This document shows, piece by piece, positions 1 through 64,000 of a DNA stretch of 64,000 bases (the first letter of the stretch is position 1; each line of letters begins with the position of its first letter). This DNA is from Mustelus asterias. Its lineage: Eukaryota. Position numbers and translations under genes: made by a program. Under the pieces are notes generated by a model. It was not told where the DNA came from. It searched no databases and saw nothing but the letters and a program-made list of their open reading frames with translations. The stretch spans positions 33,666,001 to 33,730,000 of the forward strand of contig NC_135804.1 in assembly GCF_964213995.1 (NCBI RefSeq), given 5' to 3'.

Positions 1-2200
1 TCAATCAGGTAACATTGTACACCAGAGAGACCACTTAAAATCTGATCCATTGATCTTTGATATAGAACTGACGTGCATGTTATTCCAAAAGGCAATCTGA
101 TCACAAAAAAGATCTTTGAGTAACAATGGTAAGCAACGGTTGCAATCCAGCAGTTACATTAATCTGTAAATATGGTTAAAGATCAATCTTGCCGAGTTTC
201 TGCTCATTTTATATCCCAGCAAACAAATCTTCAATTAAAGGAAGTGGATATCGGCACAACACTGGATTTATGGTTGTTTTACAATCAACAAATAAGAACT
301 GAACCATCTGGTTCCATAACACATACAAAAGGGGGTAAAGCTCAGTCACTCACTGTAACCAGCGTTAACAAATTCTACTAATTTTCCTTCGACCTTGGAA
401 TGAATTGCATTTGGCACCACTCCTGCTTTGAGACTTTTGGTTCACTCTTCAGCTTTATTTTGAGTTTCACCGGAACTGCCTTCATTCAGCCAAGTGTCTC
501 TTCGAATATACTAATTTATTAAGAAGCTGTAGGTCCGTTTTGGCATTGAACAATCTGTTGACAGCACTCCAGTTAAGCTTTATATTCTCCAACCATGATC
601 TCTCACAGAGCGGGAAAATTACCATGGACCACATGCAGAGGCAATGCTTGTTTGTCCATTCAACTCTGTGCTGACCATGATGTAACCTCTCAATAGCACA
701 GCCTCTTCCACGCATCTTTTTAAAATCACATCAGCTGGTTTTAAAGGAAAATATTTCAGCTTTTGTTGTAGTTTCAGGAATTAAAAATACAGCAGCACCA
801 GTATCAACCCCCCCCCCCCATCTGAATAGGTTATCTACATAGATTCTGGGTGATTCTGAAGTTACATGATTCAGCCTGTCTAGATAAGACATCCAGTTGG
901 AGTTCATCATCATATTTCTGGACCTTCTCTTCAGTCATAATTCTTTTCTTTCATGTTCCAAATTATTTTTGAAGAATACAACTTATGCTTCTTCTTTAAG
1001 GTACCCACATTCTTCTGAATATTCTTCTTAGGGAAGCTAGTCCAGCCCAACAAACATTTGTAATCTGACCCATTTTGCCATAATTCTTGCATTGACTATC
1101 CCTGCTCCTGCATTCACTTGTTGAATGGCCCATTTTGGCACATCTGCGGCATGCTTTTGCCTTCTTATGGGCAGTTGCTAACTTGTAGATCTTCATTTCT
1201 GCACTAAATTGAGAAGCCTCTTCAGTGGCCAGTTCTGTCGACACTGCAATTTCTACTGCTGTCTTCAAAATCAAAGCATACTCAGTGAGCAATCTTCTTT
1301 GGATAGGCTCAATTTGGAGACCACAAACTAGACAATCTCGAAGAGTATCTTCTGATGATGCACTAAATTCTCAACGTTGTGCCAGCCTTTTTAAAGTTGC
1401 CACAAACTTTCACCATCCATTTGAGTTCTTCAGTGGAACTTGAACTGTTCCACGATGACCAATGGCTTTGCAGGGTGATGCTCATCAAGGACCTTTGTCA
1501 AGTCATCGTAAGTTTTGGTTCCTTGTTTTGCTGGATAAACCACTTTTTGGAACAAATTAATTGTACTAAGCTGGATGAGCAACACATTTGCAATTTTATT
1601 CAATGCACAAAGTACTAAAATGCCCTGCTTAGGAACTCCATGATTCATTTTCTTCATTGAAAGGACTCATGGATGCCAGTTGACCCGCCATTCCTCTAGC
1701 AAACCCAAGACTGCTCAGTATAATTTGTATTAGCTTCCCAGTACTCCCCTTAGCCCTGGAGACACTTAACTTGATGTTTCTTTGTCCAAATGGCCCCGGC
1801 CACACAGCAAAATATTCCTTTATTTTTAAATATGCCAGATGCTGCTTGAAATCTTCCCTGCCCTGGCATTTCAATTTTTAATCCTGTTGTTGCTTTGCCT
1901 TGCCTTCAAAATATTCAAAGTGAGAACACAATGTTTTTCTTCTACTTATGATCTTTCTCTATGTTCTCAATGAAACAAAATCATAATTCCACCAATTTTC
2001 TTTTTGTAGTATCCTGCCAGGGGTTGTGGATTTTTTTTTTTAAAAAAGTGCTTTGCAAAGATTCAAACCAACAATAGATTTATTCTAGGACCTCTTGCCT
2101 GCAAGTACTGAAACTCAAAGGAACTGAATATCACCATTAAATCATATGACTAGTTCTTAAAGCAATCATGCAACTACTTAACTATATGAATATTAACTAC
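1..2200 (-). mobile_element. Decayed Gypsy-type LTR retrotransposon (gag zinc knuckle, protease, start of RT)
   Basis: Broken ORFs with CRRCAKMGHSTSEC (CCHC knuckle), VDTGAAV (aspartic protease) and HHPAKPLVIVEQFKFH (gag); RT-like remnants toward position 1. Confidence 0.8.
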
Positions 2201-2479
2201 TTAAATATATGCACTTTTACTAATAATTTTATGTGCAACCTTAACAAATGTTTTCACAAGTCCATAAAACATCCACAAGCATCATGCTGGTGACCCCCTC
2301 AAGAAAGTCAACTAGATTAGTCAGATATGACGTATTTTCAACACATTTATGCTAACTCTGACCAGCTCATACTTGCGCAAGGATTCAGTCACTCTGTCCC
2401 TAATGAAAGTTTCCAGTAATTCCGCAACTGATGCCTGACAATTTTAGTTGCCTGGTTTTGTTCTCACTTTTAGAAAAGT

Positions 2480-2815
2480 ACTAATAGAATCCCTACAGTG
2501 CAGAACGAGACCAACCAACCCATCAGGTCAGCACAAACTCACCTAAAGAGCATCCCACCCCTGCAAACCCACACACTTACCAATGGCTAATCCACCTAAC
2601 CTACAATCCTTGGACACCAAGGGACTTTCAACATGGCCAATCTAGCTAACCTGCACAGCTTTGGACTGTGGGAGAAAACCAGAGCACACGGAGGAAACCC
2701 ACAGACACAGAGAATGTGCAAACTCCACACTGATAGTCACCCATGGCCAGAGTTGAACCCAGGTCCCTGTTGCTGTGTGGCAGCAATGCTAACTGCTGTG
2801 CCATCCTGCCACCCA
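2480..2815 (-). mobile_element. tRNA-derived SINE (HE1-like, CR1-type tail)
   Basis: Reverse complement of the SINE seen at 16825 and 25475; diverged copy. Confidence 0.8.
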
Positions 2816-4387
2816 TTTTCTTGAATAACGGATTGTATTTTTAATTCTAAATTTTCAATTTAATTAGAACTAAAATGTAATTAGAAAATAATGTATAATC
2901 AATTAAATTCCATTTCCCTCAGAATTAGCTCAACTTATTCATCCCTTCAACCAGATATTAAAAAATATGTCCATGGTTTGCAAATTCTTCACTGGCATGA
3001 CCATTTCATTGTCCTATAACTAAACTCTGACTTCATCCTCCTTCGTCAAAGTCCCCTGCAAATGATCTGAGCGAATTGTGCAATGTACAACTGAGTGAAC
3101 CAAGTGCATTGTGGATGCACGGGGATAAAGATCCAGGTGCAGTGCTTCAATGTTTTGCACAGAATGTTTTTTGCTTCACATCTGTGTCCCTGTTACTTCA
3201 AAACAATATACTCTGGCGGAACATCCAAGCATGTTCAGCAGATAGTTCCTCTTTCAGAAGAAAAATGATTTGAGCAAAACCTCGGTCAGGTCCCAGGGAA
3301 TGGTGGAACTATCCTGTGTAGCAATGTACGTGGATTGTTTATTTGGGATGAGGTACCGGTTATAGTTGAGATTCCGTTGTTTTAAAACAAAGCTCACCAA
3401 TCGGTGCAGACTCGATGGGCCAAATGGCCTCCTTCTGCACTGCAGGGATTCAATGACTGTATGAATCACAGTGTGAAAAACATGGTCTGAATTATATTTT
3501 TTCACAACTTGTATTTGGACACTTTATAGGGGTGTTATCAAACAAAACCTGAAAACAAGCATTATAGGATGAGGCCAAAGCTTGGTCAGAGGTTTTTTTA
3601 AAGGAGCATCTTGGAGGGGGAGAGAGGGAGGAAGAGATTTAGAGGGGAAATTTCAGAGTTTAAAGACATGGACAACTGAAGGCACAGGCACCAATGCTAG
3701 AGCAATTAAAATTGGGAATGTTCCAGAAGCCAGAATTGGTGAAGCAATGTGATCCAAGGGAATGTAGGGGAGGGTTTCTTGGGCTGGAGGAGATTAGAGA
3801 TAGGGAACATCAGACCTTGGATGGAGTTAATATACGTCAATTAGCCTAAGTAAGATGGTGAGCGAGACAATGCAAGTTAGGTCATGGCAGTAGAGTTGCC
3901 TCAAGTTTGAGGCAACTCTACATGGCAATGAATTGCCTCAAGTTTGCGGTGGGTAAACCTGTGATGGCTGTCCAGGAACTGTAGGAATAATTAAATCAAG
4001 AGGCAAAGGCATGGTTTCAGCAGCAAGGGCAAGGTCCAGTGATATCACTGAGGTGGCAATAGGCGGTCTTTGCAATGGCATCAATATGTGGTAGGATCCT
4101 CATTTCAGGGTCAAATAAAAGGGCCAAAAACCTTGTGGTTCAGCCTCAGACAACTGCCAGCGAGAGGAATGGAGTCACTGGCAAAGAAACAGTTTGTGAC
4201 GGGGTCCAAAGACGATAGCTTCTGTCTTCCCAATATTTAGTTGGGGAATGTTTCTGCTAATTCAGAAAAATGTCTGACACTTTCGAGGCAGTGAAGTGAA
4301 TTAACAGAGTTGGGGGAAAGCCTAGTATTAAATTTCAACTCCTTGTCTACAGAATATAGTCAAGCTTTAAATTTTAAAGTAACTCAC

Positions 4388-7300
4388 GTGTTTTCCTGTG
4401 TTCCACCAGGCCAATAGCTTGCTTTGCAGAGCACTTTGCAAACCAGTTGTCACCTAGTAAAACGGTGACTTCATTTGTGTGGATTAGCTGTCCTGGCATA
4501 AATGCAAGTGAGCCAAATGGCACCTGTTAATTATGAAATGAAAAAAATCAAGTCCATATTGAGTTGAATGCTCTCTATTTCAACTTGCTAAAAAAGTAAA
4601 ACAAAACTGCAATTTAAATACTTAATTACAATGACCACTTAAAAAACCTTTACCTACCAGAATTTTCTGGAAAAAAATCTAATTTTAGAAGGATTGGTAA
4701 CTTGACAAGGACGCAGCCATTTGAATATTTAATTGCCTTTACTTGCAGAAATACAAAACAGTACACCATGCATATAGCCTAGCAGCAGCGATGAACAGGT
4801 CACTCTGAGCACGAATCCATGCAAGCCCATACCACCGATGACGTCACCTGCACATACACTGATGGCGTCAGTATTTATATTCAGTAGGAAATTGCTTAGT
4901 GTACATTTTATAATATTTCTCCTCCCTTAATTTGAATCCCCCTTAAAGAAAGTAATGGTTAAGTAATAACACACATGATACTGAAGGCCTGTGGAAACAA
5001 CATTTTTTAACCCCTTTTAGGCTGTCATTCAAACTCTAACACAATGACATTCGTGTCTCAACTGTACTTCAGTCTTTCAGGAGTTTGGCGACTACTCTGT
5101 GACCTGAACAATGCACCTCATGTCTCAGGAGACACTGATGAGGCTGACCCCAGTTGAACTGGGCTTGTAGACGCAAGAATGGGGTGGGTGATTGTAAATG
5201 AATGTCCCTTATCCTCTCCTGGAGCAGAAACCATTGGATGCCCCTGTACATCAGGAACCATTTCCTGCTGGGTTTCCACTCACATTTCCTTCTGCCGTGT
5301 GGTCCGGAAATGTTATCGTTTCAGAGTCTTGGCACAGACAAAAGTGATCCTTGTGTCTGCGGATGACTCTTCCATTAGTTAGTTTCACCACTAAAGATAA
5401 TGGAAGCCAGTACTGGTTACCGCCAAATTTTCTCAGCCACAGCCATTTGGATTGAAATGCTTCTCTCTAGTATGGTGGTCGCGTCTCTCCTTCTGTTTTT
5501 CCTATCTCCTTCCCACTCTCACTTGGATATCTGGATGCAGCAGATCCAAGTGAGATTTTGGCTTCTTGCCCATCAGCATTTCAGCTGCTGAGTGTCCCAT
5601 CATTGCTTGTGGCATGATGCGGTACTGAAACAAGAACCAAGAGAGCTTAGTTCTCAAGGGTTCCATGTCATTCATTTGTGCCTGCACAGCTCAGGCCGCT
5701 AAACCGTTTGAGGCAGGATGAAAAAGAGCAGTACATGGTGTATTCAATTTCTCTGCATGAACGTCTGGAAGAACTAGTAAATAAAAAGTTGATCAGAGAT
5801 GAGAAAATCCAGTGAGCCACGAGTAGCAAAAACTTGGCACAGCTTTTCTATCACAATGGGAGCTGTGATGTTGCGCGCTTCCAGCCAGTTAGAGTGCATG
5901 CTCACATTGACTAGAAAACGCAAAGCCCACAAATAGCATAGACCAGAGACAAGCAGACCACTCCCACGGTGATGCTGGTGTTGCCATCTTTTGGTTGACC
6001 TAACACTCCAAAAAGGATTTCACCTTGTTCTCCAAGTCCTGATCCAGATGCACGACATTGTTAAACATTTCATTCAGGAGACATCCCAGGGAGCCTCATG
6101 GACTTCATTCAGAGTCGTACAGCACACAAAAGGCCATTTGGCCCACTTGAGTGCCCACCGACATTACCACTAAAATCACACTAATCCCATTTTTCAGCAC
6201 TTGGCCCAAATCCCTGAATGTTATGATATTTCAAGTACTCATCCAAATACTTGAAGGTTTACAACTTCCACTATCTCTCCAGGCTGTGCATTCCAGATTC
6301 TTATCATCCTGCGAAAATTATTTTTCTCAAGTGCGTCTTCTGGTTGACCCCTAAACCAAGGGGAACAGCTACTTCCTATTCAGCCTATCCATACCCCTCA
6401 ATCTTATACACTTCAGTCATTTGTCTTCGCTAACCCCCCCCACCAGCCTTCACTATTCTAAAGAAAATAATCCAAGCCAATCCTCTCCTTTATCTTCCAT
6501 CGACCTCCACTGTGGCACAGACTAGCTCCGCACACATCTCACTCACATTGAATCATAGATTTCCCAGAGTGCAGGAGGCCGCCATTTGGCCCATCGAGCC
6601 TGCACCGACTACAATCCCACGCAGGCCCTAATCGGTTGGAGCACTCCTCTTCCTGTTCTGTGCTTTCCAGGTGTTGCGCAGCTGACTCAAGCTTCTTTGA
6701 ACTTGAATTTCCTTGCCCAGCTTTGATTTGCTCTTAGGACCCCTGCAACTTTTAGCCAGTTGCCCCTTCTTGTTGCAATTGTGACAAGTGTCCATAAATT
6801 TGTAATTATTTGCAGTATGCATCGCCCCACACCTAAAATATCCCACTGCTTTTGCCTTTTTGCTGACTGCCTCTCTTCTCACTTGATACACCGCACTCAT
6901 CTGTGCGCCACAATGGCCTTTTGAATGTATTTTGCATTGTTGTTGCCATTTCCATTCCTTGAGAAATTTCTAGTGCTTCCTTGAAAGTGTGGCTTCTCCC
7001 AGCAGGTGGCACTGTATGCTGTCCTCATTAATTCCACAGAATAACCTGCCCCAAACACTCAATGTTCAGAGTTGACATAAGACAGCAAAGTTAGCTAAAG
7101 ACTGCCCCACCTTACAAAAATGACTAAGGAATGTAAACCACTGGGCATCTCTCAGGGCCTAGGCTTGTAGTGACTCTGAATGAGTGCAACTAAATTCACA
7201 AGTAAAACGTCCCCCTTTTTCCATGGTGTTGCTAAATTTCTCATTAGCCCCCCACACTCAGGAACATTGAGCACTTTTTAGCCTCATATGCAATTCCATT

Positions 7301-10300
7301 TGCCAAGAAAAAGTGTTTCAACCTTTCCACACATTCAGTGCAGTTCCTGCTCTCCTCCACAAACTCAATGATAGTCCCGAGCCCGCTGGTTTGTACGCTG
7401 CCGGCATACTCTCGGAGCTGTCAGTCGGAGCCTTCGACCCTTCACTGATAACCACCAAGCACTCTAGCTACTCACTGTTCCAGTTAGTTGAGTAGCAAAA
7501 CTGTGCGTCGTCAAGCTGAAGCTTGAATATTACCTCGTTGTCAAAAGGATGTGGTAACTTAATTGTGATGCGTGCATTTGAATCTTTACTTGCAGAAATA
7601 CAAGATAAAATGGTACAGCATGCACATAGCCTGGTGGCAACAATGAACAGGTCCCTCGTAGCAACAATAACAATGCACGCAAGCCCCTGCTTCTGATGCC
7701 ATCACCTGCTCATGCTCACACTTATTGATATTCAATAGGATTTTGCTTACTGCACATTCTATAATAACCTATACACTATATGCAAGTCTTGAGTGCATCC
7801 ATGACAATTCAAAGTGTAAGTATTACAGATAGTGTTTTTTTTCTAACTTGGAGTTGAAACTTCAGGACATTTCTGATGCTTGTAATGACCTGTCCCTCCC
7901 GTCAGATTTAAGTTACTGAAACTAAGCAACCAAAACTAACACTAACAATCCAGCGGCCACACACATATAGAGCAAAGGACATAGACAGCATTGTGTTGAA
8001 CTGTGACATATTCTATAGTTGAATAGCTTGAGGTAACTCACCATCCATGCTCATGCATTAATAATTTCCACCTAGATGAAGCACATGATAAAACCATAAC
8101 TCAGCAAGGAGCTTCCATCTAAAGCGGGGCAAATAAAATTTGCCATTGAAGTGGAAGGAACAATGCAGCCAGCTCGTACCCAAAACTTTACTGTGCCAAA
8201 ATACTACAAATGATGTCAACATAAAGCTATGGCTCAAGTCTGCTTAAAAGTAGGAGGGGGAGGAAAGAAAATCAGAAGGATAGAAAGTCGATTCTGCAAT
8301 GTGACGTTAAATATTTTATAGCAACCAAAAAATTGCTTTATCTGTGGCTGGAAGTCTCCAAATGGAAATGTCTTTTTCGCTGGTGATGTTCGCCCTCTGT
8401 ACCCAAAGAGATCCTCCACCCTGCTGCTGCCCACACTGCCCACCACCACACCCTCCTCCTCCCATAATAACATTTTAATCACTGGCAAAATCAACAATGG
8501 TTTGTTAGCTCTAACTTGAAAAGATTAGCGTGTCAAAGAGGAGCTCTCAAAGAAACAGGTGTTTCAATTGTTGAGAAGGAAATAAAAGGCACACTTACAT
8601 AATTTTGCAAATGAAAGAAAATAAAACTTTTACAGGAAGATTTCATACTCACCATAACATCGTAAGACACTTTGTCAGGCAAAGTTTTAAGCCTGCTTTG
8701 AAGTGCTTCATAGTCATTTTGCACTTTAACCCTAAAAGTTAACATTTAAATTTTCAAATTACTCAAACGATTTATGCATGTACAAATATAAATTGTATCC
8801 CATAAAATGCTATTTGCTTTCAAGATGTGTGCCATTCTTGACTTTCAATATTACACCAATTTAGAGATCCCTAACAGAGCTTGTGCAATGTGTCTTCATG
8901 AAGTATATTGAGTAAACTGTAACCGTGCTTCAATGGCAATAATTATTTGAAACAGCTAATAACAGCATTTACACAATTCTCAAGTTCCTACATAAAGTTG
9001 GTTAACAATGTGCACAAAAAGCACTATTCCAATTATATAAAATCATATGACAACAAATTTCCAATCTGTCAAAACATGATCACACACACCTCATATAACT
9101 TAGATCAGTTAGCAACTTGGGACAACACAAAATATAATTATCTGGTCTGCAAAAGGAGACAATGTAATCCCTAGTTTCCAATGGATCAGTGGGTAAGCAA
9201 ATTGCACATCAGGTGAGAAATCAGGTTTAATTGCTGTTGTGTCAAGGTGGCCAATCGCAATTAGGTTGGTGAAGGCACAAATAAGCTCAGTCCTCTTGCT
9301 CTACACAAGGGCTGGAGAATAATCAAGTAATAAATCAGGGCAAGTGCAGAGAAATCAACAGCAGAATCTTGACCACTTCCCATCCCAATCCTAAAAGTGT
9401 GAAGGCTAATTATAGCTTTGGGTGGGAGCAGTTAACCAAGTACTTGGAATATTTCTGGCCAATGATGCATTACTCTGCATTTAAAAGGAAGGAGGAATTT
9501 GCAATTAAACAGTGCTGTTTATATCCACAAATGCCCTAAAGTGCTTCACAGGCAATGGATTACTTTTATAGCACTATAACTGTTGAAATGCAGGCAAATG
9601 TGTCAGTCAATTTGCAAACTGCAAGGAACAACAATCAGCACCGGAATAAATGATCAGACAAACTGTTTCAATGATGTTGGTTGAAGCATGAGTTGACCAG
9701 GGAATGATTCTGCTCTTCAAATGTGACAATGGAGTTGAAATTGGTCAATGCCAGTAATACAAAATGGCCCATTAGTGCACTGCAGCCTATTGGGCACAGT
9801 GTAAAACAAGCTGATTTGCTTTCAACCCATCTTGCATCGTTATCACAGACTAATTTCTTTCAGTTTCCATTAGGGAGACGCACTGTGATTTAATGTCTCA
9901 TCTGAAAAATGTTCCTAAAGTGCAGTACTCCTCTAGTAGCAGTCAAACTTCAGCCTAAATAATTTGTTCAAGTCTGCATTGGAGCTTGAATACATGACTT
10001 GTGAAAGTAAAGGTGAGAATTCTACCAGAGCCACCTGGGAGGTGATAAATTCAACAATATCTCAAGTTTTTCCTTCATCGTGAGAAAACTAGCCTTTTCA
10101 TAAATTTTGGGGGGTCAAAAAACTTTGACAAGACCAAGTATACTTATGGCATTATCACCAATAGAATAACTCATCTTCCCCACATATAACTATTCAATAT
10201 ATTAGAGAGTAATACTAACCTCACTGGTATGATGAGCACATGACACTGTTAAGCTGGCCATTTTTTTGCAGTATGGTTATGCATCCTTTCTAGAATACTT

Positions 10301-13300
10301 GGATCATTTTTCCCAGTAAATCTTGTCAGAGTGAAGTTAATGGTTTTCTTAAAGCTAACTCGTGCCTGTACAAGTATCTGCTAGTAACTTAATGTTCTGA
10401 CTCTTAGGAGTGTAGAAAGGGCTTGTATAAACAGATAAACCTTGTACACATAGATAGACAGGGAATAGTCACCAGTATGATAACCAAGTGAGACTCTGTG
10501 GTGCTGATTAGGCCAGGCCACCAATGTAATGCGAAGATGGACAGAACAAACCTAAAAAGCACAACATCTGTTCTCCAGGTCAAGGTTAATATTCCTTGGT
10601 CTACAAATAAATATTTTTGAACTTAACCTGAGTGGATTTATTTCTGGAGTCTAAAGTGCAAAACTCCTCATCTGTATGAAGTCTTTGAAATTGACAAAGC
10701 ATAGGACATTAGACCAAGTTGTGGTAATTAAAAAAGTTATATATTCTATATTGACATCACTTGTTTACCGCAAACTACAGCAAAGTAAACAAATTACTTT
10801 AACCAGTGCAAAGCTGGCACAAAATGTACAATTAAAAAAATATCTATGTATTGTTTCATCATATTTTACAATTTCTATTGACAAGATATAATTTTTAACA
10901 ATTGACAAGCAAAGTTAGAGATCTTAATAGAGCAAGTGTGTCCCAGAGAAATGTTTGGACTTACCAGTGCTGGATTTTTTCCTTGCAGCTTGCGACCACC
11001 TGTTATTAAAATAGACAACTGCTCATGAAAAGCAATGTCAAGAATTCCAAGACTGTTCATACTGTAAACAAAAATACAGCAAACAACTGCAACTTAATTG
11101 ACCAAAAAATAAGAGGTACCTGAAATAAATCCACCTTGCTACGAGACTTCATTGTTTGATGACAAACACTATTACGTCTCAAGGTAATACAAATGGATTG
11201 TTTTTCTTGCTGTTTTTACAAACATTCACTATGAACTTTAGTATATCTTCTGAATTACTTTAAAAAATTTTTGCTTGCCTCAGGTCGAATATACAAATCG
11301 ACCCTTAATTGCATATATTTAGCATGCATGACCAAATCAAAAACCTATATTAAAAAATACTGTATGCTAGGAATCTGAAAAAAGAGATGAAAAAATACTC
11401 AGTAGATCAACCAGCATCTATGGAGAGAAACAAAATTGATGTTTCAGGCCGAGATGACCTTTGATCAAAGCTGAAGAAAGTTTGAAATGCAAGAGTTTTT
11501 AGGTCAAACTATAATTCTTTACTATACCCATTAACAATCTTTGGCACCTTGAAATCTTGTTATTTAATCTCCCCGCCCTCCACCCAATTACAGACCTTCA
11601 CTTTTGTTCATCCACCCGCTCTCCCCATTCATTGGTTTAAAACCTCTTACATTTCCAAGTTAACAAATTAAATGCCTGCCCATTTTCCTCAGGCACTGAA
11701 AATTACTTGAATCCAGAACCGATTTCTCCTTTCTCTTCATTACACATGAAAGCTATTAACACCACTTTAAGTACAATTTAAAGCAAACAATTTAGGTCAT
11801 TAGTTACAGTAAACAAACAACCTTTAGTGATAAACACAATCACATTAACACATACAATAATTTGTAATGCAATTTCCCCCTCCCCAATAAAAAATATTTC
11901 CATTTAATGTACTTTATAGACAACCCCAAGAGGAAAAGAATCATTGAAAAGGTGACTGCCGAAGCAAATGAATTCTTTATAAGTTGCAGCAAATCTGAAA
12001 AAGTAGAACAGAGAAGAAATATGCTGCTCCGTAAATAATGTGAAAACATACACCACATACGTGCTCTGTTAAAAAAAAGAACGACATACTGTCTTAGTCA
12101 GTCATTGGTCTGTTGAGCGTTAACTGACTCAGCTAAAACAATAGAGTTATAATTGGCCTCAACACCCTTGGAGGGGGAAAAGAAAAATTAAGCCCAGTTC
12201 TGATCACTATACAATAAAACCTATAAACATTACGCAATTAGAAATATCAGGTTCAACAATTTCTATGGCTGAATAGCACACTTCGCTGAATACATTTGTG
12301 TATGAAGATTGGCTACTTGGGCAAGGACCTGGTAATCATCTCCAACAAGCAATTTCTTGGAGATAGTAAGACAATGGAATCATAGAACCTTATGGTAGCA
12401 AGGCGGATAGCACTGCTGCCTCAGTGCCAGAGACCCGAGTTTGATGCCCAGCTTGGATGACTGTGCAGAGTCTGCACGAGTTTCCTCCAGGTGCTCAGGT
12501 TGCCTCCCACAGTCCGAAAGACATGCTGGTAAGGTGCATTGGCCATGCTAAATTCTCCCTCGGTGTACCCGAACAGGTGCTGGAATGTAACTACTAGGGG
12601 ATTTTCACTAACTTCATTGCAGTGTTAATGTAAGCCTACTTGTGACACACAAACTTTACAGTGCAGGTGGTGATTCGATCTATCGAGCCTGCACTGGCAA
12701 CAATCCCACCGAGGCCCTATTCCCATAACCCCACGTTTTTACGCTGCTAACCCACCTGACACCAAGGGTAATTTACCATGGCCAATCCACCTAACCTACA
12801 CATATTTGGACTGTGGGAGGAAACCCACACAGACACGGGCAGAATGTGCAAACACCACAGTCACCCAAGGTCAGAACTGAACCCAGGTCCCTGGCGCTGA
12901 GACAGCGGTGCTAGCCACTGTGCCACCATGCTGCCCTAAGAATGCCAGTAATTTCAATACTGATTATACTTGGAATTTCACAAAGATAAATATCCTCAAA
13001 GTTCTCCACTCCCCACTCTTAAAAGCTGTTTTAAAGAAACGTACTTCCATGCACCTCCCCAACCCCTCCCCTCAGTCCACTTTGCTAATATTCTCCCTTC
13101 TCTCTTGAAGAGTAGACCAGTGGCCTGCATTCACTTGGAGTATGTTGGCTACCACAGTGGAATGCAGAATCCCTCGCTTTCCCAATTAGCCATGCATAGG
13201 TCTCTACCCCAAATCAAATATGAAATAAAGACAACAATCCAGTAAAACAAGTATCAAAATTCAGTCATGGCATTTCACTTCAAAATGTACTTCTTCGATT

Positions 13301-16300
13301 GTGGAGTTCTTTGGTACGGTTTGGTGGTTGTGAAAGTTACTATACCAATGCATTTTTTAAAAAATTCATTTGTGGGACATGGGTGTCACTGGTTGGCCAG
13401 CATTTATTGCCCATCCCTAGTTGCCTGAGGGCAGTTGAGAGTCAACCACATTGCTGTGGCTCTGGAATCACATGTAGGCCAGATCAGGCAAGGACAGCAG
13501 ATTTCCTTCCCTTAAGGACATTAGTAAACCAGACAGATTTTTCCAACAATCGACAATGGTTTCATGGTCATCGGTAGATTCTTAATTCCAGATATTGTTT
13601 ATTGAATTCAAATTCCACCACCTGCCATGGCAGGGTTAGAACCCGGGTCCTCAGAACATTTGCTGAGTTTCTGGATTAACAATCTAGCGATAATACCACT
13701 AAGCCATCACCTCCCCTATTATAATTGAATCGGAAAAGAAGCATTATTAACACAAGTTGCCATAAGAATGGAGGGCGATAGGGAATGGGCAAAGTTTATC
13801 AAAACTTACAATAAACAGGGATGGTTTATTGCAACTTTCACAAACCTGATTCCTGCTGTGGCATATATAACCATCTTACTGCAATGTCGTATTATTTGTA
13901 GTTTCAATTTACTATTTTCTATGCCACTTTTTAAAAATTCTAACACTTTCCTCTGAGGTGCACCAATGGACAAAGTTTTGAGGCATTATTTCGCAATGTT
14001 TTCTTGTTATTTGCAAATTCCAATTCAGTAATAACTTTATATAAAGACAATATGAAGTCCACAGTATCAGTGAAAACCAGGACTCTTTCTGCATTAACAC
14101 AAGTAAATAAAGTTGCATTTACATTATAAACAGTGCCACTTTTGATCATGAATTTAAGAGTTAAATTCCTGAGGATACTGTTGGTCTCACAAATGTATTC
14201 TAATAAACAGTCTTTCATTCTGGTTCATTTGACACGTTTTTGAAACTTACACCATGGAAGTCTATTAACATCTGCCAGCCAGTACTGCTATTTCAAGGAG
14301 CAACCATCTATGTTGCAGATATGGACATGGCTTTGCTACTGCAAAGCTTGTGGAAGTACTGAAGTGTTTTTGGGGATGTTGCAATGAGTTGATGGATTTG
14401 GTCAGGAGTGTTACTGCATTTTCACAGGTAAGACAGAGGATTTGATGACCTGTTTACACAAAGGCTGCAACAGATATGGGGGCTGTAACATCTCTGGATC
14501 TGCAGCAGGACAGACAAGTGGAGCAGAGGTTGCAGAAACAGGTGCTCTGTGCTGAAGGGGAGCAGGGCAGCGAGCACAGACAGTCCTACCCACCACAGGG
14601 TTTTGGAGAGCACCCCTCTCAGACTCACTTCAGCCAGAAACAATGTAGCTTGTGATTCTTTAAGGTGGCCATCACAGAACAAGTATGAGGATTTTAGAAT
14701 TCAAAAGAACTAAAAATTTGAGAGAAAGGAGAATGAGTAGACTGGCAAAAGACAAAAACAGATTTCAATATATAGTCAACCTTGTTATCCAGCACTGCAC
14801 TAACCAGAATTTTCGACGAACTGGAATTTCTGACAGGCTAATTCTTTTTTTTTTAAAAGCCAGAAATTACCAGTGTTTTAAATAAACTACTAATAATTTG
14901 TTCTTGGGGGTGAAAACCAGAGCAATAGATCAACAAGTGAAATGACTGAGTTGAGAGACTAAGGCCAGTAAGGTTAAGTGGAAGAACAGGTGGAGACAGG
15001 CGGGACTGAAATGTATTTGTTTTAATGTGAGGAATATGTCAGATAAGACAGATGAACTTAAGCATGGATTAGCACACATAGCTATGTTTCAGCTATTATA
15101 GAGATTCAATAAGGACAAGACTGGCAGCTTAAGGTTCCGGGATTTAAACGTTTCAGGCATGACAGAGAAGGATGTAAAAGAGATGAGGGAGTTGCATCAC
15201 TGATTGGGGAAAATATCACAGCTGTACAGAGGGAGGGCACCTTGGAGCCAAAGCTCAGGAATAGGGAGAGTGAAATCACTTTGATGGTATAGTACTCTAG
15301 GCCTCCCAGTGGATGGTGAGAAGATCGCCAGAGGATACAGCAGGGTATAGATAGGCTGGAGAATTGGGCAGAGAAATGGCAAATGGAGTTTAATCCAGAC
15401 AAATGCAAGGTGGCGCCTTTTGGAAAGTCTAATGCAGAAGGGAAGTATGCAGTAAATGGCAGAATCCTCAGAAGTATTAACACAGTGGGATCTAGGAGTA
15501 CAGGTCCACAGTTCCCTGAAAGTGGCAACATAAGTGGATAAGGTGGTCAAGGTGGCGTATGGCGTGCTTGCCTTCATCGGTCAGGGCATCAAGTATAAAT
15601 ACTGACAAGTCATGTTGGCAGCTGTATAGAACTTTGGTTAGGGTACATTTGGAACAGTACGTACAGTTCTGGTCACCACACTACCAGAAGGATGTGGAGG
15701 TTTTCAAGCAGAGACAGAAAAGGTTTACCAGTATGCTACCTGCTTTGAAGGGTATTAGCTACGAGGAGAGATTGGACTTGGATTATACTTGAATGTCAGA
15801 GGCTGAGGGGCGACCTGATAGAGGTTTACAAAATTATGAGGAATGGATAGAATGGATAGTCAAGAGTCTTTTTCCCAGGGTAGAAATATCAATTACTTAC
15901 AATAGGTTTAAGGTAAAGGGGGGAAGTTTAAATGAGATATGAGAAGTGTTTTTTTTTTAAAAAAGCGGGTGGGTGGTGAGTGCTTGAAATGCACTACCAG
16001 AGGAGGAGGTAAAAATGGTATCTATAGCAACTTAAGAGGTATCTTGACAGATACATGAATTGGCAGGGAACAGAGGGATATAGATAGCATAGAGGCAAAA
16101 CGTCCATAGTTTAGAAAGGGGTAGTGAGTCAGTGCAGACTTGGTGAGCCGAAGGGCCTGTTCCTGTACTTTGTTTAAACCTCATTCCCGTAACCGCTAAC
16201 AATTGTCAAACACGTGGGTCGCTGTTACCTGCAGCCTGCCCTCGCTCAGGTTTCAACCTCCCACTGTTCTGCACACAAATCCCCTCAGTGTTACTGATTA

Positions 16301-19300
16301 AATATGTGCACTCCCATGCCTCTCACGAGGCTCCAACGCCCACAGCACCACAAAATCACCCAGGGTTGGCTGAAAACGTGGAACTCAAGCAACCAGCATT
16401 TTTGATTAACTGGTACCAACTATTCTCCACGCATGCTGGATAATAAAGGTTCGTCTCTGTACATAAATAGGAAGAGATTAGTCAAAGTAAACATGAGCAC
16501 ATTGGAGACAGAAACTATAACAGGAAATAAGGAAATGGCAGAGAAGTAAATAAATACATGCATCAGCTTTCATGGTTGAAGATACAAAAACATTCCGTGT
16601 ATAATGGGGAATAAAGGGTCCAGCCAGAAAGAACTTAGAGAAATCAACATAAGCAAAGAAATATTACAGCAGAAATTAACAAGGACTAAGTGGCGACAAA
16701 TGCTCTGACCTTGACTTGCATTCTAGGGTTTGAAAAGAAGCAGCTGCAGAGCTGGTACAGTAATTGATTTTGATCTTCCAGAATTCCTTAGATTCCAGAA
16801 CAGTTCCCAAGGATGAGGATGCAAGGGGCGGCACGGTAGCACAGTGGTTAGCACTGCTGCTTCACAGCTCCAGGGTCCCAGGTTCGATTCCTGGCTTGGG
16901 TCACTGTCTGTGTGGAGTTTGCACATTCTCCTCGTGTCTGCATGGGTTTCCTCCGGGTGCTCCGGTTTCCTCCCACAGTCCAAAGATGTGCGGGTTAGGT
17001 TGATTGGCCAGGTTAAAAATTGCCCCTTGGAGTCCTGAGGTGTGTAGGTTAGAGGGATTAGCGGGTAAAATATGTGTGGGGGTAGGGCCTGGGTGGGATT
17101 GTGGTCGGTGCAGACTCGATGGGCCGAATGGCCTCCTTCTGCACTGTAGGGTTTCTATGATTCTATGACTGGAAGGTAGCAAACAGAACCTCAATACTTA
17201 ATGAAAAAAATGGAGAGAAAACACGAACTGGAGGCCAGTTAGTCTATTGATAGTAGGCAAAATAATAGAATTGATTATTAAGGACAATGTAACAAAGTAC
17301 TTTGAAAATCATATGTCTAAGGGATAGCCAGAGGGTAGAGTGCACTCGGGTTTTCAAAACACATTTGATAACATGCCAAGAGTTTATTATACAAAATTAG
17401 AACTTGTGGGATTGGCATAACATGTGGCATGGATTGGGGATTGATAATTGGCCTGAAGGAAGTAGGAACAGATCAGACATTTTTGAGTTAGCAGGATATA
17501 ACTAGTGAAGTACAATAAAGAAGTACCTGACCCTCAACATAAATCAGTACCTGACTCTCAGCTAGTTAAAATATATACTTAGGTCAGTGAATGATGGTAA
17601 TGTATCCAAGTTTGCCGAGGATGCAAAGTTAGATGGCAAGATAAGCTGTAACAAACATAAAGAAACTGCAGAGGGATATTGACAGATTGCAGAAGTAGGT
17701 AAGAATGTGGCAGATGGAATAAAATGTGCCAAAATGTAAAATTAACTGCAGTCGGTAAAATAAAAATGCAGAATTTTTTTGAAAGGCGAGATACTGGGAA
17801 GCGTTTGCAGTAAAGCATGATCTTACAAAATATCAACTGGTCATTCATTTCCACGTTTTGAATCTACTGCTTTAGTGAACTCCTACCATATAATTTTGAC
17901 GCGGCTACATTCGCGGCCAGGTGTCTCTGGAGAGGGAGCATGCGGTGTCCACGGGCGCGGTTGACGCCTTCCGCGACCGCTGGGCGCCGCAGGGGCTGGG
18001 GTGTATTATCGACCCCGATAATCACCTTTTGGTTTGACGTTTTAAGTTTCCTTTCGACTTTGATTTTGGTTCGGGCTGTTCCCCCCTTCCTTTTGGGGAG
18101 CCGCCCCTTTTACTTTGTCCCTAAGTTAATTTGAGTTCGTTTACTTGATTGGTATCGAAAGAAATACCATATAATTTTGATAGCAAATCAGCCAAATAAG
18201 AATTACTAGACACATTAGTTGAAGAATTAAAGTCTCCCCCGTGTTTGAGAGTTTATCCAGTCATTAGTTTAATCGTTCAAATTAGGACATACCCAGGTTT
18301 GGGTACACAGTTAACTAAGCTCAATGGGACAGTGGAAGCTATGAAGTGTAAAATCTACTGATACACAGCTCCTGGTTGCTAGCCAGCATTCCCTACTGAA
18401 CATAAGCGCATCAGGAGAAAAACAGTGGTGGTTCCTCCAACTGAACAGTGTGTGAACAGTCAGGCTTATAGATATTTTACCAAGGATAACTGCAACCTGA
18501 AGCACAATATTATAGGAGTCAGATTTTGTTATGAACCCATATTGACGCTTCAGATGATCACAGATGCAGTTAACTGTGGAAACATAGAAGCTGCTGTCCA
18601 AGAGGAGACATTCCTCAATAAGCTCTCTGAAAATGGCATTGCACCATTTGGATCAACGCTTAAATGTATTGAACAGAGCCACAATCCAGTATTTACCTCA
18701 CGGCCAAGGACAAAACATTAAAAAAGTTTGGGATTGCCTATTCCAGCCCAAGTATAAATTTAACCACATGGTCAGGCTTAATTACTGTCAAACAACCTCT
18801 GGAATTGAAAATTAACTTGTGTGTCTTGTTGTTGCAGTTCTTTTTGGTGGAGATTAAATACCTTTTCTACTTTGTAATCCCTTTAATTTACTTGCTGTAC
18901 CTGATTTAACATAGAATTAAATAACCTAATGTTTTCCGCTTCCAAATCTGCACTTCTGCAATTGATAGGTTAAACAAACAGTGATTTGTCCTGTTTATAT
19001 GGGTTCCAGATTCCCTGCACAGAGCTGGCATTTTGCTGTATGAAACGCCACAGCAAGTATAAGTTGAACAAATGAAATTCACAGTAAAATCCAGCACAAC
19101 AAATCTGGAAAGTTAAAACGAGCAAGGGAATTGGAGGGAACAAATATGAACTTTTGCAGGAAAAAAAAATCACATGATAGTCAACAGCGCCTCAAGTTTA
19201 ACATTTAACAGAAAAACATAAATAATAGAATACAGGGCCCCTTGAGCCTTCTCCTCCATTCAATAAGGTTGTGGCTCGTCTTTGACCTCAACTCCACCTT

Positions 19301-20412
19301 CCCACCCGATTTCCATATCGGTCGATTTCCCTACAATCTTTTTTCACATTTGTTCTTTGTGTATTTGTAATTGTTTTGTATTAACGTATTTGTAATAAAC
19401 AAAAAGAAACCAAAAATCTATTTTAGCCTTCAACATGCTCATCAACTGTGCATGCCCTGGCGCCGAGGATACAGAATTCCAAACACTTGTAATTCACAGA
19501 GAGGAAGTTCCTCAAAACAATTTGAAACGATTGATTCATTAACCTGAGACCGTACTGCCCAGTTGTAGCCTCTTCAACACTAACAAATACCCTCAAGATC
19601 TTAAGTTTTAATGATACATAAACTTAGATCTAATATTTAAACTTCCTGAAGCAAATTGTGCAATACAACTTTTTGGATAGAGAGCGATTCGATCATTGCA
19701 ACATACAACTGTTTTGATTAGCCAGGAAAGTGTTTAGGTTATTTTTGGAAAATTAAGTAACATGTTGTTCATCTCACTTGATGGGGGAGGCCGAATTCGA
19801 GAAAGCCCTAGAAGGATTTAAGCAGCGTGACGTCAGATGTAAAGGTGCAACCGAATACAAGTGTTTATTTTCTGTTTCGATTGCATTTAATTCGAAACTC
19901 TCAGTTGCACCTTCACTGTTACGCACGCTGCTTTTAAAGTGCCCTGGTTGATTTTACTCTCTTGGAAAATGTGCTCGCCACGCTGCAGGGAGATTTCTAA
20001 CCGAGAGACCGAAGTCCCTCCATCCAGAGGCAGAACTAAGGGTCAAAGTCCAGCAGCAAAGTCCCCGCTGTATCTGGGGGTAGTCTGCTGCTGGCTGATC
20101 CGCCGGGAAGCAGGTTTTACACCGGGCTGGGGCTCGATGTTGAGGGGGGGACCCGATACATTTAAATCGTCGCTTTAAAGAGAAACCCTGGGCTCAGGGG
20201 GAGGGCAGGAGGCCGAGAAAAGCCCGATTCCAGCCGCGGCTCCGTCTCCTCGTTCTTCAAACTCTCCGCCTGATTTTAACACAACGGCCGCCGCCGCCGC
20301 CCGCCCGCTTATTCACGGCCTTTACCTTTCCGTGCTCTTCCCGGAGCCGTGAGAGCGGCTGCGAGCGGGCCGCTTTGCCGGCGGAGCAGGGCCGATGCTG
20401 CGAGTCTGCCAT
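4388..20412 (-). CDS. URI1: URI1 prefoldin-like chaperone (RPB5 interactor), 5' part. Coding exons 20412-20326, 10999-10965, 8731-8653, 4523-4388; gene continues beyond the left edge
   Basis: Four exons with GT-AG boundaries splice in frame to MADSQHRPCSAGKAARSQPLSRLREEHGK|VVASCKEKIQHW|VKVQNDYEALQSRLKTLPDKVSYDVM|VPFGSLAFMPGQLIHTNEVTVLLGDNWFAKCSAKQAIGLVEHRKT, the recognisable URI1 alpha-prefoldin domain. It lies downstream of CCNE1 on the same strand, as in human. Confidence 0.95.
4689..7766 (-). mobile_element. Internally deleted, decayed Gypsy-type LTR element with both LTRs (about 4689-4915 and 7545-7766)
   Basis: Diverged ~220-bp direct repeats, PBS-like TGACAACGAGG at 7543-7533, polypurine tract at 4928-4916, gag knuckle remnant TCHNCNKKGQLAKSCRG and integrase tail FLFQYRIMPQAMMGHSAAEMLMG. 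Confidence 0.8.
9500..10035 (-). mobile_element. Ancient DeuSINE (SacSINE1/AmnSINE1-like) remnant
   Basis: Deu-domain-like text (aaagtgcttcaca...gtcaatttgc...gatgttggttga); a similar remnant lies at about 39630-39770. Recognised from memory. Confidence 0.55.
12385..12933. mobile_element. Two tRNA SINEs tail-to-tail (+ about 12385-12655, - about 12655-12933)
   Basis: SINE head (agcactgctgcctca...cccgagtttga) on the plus strand and the reverse-complement head ending at about 12933. Confidence 0.75.
13350..13715 (-). mobile_element. SINE/LINE-tail repeat
   Basis: tRNA-like head in reverse (gggttagaacccgggtcc...taataccactaagcca); its tail resembles the LINE 3' end at about 63760-63810. Confidence 0.55.
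14960..16175 (+). mobile_element. Decayed CR1 LINE (endonuclease fragment joined to the RT 3' end)
   Basis: Fragments translate to LYRTLVRVHLEQYVQFWSPHYQKDVE; CR1 3' UTR gggcctgttcctgtact. Confidence 0.85.
16825..17168 (+). mobile_element. Young full-length tRNA SINE inserted in an older CR1 (about 16440-17800)
   Basis: A/B box head ggcggcacggtagcacagtggttagc...ggttcgattcc and (TTCTATGA)n tail; near-identical to 25475-25813. Confidence 0.9.
17900..18164 (+). mobile_element. 5'-truncated Tx1/L1-clade LINE 3' end with a perfect 16-bp target-site duplication
   Basis: TACCATATAATTTTGA at 17884-17899 and 18165-18180. The insert encodes RGYIRGQVSLEREHAVSTGAVDAFRDRWAPQGLGCIIDPDNHLLV*. Confidence 0.8.
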
Positions 20413-20975
20413 TTCCTTCAGAGCGGAGGCCCGAGCGTCAGTTTGACAAACACTCAGGAACTGGGAGTCCTAAAGAAATGTTTATGTGGGTGATAACTGC
20501 AGCCGCACAGCTCCTCACTCCTCGTCCGCATAGAGGGAGCAGGCCTTGTCATCCACAGCGTCGGCGCGGCAAACATTTCACACTCGCATTATCGGCCCAA
20601 ACAGCGCTTCAAGGCCGGCTTCTCCTTCCCCCCCAGCACCACCACCGGAGCCGCTCCGCTCTCAGCAACGCCCGCTGCCCCGCGCCATCTTCCTCAGCCC
20701 GGAGCGCAGCACACTGGGGCGGGGCCACGGAGGGAGCATGTGACACACTGGGGGCGGGGCTGCGGAGGGAGCACGTGACACAATAGGGCTGCGGCCGCCC
20801 AGGGAGCACGTGACACTGGGTCCATTGCCGTGTCGGGAGCGTGGGGGTGGGGGAGACCAGTTGGTTGGAGTACGTGATGCATTGGGAGCACGTGACAAAG
20901 GTGTCGGACCATGTCAGGAGCACGAGGCACTGGGTGGACGGGCGGGCGTGGCTATTGAGTGGAGCACGTGATGCC
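20092..20975 (-). promoter_or_regulatory. URI1 CpG-island promoter/first exon with YY1-type motif, GC boxes and multiple CACGTG E-boxes
   Basis: GC/CpG-rich. AAGATGGCG on the minus strand at about 20683-20691, GGGGCGGGGC boxes at about 20716 and 20751, and four perfect CACGTG plus variants between 20737 and 20972. Confidence 0.8.
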
Positions 20976-21049
20976 TGGACTAGCCGAGCTCTATAGAGTT
21001 ATTGACAGGACTGGGGAAGGCAGTTAACACCTGAATGCTTGCATTGGCG

Positions 21050-21522
21050 TAAACCATAGAAAACATTCTTTCTGGTTGTATCACAGCTTGGAATGGCTCC
21101 TGCTCTGCCCAAGACAGCAAAAGGTTGTGAATGTAGCCCAGTCCACCACGCAAACCAGCCTCCCATCCATTAACTCTGTCTACACTTCCCACTGCCTTGG
21201 CAAAGCAGCCAGTATAATTAAGGACTCCACAGACCCCAGACATTTTCTCTTCCACCTTCTTCCGTTGGGAAAAAGATACAAAAGTCTGAGGTCACATACC
21301 AACCGACTCAAGAACAGCTTCTTCCCAGCTGCTGTCAGACTTTTGAATAGACCTACCTTGCATTAAGTTGATCTTTCTCTACACCCTAGCTATGACTGTA
21401 ACACTACATTCTGCACTCTCGTTTCCTTCTCTATAAACAGGATGCTTTGTCTGTATAGCACACAAGGAACAATTCTTTTCACTGTATTCTAATACATGTG
21501 ACAATAATAAATCAAATCAAAC
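21050..21522 (+). mobile_element. Rex1/Babar-like LINE 3' end
   Basis: ORF ends RYKSLRSHTNRLKNSFFPAAVRLLN, followed by an AATAAATCAAATCAAA tail. Confidence 0.8.
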
Positions 21523-21584
21523 TGTTCACCAATTGTCACACCCCCGCCATCTCCCCACATACCTTGCATGTTCTTCCTTTTTTA

Positions 21585-22330
21585 CTTGATTTATTATTGT
21601 CACATGCATTGGGATACAGTGAAAAGTATTGTTGCTTGTGCACGATGCAGTCAAAACATACACTTCATAGAGTACCTGGGGAGAAGGAAAGAAGTGGGTG
21701 CAGAATATAGTGTTAAAGTCATAGCTAGGGTGTAGAAAAAGATCAACTTAATATATGATAGGTCCATTCAAAAGTCTGATGGCAGCAGGGAAGAAACTGT
21801 GCATGAGTCGGTTGGTACATAATCTCAGACTTTTGTATCTTTTTCCTGACAGAAGAAGGTGGAAGGAAGTAATTCCCTTCTGAATGCCTCAATAGAGTCT
21901 GCCTTCACCACTCTCTCAGGCAGTGCATTACACACCTTAACCACTTGCTGCATGGCAACGTTTTTCCTCATGGCATACTTCTTTGTCAATTACTTTGAAT
22001 CTGTAACCTCTCATTCTTGATCATTTCACAAGTGGGAAAAGCTTTTCCTTGTCTACTCTGTGCAGACCCCAGCCCCCTGTGACTTTGAATTCCTCTATCT
22101 AAGCCATTTCCTCCAAGGAAATCAGTCCCAACTTCTCCAATCCAACTTCGTAACTGAAGTTCCTCATCTCTGGAACCATTCTTGTCAATCTCTTCTGCAC
22201 TCTCTCCAATGCCTTCACATCTTTTTGAAAGTGCGGCATCCAGAACTGGATCCAATATTCCAGCTGAGGCTGAACTAGTGTCTCAAACAATTCAACATAA
22301 CCTTCTTGCGCTTGTAATCTCTGTCCTTAT
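21585..22330 (-). mobile_element. Inverted Rex1-like 3' end (about 21585-21868) followed by a CR1 fragment
   Basis: Reverse complement of 21250-21520; minus ORF TLVQPQLEYWIQFWMPHFQKDVKALERVQKR. Confidence 0.75.
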
Positions 22331-23544
22331 TAATATAAATATTTTTCTCCCCTGATATATTAGGTTAAAACTATTTTAAAGTGCCACTGTTTCACATTGC
22401 ACATTATTTTCCTTGTTATAACTTGACATCTGCTGCATAAGTTTGGCATAGTACCAGAGAAGCGTTGCACAAATGCAAGTTGAATGATTAAGTCTTGCGA
22501 GAGGACTGTCTGCTACACTGGAGTGTGACTTCAATAAGAACATAAGAAACAGGAGCAGGAGTAGGCCATCTAGCCCCTCAAGCCTGCTCCGCCATTCAAT
22601 AAGATCATGGCTGATCTGATAGTGGGTTCAGTTCCACTTACCCGCCCGTTCCCCATAACCCTTAATTCCCTTAATGGTTAAAAATCTATCTATCTGTGAC
22701 TTAAACACATTTAACGAGGTAGCCTCTACTGCTTCATTGGGCAGAGAATTCTAAAGATTCACTACCCTCTGGGAGAAGAAGTTCCTCCTCAACTCTGTTC
22801 TAAATTGACTCCCCCTAAGTGTGTTGAGCTGAGGGAAACTTAAATAGTTTCCTAAATCTCTAATATTGTTTGTATTTAACACTTAATTGCAAGTACTGCT
22901 TAAATTCTAAATTCCATCCTGGGGCCGAAGGAGCACTGGCAGCAGTTGAAATAGTTAATTAAGAAATAGGCTTGAACTGGTCTTTGCTGTACGTGGGCTC
23001 AGCTAGTCCCTTTGTTCAGAACTTATATATTCAGTTAGCGCGGCATGGTGGCACATTGGTTAGCACAGTTGCCTCACAGTGCCAGGAACCCGTGTTTGAT
23101 TCCTGGCTTGGGTCACTGTCTGTGCGGAGTCTGCACATTCTCCTACTCAGCAGGTTGGGCAGCATCTGTGGAGAGAAACAGAGTTATAAATTTTAGGGAA
23201 GATCGGGGATCATCATCAACCTGAAAGTTAACTGTTTCTCTCCACAAGTGCTACCTGATCTGCTTTTTTTTCAAGCTTTTCTATTTTTTTATTTCAGATT
23301 TCCAACATCTGCTGTATCTTGCTTTTGCAATAGCAATCAATTTGTTTTACACCCACCCAAGAAACCATGCTGCTGGCAATTAGTACTAATCATGATCTTG
23401 ACTAAGAAGTTGGGAATGTAGAATTGTTTTGTTGGGTGTTCTTGAAAGTATTGTTTTGAAACTTTGATGAAAAAAAATGTCAAATCTACTAAATTCAAAG
23501 AGCTGCTTCAAATAATAACAATGATATATACCCTAATCACCCTT

Positions 23545-23840
23545 ACAATGCAGAAAGAGGCCATTCGGCCAATCGAGTCTGCACCGACCACAATCCCACC
23601 CAGGCCCTATCCCAACAACCCTACTAACCCCCTGACATTAAGGGGCAATTGATCATGGCCAATCAACCTAACCCACACATCTTTGGAGTGTGGGAGGAAA
23701 CCGGAGCACCTGGAGGAAACACAGGCAGACACAGGGAGAATGTGCAAACTCCATACAGACAGTGACCCAAGCTGGGAATCAAACCTGGGTCCCTGGCGCT
23801 GTGAGGCAGCAGTGCTAACCACTGTGCCACTGTGCTGCCC
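23545..23840 (-). mobile_element. tRNA SINE
   Basis: Reverse complement of the HE1-like SINE. Confidence 0.85.
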
Positions 23841-24574
23841 TGATGTAATGATGTAACACTACATTTCAACATGCTAGATGTCAGCATGCTGCCTGCCTGA
23901 CCAAATCAGGAGGATGCATGTTAAGTTAATCACAAACTTATAAAAACTTTACATCAACAAGTCGCATTTTATAGTGCCTTTAATGTAGCTAAATGTCCTA
24001 GGGCACTTAACCAGCATGATATCAAGATGTTTGACACTTAGCTACGGGAAGAGACATCAGGACGTTACGAAAGATTTAGGTTTTAAGGAACAAATTCAAG
24101 GAGGAAAGAGAGAGAGACAGAAAAATTTAGAGAGGGAATTCCAGAGCTTAGACAGCTCAAAACACATAGAACATAGAACGTTACAGCGCAGTACAGGCCC
24201 TTCGGCCCTCGATGGTGCGCCGACCTGTGAAACCAATCTAAAGCCCATCTAACCTACACTATTCCAATATCATCCATATGTTTATCCAATAACCATTTAA
24301 ATGCCCTTAATGTTGGCTATCAGCCAACACAGCCATCAGTGGTAGAGTAAATGAAATCGCGAATGCTCAACAGGCTAGAATTGGAGAAGCACAACTATCT
24401 TGAAGACTTGAAGAGCTGGAGGGATTTTAAATAAGAATGGGGATTGAGGTGTTATCAGACCTGGAGCCTGTAGAGGTCCACAAATACAGGGGTGTTAGTT
24501 GAACAAGACTTGGTCTCAATTATGATACAGATAGCAGAGTCTTGGAATGAGAAGTTTATGGAAAATGAAAAAGG

Positions 24575-24862
24575 GGGTGGCACAGTGGTTAGCATTGCTG
24601 TCTCACAGCGCCAGGGACCTGAGTTCAATTCCAGCCTGGGATGACCGTCTGCGTGGGTTTCCTTTGGGTGCTCCGGTTTCCTCCCACAGTCCAAGATGTG
24701 CAGGTTAGGTGGATTGGCCATGGTAAATTGCTCCTTAGTGTCAGGGGGATTAACAGGGTAAATACATGGGGTTAAGGGGATAGGGCCTGGGAGGATTGTT
24801 GTTGGTGCAGGCTCAATGGGCAGAATGGCCTCCTTCTGCATTACAGGAATTCAATGATTCTA
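24575..24862 (+). mobile_element. tRNA SINE
   Basis: ggtggcacagtggttagc head and CR1-type tail. Confidence 0.8.
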
Positions 24863-25474
24863 AAAATGGAATATTACTGAAGAGCACTGAAATAGTCGCA
24901 TTGAGAGGCAACAAAGTCATCGACAAGTGTTTCAGCATCAGATGAACTGAGGCAGGGTTAGAATCAGGTGATGTTACAGAGGTGCAAGTAGATCGTCATG
25001 GTAATGGATATGTGTGATCAAAACTCACCTTGGGGTCTAAAACAACACTATTTTATGAACAGTTTTGCACAGATTCAGATAGTCGCCAGTGATGGAAATA
25101 GTAGCCGGGGACAGAAAAGGCCATACACTGTTTCAAACTTTGTCCCCTCACAGATTTCGTCTAGATGAAGAGTTCCTGCAGTTGAGTTGCAGCCTGGTTC
25201 TAGGCCAGGCCATCATTAAGTGCTACTTTTTGGCAGCTGCTAGGAGGAACAGTAGAGCAATGTGCTGAGTCACTCCATACAAATTTTCATTGACCTCTGT
25301 TCAGCATTTCTTTTGGTGGCGCTGACATTGTTTCATTCTGTGGCACTGTGCTGTGTTTACCCATAACTAAAATAAAGGTGTAACATCCATCTACAATGCT
25401 GGTGATCTTATGATTCTCCATTTCTAAAATAGCTTTAGTCAGGGAACCTAGGCAGCATTTGTGTACCTCCTGAT

Positions 25475-25813
25475 GGCGGCACGGTAGCACAGTGGTTAGC
25501 ACTGCTGCTTCACAGCTCCAGGGTCCTGGGTTCGATTCCCGGCTTGGGTCACTGTCTGTGTGGAGTTTGCACATTCTCCTCGTGTCTGCGTGGGTTTCCT
25601 CCGGGTGCTCCGGTTTCCTCCCACAGTCCAAAGATGTGCGGGTTAGGTTGATTGGCCAGGTTAAAAATTGCCCCTTAGAGTCCTGGGATGTGTAGGTTAG
25701 AGGGATTAGCGGGTAAATATGTGGGGGTAGGGCCTGGATGGGATTGTGGTCGGTGCAGACTCGATGGGCCGAATGGCCTCCTTCTGCACTGTAGGGTTTC
25801 TATGATTTCTATG
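25475..25813 (+). mobile_element. Young full-length tRNA SINE
   Basis: Near-identical to 16825-17168. Confidence 0.9.
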
Positions 25814-26428
25814 AATGCACCTGAAATCCATGTTTCAGAGCATTGTCACAAATCTGTGTGTCCTAGCACTTAAAAGAACACATTTTGCAATCAATTCCAG
25901 TTTAGAAAGTGCACATTCTATTGGCTCTATAGTAGAAGAATAAATTGCATAAAAATCCCAAGTTGTAAGTACAACCTCATTCCTTGACTCCACTTTCTCT
26001 GAGTGCTGGACAGACCTATTGTGTCCTCATCACCATTACAATCCAAATGTGAACCTGATCCAACTTTTATTATGTCAAGCTGCTAATCACAGTTTTTAAA
26101 AAAGAAACACTCTTGAAGTAAGTCATGGGAATATTAAATATCTGCATTAAGCATTTATTGCTGGATATGCAGTCTATGTTTAATTGCTAGGAACAGTATT
26201 TACTCAGGCAAAAGGTTATCCATAGGGCCTGACTTGTATCGGATTATTGTGATTAAGAGGATATGTTGTAAAGATATCAACCTACGCAGTCCAAAGTACT
26301 ATCAATCCCCTTTTGTAAATTTACTGGGTCATTTTCCGAAGGTTGACTTGAGGTTGTTTGCCCATGCTATACCACACTATATGTTTGGGAGGGTGAAGAA
26401 GAGTCTATTAAATTAAAATATACTGACT

Positions 26429-26775
26429 GGAGAATGTTATCAAAATTATGTTATTACAGTACATTCGTTCACTCTATAGAAATAACAATTAAAATATTCA
26501 AAAGTACTGATGGGCTGAACGAAGTTTTCATTTCCATATTTTAATGTGTTGATCTGTACTTCTGGAGGGATAGTTTCATAACCTGGAAAAATAGGATAGT
26601 ATGTTTGTTGATTTGATTGTGAACAGGGACGAAGAGGCACAAAAACAAACTCTGGGGTAATAGCAGACATGATTCAGCAGAGTAAAAAACAACTTTCAAA
26701 CCAAAACAGAAACTCAAAGCTTCTGTAACTCAAATCTATTTTTAAACTACCACTTTACTACAATAAAATATTCCA
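26429..26775 (+). repeat. Source copy of a ~345-bp local direct duplication (second copy 28703-29048)
   Basis: Direct alignment by eye shows roughly 8-10 differences. Confidence 0.92.
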
Positions 26776-26829
26776 GTGGAAAGCTGACGATCTGATATTC
26801 CACAATAAAGAATAAGTTTAATTAATTTG

Positions 26830-27135
26830 GGAAGCACAGTGGTTAGCACTGCTGCCTCACAGCGCCAAGGACCCAGGTTCGATTGTGAGCTTGAGTGACT
26901 TTCAGTATGGAGTTTGCACGTTCTCTGTGTGGGTTTCCTCTGGATGCTCCAATTTCCTCCTACAATCCAAAGTTATGCAGGTTAGATGGATTGGGCATGG
27001 TAACTGTGTGGGGTTATGGGGATAGGGTGGAGGAGAGGGCCTGAGTGGGGTGCTATTTTAAAGAGTTGATGCAGACTCGATGGGGCTGGATAGCCTCTTT
27101 CTGCATAGTACGGATCTTCTACAGATTCTATGGTT
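26830..27135 (+). mobile_element. tRNA SINE
   Basis: agcacagtggttagcactgctgcctcacagcgcc head and CR1-type tail. Confidence 0.8.
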
Positions 27136-28696
27136 CCAATTAATTTATTGCATTTTGCATAGATCTTTTGTTTTAAATGCGTTAAATAATCATTAAATCC
27201 AAGCTATTACCATTTCATAACTTAACACGTGGTCAATCTCTTGCTCAGTCACTTGTCTTCTTTATGTGATCTGTACAGAAATTGTAACTGAGTAATACAT
27301 TTTCCTTTGCAGAAAGTAAAAACATTTTGACCAAAGCTGAGATATCTTATCTATTACCTACTGCAAGTACGTATTTCATACCCTGTAGTTCTTGTGATTG
27401 TGTTTATGTCTGCCCCTTTTTGTTGCCCACATTATCATTTCTGCATGTCAGTCTGGTGCCACCGAAGTGTATGCACCTGCAATTGATGTAAATTTATTCC
27501 CTACATATTCAACGAATATTGAACATGTACCAAGTAACGCACATTGCAAAATTAATCTCTGCTGTCATTTTAAAATTCATTAAAGCAAACCATACTCCCA
27601 TTTTCATTGTGCACGGAACACAGAAAATCTGAGAATAAAATTAAAAATATATAACATTGACATTTATAGTTTTCAGAGGGAATTTGAATTTATCCATCAC
27701 TTGGGGTGAGGAAAGCAAATTTAAAAACTGCTTTGTATGCCATGGCCCAATTTTGTAATTGTGCTTTGCTAAAAATACAGAAAATCTCAAGAGCTATCTA
27801 GTCCTCTCTACCTGTTGTAGCATCCTTTAACTGTTCAAAATGTTACTATACCCTGTCATGCGTGTCTTGGAGAGTTTGCTTTTTTTATTGCGATTATTAC
27901 ACCAAAATTCTCATTTGGCATTTTTGATGATATCCACATCCTTAATAAACACCTTGACACCTACATGCTTTCATGTCCTATACTCCTGTGTCCTACTTCC
28001 TCTGTTCCTCCTTTTGTCATATTTTAATTTCCTTGATCATTCTAATTTTGTGTACTTGCAATGCTATTGTACGGGCATAAGGATTAGTAGAAGGAAAAAC
28101 TCTGCCAAGTTTTACATATTCTTGATTGCATCCATTTCCTTAACATCATCTGTAGCACACAGCTTAAAACCATTTCACTTAAGTGAATTAAAATCATTCA
28201 ACTTGCATTTATGCAGTCTTTCTCTGGTTATACATCAAACTTAGCAGATATTTACAGGTGAATATGTGCAGTCATCACAAGGACAATGATGTGCAATTTG
28301 AAACATTGGCACTTATAATAGTTGTAAATCAGTACATGAGAAACAAATGTTTATATTGCACCACCATTCTCCATGTGCTGGTGGTGTTGCTTTCAGAAGG
28401 GAGACACATTCCCCCAGGAGCAGATGCTGGTGCCTGCACATTGCCTCTAACTCTCTGTGGGTGCACATTCTCTTTCTGACTGGGTGTGCTTGCCCTCACA
28501 CTCTGGTGGTATGGAGGCTCATTTTTGTGTGTGGGACTGTGCACACTCAGTCGGTGTGCATGCTCTCTCACTTTCTCTAGCTGGGTGTTCATTCTCTCGT
28601 TATGAAGATAGATTGGTGAAGTTGGGACTGTTTTCCTTGGAGAAAAGAAGGCCGAGAGAAGATGTGATAGAGCTATTCAAAATCATGAGGGGTCCA

Positions 28697-30693
28697 TTTT
28701 GGGGAGAATGTTATCAAAATTATGTTATCACAGTACATTTGTTCACTCTATAGAAATAACAATTAAAATATTCAAAAGTACTGATGGGCTGAACGAAGTT
28801 TTCATTTCCATATTGTAATGTGTTAATCTGTACTTCTGGAGGGATAGTTTCATAACCTGGAAAAATAGGATAGTATGTTTGTTGATTTGATTGTGAACAG
28901 GGACGAAGAGGCACAAAAACAACTCTGGGGTAATAGCAGACATGATTCAGCAGAGTAAAAAACAACTTTCAAACCAAAACAGAAACTCAAAGCTTCTGTA
29001 ACTCAAATCTATTTTTAAACGACCACTTTACTACAATCAAATAATCCAAGTTTGCCGACAACACGAAGGTTGGTGGGGTTGTGGATAGTCTGGAGGGATG
29101 TCAGAAGTTACAGAGGGACATAGATAGGATGCAAGGCTGGGCGGAGAAGTGGCAGATGGACTTCAACCCAGATAAATGCGTAGTGGTCCATTTTGGCAGG
29201 TCAAATGGGATGAAGGAGTACAATATAAAGGGAAAGACTCTTAGTACTGTAGAGGATCAGAAGGACCTTGGGATCCGGGTCCATAGGACTCTAAAATCGG
29301 CCCCGCAGGTGGAGGAGGTGGTTAAGAAGGCGTATGGTGTGCTGGCCTTTATCAATCGAGGGATTGAGTTTAGGAGTCCGGGGATAATGATGCAGCCATA
29401 TAAGACCCTCGTCAGACTCCACTTGGAGTACTGTGCTCAGTTCTGGTCGCCTCATTACAGGATGTGGAAAAGATTGAAAGGGTGCAGAGGAGATTTACAA
29501 GGTGTTGCCTGGATTGAGTGGCATGCCTTATGAGGATAGGCTGAGGGAGCTCGGTCTTCTCTCCTTGGAGAGACGTAGGATGAGAGGAGACCTAATAGAG
29601 GTATACAAGATGTTGAGAGGCATAGATCGGGTGACAAAATTCATAATGCTAAAGTGCAAAGGGACTTGGGAGTCCTAGTCCAGGATTCTCTAAAGGTAAA
29701 CTTGCAGGTTGAGTCCGTAATTAAGAAAGCAAATGTAATGTTGTCATTTATCTCAAGAGGCTTGGAATACAAAAGCAGGGATGTACTTCTGAGGCTTTAT
29801 AAAGCACTGGTTAGGCCCCATTTGGAGTACTGTGAGCAATTTTGGGCCCCACACCTCAGGAAGGACATACTGGCACTGGAGCGGGTCCAGCGGAGATTCA
29901 CACGGATGATCCCAGGAATGGTAGGCCTGACATACGATGAACGTCTGAGGATCGTGGGATTATATTCATTGGAGTTTAGGAGGTTGAGGGGAGATCTGAT
30001 AGAAACTTACAAGATAATGAACGGCTTAGATAGGATGGACGTAGGGAAGTTGTTTCCATTAACAGGGGAGACTAGGACGCGGGGGCACAGCCTTAGAATA
30101 AAAGGGAGTCACTTTAGAACAGAGATGAGGAGAAATTTCTTCAGCCAGAGAGTGGTGGGTCTGTGGAATTCATTGCCACAGAGGGCTGTGGAGGCCGAGA
30201 CGTTGAGCGTCTTCAAGACAGAAATTGATAAATTCTTGATTTCTCGAGGAATTAAGGGCTATGGGGAGAGAGCGGGTAAATGGAGTTGAAATCAACCATG
30301 ATTGAATGGTGGAGTGGACTCGATGGGCCGAATGGCCTTACTTCCGCTCCTATGTCTTATGGTCTTATGGTCTTATGGGTGGACTCTCAGAGGCTTTTTC
30401 CCAGGGTGGAAATGGCTGCTACGAGAGGACACAGGTTTAAGGTGCTGGGGGCTAGGTACAGGGGAAATGTTAGGGGGAAGTTTTTCACACAGAGGGTGGT
30501 GGGCGAGTGGAATCGGCTGCCATCAGTGGTGGTGGAGGCAAACTCAATAGGGTCTTTTAAGAGACTCCTGGATGAGTACATGGGACTTAATAGGATGGAG
30601 GGTTATAAGTAGGCCTAAAAGGTAGGGATATGTTTGGCACAACTTGTGGGGCCGGAGGGCCTGTTTTGTGCTGTAGTTTTTCTATGTTTCTAT
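28697..30693 (+). mobile_element. Composite insertion: captured local DNA + 5'-truncated CR1 (about 29048-30693), itself interrupted by a second CR1
   Basis: Flanked by GTCCA at 28692-28696 and 30694-30698 inside an older CR1 fragment; RT ORF 29081-29533; (TTCTATG)-type tail. Confidence 0.85.
29634..30376 (+). mobile_element. Young nested CR1 3' fragment with an intact 211-aa RT C-terminal ORF
   Basis: ORF 29654-30289 ([20 protein letters not shown]...FFSQRVVGLWNSLP), (TCTTATGG)3 tail, and GGGTG on both sides (29629-29633, 30377-30381). Confidence 0.9.
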
Positions 30694-30899
30694 GTCCAGA
30701 CAAAGTACTGAGAAAGAAACTGCGCCTCCTCATAATAGGATTGAGAACGTTGGGCGGGGGGGGGGGGGGGGGGGGGGTGGGGGGGAGGGTGCTCTATTTC
30801 TATCGTGTAATAATTATCACATTCATCTAACACACATAAGGTCTCCAGTTCAAAACCTGACAGAAACATTATCCAAAATGTAATCTAACATTATCCAAA

Positions 30900-31203
30900 T
30901 GGGGCAGCACAGTGACACAATAGTTGGCATTGCTGCCTCACAGCGCCAGGAATCCGGTTCAACTCCTGCCTTGGGTCATTGTCAGTGTGGAGTCGGCATG
31001 TTCTCCCCGTGTCTGCAGGGGTTTCCTTCAGGTGCTCCAGTTTCCGCCCACAGTCCGAAAGGCGTGCTGGTTAGGTGCATTGGCCAGGCTAAATTCTCCC
31101 TCAGTCAACCCGAAGAGGTGCCGGAGTGTGACGACCAGGGGATTTTCACAATAACTTCATTGCAGTGTTAATGTAAGCCTAGTTGTGACACTAAATAAAT
31201 AAA
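30900..31203 (+). mobile_element. tRNA SINE, second subtype (…gtgttaatgtaagcct…aataaa tail)
   Basis: Same subtype as 36705-37010 and 55030-55315. Confidence 0.8.
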
Positions 31204-31256
31204 TGGAGCGAGAAGGCACAGATTTCATGTAATTGGCAAAAGAAGCAAGGACGATA

Positions 31257-31324
31257 GAATATGCAGTAAGTGGTTGACAGAATATGCAGTAAGTGGTTGA
31301 CAGAATATGCAGTAAGTGGTTGAC
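31257..31324 (+). repeat. 23-bp tandem repeat x3 (GAATATGCAGTAAGTGGTTGACA)
   Basis: Three consecutive copies visible within a CR1 tail remnant. Confidence 0.9.
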
Positions 31325-31599
31325 GTGTGAAACACACTTCCCCAGACTGTGGTGGAGGCAGGTTCAATTGAGACAGCCAGAAGGGAATTATAGTGTTATC
31401 TGAAAGAGGAAGAATGCGCGGGGTTATTGGGGGGCAAGGTGGGGGGAATGACACTGGGTGAATTGCGCATTGGGAGAACCAGTGGACGCACCATGGGCCA
31501 AAGGGCCTCCTGCTGTGCTGTAACATTCTGTGCGGCTCTGGGGTCTGCCAGTTGCCCTCCTTGCTCCCCAGTGTCACCTGCTCCAACCACAGGGCCCCA

Positions 31600-32453
31600 T
31601 AACGTCGGCTGCTCTACGGCGGCGCCCACCACCAGCACCACCTTGCCACTCCCAGGGTCACGTGCTGGCGCACGCGTCCCGCCCTATCACGTGCTCCACC
31701 CACTACGCCAGGCACGGAGATACGTGCTCCCTCCGGGGCCCCGCCCCCAACGTGATCCACAGTCCCGCCCCATGTATGTCACGTGCTCCCTCCCGTGGCC
31801 CCGCCCCAGTGTGTCACGTGCTCCCTCCCGTGGCCCCGCCCCAGTGTGTCACGTGCTGCGCTCCGGGCTGAGGAAGATGGCGCGGGGCTCCGGTGGTGGT
31901 GCTGGGGGGGAAGGAGAAGCCGGCCTTGAAGCGCTGTTTGGGCCGATAATGCGAGTGTGAAATGTTTGCCGCGCCGACGCTGTGGATGACAAGGCCTGCT
32001 CCCTCTATGCGGACGAGGAGTGAGGAGCTGTGCGGCTGCAGTTATCACCCACATAAACATTTCTTTAGGACTCCCAGTTCCTGAGTGTTTGTCAAACTGA
32101 CGCTCGGGCCTCCGCTCTGAAGGAAATGGCAGACTCGCAGCATCGGCCCTGCTCCGCCGGCAAAGCGGCCCGCTCGCAGCCGCTCTCACGGCTCCGGGAA
32201 GAGCACGGAAAGGTAAAGGCCGTGAATAAGCGGGCGGGCGGCGGCGGCGGCCGTTGTGTTAAAATCAGGCGGAGAGTTTGAAGAATGAGGAGACGGAGCC
32301 GCGGCCTCGGCTGGAATCGGGCTTTTCTCGGCCTCCTGCCCTCCCCCTGAGCCCAGCGTTTCTCTTTAAAGCGACGATTTAAATGTATCGGGTCCCCCCC
32401 CTCAACATCGACCCCCAGCCCGGTGTAAAACCTGCTTCCCGGCGCATCAGCCA
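31600..32453 (+). other. Inverted duplicate of the URI1 promoter, 5' leader, coding exon 1 (32126-32212) and start of intron 1
   Basis: The reverse complement of about 20092-20780 matches about 31778-32453. It has the same 29-codon exon and GTAAAG donor; ORF-track entries 20349(+) and 32189(-) are identical for the first ~100 aa. Confidence 0.93.
31778..31857 (+). repeat. 35-bp minisatellite (about 2.3 copies); each unit has an E-box GTCACGTG and a GC box CCCCGCCCC
   Basis: Unit gtcacgtgctccctcccgtggccccgccccagtgt; CACGTG at 31780, 31815 and 31850. Confidence 0.9.
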
Positions 32454-32699
32454 CACCAACAAAAGTTGGACACCTGCAAAGAGGCCTGCGTTCCTGAGAA
32501 AGAGAGAGTGAGTGGAAACGGGAAATGATCAAGAAAAAACATCAATTTGTGAGTTTGAGGTGGCACTACTGCCTCTTAGCGCCCGGGACCTGGGTTCAAA
32601 TACTGGCTTGGGTCACTCTGCGGAGTCTGCACCTGTGTCTGCGTGGGTTTCCTCTGGGTGTTCCGTGTTAAATTCTCCCTCAGTGTACTTGAATGAATG

Positions 32700-33850
32700 A
32701 TAATGATTTGGATGAGAATTTAGGAGGCATGGTTAGTAAGTTTGCAAATGACACCAAGATTGATGGCATTTTTAAAAAGTTTTATTAGTCACTAGTAAGG
32801 CTGCAATGAAGTTACTGTGAAATTCACTTGGTTCTCACAGTCCCCCGGCACCTGTTTGGGTCAATGTAACTAACCAGCGCATCTTTCAGAATGTGGGAGG
32901 CACCCGGAGGAAACCCACGCAGAACGTACAAATTCCACACATAGTGACCCAAGCCGGGAATCGAACCCGGGTCCCTGGTACTGTGAAGCAATGGAGCTAA
33001 CCGCTGTGAAGAAAGTTATCGAGGATTGCAGCGGGTTCTTGATCAATTGGGCCAGTGAGATGACGGATGGCAAACGGAATTTAATTTAGATAAATGCGAA
33101 ATGATGCATTTTGGAGATCAAATCAGGGCTGCACTTAGTTAATGGTAGGGTGTTGGGGAAAGTTATAGAACAAAGAGATCTAGGGGTACAGGTTCATAGT
33201 TCTTTGAAAATGGAGTCACAGGTGGACAGAGTGGTGAAGAAGGCATTCAGCATGCTTGGCTTCATTGGTCAGAACATTGACTACAGGAGTTGAGACCTCT
33301 TGTTGAAGTTGTACAAAAGATTGATAAGGCCACACTTGGAGTACTGTGCACAGTTCTGGTCACCCTATTATAGAAAGGATATTGTTAAACTAGAAAGAGT
33401 GCAGAAAAGATTTACCGGGATGCTGCCGGGACTTGGTTTGAGTTGTAAGGAGAGGCTGGATAGACTGAGACTTTTTTCTCTGGAGCGTAGGAGGCTGAGG
33501 AGTGATCTTAGAGATCTATAAAATCAGCTAGATACTGAATATCTTTTCCCAAAGGTAGGGGAGTCTAAAACTAGAGGGCATCGGTTTAAGGGGAGAGACA
33601 CAAAAGGGTCCAGAGGGGCAATTTTTTGACAGAGGATAGTGAGTGTCTGGAACAAGCTGCTAGAGGTAGTAGTAGAGATGGGTACAATTAATTTTGTCTT
33701 TATAAAAATCGTTTAAACAGTTACATGGGTAAGATGGCTATAGAGGCACATGGGCCAAACGCGGGCAATTGGGACTAGCTTAGTGTTTTTTTTAAAAAAG
33801 TGGCGACATGGACAAGTTGGGCTGAAGGGCTTGTTTTCATGCTGTAAACT
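32700..33850 (+). mobile_element. CR1 LINE RT fragment interrupted by a minus-strand SINE (about 32780-33005)
   Basis: ORFs EQRDLGVQVHSSLK and [18 protein letters not shown]. Confidence 0.85.
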
Positions 33851-34019
33851 GTGAACAGGCACCGGCTGGAGTGTGGCGACGAGGGGATTTTCACAGTAAC
33901 TTCATTAACTTGTTAATGTAAGCCTAATTGTGACATTAATAAATAAACATTTTTTTAAACTTTGTACGGCATTCCCAGTCAGTCAGTTTAGAGTCAGAAT
34001 TCGAACAATCCTCTTGGAA

Positions 34020-34320
34020 TCATAAAATAGAATCATAGAATCCCTACGGTGTAGGAGGAGGCCATTCAGCTCATCAAGTCTGCACCAACCACTATCCCAC
34101 TAGGGCCTTATCCCTGTAATCCCATGTATTTACCCTGATAATCCTCCTAACACTGACAGGGAATTTCACATGGCAAATCAACCTAACTGCACATCTTTGA
34201 ATTGTAGGAGGAAACACAAGCAAACAATGGGGGAATGTGCAAACTCCACACAGACTCCAGGGCCAGAATTGAACCTGGGTCCCTAGCGCTGTGAGGCAGC
34301 ATTGCTCGCTACTGTGCCGT
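34020..34320 (-). mobile_element. tRNA SINE
   Basis: Reverse-complement HE1-like SINE with an agaatcatagaatc tail. Confidence 0.75.
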
Positions 34321-35286
34321 CGGGAACCAAGCTTAAAGATCCAAAGTCTGCACAGACCTTTTACAACATTAATTATACCATGTGACATGTGTATAAGAGG
34401 GAGAGAATGAGTTTCAACACAAGGCAACGGGGACAACATTTTGTTGTCACAGAGGATCAGGTAGGATGTTGTAATCAGCAGCAAGGTGATGGTAGTCACT
34501 TGCTAACCTTAAAGAAAGCTGTCTACAAAAATCTAGAGTTCTTTGTGGCATGGGCTTCCCCTTTCCTGATGCCAGTTTGGGGATAGAACCTGACATGCCC
34601 CAAGCAATCAGTTCCACTGAAGTAATCTCCCAAGCAGCAAATATAGTTAAAGGCAAAATGCTGCAGATGTTGGAATCTGAAACAAAAGCAAATACTGGAG
34701 AAACTTAGCAGGTCTGACAGTATCTAATTCGAGCTGATGAAGGGTCATCCAGACTCAAAACATTGGCTCCATTCTTTCTCATATGCAGGAAGTATAAATG
34801 ACTGAATCGCTTCACTTTTAACCTTTAAATTTTATAGTCACAATGTTAGAATGCAGCCATGGGACTTAGCTGGCCACTGAAATATTGTAAACTTGAAAAA
34901 ACCTTTAGGATGTAAGTTGCCTTTTCAGAAGGGGGAAATTTGACATTCAAAGTGAAATTATGCTAGGGGTTGTGAATTGTTTAACAGTAATTATGAATGT
35001 GCCACACCATATTTTAAAAAAAACCCAGTTTCACCTCGTTTTTCAAGGCTTTTAACTGGGAGACAAAGTTTTCATCAATTAAATGATTTCTAATTGCATT
35101 CTAAGGGGCACTTCTAAAGCAATATCGAATCTCCAACAGCAAACTATGCAGGTGAAGTTCAGAGGAGTAATGTCTGAATATTGACGCCTTTAGTGTTATT
35201 GTTACTACAAAATTGAGGCTGGTGAAACCCCAATCTGAATGAAGCTATTTATTACATTGTCACTGTTTGGTACCCAATGCCTCCCA

Positions 35287-35583
35287 TTGTAGTTTCTCGG
35301 CTTTTTGGCTACGAATCAAGTGTAGTATCGACAATGCTGTACTTGGTTGAAGTCATTAGGTTATATCTTAGCTTCATTTGAAGCAATTTTTAAAAGCGGC
35401 ATCTCGGCCTTTTGGCTAAGATGCAAATGAGATAAACCTTGGAGGAGGTGCAATGCCTCAGCTTGGATCATGTAGATCAAGCCCAAGACAGGAGGGGAGA
35501 GCCCTGTCTTGTCAGCTTGGATCAGGAATGTCTCACTCGTTGAGACTCTGAATTGGACTTGATTGGATTGAATTTTTTTTTTA
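35287..35583 (+). pseudogene. Element carrying two U2 snRNA 5' fragments (35294-35329 and 35399-35422), ending in a T-run
   Basis: ttctcggctttttggctacgaatcaagtgtagtatc and tctcggccttttggctaagat match U2 nt ~6-40 and ~7-27 (ATCGCTTCTCGGCCTTTTGGCTAAGATCAAGTGTAGTATC). The rest of U2 is absent. Confidence 0.75.
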
Positions 35584-36704
35584 AATGATATTACCTCAGC
35601 GTAAAATGATGTTTTAACTCAAATGCTTGTGTTACGGAAAATGTTGTTAAATATTCCTCTTTGTGTGTTCCAAAGGAGCGAGACCGATAAATTGTTATAG
35701 TGCTGACTAGCCATTCCTATATGATTGGTAATAATAGCAGTCTTCCATTTGCACTTGACTAGGTTTCGGAGGAAGCAGTTCTTACGATCCCAGGTAATGT
35801 TACTTACTGGACACTCGGGTCGCAGGATGGATCTCTGGCTTGATAGATCGCAACTCTTGTTTTAAAGATGTAGGTGAACGGAGTCACAGGATTGCTGATT
35901 AACTTTTAATAAAATATTTTCTTGTTTAAAGGTTTTAACTACAATACACTACTCCACCCCACAAAAATTACAAAATAGATTTTATCCTCGTGTTCTTAGT
36001 AAATAAAGGTAAGGTAAAGTCGCCATAGTCCCAGTTGACTATAGGTTGCTCTCCCCATTGAGTGGGGAGCTAACTGGTAGCGATTTAACTTGAGGATCAC
36101 CACACCGCAGGCGAGGGGCAAAGTTGAGAAGGCAGGCTTTCATGAATAACCTCAGCCAATACGGGAATTGAACACATGTTGTTAGCGTCATTCTGAACTG
36201 ACTTCCTGACGAATACTGTAGTCCTAACTCCCTGGTTTCTTGGACAACTTTTCTTCCTTTGGGATGTCTGCTTTCTGCAGCTCCTTGGTCCGGTCCAGCT
36301 TAAAATTAATTCAAAAGTTTTTTCTATGCAAGGGTGGCCCCTGGTTGCTAAGCAATAGCCTGTTTTTTCCCTTAAGCCCTTTAGAATGCAGACATAGTTC
36401 AAAGGCACCCTTGTTTAACATTAGGCTAATTAGGTTTTTAACCCTTTCATACAAAAACAAAAAAATAAACTTAAAGTTATACTCTATATAATTCCCACAA
36501 ATATAAATTATTTAAAGCTACTTTTATTTCCCCTCGGTCCACATCCATGTCACAATTTTGTTCCTAACTTGCCTTGGGAAGTATTCCATACTTATATTTT
36601 TTACAGAACCTGATTAGCCATGAGTAAGACCTTCAATAATTATTGGAAAATAATAATTTTAAATGAGTCGTCACAAAGATGGGTTGTATTATCAGCTGGT
36701 CAAT

Positions 36705-37010
36705 AGGGGCAGCACAGTTGTTAGCACTGCTGTCTCTCAGCGCCAGGGACCCAGGTTCAATCCCCAGCTTGGATCACTGTCTGTACGGAGTTTGTACGTT
36801 CTCCCCGGGTCTGCATGGTTTCCTCCAGGTGCTCTGGTTTCCTCCCACAATCTGAAAGACGTGCTGGTTAGTTGTATTGGCCATGCAAAATTCTCCCTCA
36901 GTGTACCCGAACAAGCGCTGGAGTGTGGCGACTAGGGGATTTTCACAGTAACTTCATCGCAGTGTTAATATAAGCCTACTTGTGACACTAATAAATAAAC
37001 TAAAAAAAAG
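36705..37010 (+). mobile_element. tRNA SINE, second subtype
   Basis: ggggcagcacagttgttagcactgctg head and cttgtgacactaataaataaac tail. Confidence 0.85.
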
Positions 37011-40000
37011 TCATTATTCCTAAAAGAAATACTGTTCAGTATGAGTTTGAATATGTTTATTGACCTTATTTCAATGTTATGTTGCTGCTATTCATGTTTT
37101 TGAGTCTACAGCTATTTAATGCACAATTTTTTTTTGCAGCTCTGCACATTCATTAACAACATGGTTTGTATTATACAGTGGACAACTGGAAAGCATGAAA
37201 CTACTGGTGAGTTACTAGCAACATCGTATAGCTACTGATCTTGTGTGAGTAAAGTCTCTGAATTTTGCAAGTCCTTTGTCTTTTATGATGGAGCACAGTT
37301 TTATGAACTTTATGGGATTGAGGGTAATGCAGATAGGATAGAAATCAATGTATTAGGAAATATGGTTAAATATTTCGTAATAAATATGGTTAATGAACAG
37401 AAAATAAAAAGGATTAACGGGGCATTTTCAAGTCTGAGTTGTAAATGGTGGGGTGCCGCAAGGATCAGTGCAGAGCCCATGGCTATTGGGTTTAGACAGA
37501 GGAACCAAAAGTAATATATTCAAATTTGCTGCTGATGTGAAGCTAGGAGGGGGCAGTAGGGTGTGAAAAGGGATATGGACAGGATCAGTGAGTGGATGGT
37601 GAGGTGCCAGGATAGGGTATAATGTGGGGAAATATGAGGTTATCACGTTGGCAAGAACAGAAATGCAGAATATTTTTTAATGGTGAGAAACTTTTAAATG
37701 TTCAGCGATTTGACCTTATTCAATGCAGCATGCAGAAGGGTGTTCCAGGTGCAATGCTAGGTAAATAATATAAAAAGTTAATGAAGCTGTTCTGGCGTTG
37801 GCATGTTAAATAACAAACCAAGATTCTGAACCAACAACCAACAAATGAGACTACTGCTTTGCGACAAGAGGTACTGGACAATCAGGAAACTAATAGGAGA
37901 GGAAGGTTCCTTAAATACCTACATCCTCAAATGTAATGGCGACTAAGCTGAAGTGTTAAGTCAAAAATAGGATGAGACTCCAACATTATCAATACCAGTG
38001 TTCATCAAATTTGGTTCACTGTAAAGCACTAAAATGGCTGAATGCATTGAACACAGAAAAGGATTTGATACTTGATAACATCTTAGAAGTAGTGCTGACA
38101 TTCTTCCATCTCAGCCAAGCTATTTCAGTACATATAAGGCACTGTTTTTGTGCTGAATATACATATACAGTAACCCAACATTGTGGAAGATTATGGAATG
38201 TCCACACAAAAACAGCACAAGTCTAATTTCTATCCTATTACCACTTTCCCAATGATCAAGTGATGAAGGGAGTAAGCAATATGTCATCAAGTAGCCCACA
38301 CTAAGCAATAACATGCTCTTTCGCCCTCTTTGCAAGTTCTGCCAAAACCTTTGGCTCAGCAGCTCACTGCAATCTTGATTCAGACATGTATGCCAGACAG
38401 ACATGTCGAGAAGTGAAAGTAACTCCTCAATGGCAAGTTGCTCTTGAATTGTTAGAATCCATGTGATGAAGGTACTCCTACCATGATATCGGGTAGGGAA
38501 TTGAAGGATTTTGATGTGTATGCACATCAGGATGGTATGTTACTTGGAAGGGAATATGATGGTGTTCTCATGCATGTTGCCTTTGCCCTTCTAGGTGATG
38601 GAAACTTGAGGGTTTGGAAGGTCCTATTGAAATTAAGCCTCTGCTTCATCTGTGATTGCTGATGAGCTGAAGCCACAGTAAGATTGTTGCACTTTGTCTT
38701 CGTTATTTCTGGGAGAAGGAAAATATCCTGCCGATACTGACTGTCCACCTTGGTAATTATGGGATGAGCTACGGGACAGCTTGAGCATAAATCAATCTCA
38801 ATGAGTCTTGGGGCAGGGTAGAGAGAGAGAGAAGAAAATATGGTTTCAAAATGGCTGCTTTAGTTCATTCCAGTATGGCTGTCCTGCATATTTACTTCCC
38901 CACATTTCATTTAAATGAATAAATTTATATTTAATTTATTTTAGAATTAATTTCTTTAAATAACTGAATTACTGAACTTGAACAAAATTAATTCAACTTT
39001 TTATCGTGTGATTCATCTAAATTGATGAATTCAAAAATCACAATGAAAAGTAGTGTATATTTCTCATCATTGCCATTTTTGGTTAGCCAAATTGATGATT
39101 TTGAGAGCTGGAATACCATTGCACTGTCTGGGATGCATATTTGTGTGTCTTCCCACTCGGACTGAATTCCCATTCTATTTTGGTGCTTGGGGTTGTACTG
39201 GACAAAACTGTTGCCACAGAGATGGAGGGAACAAACTAAAGGAAACTTGTTCTCCTGGGAAAACTGAAATGAATTGAAGAGAACTGAGAAAGAGGACACA
39301 TTAACCTCCAATCCTCTAATTTAAAACAATTTCTAATGTTCATGTCTAATCATTGAGTGCATATGTCTTCTAAGTTTAAAATAATAAATGCTGTAGTAAT
39401 TTAACAAAGCTTAACTGGTAAACTTGCTTATTCTGAAGATTACTTAAATCAGTATTTATTTTTTAAATTATTGTACCATGTCAATTACTTCAGATGTCAA
39501 AACCAGCAGATAATATTGCATTAAAGATCTGACCTAAAGTTGAAATTACCTCTGTTCCTCTTACATTTTAATAAAGATGGATCTTCCATTCAGGGGAAGA
39601 AAGAGTAATGTAAAGATAGAATGTTTTACAACCAGTTAAGTGCTTCTGAAACCTAATTACTGCAGTAATGTAGGAAAAACAGCAATCAAATTGTGCATTG
39701 CAAAGTCCTGCAAACAGCAATGAAATAAATGATCAGATTCTGTTCTGGGTATTGGTTGAGGGATACTTGCTAGCTACAAAATCACTGTTCAAATCTTTTT
39801 TCCTGGCAACACCCACCTTGTCTTTCAATGTATTTTTGCAGTTAGGTCATATAAATTCATTAAATACCACAGTTTAAAGATCAATAGACAAGTGCAAATA
39901 AGTAAATTATGAATGTCATATTTATATGTTCTACTTTTGTTTTCTTCAGCTCATTCTTTTAATTCCTAAATAAAATTATTTTAAAATCCAATGTACAATT

Positions 40001-42339
40001 TCATATTTTTCAATCAACAAGGAAAACCCACAATTCAAACCTGAAAAAGGCCATTTGACATATTCAACCTTTTGACATCTTCTATCCCTCAAAATGGGAA
40101 GTGGTATTGGTTACCAACTTGACTGCATTTAAACTGTGGTTTAGATTCATTGCACGAGCAGCAACCCAGTATAAACCAGACATCCTTGAATATTTGTCAA
40201 TTCACACTCTTTTTGCCTGCAGGCCTTTTCATATCAAGGGAAATCAATGTGAGACTGAAATACCTGGCATTGAGTGGAAGGCTTGGGCACCTAAAGAGCA
40301 GTCCTGCTATTTAGAGCCCATTCATGTTTCTTGCTATTGGCACTTTGTCTCCATAGGCAGAAGCAAAACTAGCAAGGCCAAAATACTACAGATTCTGAAA
40401 TGTTGGAAAAGCTAAGTGGGTCAGGTAGCATCTGTGGAGAGAACAGTTAAAGTTTTAGGTTGATATTTAATCAGAACTGAAGGATAGAGACTTGAGAATT
40501 TAAGTGGAAGGAGGAGGGGCAGGAAGAACAAAGTGTAATAAAGTGAAGGCCAGAGATTAAAAGATTTCATGATGCAACAACCAAAAAGTGATAATGGATT
40601 TTGTTTAAAAAACAAAAGTATACATATGGGGCATGAATGGCTACATAAAAATCAATGCAATATGAAGAGAAACAAGACCAGACTAACCTAGCGTAGCAGA
40701 AAAAAAAAGGAGGCAGAAGTTGGTTACTAAAATTGTTGAGCCCAGAAGGCTGGAGAATGCTGAGTCAAGATATGGTGAACAGCATCCATGTAAAAATTAA
40801 TAGAACAAAGCACATTGAAAGACAACAGCAACCATACCATTTCTAAATTTTAGGGTTTGAGTGCAAAGGTTTCTCCAAGAATTAGAATGATTCAAGTGAC
40901 ATATGCCTTATGTTGTAAAAACAAATAGAGAAGCTGATATTGCCATTGTTTATATTACCAAAAATCCTCAATTGTTTCATTTAGAATTTTCCAAGTACAA
41001 AATCAGTAGCTGCTTCACTTGTAACATTCTGAACTGTTCCCATGCCATATGCAGCGAAATCTGATGGCAGTGACGTCAGGATATTATTTTCTATTAAGAA
41101 TAAGATGGACCTTTCAAAGATTGAATTTTTTTTGTTGAAAATAGCTTATAGCTTTGACTGATTCAAAGTATGTACCGTTTTATGGTTGACCATATATTGA
41201 GCTGCTTTGCTCTACTGATAATTGCAGAGGACATCTAACTTTTCCCGCTACTTATAATACAAGTTTCCTTGGCTTGTAAATGGGAATAATAACCGTTATT
41301 GGATACTGCACTTTTGTAAGCATTTCAAATTAAGTGGTTATGGTAATGAGTTATATTTCATATTTCACGTTTATCATTTAAACATATTGCAAAGGTTGAC
41401 TTAATGTATTGTGGCAGTGGGATTGGATGGTCGTCAGGTTGTGTTTTTGGATCTATAATAAAATATAGATTGCTGGTAGGTATGTTCAGTTTACCTGCTA
41501 GTGCTATATACTGTACCTCCTGCACAAACCAGCTGAGATTATGTATGTTTCAGCTCATGAAAAGCTTCAATTTTCTTCCAGTCTACATTTAACAGATAAA
41601 TTTGAGGGGGAAATAACGGGTGGTGAAAATACAGAGTATAAAAGCAAATTATAATTGTGTAGACTCTTAACTCCCCTTAGCCTTCTCGACCGACCCCACC
41701 ACCGCGTTCACATCTTTACAGGATCACAGAATTATGTTTGTGTGTATCCATAAGTACCATGTTCAGTGTTTGTTTTTCAACCTCCAAGTATTGCAACTCA
41801 AATGGGGGTCAGTTAGCTGGATGGCTGGTTCATGATACGGAGCAATTCTAACAGCGTGGGTTCAATTACTGGTATTCATGAAGACCAGCCATCTCAATCT
41901 AGCCCCTCGCCTGAGTTATGGTGACCCTCAGGTTAAATCACCACCAGTCAGCGCTGTCTCAAAGGGGAGAGCAGTCTATGATCCTCAGACTATGGTGACA
42001 TTTAGATTTGATCTGAATTCCACCCGATTCCCTGAAATATTTTCATATCACAACTACTAGATGCAGCAACTAACAAGTGAAAATATAACCTACTTATCAA
42101 AAATAGACAACACGGAGAAATGTGAAAACCCAAAGATGGAACATAAGCCACCGCTGGAGACTTGACATCTTTCAACTTTTTCAAAAGCTACAAAGGAAAG
42201 GTGGAATCTGACGAGCTGTATTCAGAATTGCAGGGCAAGGGATAAGTATTTAGTAGTTTAGAGTGTGATGAAACCCTTAAAAAAAGTCCAGTTCAGTTAT
42301 AAATTCTATTGTACAGGAGGGTAATCTATCCTCAGTATT

Positions 42340-42345
42340 TTTATT
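42340..42345 (-). terminator. Probable CCNE1 polyadenylation signal AATAAA
   Basis: The mRNA-sense context is TTTAAATAAAAATACTG, about 350 nt after the stop codon. Confidence 0.6.
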
Positions 42346-42426
42346 TAAAATAAACAGGTTTAAATAAACAATTCCATAAATCAATACTTTGACCTTACTG
42401 TTCACTTTTCCAAGAGTCACCCTCCT

Positions 42427-42434
42427 TAGCAGCA
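42427..42434 (-). promoter_or_regulatory. miR-15/16 8mer seed match (UGCUGCUA) in the CCNE1 3' UTR
   Basis: Plus strand reads TAGCAGCA, between the stop codon (42697) and the polyA signal (42345). CCNE1 is an established miR-15/16 target. Confidence 0.75.
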
Positions 42435-42696
42435 TTTAGGATTACTTGGAAAGCACCCCTTATTTGGTTGGAGTTCTTGGCAAAAGTCCACCAGTTTTAA
42501 AAGGGTCAATATTAAAAACAAGGTTATACAGGAGAAAGTTCTGACATCCAGAATTAAGTGACACTGGCACTTTTGGAATGCAATTACAATAGTCTGTATT
42601 CAAGGGTAGGTCATGTGAATCAAATCCAACTTCTGTTCATTTAAGACAGTCACATTCAGACTTTGAGAGAAATTCACCCATAATCCCATCCAAGTT

Positions 42697-45600
42697 TCAG
42701 GCTTGCAGGTGCTGTTCATAAGGACCCACACCAGAATTGTGTTTCTTACTGCTTTGTGGTGGGGTTAAAATTCCAGAAGGTACAGGTGAACATCTATTTT
42801 GTTCCAATAGTGCTTGCTTCATGTGAGCTTTATCCTGTAATGGATTAAAAATGAAACAAAACTAGTCCATTCATGTAACCAAAGCAAGTAAACAATGAAT
42901 TCAAGCCTAGAGTATTTCCTGTTGATGAGGAAGACATCCTTCCTTTGTGGATCTACTCTCCATGTTGAAATGTTAGAGGAGAATAACTTTCATGTCTGCA
43001 TGAACAGCATTTGTCATGAAAGTTAACTGCTTGAAAATCATACAGCACAAAACACTTATCCCTACAATGGTGACTATATACTTTGGTCCTAAAGACAATT
43101 TGCTCATGGTCTCAAACAACAACCAGCCAAATCAGTTAATGGTATCGATCTAGCCAGGATACAAGAATCCCCTTCTGTTCACAGGGGGGGGGGGGGGGGG
43201 GGGTGACCTTAAGCCACTGATCCCATATTCGTCACCTCTGACAGTGCAGCACCCAGTACTGCAACTAGGGTCAGTAAAACTAGAAACCAGAATCTTCTGA
43301 CTCAGACATGAGGATGCCACCAGAATCAAAGTTAAGACTAGGAGTCTTGGGTGGCCCAGTTACAACTTTTTGGTTGAGAATTAAATTGAAATGCTTAATC
43401 TGCCATGACCAGAATATAAAGATTGACAGTGAGAAGCAATACTATCAGCTTAATGCATGAAAGAGGAATTCAATTGCAGCAATATCTACTAAAGAAAATA
43501 GGTGACAACTAGTTTAACCATCTGTATCCACAGAAAATGAATCTTACCAGTAATGATAAGCTGTTAGAGTGCATCTGTATATTGTGCAAGTCCTCTGGAC
43601 AGACACCTTTCAAATGCTTGGGTTTTATACTTCCCGCTTCTTTCAAGGTCATAGCAAATGGAACCATCCATTTCACACATCCTTCTAATTCACTCCATTC
43701 AAATCCTATGCATTAAACAAGGTTGTTAATTTCAGTAATAGTTTTATTAAATGAGCATTTTATTTAAAAATTACTCTACCTGAGACTTTGTGAACTAATT
43801 CAGAAGAAGAAAAGTGATACAAAGCTGAAGCTGCTGTAACTCCATACGTGAACTCCAAACACTTGAGATCCAAGATACAGAGATCCAATAGCTGTAGATA
43901 GGAATAGTTTACCATTAACATTAGCTTATAATTCAACTTAAAGCAGAATAGGTTGGTTGTTGTAAAGTGAATCAAATATATAGTCTGCAGAACAGTATAA
44001 ACTATCCTGTGCTCAGGCTTGCTGAAGTTGCATTGGATTGGGCTGGACAATGTACAAAAGGCTAGGGAAAGAAAAATTGCACTTTAACGAAGGGTCATCC
44101 AGACTCAATGTTAGCTCTGTTCTCTCGCCACAGATGCCATCACCTGCTGAGACTTTCCAGCATGTTTTGTTTTTGTGAAATAAATTAGGCATGGACTTAT
44201 GGGCATTGAGCCCAGCATTTCCTACAGAGCCTGCAATAGTGTGGAGTGGGGGGTTACTTTAAGCACTGAGCCAAGGGTTTTTTAAATATCAATGACTAGG
44301 TATTAAGTATTTTTCCTTTCTCCAGTACTGGTGCACGCCATACCATTTCTTGACTAACCTTTCCCACCACCGATTTCAACAATACACTAACAGACTCCTC
44401 TTTCTCCTTGAAAAAATGCCTGATTTGACTCTGGTTTGAACAGTACAGCAACAGGAGAATTGGGAATTTCATGCAATTGTGGAGATGTTGATTTTTGCAT
44501 TTAGCACTGTGTTCATGCAAGCTTGAAGCAGCAAGTTCACAAAAATTCCATCTTGGTTTTTTGTTACAAATTAGTATATAGAAGAATGAATATACAAAAA
44601 TCCAGAGTAAGGTACAGGGAAAAGCTTGTTTCTGCCCTGCAGTACAGTAAGTGGGAGTTAATGGACACAGACTGCCTCGAGCAGATGAAAAGGTCACCAA
44701 CCCAAAATGTCAGACCTGCTGAATTTTTCCAGCTTTTGTTCATCTTCAGTAGATCAGTTTTGAATTTCTGGCTCAGCCACCGAGCTGAAGTGCAAATTGG
44801 AGATGTTCTGACAGGAAGGGGACTAGTCTGGATCATATTTCAGAAGGATGTAAGTTTCTAACAAATAGTGTGGCAGAGGGAGAGAGCACATGGATCTTCA
44901 AATTGATAATGTGCTTGTTGTCTGCAAGGCTTAAACTGGAGACAGCCAGAATGCAGACCTTGACACTTGTCTGGTGAAGAGGTTGGAAGAAGCATAATCT
45001 GGAGTTGCAGGGGATTCAATAATTAGGGGACCAATAGTATCCTTTACAAGCAGGATCTAGAGTTCCGTGTATTGCCGACTTGGTGCCAGGGAAATGGATA
45101 CCTTGAACTAGCTTATGTCATAGTGGGAAGAGACAAAAGGTCTTGTTTGGAGTGTAGTTAATAGAACCTGGAGGGTTATAATCTCTGGATTGCCAATTTG
45201 TATTGGTATAGGCATAAGAAAATTAGGGAGAAGATAGTTTGTATTCCGTGGAAGGAACAGGGATGTTATGAAGACTAAATTAGTAAATGGTGGTAGGAGA
45301 CTCAGGTGGAAGAGAGGTATATTCTCTTCCCTTTAGTATACGTTTTGCTTTGAGGTGAAGGAAAATCTAAAGATATAGTAAAATTAAACTAGGAGAAAAA
45401 TGTAACCAAAGGATCGGAACAGAAGAGCAGGTTATGGTGTGTACTCCAACTAACTGAGTACAAGAACAAATTGAATTGCTGTTTCAAATTTGGCTTGGAG
45501 GGCATGACATGGTAGCAAGATAGCCAGGACACAAGTTGACAGGGAAATATGCAAAATGACATGGAGGTGAAGTATGAGGTGATTAATGCCGAAATTGCTT

Positions 45601-48600
45601 CAAACCAAATTGTAAACACACACTGAAGGCTGGTATAACAATTTAAAGAATAGTTGTAGACCTAGAAATAAGAGTAGGCCCTTCAAGCCTGCTCTGCCAT
45701 TCATTTTGATCATGGCTAGTCATCAAATTCAATATCTGGATGCTCCACTGATCCCTTTAGCCCCAAGAGCTATATGTGGTAGTGAATTCCACAGATTTAT
45801 CATTCCCTGGGTGAAGAAATTTCTTCTCACCCCAGTCCTAAAAGTTTTATCCATTACCATCAAACTATGATCCCTAGTTCTGGAGTCCCCCACCATCAGG
45901 AACATTCTTTCTGAATCTATCCTGTTAGAATTTTAAGCTTCTATTAGATTCTCAAGTCAATCCTAACCAACTTAGTCTCCCCTCATAACAGGCCTGCCAT
46001 CACAGTACTCCTCTATAGCAAGGACATCCTTCCTTAGATAAGGACATCAAAACTGCAAACAATACTCCAGCTGTGGCCTCACCAACACCCTACTTGCAGT
46101 AAAACATCTCTATGCTTATACTCAAATCCCCTCTATGAAGGCCAACGTACCATTTGTCTTTAGTGTCTGTTGTACCTGCACGCTTGCTTTAACCAATGGC
46201 TGAGGATACCAAGGTCTGAGTATCCACCCGTTTACATCCATTCAAGTAGTAATCTATCTTCCTATTATTGCTAGCAAAGTGGATAACCTCACATTTAGCC
46301 TCCGCCATGCATATGCCCACTCACTCAACCTGTCCAAATCTCACAAACATCTGTATCCTCCTCACCCTCCCACCCCTGCACCATCTGCAAATTGAGACAA
46401 TACATTTAGTTCCCTCTTCCAAATCATTAATCATGAGATCCCTGTGGTATCCCACCAGTCATTGCTTGTCAATGTGACAAGACAATATTCACAACTAATA
46501 TCTGTTGCAGGTGAACAGGCACGATCACTGGGAGGTGGTCAAATAATTTAATGTGATATAGAACCAGTTTATACCCAAAGGGGGCAAGGACTCTCCTTGC
46601 CAAAACAGCCACAATCAAGGAGGCAAGGCTGAAGGGTTCTAAATGACATTCCTATCCTAAAAAACCCACGACACTGGGGTATGGTGACTTGTGCGCTGTC
46701 CCCAGCATACCCTCTCATCTTCTACTCTTGTTCTACATTCTGCACCCTCTTCATTCCTTCTTCCCTACGTACTGAGTGATATACTTTGTCTGCATAGTGT
46801 GTAACAGTAATTTTCACTATGCCAATACATGTGACAGTAATAAATCAATTGTTTGACAGCACAGCAAAAACCCAAATTTCTTGTAATTACCTGCTACATC
46901 ACAAGCTCATAAGGAAATAAAGTTTAAAATTCTACTATGATCTTGGTAAGTACCACCAAGGACCAAAACCAAATTGAGAAATGTACATTGTCAAGTAGCC
47001 AAATCAATAATAAAATATCTGAAATTTACCTCCATTACTTGAACAAACATTTCTTGAGGATACTGTGGTATCAATATTTCATAGTTTTCCTGCAAATATG
47101 CAACTTGCATGTAGATGTTAAGCCAAGACACAACGGTTATTGGGCACAAACTCCATTTCAGAGCCTAGAACAATTTGAACACAACAGATCAACTATCTTG
47201 ATAAGAGACCCCCAATTAATCTGCATTGTCTGCAAAATATTTTAATACCAATCAGATGAGGTCACTTGATCTGCTTTGTACTTAAGACCTTTGAATGGAA
47301 GCCTCATTCTGCTTCATTTTAATTCAATCTATAAAGAATTCAAAGTAAAAGCGGTCAGAACTTACAACATGGCCCATTATGAAATACCTTCAGGACAACG
47401 AGTTCCATGTTCAGGATTTCTTCTTCTGTGCAAGCTCCATCAGTCACATAAGCAAACTGGTGCAGCTTTGGTGGGTAGATTTCCTGCAAAAAAGCCATTA
47501 TTAATTGTGCTGCAACTGCATGGAAGAGAATTCAGGCACCTAGAATATAATTGTCCACCTACCTCTAGTTTTGCAGCAATAAATAAAGCTGAAATACCAA
47601 TAAGCTGCAATCGTGTCTTCACAACATTTTGCTGTGTTGCCATAAACCTATCAAAGTAGTCCTGGGCTAAATAAAATGTTTCTCTGTGTAGCTTGTAGAC
47701 CTCGCAAACCTTTAATAGGAAAATAGTTAATTTCAGTAGGTGACAGAACATTCAGTTTGGCTAAAATAATGTGTCCTTTAACCTTTTGAATTTATAGAAG
47801 CATTCTGACAGAACTAAACCAGAATTGATATTTCTAAAGCCACAATAATACAATGCTTGACAGGTATAGTCTTAACTAGAGCCCTCCACAAAATCTATTG
47901 TTCCCATTATGAAGCAGCATTCAATAGAACTGCAAGAAAGATAGAGGCTCTCTTGATTCAAACACCCAAAGTACTGCACTATAACAAGCATTACAGCGCT
48001 AGATAATAAAGGTTTTCACCAGTTACATATCTACACTTTAAAGAGGCAAAAGTAATATGAAAGGGGATAAGAACAGGATCACACCACTCACTATCTGGCT
48101 GTTTTGGGATATCCTATAAGTACTTGAGGTGCAGTCAGCCAATGTTGTAAGATAGGGAATGTGGTGACCAGGTAATCTGTTTTATATCTGGTTGATACAA
48201 AGATGGATCACAAAACCATTCCTGTGAACAGTTCCATGGCATCATTCCCACCCAACGTACTGCACCGAAGAGTCATCGTAGATTACACACTCACATCCTG
48301 AGTGGACTTGAACCCACAACTTTACTCAGGAAAATTTCTCTACCCCTTATTTAATGGTAGCAAAGTAGTTAATAGCCTATTAATGTTCCTATTGTCCAGC
48401 AGCTATTCTTGGATTATTTGCTTGCACCACCGTCCTGAAAAATATTCTTTCACTGGATCAAAATGTTAACTGATGCCATCACAAGCAATTCAGGCTGGTG
48501 ATCCAGCTAATTTCAGGGCAACTAGAGAACAATAAATGACTTGTTCATGACCCTTGCTGTTTGTCATTTTCATAAATGACCTGGATGAGGAAGTGGAGGG

Positions 48601-51600
48601 ATGGGTTGGTAAGTTTGCTGACGACACCAAGGTAGGTGGTGTTGTGGATAGTTTGGAGGGATGTCAGAAGTTGCAGCGAGACATAGATAGAATGCAAGAC
48701 TGGGCGGAGAAGTGGCAGATGGACTTCAACCCGGATAAGTGTGTGGTGATCCATTTTGGCAGATCCAATGGGATGAAGCAGCAGTATAATATGAAGGGTA
48801 CCATTCTTAGCAGTGTAGAGGATCAGAAGGACCTTGGGGTCCGGGTCCATAGGACTCTTAAATCGGCCTTGCAGGTGGAGGATGCGGTCAAGAAGGCGTA
48901 CGGCGTACAGGCCTTCATTAATCGAGGGATTGAGTTTAGGAGTCGGGAGATAATGCTGCAGCTTTATAGGACCCTGGTTAGACCCCACTTGGAGTACTGC
49001 GCGCTGTTCTGGTCACCTCATTACAGGAAAGATGTTGAAGCCATTGAAAGGGTGCAGAGGAGATTTACAAGGATGTTGCCTGGATTGGGGGGCATGCCTT
49101 ATGAGGATAGGTTGAGGGAGCTTGGTCTCTTCTCCCTGGAGAGACGAAGGATGAGAGGTGACCTGATAGAGGTTTACAAGATGTTGAGAGGTCTGGATAG
49201 GGTAGACTCTCAGAGGCTATTTCCAAGGGCTGAAATGGTTGCTACGAGAGGACACAGGTTTAAGGTGCTGGGGGGTAGGTACAGAGGAGATGTCAGGGGT
49301 AAGTTTTTCACTCAGAGGGTGGTGGGTGAGTGGAATCGGCTGACGTCGGTGGTGGTGGAGGCAAACTCGTTGGGGTCTTTTAAGAGACTTCTGGATGAGT
49401 ACATGGGATTTAATGGGATTGAGGGCTATAGATAGGCCTAGAGGTGGGGATGTGATCGGCGCAACTTGTGGGCCGAAGGGCCTGTTTGTGCTGTGGCTTT
49501 CTATGTTCTATGTTCTATATCCCAATAAATCACATTTGAATTGGAGTACCTTTCAGGCAAAATGTATTTCAAATATTAATTTAATAAAAAAAGCCACAGA
49601 GTAAAGATTGAATTAATGAATGAGTCCTTACCTCCATTAACCAGTCTAGAAGAATAGTCCTCATCTTGGGATGCAAGAGTGGATGTTTTTGCAAAACATC
49701 TTTGTCCTTTAAATACAACTGTTCCTTCTTCAGAAGTATATTCCATACATCATCACTATTTCCCCAGCTGTTAGTATTTAAGAAAGAAATCACCACGATT
49801 GACCAATACAAAGCTTCCATTTTACTTAACAGCTGCATACACATATTTGATAAACACCCAAGACAGTAAAGTATAGTGTGGGTAAATGCACTTACCAGAG
49901 TACTGGCAATGGTGAAGCTCTAGTTGGAGTGACCAAGACAATTTTGAACATGTGCTGCACATAACTAGAATATGTTGTACCTATATCATCTGGATTTTTG
50001 TGCAATGTTGTATTGTGTCTGTATGAACTTGTACAGTTGGTTACAGTATTCCAGCAAGCCTGCAATTAGTCAATGGTGCACAAATTAGAAAAAAGAACCA
50101 CAACATTTTCAATTCTCAGACTAGGTTTGAATTCCACTTAAATGTTGGCACAATCAGATCCGTCCCAATTATAAAGTTTCAGTTGAATTGGCCAATCATA
50201 GAAAAGAAGCCACTTGGCCCATTGTGTCCCCGCCAGCCAAAAAAGCAAGCCAGTCAGCCTAATCCCATTTTTCAGCATCTGATCCATAGCCCTCCCAGCT
50301 CCACCAATGGAGATGCATATCCAAATGCCTTTTAAACTAGATGAGAGTTTTTGCCTCTACTATGCAAGGAAGGTTATTGATGGCTTAACCCTAACCTAAA
50401 TCAAAACAGGACCTTGTATTAGCAGATACATTGAACATCTAAATCATATACACATTTCCTCAACAGGACCTTTGTATCTATAATCAGAACAACACCTCAA
50501 AAGACAATGCAGAATTTTAGAATACTTTAGAAGCATCATGGCCAGTCTCATGCCATTAATTAGATGTATACAGGATTAATGGCATGACGTATAGGGGACT
50601 CTGGATTAACTGCAGTAACAGAACTAGTATAGCAGTTTCACTGCCAGCCATTAGTATAGTCCCAGTAATAGCAGCTTGAATCTGACATTCAATTGCTTTT
50701 AAAGCCTTCAGGACCAGAAAAGTCCCAAAACTGATGCCAGGTTTCTGATTGTGACTTCACATTCAGAATATGTTGACAGGATCAGATTTGGATGTAATGC
50801 CCCTGCAGTCAAATAACAGTTCTCAACTCTGGCATTTGGGTGAGTTACTTTTCATAGTATTGCAGACAATGTTTCAAGATTAACATTCCATGCCACCATC
50901 CCATCGTTGATGCCTTTTACCTAGGTTCATAACATGAAGAATCACTACTCAAGGATGGCAGGCAATGTTGGAACATGCCTTTAGTTAGAAGATAAAATTG
51001 GGGATGGAGATCAGGCTAAAGTGAAAACAATGGTTAAAAAGAAACAGCAAGAAGTCTGCAAAGTTACTCTGCTCAACTAGATAAAATGCTACTTGAAGGG
51101 TACTAGTAGAGAACAACAGCAACTCAGTCAAATGGTTAGCTATTCTGGTCACTTTAGCATGATACCAGTGACAGTTCATTGGATGACAGTATGAGTTGAA
51201 GGACAAGTTAAAATTTGCCAGATACAAAATGCACAGAACATGAGGGAAAGTAAAATTAAAACTAATTTATACCTTGATTGCCTGTGTTTGGTGTGAACAA
51301 TATAGTTACACATGGTAAATTAAGCCAGTATGCACTTTGCTGCCATGTTGCCCGAAGTGCAAAGTCTTGGTGAAAGTTCCATTTGCCAGGCTCCACAATA
51401 GACATTTGGACCCATGGTGGGCAACTAAGTGATCCACAAAAACCAATACCACATTCTCCAGGATCAAGGCCCAGATGTACGCAGGAATAAGTAAATTGTG
51501 TTCAGAACTGAAATCCAGTTAATGGCAGCAGCAGCATGGCAAATCATAACCAACTCAAAAACGTTGATTTGATAGCAAACTGTTCTATACATTGTGAAAA

Positions 51601-52046
51601 ACATGTGTTAAATCACAAATCGTGTAATTACCTCCTTTTCGTATGGTTTCGATGTCTGTATTTCTGTAACTTCATCCAAGTCTTGCAAACACTACGATCA
51701 GAAGAGACTGATTACCACATTTAGAGATTTGGGAAACTTGCTAATGCAAATGACACATTTGATGGGCGGGACACACTTACAATGGCAACATTGGCCTTTC
51801 GCTTTCTGGGACGCAGCACAATCTCCTTGGTTTCTTCGGTCTTGGTCGACGGGTTTATTATTTCACTAGAAGAAAACTAAACAGCTTAAAGAAATACACA
51901 TGGGTTCATAATGGCGAAATACTTTTTTCGGATTAGGCCTCGAAAAAAAGGGGGGGGGGCGGGGGAGAAAAGAGGCGAAAGAGAAATAGCCGCCAGGATA
52001 ACTTTGAGGACAACTCAAAGTTAAAAACCTACCTTTTCCTGGGCAT
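42697..52046 (-). CDS. CCNE1: Cyclin E1, complete, 414 aa. Coding exons 52046-52033, 51865-51781, 51691-51632, 50059-49896, 49767-49632, 47709-47563, 47483-47388, 47164-47030, 43891-43780, 43705-43548, 42834-42697
   Basis: All introns are GT-AG and phases are consistent (1245 nt including stop). Translation contains the RKRKANV NLS, the cyclin box [51 protein letters not shown], and the C-terminal LTPPQS phosphodegron. Adjacency to URI1 favours E1 over E2. Confidence 0.96.
45660..46480 (-). mobile_element. Decayed CR1 LINE in a CCNE1 intron
   Basis: Reverse CR1 3' end (taggcccttcaagcctgctctgccattc) followed by RT-like decay. Confidence 0.7.
48545..49517 (+). mobile_element. Young 5'-truncated CR1 LINE with an uninterrupted 293-aa RT ORF, antisense in a CCNE1 intron
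   Basis: ORF 48554-49435 ([11 protein letters not shown]...KFADDTK...[15 protein letters not shown]) and (TTCTATG)n tail; same subfamily as 29048-30693. Confidence 0.92.
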
Positions 52047-52089
52047 CTTCGGAGTGGGTTAAAAAGTTCCTGTGATTCGGAAGGGACAG

Positions 52090-53100
52090 GGTGCAGTTAC
52101 TGTGCTTTCCTAGGGCTGCTGATCACAGGAGCTGCCCTCAGCTTTGGGCGCGGGATGGGGGAGGCTGCTCTGGGCCACTCTCACATCACTGCTGGAGGGG
52201 ACAACACTGGGTCCCAGGCCGGCCGCTCTCTCTGTCGGTGCACAGCCGAAGATGGCCGAAGCCGGGAGCCGCGCTGCCGCCCTCAGCGTCCGTCCACCCG
52301 CTGCCGGCTCTTCAACCGGGAGAGTAGGCACGGCACACACTCAGCTGGTGCTGAGCACCCGGTATCTATATCTCTCTCCCTGTCCGCTTCTATGGTGTCT
52401 GTCTGTCACTTTGGCTCTGTGGCCCCTGCTAGTACCCGCTCAGCCGCCACTCCTCACGGAGCCGGCTCCCGCTCTCAGCCGGTGCCGACTCCTACACAGA
52501 GCTGGGCAGCCGCGCCTCACTGCGCTTGCGCTGTTCCCTTTAAATCGCTGGCGGGAGTCGAGCGCGCGTTCTCGGCTTGCAGGAAGTGATCCAGTGATCC
52601 CCGCCCCCTTCCGACTGACCCCGCCCTCATCCCACCGGAGACCGCCCCCTACAGCCAGACCCCGCCTCTCGCTATGCCCCGCCCCCTCTCGCCAACCCAC
52701 GCTCCGCTCTAAGCCTCATGCAATCACCACCAGCCTTTGCCCCACTACAAACCCCGCCCCGTCCCTTCAGGGCCCCGCCCCTTCCGCCAGTCCCCGCCCC
52801 TCTCCACTGGCTACGCCCCACACTCTGAACCTGGGTCGCACTCGCCAGACGCAGGCCCCGCGCCCCTACCATTAGGCCCCGCCCATTCCTCACACAGCTC
52901 CTTCCCGTCAGACCCCGCCCTCTCCTGCCACGCCGCACCCACCCCACTCCAAGCTCCGCCCCTCTTGCAGGCCCCGCCTCCCTAACGTGCTGTGGGCGGA
53001 GTCGGCCACCGAGCGTGCGGCCCAATGTAAACAAGGCCTCGGCCCCGCTGCTACCTGAGCGGATTGTCCGCTCGAACCGCACGCGGCCGCCATGAGACTG
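52090..53100. promoter_or_regulatory. Bidirectional CpG-island promoter shared by CCNE1 (-) and the BtpA-like gene (+)
   Basis: The two start codons diverge about 1.05 kb apart. Dense run of CCCCGCCC GC boxes at 52600-52980; E2F-like TCCCGCC next to TTTAAA at about 52539-52556 on the CCNE1 strand. Confidence 0.8.
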
Positions 53101-56100
53101 CAGCAGGTGTGGGGCCGGCTTCGCTGTGTTGTGCTGGGGATGGTGCACCTGAGGTCGCTGCCAGGTGAGACCGACCCCGATCCGGAGCAAGCGCCGAGCG
53201 GGCGGGCGGCTGGCCCTCTTCAATGCCACTCTCACTCTGTGCCTTCTCTCATTCAGGGGCTCCTCTGCACGGCTTGTCGGTGTCTCAGATAAGCAAGAAG
53301 GCCTGTGAGGAAGCGGAGGTGTACATCAATGCCGGGGTCGTATGTATCTCCACACTTTCGATGGTAGCCATGATGTGGAGATGCCGGCGTTGGACTGGGG
53401 TGAACACAGTAAGAGTTTTAACAACAACAGGTTAAAGTCCAACAGGTTTATTTGGTAGCAAATACCATTAGCTCCCTCCACTCACATTGTCTGTATCTTT
53501 AAGACCTGGTAGGCTGTTGATATTCGCATTCTAATCAGTATTCTGTAACTTGATTTTGTGTCTCTGTGCCCTGTTTGAGAGCAGATTTCCACTCCATCTG
53601 ACGAAGGAGCAGCGCTCCGAAAGCTAATGGTATTTGCTACCAAATAAACCTGTTGGACTTTAACCTGGTGTTGTTAAAACTCTTACTCTCTTCGCACTTT
53701 CACCAGGGGCTGATGCAGTGTTTGAACATATCAAATAGGAGGAGCACCCTCGAGCCCGCTCCGCCATTGAATTTGGGCACAGTAAGCAGTCTCGCAACAC
53801 AGGTTTATTTGGTTGCAGGAGTTTTTGGAGCACTGCACTCACCTGATGAAGGGGCAGTGCTCCGAAAGCTTGTGCTACCAAATAAACCTGTTGGACTTCA
53901 ACCTTGTGTTGTGAGACTTCTTACTGTGCCTACCCCAGTCCAACGTTGGCATCTCCACATTATGGTCGTTGAATTTGGTCATGGCTGACCTATGACCTCA
54001 CTTCCACTTTCCTGCCACACCCCATCCTCCACGTCATTTCCAACTCCCGTGTTACACTATGCATCTCTCTCGGCCTTAAACATTCAGTGCCTCTGCTGTT
54101 CTCCAGGCAAGAGAGTTGCATAGACTCACCACCCTCCAAAAAAAATCATAAAATCCCCACAGTGCAGAAGAGGCGATTCGGCCCATTGAATCTGTGCTGA
54201 CTCTCTGAATCTTACCCAGACCCTCTCCCCACCATGTCCCTGTAACCCCACACACTTACAATCGCCAATCCCCCTAACCTACACATCTTGTGACACTAAC
54301 GGGCAATTTAATGTGGCCTGCACAATTTGTAGTGTGGGAGGAAACCCACAGAGACACAGGGAGATGTGCAAACTCAGCACAGTCATCCAAGGCTGGAATT
54401 GAATCTGGGTCCCTGTGCTATGTGGCAGCAACACTAACCACTATGCTACCGTGCCACCCTCTATAATTTCTTTTCACCTCTTTCTTAAATGGGAGACCCT
54501 TATTTTTAAAACGTGCCTCCTAGTTCTTGATTCCTGCACAAGGGGAAACATCCTTTCAGGATTAACCCTAAGTCCTCTCAGTATCGTAAGTGTTTCACCA
54601 AGATCACCCCTCATTCTTGTAAATTCCAGTGGATACAGTTCCAACTTATCAAACCTTCCCTCAAAAGATAACTCATCCCTGGAATCAGTTGAATTTGTTA
54701 TCGATTTTACTTTTTTCATTGCATTATATCAACACATGAAAACACATTGGAGGAGGAAAGAATCCTTCCCCACAATAGATGTTAAATTATTAAACAATAG
54801 ATTGCTAATAAAACTATTTCGCCATGTTGCAAATACTTCACATTTTTGTTTCCCATCCATGTCCTCTTTGACTATTGTTCACTCTTTAATAGACTTTATA
54901 GTTGGAATTAAGGAACAAGAAAATACTTAAAACTATGATAAGAGTAACAGTAAAGTGGCATTAGGAAGTGTAGTGGGGATTTTCTTTTGGAAAGGTGGCC
55001 GATTTCTAAAAAGTCCAAGTCATAATGTTGGGTGGCACAGTGGTTAGCACTGCTGCCTCACTGCGCCAGGGATCCGGGTTCGATTTCTGGCTTGGGTCAT
55101 TCTCTGTGCGGAGTCTGCACATTCTCCATGTGTCTGCATGGGTTTCCTCCACATGCTCCGGTTTCCTCCCGAAAGATTAATTAGGTGCATTGGCCATGCC
55201 AAATTCTCTGTCGGTGTACCCGAACAGGTGTCAGAGTGTGGCGACTAAGGGATTTTCACAGTAACTTCATTGCAATCTTAATGTAAGCCATTGTGACACC
55301 AATAAATAAACTTTAAACAGCTTTGAAAGTATATATTGGAAGGAGTGCAGTGCAGTGCAGTTTCACCAGAATTTTAGCAGGGATTCAAGGGTAAAATTGA
55401 GTGGAGATTACATAAATTAGGTTTGTATTCCCTGGATTATAGATAAGTAATTCGAATGTGTTTTTTTAGGATTTTGAAAGGAATTGATAGGGTAGATAAA
55501 AACTTCTTCCACTACTGAGTCAAGTGATCGTAATGTTAAAATGAGAGCCTGCGCATTCAGGAGAGAAGTTAGGAAACATGGCCAGAATTTTCCAGCCCCT
55601 CCTACCAGTGAGATTTTCCAGTCACACAGATCTCAATGAATATTTGAACAGTTGCTGCTTCTGCTGCCAGGCATGCCTTAATGCAAAACGTGGAAGAAAT
55701 GTGTAATTTTTCCACAAAAAGCAGTAGGTGCTAGCTCATAAATCTAAGGTGTTTTTCGCCAAGAGTGTTAAGTGAGTGGATGAAGTTAAGACACGGATTA
55801 GCCAGGATCTCGCTAAACAATAAAACAGGCTAGAGGGGCTGAATGGCCAACTCCTGTCACAATATTTTTTAGGCTCATATTATGAATAGGTGCAGCTCTA
55901 TTGCATACTTAACATCGGTGTAAACCACTTCACGGTGACCCCAGTTTGCACCTTAAACAGCACAACTGATGTATCAATTGGGTAAGATGTTAAACCCCCT
56001 TTACAAAGTGTTTAGGGTTTTACCAGTCCGGACAGCAGATCTTGCACTGTAAACACTCCTGAAAGCTGCTTGCTCTGCTTTTCCTGTGCTGAGTGGTGCA

Positions 56101-58618
56101 TGTATTTCTAGATGAGATTGGGGGCAAACGCAACAATTTCATTTATCTTAGCACCTTTAACCTGGAGAAACATTACGAGGTGCTTCACAAAGGCATAATC
56201 AGACCAAAGCAAACTTCAAGCCAAAGAAGGAGATATTAGATGGGGTGACTAAAAACAGGTAATTGAAGTGGATTTTAAGGCATTCTGGGACATGCATTAT
56301 CTTTACAGCGATATGAATATTTATTTGACTTCTGAAAATTGAAATTGGCTTGCAATTTCAAAATCTGCTACTCAACGATCTGATGACTGAGTTGAAGACT
56401 GAAACGGAATAGACAGTCTCATAAATGCAAATCTTTATATTTCAATTTAACTTTTCAGACTAGACAATAGGACAAAGATATTGTAAAAGTGAACAGATAA
56501 AGGAATTAGAAATTATTTGAGCAATAACTGTAATGAAATTCTTCAGGAGTATTCCCACTGGTTTAAATCAAACTGGCTCAGATTAATTAATATTTCAAAA
56601 AATTGATAATTTCATTTTGAAAAGTACTTCGACTTTGAAAGAACTTTCACTGAATGAGTACAAATTATGACACTAGTTGATATGAAGTCAAGATCATTAC
56701 AGTAAGATGAAGTGTATTAATTCACCTAATCCTTCTGGATTTATTTGACTCTCCAAAGGATGGACTGATTGTGGAAAATATGCATGATATTCCTTACAGC
56801 ATGACTGTTGGTCCAGAAGTGACTGCTACTATGGCGACTATTTGTGCTGCTGTGAGATATTCCTACCCCAACATTCCTCTGGGTGTGCAGATCCTTTCTG
56901 CAGCCAATCAACAAGCATTGGCTGTTGCACTTGCTGCAGGTCTGTATGTCAGCAAAATATTGCCATGCGTTCGTAATTCGAATATCAGAACAGAATGCTT
57001 GCATTCAGAACTTGATGCATAATCAGAAGAGGCAGTAAAAATCTTCAGTAAAAGCAAAATACCGCAAATGCTGTAGATCTGAAATGAAAACAAAATGTGC
57101 TGGAAAAACTCAGCAAATCTGTGGAGAGAGAAACAGAGTTAACACTGAATCCAATATGACTTCTATGGAACAGTGATAATCTTCAATTTTTCTTCTACTT
57201 TCGCAATAATTAACTATGGTACTTTGATATACTTGTGAATCCTGAAATTCTGTTTATGATAAACAACATTTCAACTGATTAATACTCAACTTCTAGGTGT
57301 ATTGTACCCAGGTGGTTGAGATTTAACTAATCTTCAAGTTAGAGGTTGAGAGATCAGTATAGGGATGAGTAGTTCTATTTTTCTCAAGTTTAACATTTTT
57401 TATAGCTGTGTTCATCCCTGGCTGGGATCCAAGCGAGTCACTGTGTTTCACAAATCTGATAAAGCAATCTAGATTGGAACTATTTTTTGGATATAAACGT
57501 CATGAAATCCTCCTCTTGAGATTCCAGCTAAATCTTAGGAAAAAGTTGATGAGAACCAGCCCCAAAATAATATAAGCAAAATTACTTGATGATTGGGGGA
57601 AATTTGCAGTCTGTTCCTAGCCAACAAATAAATGATTATGTCCCATTCTATTAGGAAAGAAGCTATAAACAAGCACTTCCACAACCAACACAAGCCAGAT
57701 CTAACCTAAATATGTCAGAAGAAAATGTAATTAAAATAAAATGTGAAAGGTAATATTGTTGCACATATCAAGATCAGATATTGAGACCTATACTTTGAAG
57801 CTACTACTGGTGTAATCATAGAATCCTTACAGTGCAGAAGGAGGCCATTTGGACCATCAAGTCTGCACCGACTCTCCAACAGAGCATTTCACCCAGGCCC
57901 CATCCCCATGACCCCACGTATTTACCCCACTAATCCCCCTAGTCTACCCATCCTGGGACACAAAAGGGCAATTTAGGCAATCTAAACAGTACATCTTTAG
58001 ATTATGGGAGGAAACTGGAGCACCCGGAGGAAATCCAGACGGGGGAGAACATGCAACCTCCACACAGACAGTCGCCCAAGGCCGGAATTGAACCCAGGTC
58101 CTTGGCACTGTGAGGCAGCAGTGCTAACCTAGGTGCCATCATGCTGTAAAGTGTATCAATATCTTGTAAACACAGTTGCATTCTGTAATCTAGCCATAAA
58201 GCTACTCCTCTGTTCTCCAGCCACCACAGATTTCTCTGACATACGAGTAATCTGGCTTTAAAAGAACATAAGGTCAAAACGAGAACGCCAGCCAGCCCAT
58301 CTAGCGCCATGCATCATTAAATGGGCAAAAACGTGATATCAGTAAACATGTGAATGAAGATGATTGCTGTATCCAAGTTTCCTTTCCTAATATTTTATTG
58401 ATGGTTTAGAATATGTCAATACTCACAGTAAACTTTGTGATTTCAATGCCATATTGTTTTTTCTCAGATGCTGATTTTATTCGAGCTGAAGGTTTCGTGT
58501 TCTCACAGATTTCAGATGAAGGTTTTCTAGATGCATGTGCTGGTGACCTTCTGAGATACCGCAAGCAAATAGGAGCTGAGCACATTCAAATCTTTACTGA
58601 CATTAAGAAAAAGCACAG
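53092..58618 (+). CDS. BtpA/SgcQ-family TIM-barrel protein (F13E9.13-like), exons 53092-53164, 53257-53339, 56759-56939, 58468-58618; 3' exons not confidently seen in the window
   Basis: In-frame GT-AG splicing gives MRLQQVWGRLRCVVLGMVHLRSLPG|APLHG...EAEVYINAGV|DGLIVENMHDIPY...PLGVQILSAANQQALAVALAA|DADFIRAEGFVFSQISDEGFLDACAGDLLRYRKQIGAEHIQIFTDIKKKHS. GMVHL..LPG, DG..VEN..D.PY and DIKKKH are hallmark BtpA motifs. Confidence 0.9.
53594..53630 (+). ncRNA. Minimal type I hammerhead ribozyme motif (copy 1)
   Basis: ccat-CTGACGA-a-ggagc-agc-gctcc-GAA-AGCT-A-atgg: stem I ccat/atgg, stem II ggagc/gctcc, palindromic AGCT in place of stem III. Confidence 0.65.
53840..53874 (+). ncRNA. Minimal type I hammerhead ribozyme motif (copy 2)
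   Basis: cac-CTGATGA-a-ggggc-agt-gctcc-GAA-AGCT-T-gtg: stem I cac/gtg, stem II with one G-U pair. Confidence 0.55.
54145..54460 (-). mobile_element. tRNA SINE inserted in a minus-strand CR1 tail (about 53965-54690)
   Basis: Reverse HE1-like SINE; minus ORF LELYPLEFTRMRGDLGET is CR1-like. Confidence 0.75.
55030..55315 (+). mobile_element. tRNA SINE, second subtype
   Basis: gggtggcacagtggttagcactgctgcctcac head and aataaataaac tail. Confidence 0.85.
57815..58135 (-). mobile_element. tRNA SINE
   Basis: Reverse HE1-like SINE. Confidence 0.8.
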
Positions 58619-58679
58619 GTATTGCAGAAAACACTAACTGTTAAAGCCCATGGTTAACCTGTTGATATCAAACATACAG

Positions 58680-60790
58680 CACGCTATAAGGCACGTGGGA
58701 TACTTTCCTCTTTGAACCGAGGCAAGAGCAGGGAGGTTATGCTAGAACCATATAAAATACTAATTAGGCCACACCTGGATTACTGTAATTGATGGAGTAG
58801 AGGAGAATTGTTTCATCCAGAGACTGATGGAGGTTGGAAGGGTAGAAAAAGCAGAAATTCTCATCACTTTTTTAAAAAAAATACTTGGTTGCGCACTTGA
58901 AGAAGAGCTTGAAATTGGGATTAGGCTAGTTAGGTCTTTTTCGGCTGGCAGAGTCATGATGGGCTGAGTAGCCACCTCTGTGCTTTATATATGATTTCAA
59001 GAAGAAATTCGATATAGCTCTTGGAGCTAAAGGGATCAAAGGATATGGGGAGAAGGGGGGAAATCAGGATATTGAATTTGACAATCAGCCATGATCAAAA
59101 TGAATGGCGGAGCGGGCTCGAAGGACCGATTGGCCTACTCCTGCTTCTAGTTTCTATGTTTATATTCTATTTGATGGATCCATTTGCATCTGATGTAAAA
59201 TGGATTGAATCTCCTGATATTAGTAATATTTTCTTTATGTCTCAAATAATTGCGACTACATTCTCAAAATCCAATTTTGATTTGTTATGTTAATATTTGA
59301 GCTTTGCTAGCCATGAAGAGAAGGTATTATTAGAAAGGCTGCTGAGCTTACAGTTAATAAGTCACCAGGACCATACAAAATGCATCTGAGGATGCTGAGA
59401 GGAGTAAAGGAGGAAATTGCGCAGGTACTGGTTATAATCTTCCAGTCCCTTCTTGAATGTGGATCTATACTGCAAGACTGAAGAATTCACCCATGTTCCA
59501 ATAGGGAAAGGCTAAACCGTACAACTGCAGGCCTATCAGTTTAAGCTAGTTGGGGGGAAAACATTTAGGGACAATAATCTGGGACAAAATTAACAGTCAC
59601 TTAGACACATGTGAATTAATTAGAGAAAGCCAGCAGAAATTTGGCAAATCATGTTTAATTATTGATGAGGTCATCAAGCAGGGTGATGAGGGTATGCAAT
59701 TGATATGGTGTACAAGGACCTCCAAAAGGTGTTTCATAAAGTACTTTATAACAGGGTTGTCAGCAAAGTTGAAGCCTGTGGAATAAAAGGGACAATGGCA
59801 GCATGGATACAAAGCTGGCTCTGTGACAGGAAACAGAGAGCAGTGGTGAACAGTTAGTTTTCAGATTGGAAGAATGTGCAAAGTGGGATTTCCTGGGGCA
59901 TTACAGGGACCAATGTTTTTCTTTAGACTTTGGTGTCCAGGGGAACAGATTCAAAATTCACAGGTGGCACAAAACTTGGAAGCATTGTGAATCGATAGTG
60001 ATAGATGTCAAGAGGACATAGACAGATTGATGGAATGGGTAGACATATGGCAGACAAAATTCAACTTGTCCGGATTAAATTCCATCTGCCATTTTTTTGG
60101 TCCAAGTGTCCAGCCTGTCTATATCCTGCAGTATCCACTGGCAATCCTCCTTACTATCCGCAGCTCCCCAGTCTTTGTGTCATCCGCAGACTTACTAACC
60201 CGACCACCTACATTCTCCTCTAAATCATTTATATATAATGAACTTTTATAAAACTCTGGTTCAGTCTCAAATGGAGCAGCGTCCAATTCTGCACACACCA
60301 ATACGTGAAGGGATGAGGAACTTCAGTTACATGGGTGGAAACTGGGTTTGACTTCCTGATGAGAGGAGATTTGATAGAAATGTTCAAAGGGGATTTTCAT
60401 GGTCGCCTTATTGCGGTGTTAATGTAAGTCTACTTGTGACATTAATAGATAAACTTTAAATAAATTGAGTGGTAGAGATGCAGATGAAAAGAACCTCCTT
60501 GCTGGTGGAATAATCGGGAACCAACGCTCACTGATTTTAAGCTGATTGATAAGAGAACCAACCGCTACATAAGGAAGATCTATTTTACACAGTGAGTGGT
60601 TAGGATCTGGTTTGCACTGGCTGACAGTGGTGGAGGCAGATTCAAGCATTGCCTTCAATAAGGAATTGGATTAGCACCTATAGGAAAAATATTTGCAAAG
60701 ACTACAAGGCAGAAGTGTGGGATCAGCTGAATTGCACTTGCAGATAACTGGCATGAATGCAACAGTCCAAATGGCTAAAATCATTCTATG
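58680..60790 (+). mobile_element. Cluster of decayed CR1 fragments
   Basis: RT-like fragments (IIWDKINSHLDTCELIRESQ; minus-strand LYINDLEENVGGRVSKSADDTK) and CR1 3' UTRs. Confidence 0.7.
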
Positions 60791-61769
60791 ATTCCAATTT
60801 TATGTATTCATGCTTTAGTGCTGTAGTTTGAGTTAAGTGTTAAAGTAAATAAATTTTGAAGAAGGTGAAAAAAAGCAACGAAAATGGTATTAATGTATTA
60901 GAGATCCGATCTGTAATACATAAAAGACTGTATCTTCATACACTTTCTATCAACTTTACCATTATAAATTCCACTGTACCACCAGTGCAGGTGCCTTGAT
61001 GTTTCAAGCTTTGCTCAGTCCTAGGTCCTTAACATATACTAAAAAATTAAATACACTGTCAATTGTATTACTCAACAGTGGAAGAAACATGTGGTACTAT
61101 AGTTGTGTTTTAACCAAATTGAACAAATGACACTGCATTGTTAAAAATTGACAATTGTGAATCTTCTAGATTGTAGTCAGTTTGCAACTTGATCTATCTG
61201 TCTTCACTGATTAGGACGTCATATATTTCAATACTCTGAAATTAATGTAATTTTAAAATAATGCTGATCTGAAATCTATCTTGTGAAGTTAGATATTTAC
61301 CTGGTTGGAACCAGTCTGGATGTCCTACTTAACTTCCAACGAACATGCAGTTTCTTTGAGATTAATTAATATTGAATAAAGAGTAACAATTAAGGTTGTC
61401 TTTATACCTGATACAGCCACAGTCACATGAATTTGCAGTCATGCTCTTACATAGGACAAACATAGATTGAAAACTGATTTAAATATCAGCACTCAAATGT
61501 TAGATATTGGTTTATGGCATTCTACATATTCCAATCTTATCCTTATGTTACGCAACCCAAATATCATTGAATGAACTTCAATCCTTAAATTGGCTGATAT
61601 AGCACTTGCAATGGACTGAACTGTGCCCATTCTTGAGTCTACTAGATCATGCAACTCAGTAAAGGACTTTCTTTACCTCCTGGTTCAATTTCTATTTCTC
61701 CCAAAATTCCTTCAGTATCTCCATTTCAACTCCTGTCTTTCTCATTGCAACAAAATGGTCCAAACAAAA

Positions 61770-63810
61770 AATGCAAAGGACATGCTTGATGTGTCATTGT
61801 CAATTTTCCCTCTTGGTTTTCATTTACTTTTCCACAACATTTGAATCTATCGACCACAACATCCTTCTCCTTCAGTGTTCTTATATGGTTCCATTCTTAC
61901 CTGCAAGAATACAGCCAGTTTACTTCCAGCCATGGTTCTTCATCCCTCCCTCATACTGTCACCATCATGAATTCCCAAGGAGCTTTCATTCACCTTGTCA
62001 TTCTGATGCCTCTCACGGAAATCATCTGTGAGCGTAGTGTCAACTTCCATTTGTACACTGTTGATACCCAACGCTACCTCTGTACCAGCTCCCTGGTCTC
62101 CTTGACTGCTTCCGAATTGTCAGATTATTGATCCAACATCCAAATCCTGACTGAATCACAACTCCCTCCAGCTCAAGGTGAAAACTCTGGATGCCCACCA
62201 CAAACTCCACTTTCTTGCTACCAATTCCATCTCCCACTTTCAGGCTATTCATACAAATTAAACTAGTTATTCACACTTTTAGTTTTCTCTTTGACCCAAC
62301 ACCTACCTGTCACCAAGATCATTCACCTCCATCTTGACAACCGTTACTATTGTTTTATATATAATTCTTGATGTGGGTGTTGCTGCCATTGCTAATTACC
62401 TTGAGAGGGTGGTGGTACTTGAACCACTAAGTCCATGTCATGAGTGTATTTTTACAATGCTTTTAAGTAAGGAGCTCCACAAATCTGGTCCAGTGCCAAT
62501 GAAGAATTGATAGTAAATAACCAAGTCAAGACGATGTATAACTTGGGGGTGGAGAGTGATGTTTCAAGTTTGAGTGGTGCTATCGAAGAAGCCTTGCCCA
62601 CTTTCTGATCTTCTGAGTGACCCCCAGACTGCTGACATGAGATTCAATGATAGCAATGCCTTTAAATGATTAATCTCTATCTTGTTCGAAATGGCTAATG
62701 CTTGACACTTGTGTGGTGCAAAGGTTACATCTACTTATCGGGTTATGCCTAGTGCTGTCTGGATCTTGCTGCATATGGTGATGAACTGCTTCATTCTGAA
62801 GACTGTCTGAAGACTGGAATCACGAGCAAACAACCCCACCTCACCTTGGAAGGAAAGTTATTGAAGAAGCAGCTGAAGATTGTTTGGCTTAGGAGCGTGT
62901 CCTGAGGGACTTCTGCAACAATCCTGTGGTGGTGATTTTCTTCCGACAACCATCTTCCTTAGTGGCTGTATGACTCCAGTCACTAAACGGTCTTTCCCCT
63001 CCATCCTATCCCTTGTCCTTTTGTAGCTGAAACATAATGCCCTAGTGATCTCCCATCCTCCACCATCATAAATTTCAGCTGATCTAAGACCTAACTAAAT
63101 CCTAATCTATTCATCACACTCAACCTTGCTGACCTACTTTGTCTATCACTTCCTCCAATTTAAAATACTCATGCTCATGTTTGAATCATTTCATTGTCTC
63201 ATTCTTCTTCATCTGTAACATCCTCTAGCCCGACAGCACCCTAGTACACCTTTTGCACAATCAATCTCCATCCCACCATTGGCAGTACTACCTACCATCA
63301 TCTTGTCATTTTTGCCATCTAACTTCCATATTAAATGGCATAGTCGACTGTGCTCTTCCAGACTGAAGCAGTCATAGTTCATATGCAGCAAGACCTGGAC
63401 AAATCGGGCTCGGGCAAGTGGCAAGCCCTCCATCATCCAGGACAAAGCAGCCTGCTTGATTGACACCCCAGCTACCACCTTAAACATTCGCTCCCTTCAC
63501 CATGACACAGTGACAGCAGTAACACAAGCTCCTTCAACCGCACCTTCCAAACCCACAACAGCTACTACCTAAAAGGACAAGGACAGTACATACATGGGAA
63601 TAGCACCACCTGCAGGTTGCCCTTCCAGCCACATGCAATCCTGACTTGGAACTATATTACTGTTCCTTCACTGGGTCAATATCCAGAAACCCCTTCCCTA
63701 ACAGCACTGTGGCTGTACCTGCACTACATGGACTGCAATGGTTCAAGAACTTTCTCCAGGGCAATTGGGGATGGGCAGTAAATGCTGGCCTACCCAGTGG
63801 CACCCACATC
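61770..63810. mobile_element. Old L2/CR1-group LINE remnants in mixed orientation
   Basis: STTFESIDHNILL and VNFHLYTVDTQRY (decayed YADD region) near 61830-62080; LINE 3' end at about 63380-63810. Confidence 0.55.
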
Positions 63811-64000
63811 CTGTGAAATAATAAAAAGAACTTTACGATCGTAGCAACATGGATGGTCTAGTTAGTAGCAAGATGACAGTCCAGGTCCACCTGCTATTCA
63901 TGGGTATCTGTACCGAGCAAGGTGTTGACATGAGTGGTGTCAACACTATTCATGCTACTCACATGTTTGAAGGGAATACATTCTCTTCCCTGAGGATCTT

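Follow-up and report, generated by a model that had tools for sequence, protein, structure and literature searches.

An inverted duplicate of the URI1 promoter and first coding exon in the shark Mustelus asterias starts a separate RNA and is probably homogenised by gene conversion

The analysed window, a stretch of 64,000 nucleotides from Mustelus asterias (NC_135804.1, positions 33,666,001 to 33,730,000), contains exons 1 to 4 of URI1 and the 3' end of a gene which we take to be CCNE1, following the sequence-only reading of this DNA and known motifs. All four URI1 exons lie on the minus strand, with coding exon 1 of 29 codons at 20326–20412, exon 2 at 10965–10999, exon 3 at 8653–8731 and exon 4, which carries the Prefoldin domain, at 4392–4523 (approximate borders). 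Exon 1 shows 73–87% identity to the N-termini of five cartilaginous-fish URI1 proteins, and a Pfam search with this exon alone gave no match. The last coding part of CCNE1 and its AATAAA signal are also found on the minus strand (42345–42840, approximate; stop codon at 42697, AATAAA at 42345), and a Cyclin_N domain match was obtained on another exon. The left copy of the duplicated segment (20092–20789, minus strand) comprises proximal E-box/GC-box units, the 5' leader, URI1 exon 1 and approximately 230 bp of intron 1, and is the working URI1 promoter, as its exon 1 is joined to exon 2 in one of the sequencing runs (X4). The right copy (31767–32453, plus strand) repeats the promoter, leader, exon 1 and intron start; the spacer between them measures 10,977 bp (20790–31766), about half of which, made up of SINE and CR1 pieces, has matches at other places of this window. 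As the sequence-only reading had described, exons 2 to 4 follow the left copy only, and the right copy faces the convergent 3' end of CCNE1 approximately 10 kb away.

The inverted copies had been placed at about 20092–20780 and 31778–32453, and a self-BLAST of the window refined these borders, aligning 20092–20789 with 32453–31767 over 715 columns at 92.4% identity. Indeed, neither copy has lost the ATG (20412 and 32126), the exon of 87 nt encoding MADSQ...EEHGK or the donor GTAAAG (20325 and 32213). The nearly identical core of some 400 bp turned out to be an exact match of 400 bp, the longest in the pair (20253–20652, minus strand; 31886–32285, plus strand), and on the intron side the expected substitutions and 6-bp indel were found, in detail four substitutions, the 6-bp and a 1-bp indel; these four are the only substitutions in approximately 594 aligned bases. 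The diagnostic leader indel exists as well, measuring 27 bp instead of 26 bp, with the deletion in the right copy; the left-only segment (20653–20679, minus strand) contains the stop codon of an 8-codon upstream ORF. The CpGs of the right copy are as unmutated as had been stated, the observed/expected ratio being 0.88 in both copies versus 0.32 in the spacer. When 481 bp of core sequence were searched against the genome, three matches were returned, namely the two copies and an unrelated 56-bp match of 82%. Past the repeat, the intron side gave no homology (best E 0.19) and the promoter side only repeats and single E-box units. Inspection of the intron-side junction by eye made no target-site duplication or breakpoint motif evident, and an Rfam scan of 18000–43000 had a U2 fragment at 35289 as its single match and found nothing within either copy.

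Contigs of four runs (24 listed, those of small share being left aside) were compared with the right copy region (31500–32560), a comparison that rests on 40 of 53 substitution rows, 12 of 46 indel rows and 26 of 50 pieces. X1 was sequenced from DNA of the same organism, X4 carries another sample code, X7 stems from a related species (organism D) and X12 from a more distant one (organism E); each of these two species is represented by short-read contigs of a single run. In X1 all four junctions of the pair were found, the right upstream flank (31500–31806) and the right downstream junction (32415–32560) with 0 differences each and the two left flanks as loose contig ends, while the core formed one contig of 618 nt. 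The right-leader deletion is spanned by no contig among the matches listed, this difference being known from the assembly alone; X1 and X4 show the left-type form of the corresponding segment and X7 a variant of it, and the indel may be particular to this species.

Organism D possesses both copies with flanks as here. Its right upstream flank (X7 record 17) shows 11 differences in approximately 231 aligned bases, and both the right downstream junction (record 24) and the left intron junction (record 23) were found. Among the matches listed, seven changes set D apart from this genome in both copies together, three of which are assigned to this lineage and three to that of D, while one is unpolarised. 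In detail, D carries a 4-base insertion behind 32413, present in neither copy here, in two contigs among the matches listed (records 23 and 24, one per flank; 13.2 of 13.2 depth). Differences of two-copy depth in D were seen at 31866, 31979 and 32087, where E agrees with this genome, and at 32106, 32144 and 32237, where E agrees with D; at all six positions the two copies of this genome are identical. The 32413 insertion alone is supported by separate flank-linked contigs, the change at 32144 by two contigs without a flank link and the other five by depth, bearing in mind that contig depth does not equal copy number. Record 19 of X7 has a depth of 13.5, compared with 13.3–13.4 for two copies, where approximately 10 would be expected if its three changes were present in one D copy only. 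The change at 32237 concerns a triplet repeat, for which recurrence is conceivable. Two contigs of D run across exon 1 with six and one differences and represent either paralogs or alleles. In organism E one copy is found, a call based on an unbranched contig of 1330 nt that leads from left-type upstream sequence to the left intron in the arrangement of the assembly; missing right-flank cover in X12 was not counted as evidence.

The presence of both copies in D and the changes common to both copies in each lineage thus indicate that the pair predates the split from D and support gene conversion as the mechanism by which the copies have probably been homogenised. The locus displays what is expected of concerted evolution: inverted copies on the same chromosome, a pair older than speciation in which paralogs are yet more alike than orthologs (judged from the contigs of one relative), and patchy, tract-like identity. 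The sequence-only reading had derived conversion from the identity gradient along the pair; the conclusion stands by way of the cross-species changes, the gradient alone giving P ~0.026 for substitutions only, where the test is weak, and 0.003 with indels included. Divergence is uneven, with an exact block, and the comparison with a related shark that had been proposed as a check found the copies more alike within than between species (in D, from contigs; seven shared changes versus zero differences between the copies in 400 bp here).

A single recent duplication within this species, its uneven identity being due to chance, would agree with the low number of substitutions between the copies and with their weak clustering. 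This reading is highly improbable and already largely refuted, as both copies occur in D, where the right flanks are the same and the upstream region is diverged by approximately 5%, as 400 bp with zero differences have P ~3e-9 at this upstream-flank divergence (~0.007–0.02 at the core's own 1–1.25%), and as within-lineage changes common to both copies require exchange. Polishing can make cores identical, X1 might be the sample underlying the assembly and the leader deletion is found in no contig among the matches listed, all of which could point to an artefact of assembly or polishing. The probability of such an artefact is however close to nil: the four junctions in X1, the right-type intron letters in X4, the two copies in D and the sampled words, 0.87 of which are contained in X1 whereas the left copy alone predicts 0.43, refute it as far as the existence of the second copy is concerned.

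The window contains 13 CACGTG sites, nine of them within the two upstream arrays (four left, five right). That these strongly rearranged arrays are clearly related, as had been suggested, is true for the motif and for the proximal 35-bp units, which align, but not for the distal parts. Collinearity of the latter was not supported, since 70 of 120 unit permutations equalled or exceeded the score of the true order; the distal alignment score is 94.5 versus 76 ± 9 in shuffles. The left-only distal array (20790–20975, minus strand) is CpG-rich and of the ancestral upstream type, matching organism E (loose end of X12 before 31722). The right-only distal array (31560–31766, plus strand), which D has at approximately 95%, contains 17 CpG (observed/expected 0.79) compared with a maximum of 9 in 205 spacer windows, and the retention of these 17 CpG is something conversion cannot explain. 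The lack of collinearity also makes the right distal array a poor fit to simple copying after the split from E.

The right copy starts a separate RNA. X4, a run without an RNA label on record, was treated as RNA owing to the URI1 exon 1–exon 2 junction from the left copy that it contains. Its intron-side contig carries right-copy letters with 0 differences over 32185–32444, and a contig of 1690 nt (record 15) skips from 32509 to 35765, which implies a GT..AG intron (32508–35762, plus strand) with its donor 55 bp beyond the duplicated segment; the 30 loose letters of this contig match the window once only. The check for transcription of the right copy was thereby answered in this one run: the RNA bypasses the URI1 donor at 32213 and splices from 32507 to 35763, a partial 5' duplicate being transcribed and spliced into unique downstream DNA (X4 records 13 and 15). 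The start of its second exon (35763–35794, plus strand) enters an old repeat from 35778, the copies of which are 71–79% alike. Among the matches listed X4 has no right-type leader contig, and missing cover of 31500–31885 was not counted as evidence. Reading through the donor, the frame from the URI1 ATG comprises 51 codons (32126–32281, plus strand) and stops 226 nt ahead of the new exon junction; modelling the second exon as unspliced gives a longest frame of 90 codons, and the RNA is probably non-coding. Organism D reads GC at the new donor (32509 T>C); GC donors can function, and the spliced form may be a young one limited to this lineage. An unspliced exon 2 would extend to the contig end at approximately 37359, some 5 kb before the CCNE1 AATAAA, an antisense overlap with CCNE1 being hypothetical. 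The alternative offered by the sequence-only reading, a newly born promoter of another transcript, is therefore correct with respect to the transcript but not to the birth, as D has the right copy, and the conversion and separate-transcript readings are both taken to be true.

We assign a probability of roughly 0.8 to the following explanation. Before the split from D, a segment of approximately 0.7 kb with the promoter, leader and exon 1 of URI1 and the start of its intron was copied, inverted, to a site 11 kb upstream. Episodic non-crossover gene conversion would then re-homogenise the two CpG islands, so that new mutations reach both copies in each lineage while the unique flanks diverge, with the exact core as the presumed latest tract. 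The right copy, as read in the one run, is transcribed past the URI1 donor and spliced from outside the repeat to the exon at 35763, giving an RNA that may be non-coding or degraded by NMD because the URI1 frame ends so far ahead of the junction. The spare exon would look intact because of conversion from the constrained URI1 copy. Flipping of the spacer, although possible in principle, is needed for no observation, and the case is well supported as a converted inverted duplicate plus a duplicated-promoter RNA, both of known kinds, and not as a demonstrated switch.

The geometry for such a flip is as had been claimed, with both upstream regions inside the spacer and inverted cores of 400 bp, a stretch long enough for homologous recombination given efficient lengths of >200 bp in mouse and 337–456 bp in human (PMC3966225, accessible part). 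If some exchanges in the core were crossovers, URI1 would stand under the left or the right array depending on the chromosome, which is compatible with the duplication and conversion proposed above and could add to it. Apart from the geometry, conversion itself shows that the copies pair; in the accessible parts of the reports, homogenised 4-kb inverted repeats of yeast re-invert a 24-kb segment (PMC9731477), and in human, of 16 inversions analysed that are flanked by inverted repeats, 11 are described as recurrent, one likely breakpoint being a 782-bp stretch of 99.9% identity (PMC3961182). We nevertheless regard a toggling inversion as unlikely, since the two phased observations, the assembly and the unbranched E contig, agree in connecting the URI1 intron with the left upstream array, since the alternative arrangement is absent elsewhere in the assembly (three matches to the core) and since the repeat measures only 0.7 kb. 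Short homology moreover favours non-crossover repair. As to which leader URI1 uses, the only 5'-extended leader contig in X4 among the matches listed is left-type and fits the assembled phase. The flipped arrangement was seen neither in the assembly nor in the E contig; the short-read contigs of X1 and X7 are not phaseable across the identical core. A programmed invertible promoter switch of the bacterial Hin/Fim type employs a dedicated recombinase and short recognition sites. This candidate was rejected, as the spacer frames of at least 90 aa inspected by eye contain LINE/SINE-like pieces and no recombinase-like frame, and as the repeat consists of host promoter sequence, 0.7 kb in length. 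Staggered breaks during an inversion produce inverted duplicates at the breakpoints, reportedly a described outcome, and the pair might be the scar of one such old event through which URI1 gained a new upstream region. The right array does retain more proximal units alignable to E (alignment from 31722), but this origin is very unlikely: in single-copy E the left-array-type distal upstream sequence is joined to the URI1 intron, so that URI1 kept its ancestral upstream region, no homology beyond repeats was found between the right outer flank and the spacer, and later homogenisation is left unexplained. It is also quite doubtful that the pair works as a device in which conversion keeps the 5' end of the non-coding RNA equal to URI1 leader and exon 1 (joint regulation or factor competition) and an occasional crossover flips the spacer, swapping E-box array and leader; if true, a housekeeping gene would carry a heritable promoter-swap polymorphism, shared among shark species and hidden from coding and SNP analysis.

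In the literature searched, no paper was found that unites URI1, CCNE1 and shark, nor one that joins duplicated promoter, gene conversion, long noncoding RNA, first exon and pseudogene. Several partly comparable systems are described in the accessible portions of their sources. SIGLEC11/SIGLEC16 of primates (PMC5701461) are likewise head-to-head copies, approximately 9 kb apart, with upstream regions and first exons converted per lineage and patchy identity; however, both are full genes of one family with a tract of ~2–3 kb, whereas here the partner is exon 1 only, the tract 0.4–0.7 kb and the second product a different RNA. At BRCA1/NBR2 and BRCA1P1/NBR1 (bioRxiv 10.1101/2025.11.08.687349) a duplicated promoter with 5' exons also gives rise to a long non-coding RNA, but that duplication is tandem, bidirectional and ~4.4 kb long, and is described there without mention of conversion. 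The 4-kb inverted duplication Janus/sunaJ of CCDC200 (same source) includes, as here, a first coding exon with adjacent intron and brackets a segment; there the enclosed 34 kb lie inverted when compared with bonobo, and neither bonobo nor baboon has the duplicate, whereas here no inversion was seen and the pair exists in two species. The flip/flop repeats IRL/IRR of Saccharomyces (PMC9731477) are also more alike within than between species, yet they are whole-gene repeats of 4 kb, and the region is documented in both orientations; neither is true here. The human FLNA-EMD and AQP12A/B inversions (PMC3961182) resemble our case in that exchange in a repeat can swap first exons with the coding sequence unchanged, and differ in that both orientations were genotyped and the repeats reach 40 kb.

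The locus thus offers a compact natural case of concerted evolution of a sub-kilobase promoter and first coding exon in which the partner is something other than a second protein gene. As seen here, a spare exon can appear intact without coding selection and a promoter copy can launch a new spliced RNA, and a mutation born in the spare copy can be transferred to the leader and N-terminus of URI1. As the repeat is short enough for one 1-kb amplicon or long read, inversion between short converted repeats is directly testable here; short-read mapping at this locus will confuse the two copies.

When the window is compared with itself, a single strong pair of inverted copies stands out, 20092-20789 and 31767-32453. 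Alignment of the two copies gave an exact core of 400 bp (20253-20652 = 31886-32285), a 27-bp segment found in the left leader only, four substitutions with one 6-bp and one 1-bp indel on the intron side, and rearranged 35-bp proximal E-box/GC-box units; the homology stops sharply at 20092/32453. The sequence-only reading had described the upstream arrays as related but strongly rearranged, which holds for the proximal units and for a CACGTG motif common to both distal arrays, but the distal arrays are not collinear. As that reading had also stated, each copy has kept its ATG, 29-codon exon and splice donor, and only the left one is followed by URI1 exons 2-4. These are on the minus strand, as are the remaining exons, which lie beyond the window. 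Among 49 candidates there were five hits, all of them URI1 proteins of cartilaginous fishes, whose N-terminus matches exon 1 at 73-87%. The genome search gave three matches to the copies, the third being 56 bp at 82% only, and thus no third copy.

The inverted duplicate was confirmed as real by contigs of X1, a short-read run from the same organism and possibly from the sample behind the assembly, which cover the right upstream and right downstream flanks with 0 differences and show both left flanks as loose ends. Left and right letters form a mosaic in the X1 core contig, an expected effect of the assembler collapsing small differences. The 27-bp deletion in the right leader rests on the assembly and is crossed by none of the contigs listed. 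Four of the 24 runs listed were aligned to the right copy (31500-32560), all as short-read contigs, and the comparisons below draw on 40 of 53 substitution, 12 of 46 indel, 21 of 27 loose-end and 26 of 50 piece entries.

The suggestion that the right copy is newly born has to be dropped. X7, a run from the related organism D, includes the upstream flank of the right copy (11 differences in ~231 aligned bases), the downstream junction of that copy and the intron junction of the left one, hence D has both copies. Nevertheless D differs from Mustelus asterias at places where both Mustelus asterias copies agree. A 4-base insertion behind 32413, in neither Mustelus asterias copy, occurs in D in two contigs at full depth, the listed ones being record 23 on the left flank and record 24 on the right. 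Six further D differences stand at two-copy depth, and the Mustelus asterias copies are identical at all six. The more distant organism E agrees with Mustelus asterias at 31866, 31979 and 32087, where D therefore changed in both copies, and with D at 32106, 32144 and 32237, where the Mustelus asterias lineage did. Record 19 of D has a depth of 13.5, against ~10 expected if its three differences lay in one copy and 13.3-13.4 for two; since contig depth does not equal copy number, the strongest single piece of evidence is the insertion linked to the flanks. The pair is older than a speciation and has been homogenised, and the gene conversion proposed from the sequence is supported.

At 32357 and 32445 D carries the left letter in both contigs and at 32412 the right one, so that the intron-side differences between the Mustelus asterias copies look young and the identity gradient most likely marks the latest conversion tract rather than an old edge. 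According to the tallies per run, the 13 substitutions beyond the 40 listed are all from X7, 11 of them G>A or C>T, which suggests episodic conversion and possible decay of one D copy. Over exon 1 (32107-32237) two D contigs, representing either two copies or alleles, show 6 and 1 differences from Mustelus asterias and are thus not homogenised there at present.

It might be argued that an inversion with staggered breaks left the pair. Organism E speaks against this: its run X12, which across 31722-32336 shows 22 differences and 41 gaps, yields one unbranched 1330-nt contig that links an upstream array of the left type, via the core, to the URI1 intron, which means that Mustelus asterias URI1 keeps the ancestral upstream region. 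Since a nearly identical duplicate would interrupt a contig of this kind, E has either a single copy or a second that has diverged strongly; the duplication may have arisen after the split from E, or E may have lost a copy. The 30 visible upstream letters of E align with the left distal array, with which the right one no longer aligns, a hint either of an older origin or of a different source for the right array.

With a crossover in the core, the 10,977-bp spacer would be inverted and URI1 would acquire the right array and leader, whereupon the first upstream ORF of the leader would go from 8 to 27 codons. That the flipped form exists is improbable: no such arrangement was observed, the phase is the same in the assembly and in E, and the leader in X4, a run under another sample code, agrees with it, although contigs cannot phase an identical 400-bp core.

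The alternative role proposed for the right copy, as promoter of another transcript, is supported by this one run, X4, which is not recorded as an RNA run but in which exon 1 is connected to URI1 exon 2 over 9.3 kb at a depth of 282; the first 13 letters of the X4 leader contig are left-type. On the intron side, all letters of a contig over 32185-32444 (depth 139) are those of the right copy, and a 1690-nt contig (depth 85) runs over 32415-32509 and then from 35765 onward, a jump that defines a GT..AG intron at 32508-35762; the 30 loose letters of this contig have a single match in the window, and the repeat underlying the 35763 exon has further copies in the genome that are 71-79% alike. The contig into the left intron has a depth of 57. 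Depth being a poor measure of expression, we state only that the right copy is active and its transcript well above trace level in X4. Read-through of the URI1 donor in the right copy yields a frame of 51 codons that terminates 226 nt ahead of the junction. By the usual rule a stop so far ahead marks an RNA for NMD or makes it non-coding, and one or the other is predicted here. That the new donor reads GC in D speaks against conservation of the RNA. The right-only distal array has retained 17 CpG, whereas none of 205 spacer windows exceeds 9, which fits a long-term lack of germline methylation.

The URI1 pair has the properties of a converted inverted duplicate; by comparison with PMC3961182 it does not yet qualify as a toggling inversion. 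It is similar to SIGLEC11/SIGLEC16 (head-to-head, ~9 kb, converted 5' region; PMC5701461), works like the yeast IRL/IRR pair (PMC9731477), and resembles BRCA1/NBR2 as the origin of a new RNA and the CCDC200 inverted first-exon duplicate in layout (both bioRxiv 10.1101/2025.11.08.687349). It differs from them in its small size and in that one partner is a single-copy housekeeping gene and the other not a gene. The locus itself was not found in the literature searched.

The URI1 leader (20412-20690) is long (~280 nt when counted from the AAGATGGCG motif) with five upstream ATGs, making translational control possible. Within it, 56 bp (20535-20590 / 31948-32003) match a site on another contig, C23, at 82%, one frame of which resembles a decayed reading frame; part of the leader may derive from an old repeat. 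Elsewhere in the assembly, at C15:69191572-69192112, a stretch of ~540 bp has three matches to URI1, interrupted by stops, over residues 181-317 and 470-515; it is probably a processed pseudogene of URI1 that has undergone an internal deletion.

The spacer contains a second local duplication at the locus, a 347-bp direct duplicate (26429-26775 and 28703-29048, 97.7%), the second copy of which ends at the start of a CR1-like piece. Nested CR1-like reverse-transcriptase pieces occupy 29045-30620, their outer parts being ~87% alike to 48551-49513. On the plus strand, 35285-35585 is an interspersed repeat of ~300 bp with two U2 snRNA 5' fragments. It has 1823 candidates in the genome, of which 40 were scored, most at 87-94%, and three more copies aligned end to end with unrelated flanks. 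The Rfam U2 scores are 32-36 bits, below the gathering score. The repeat is a putative U2-headed SINE, a type that PMC4494074 reported from crocodilians only.
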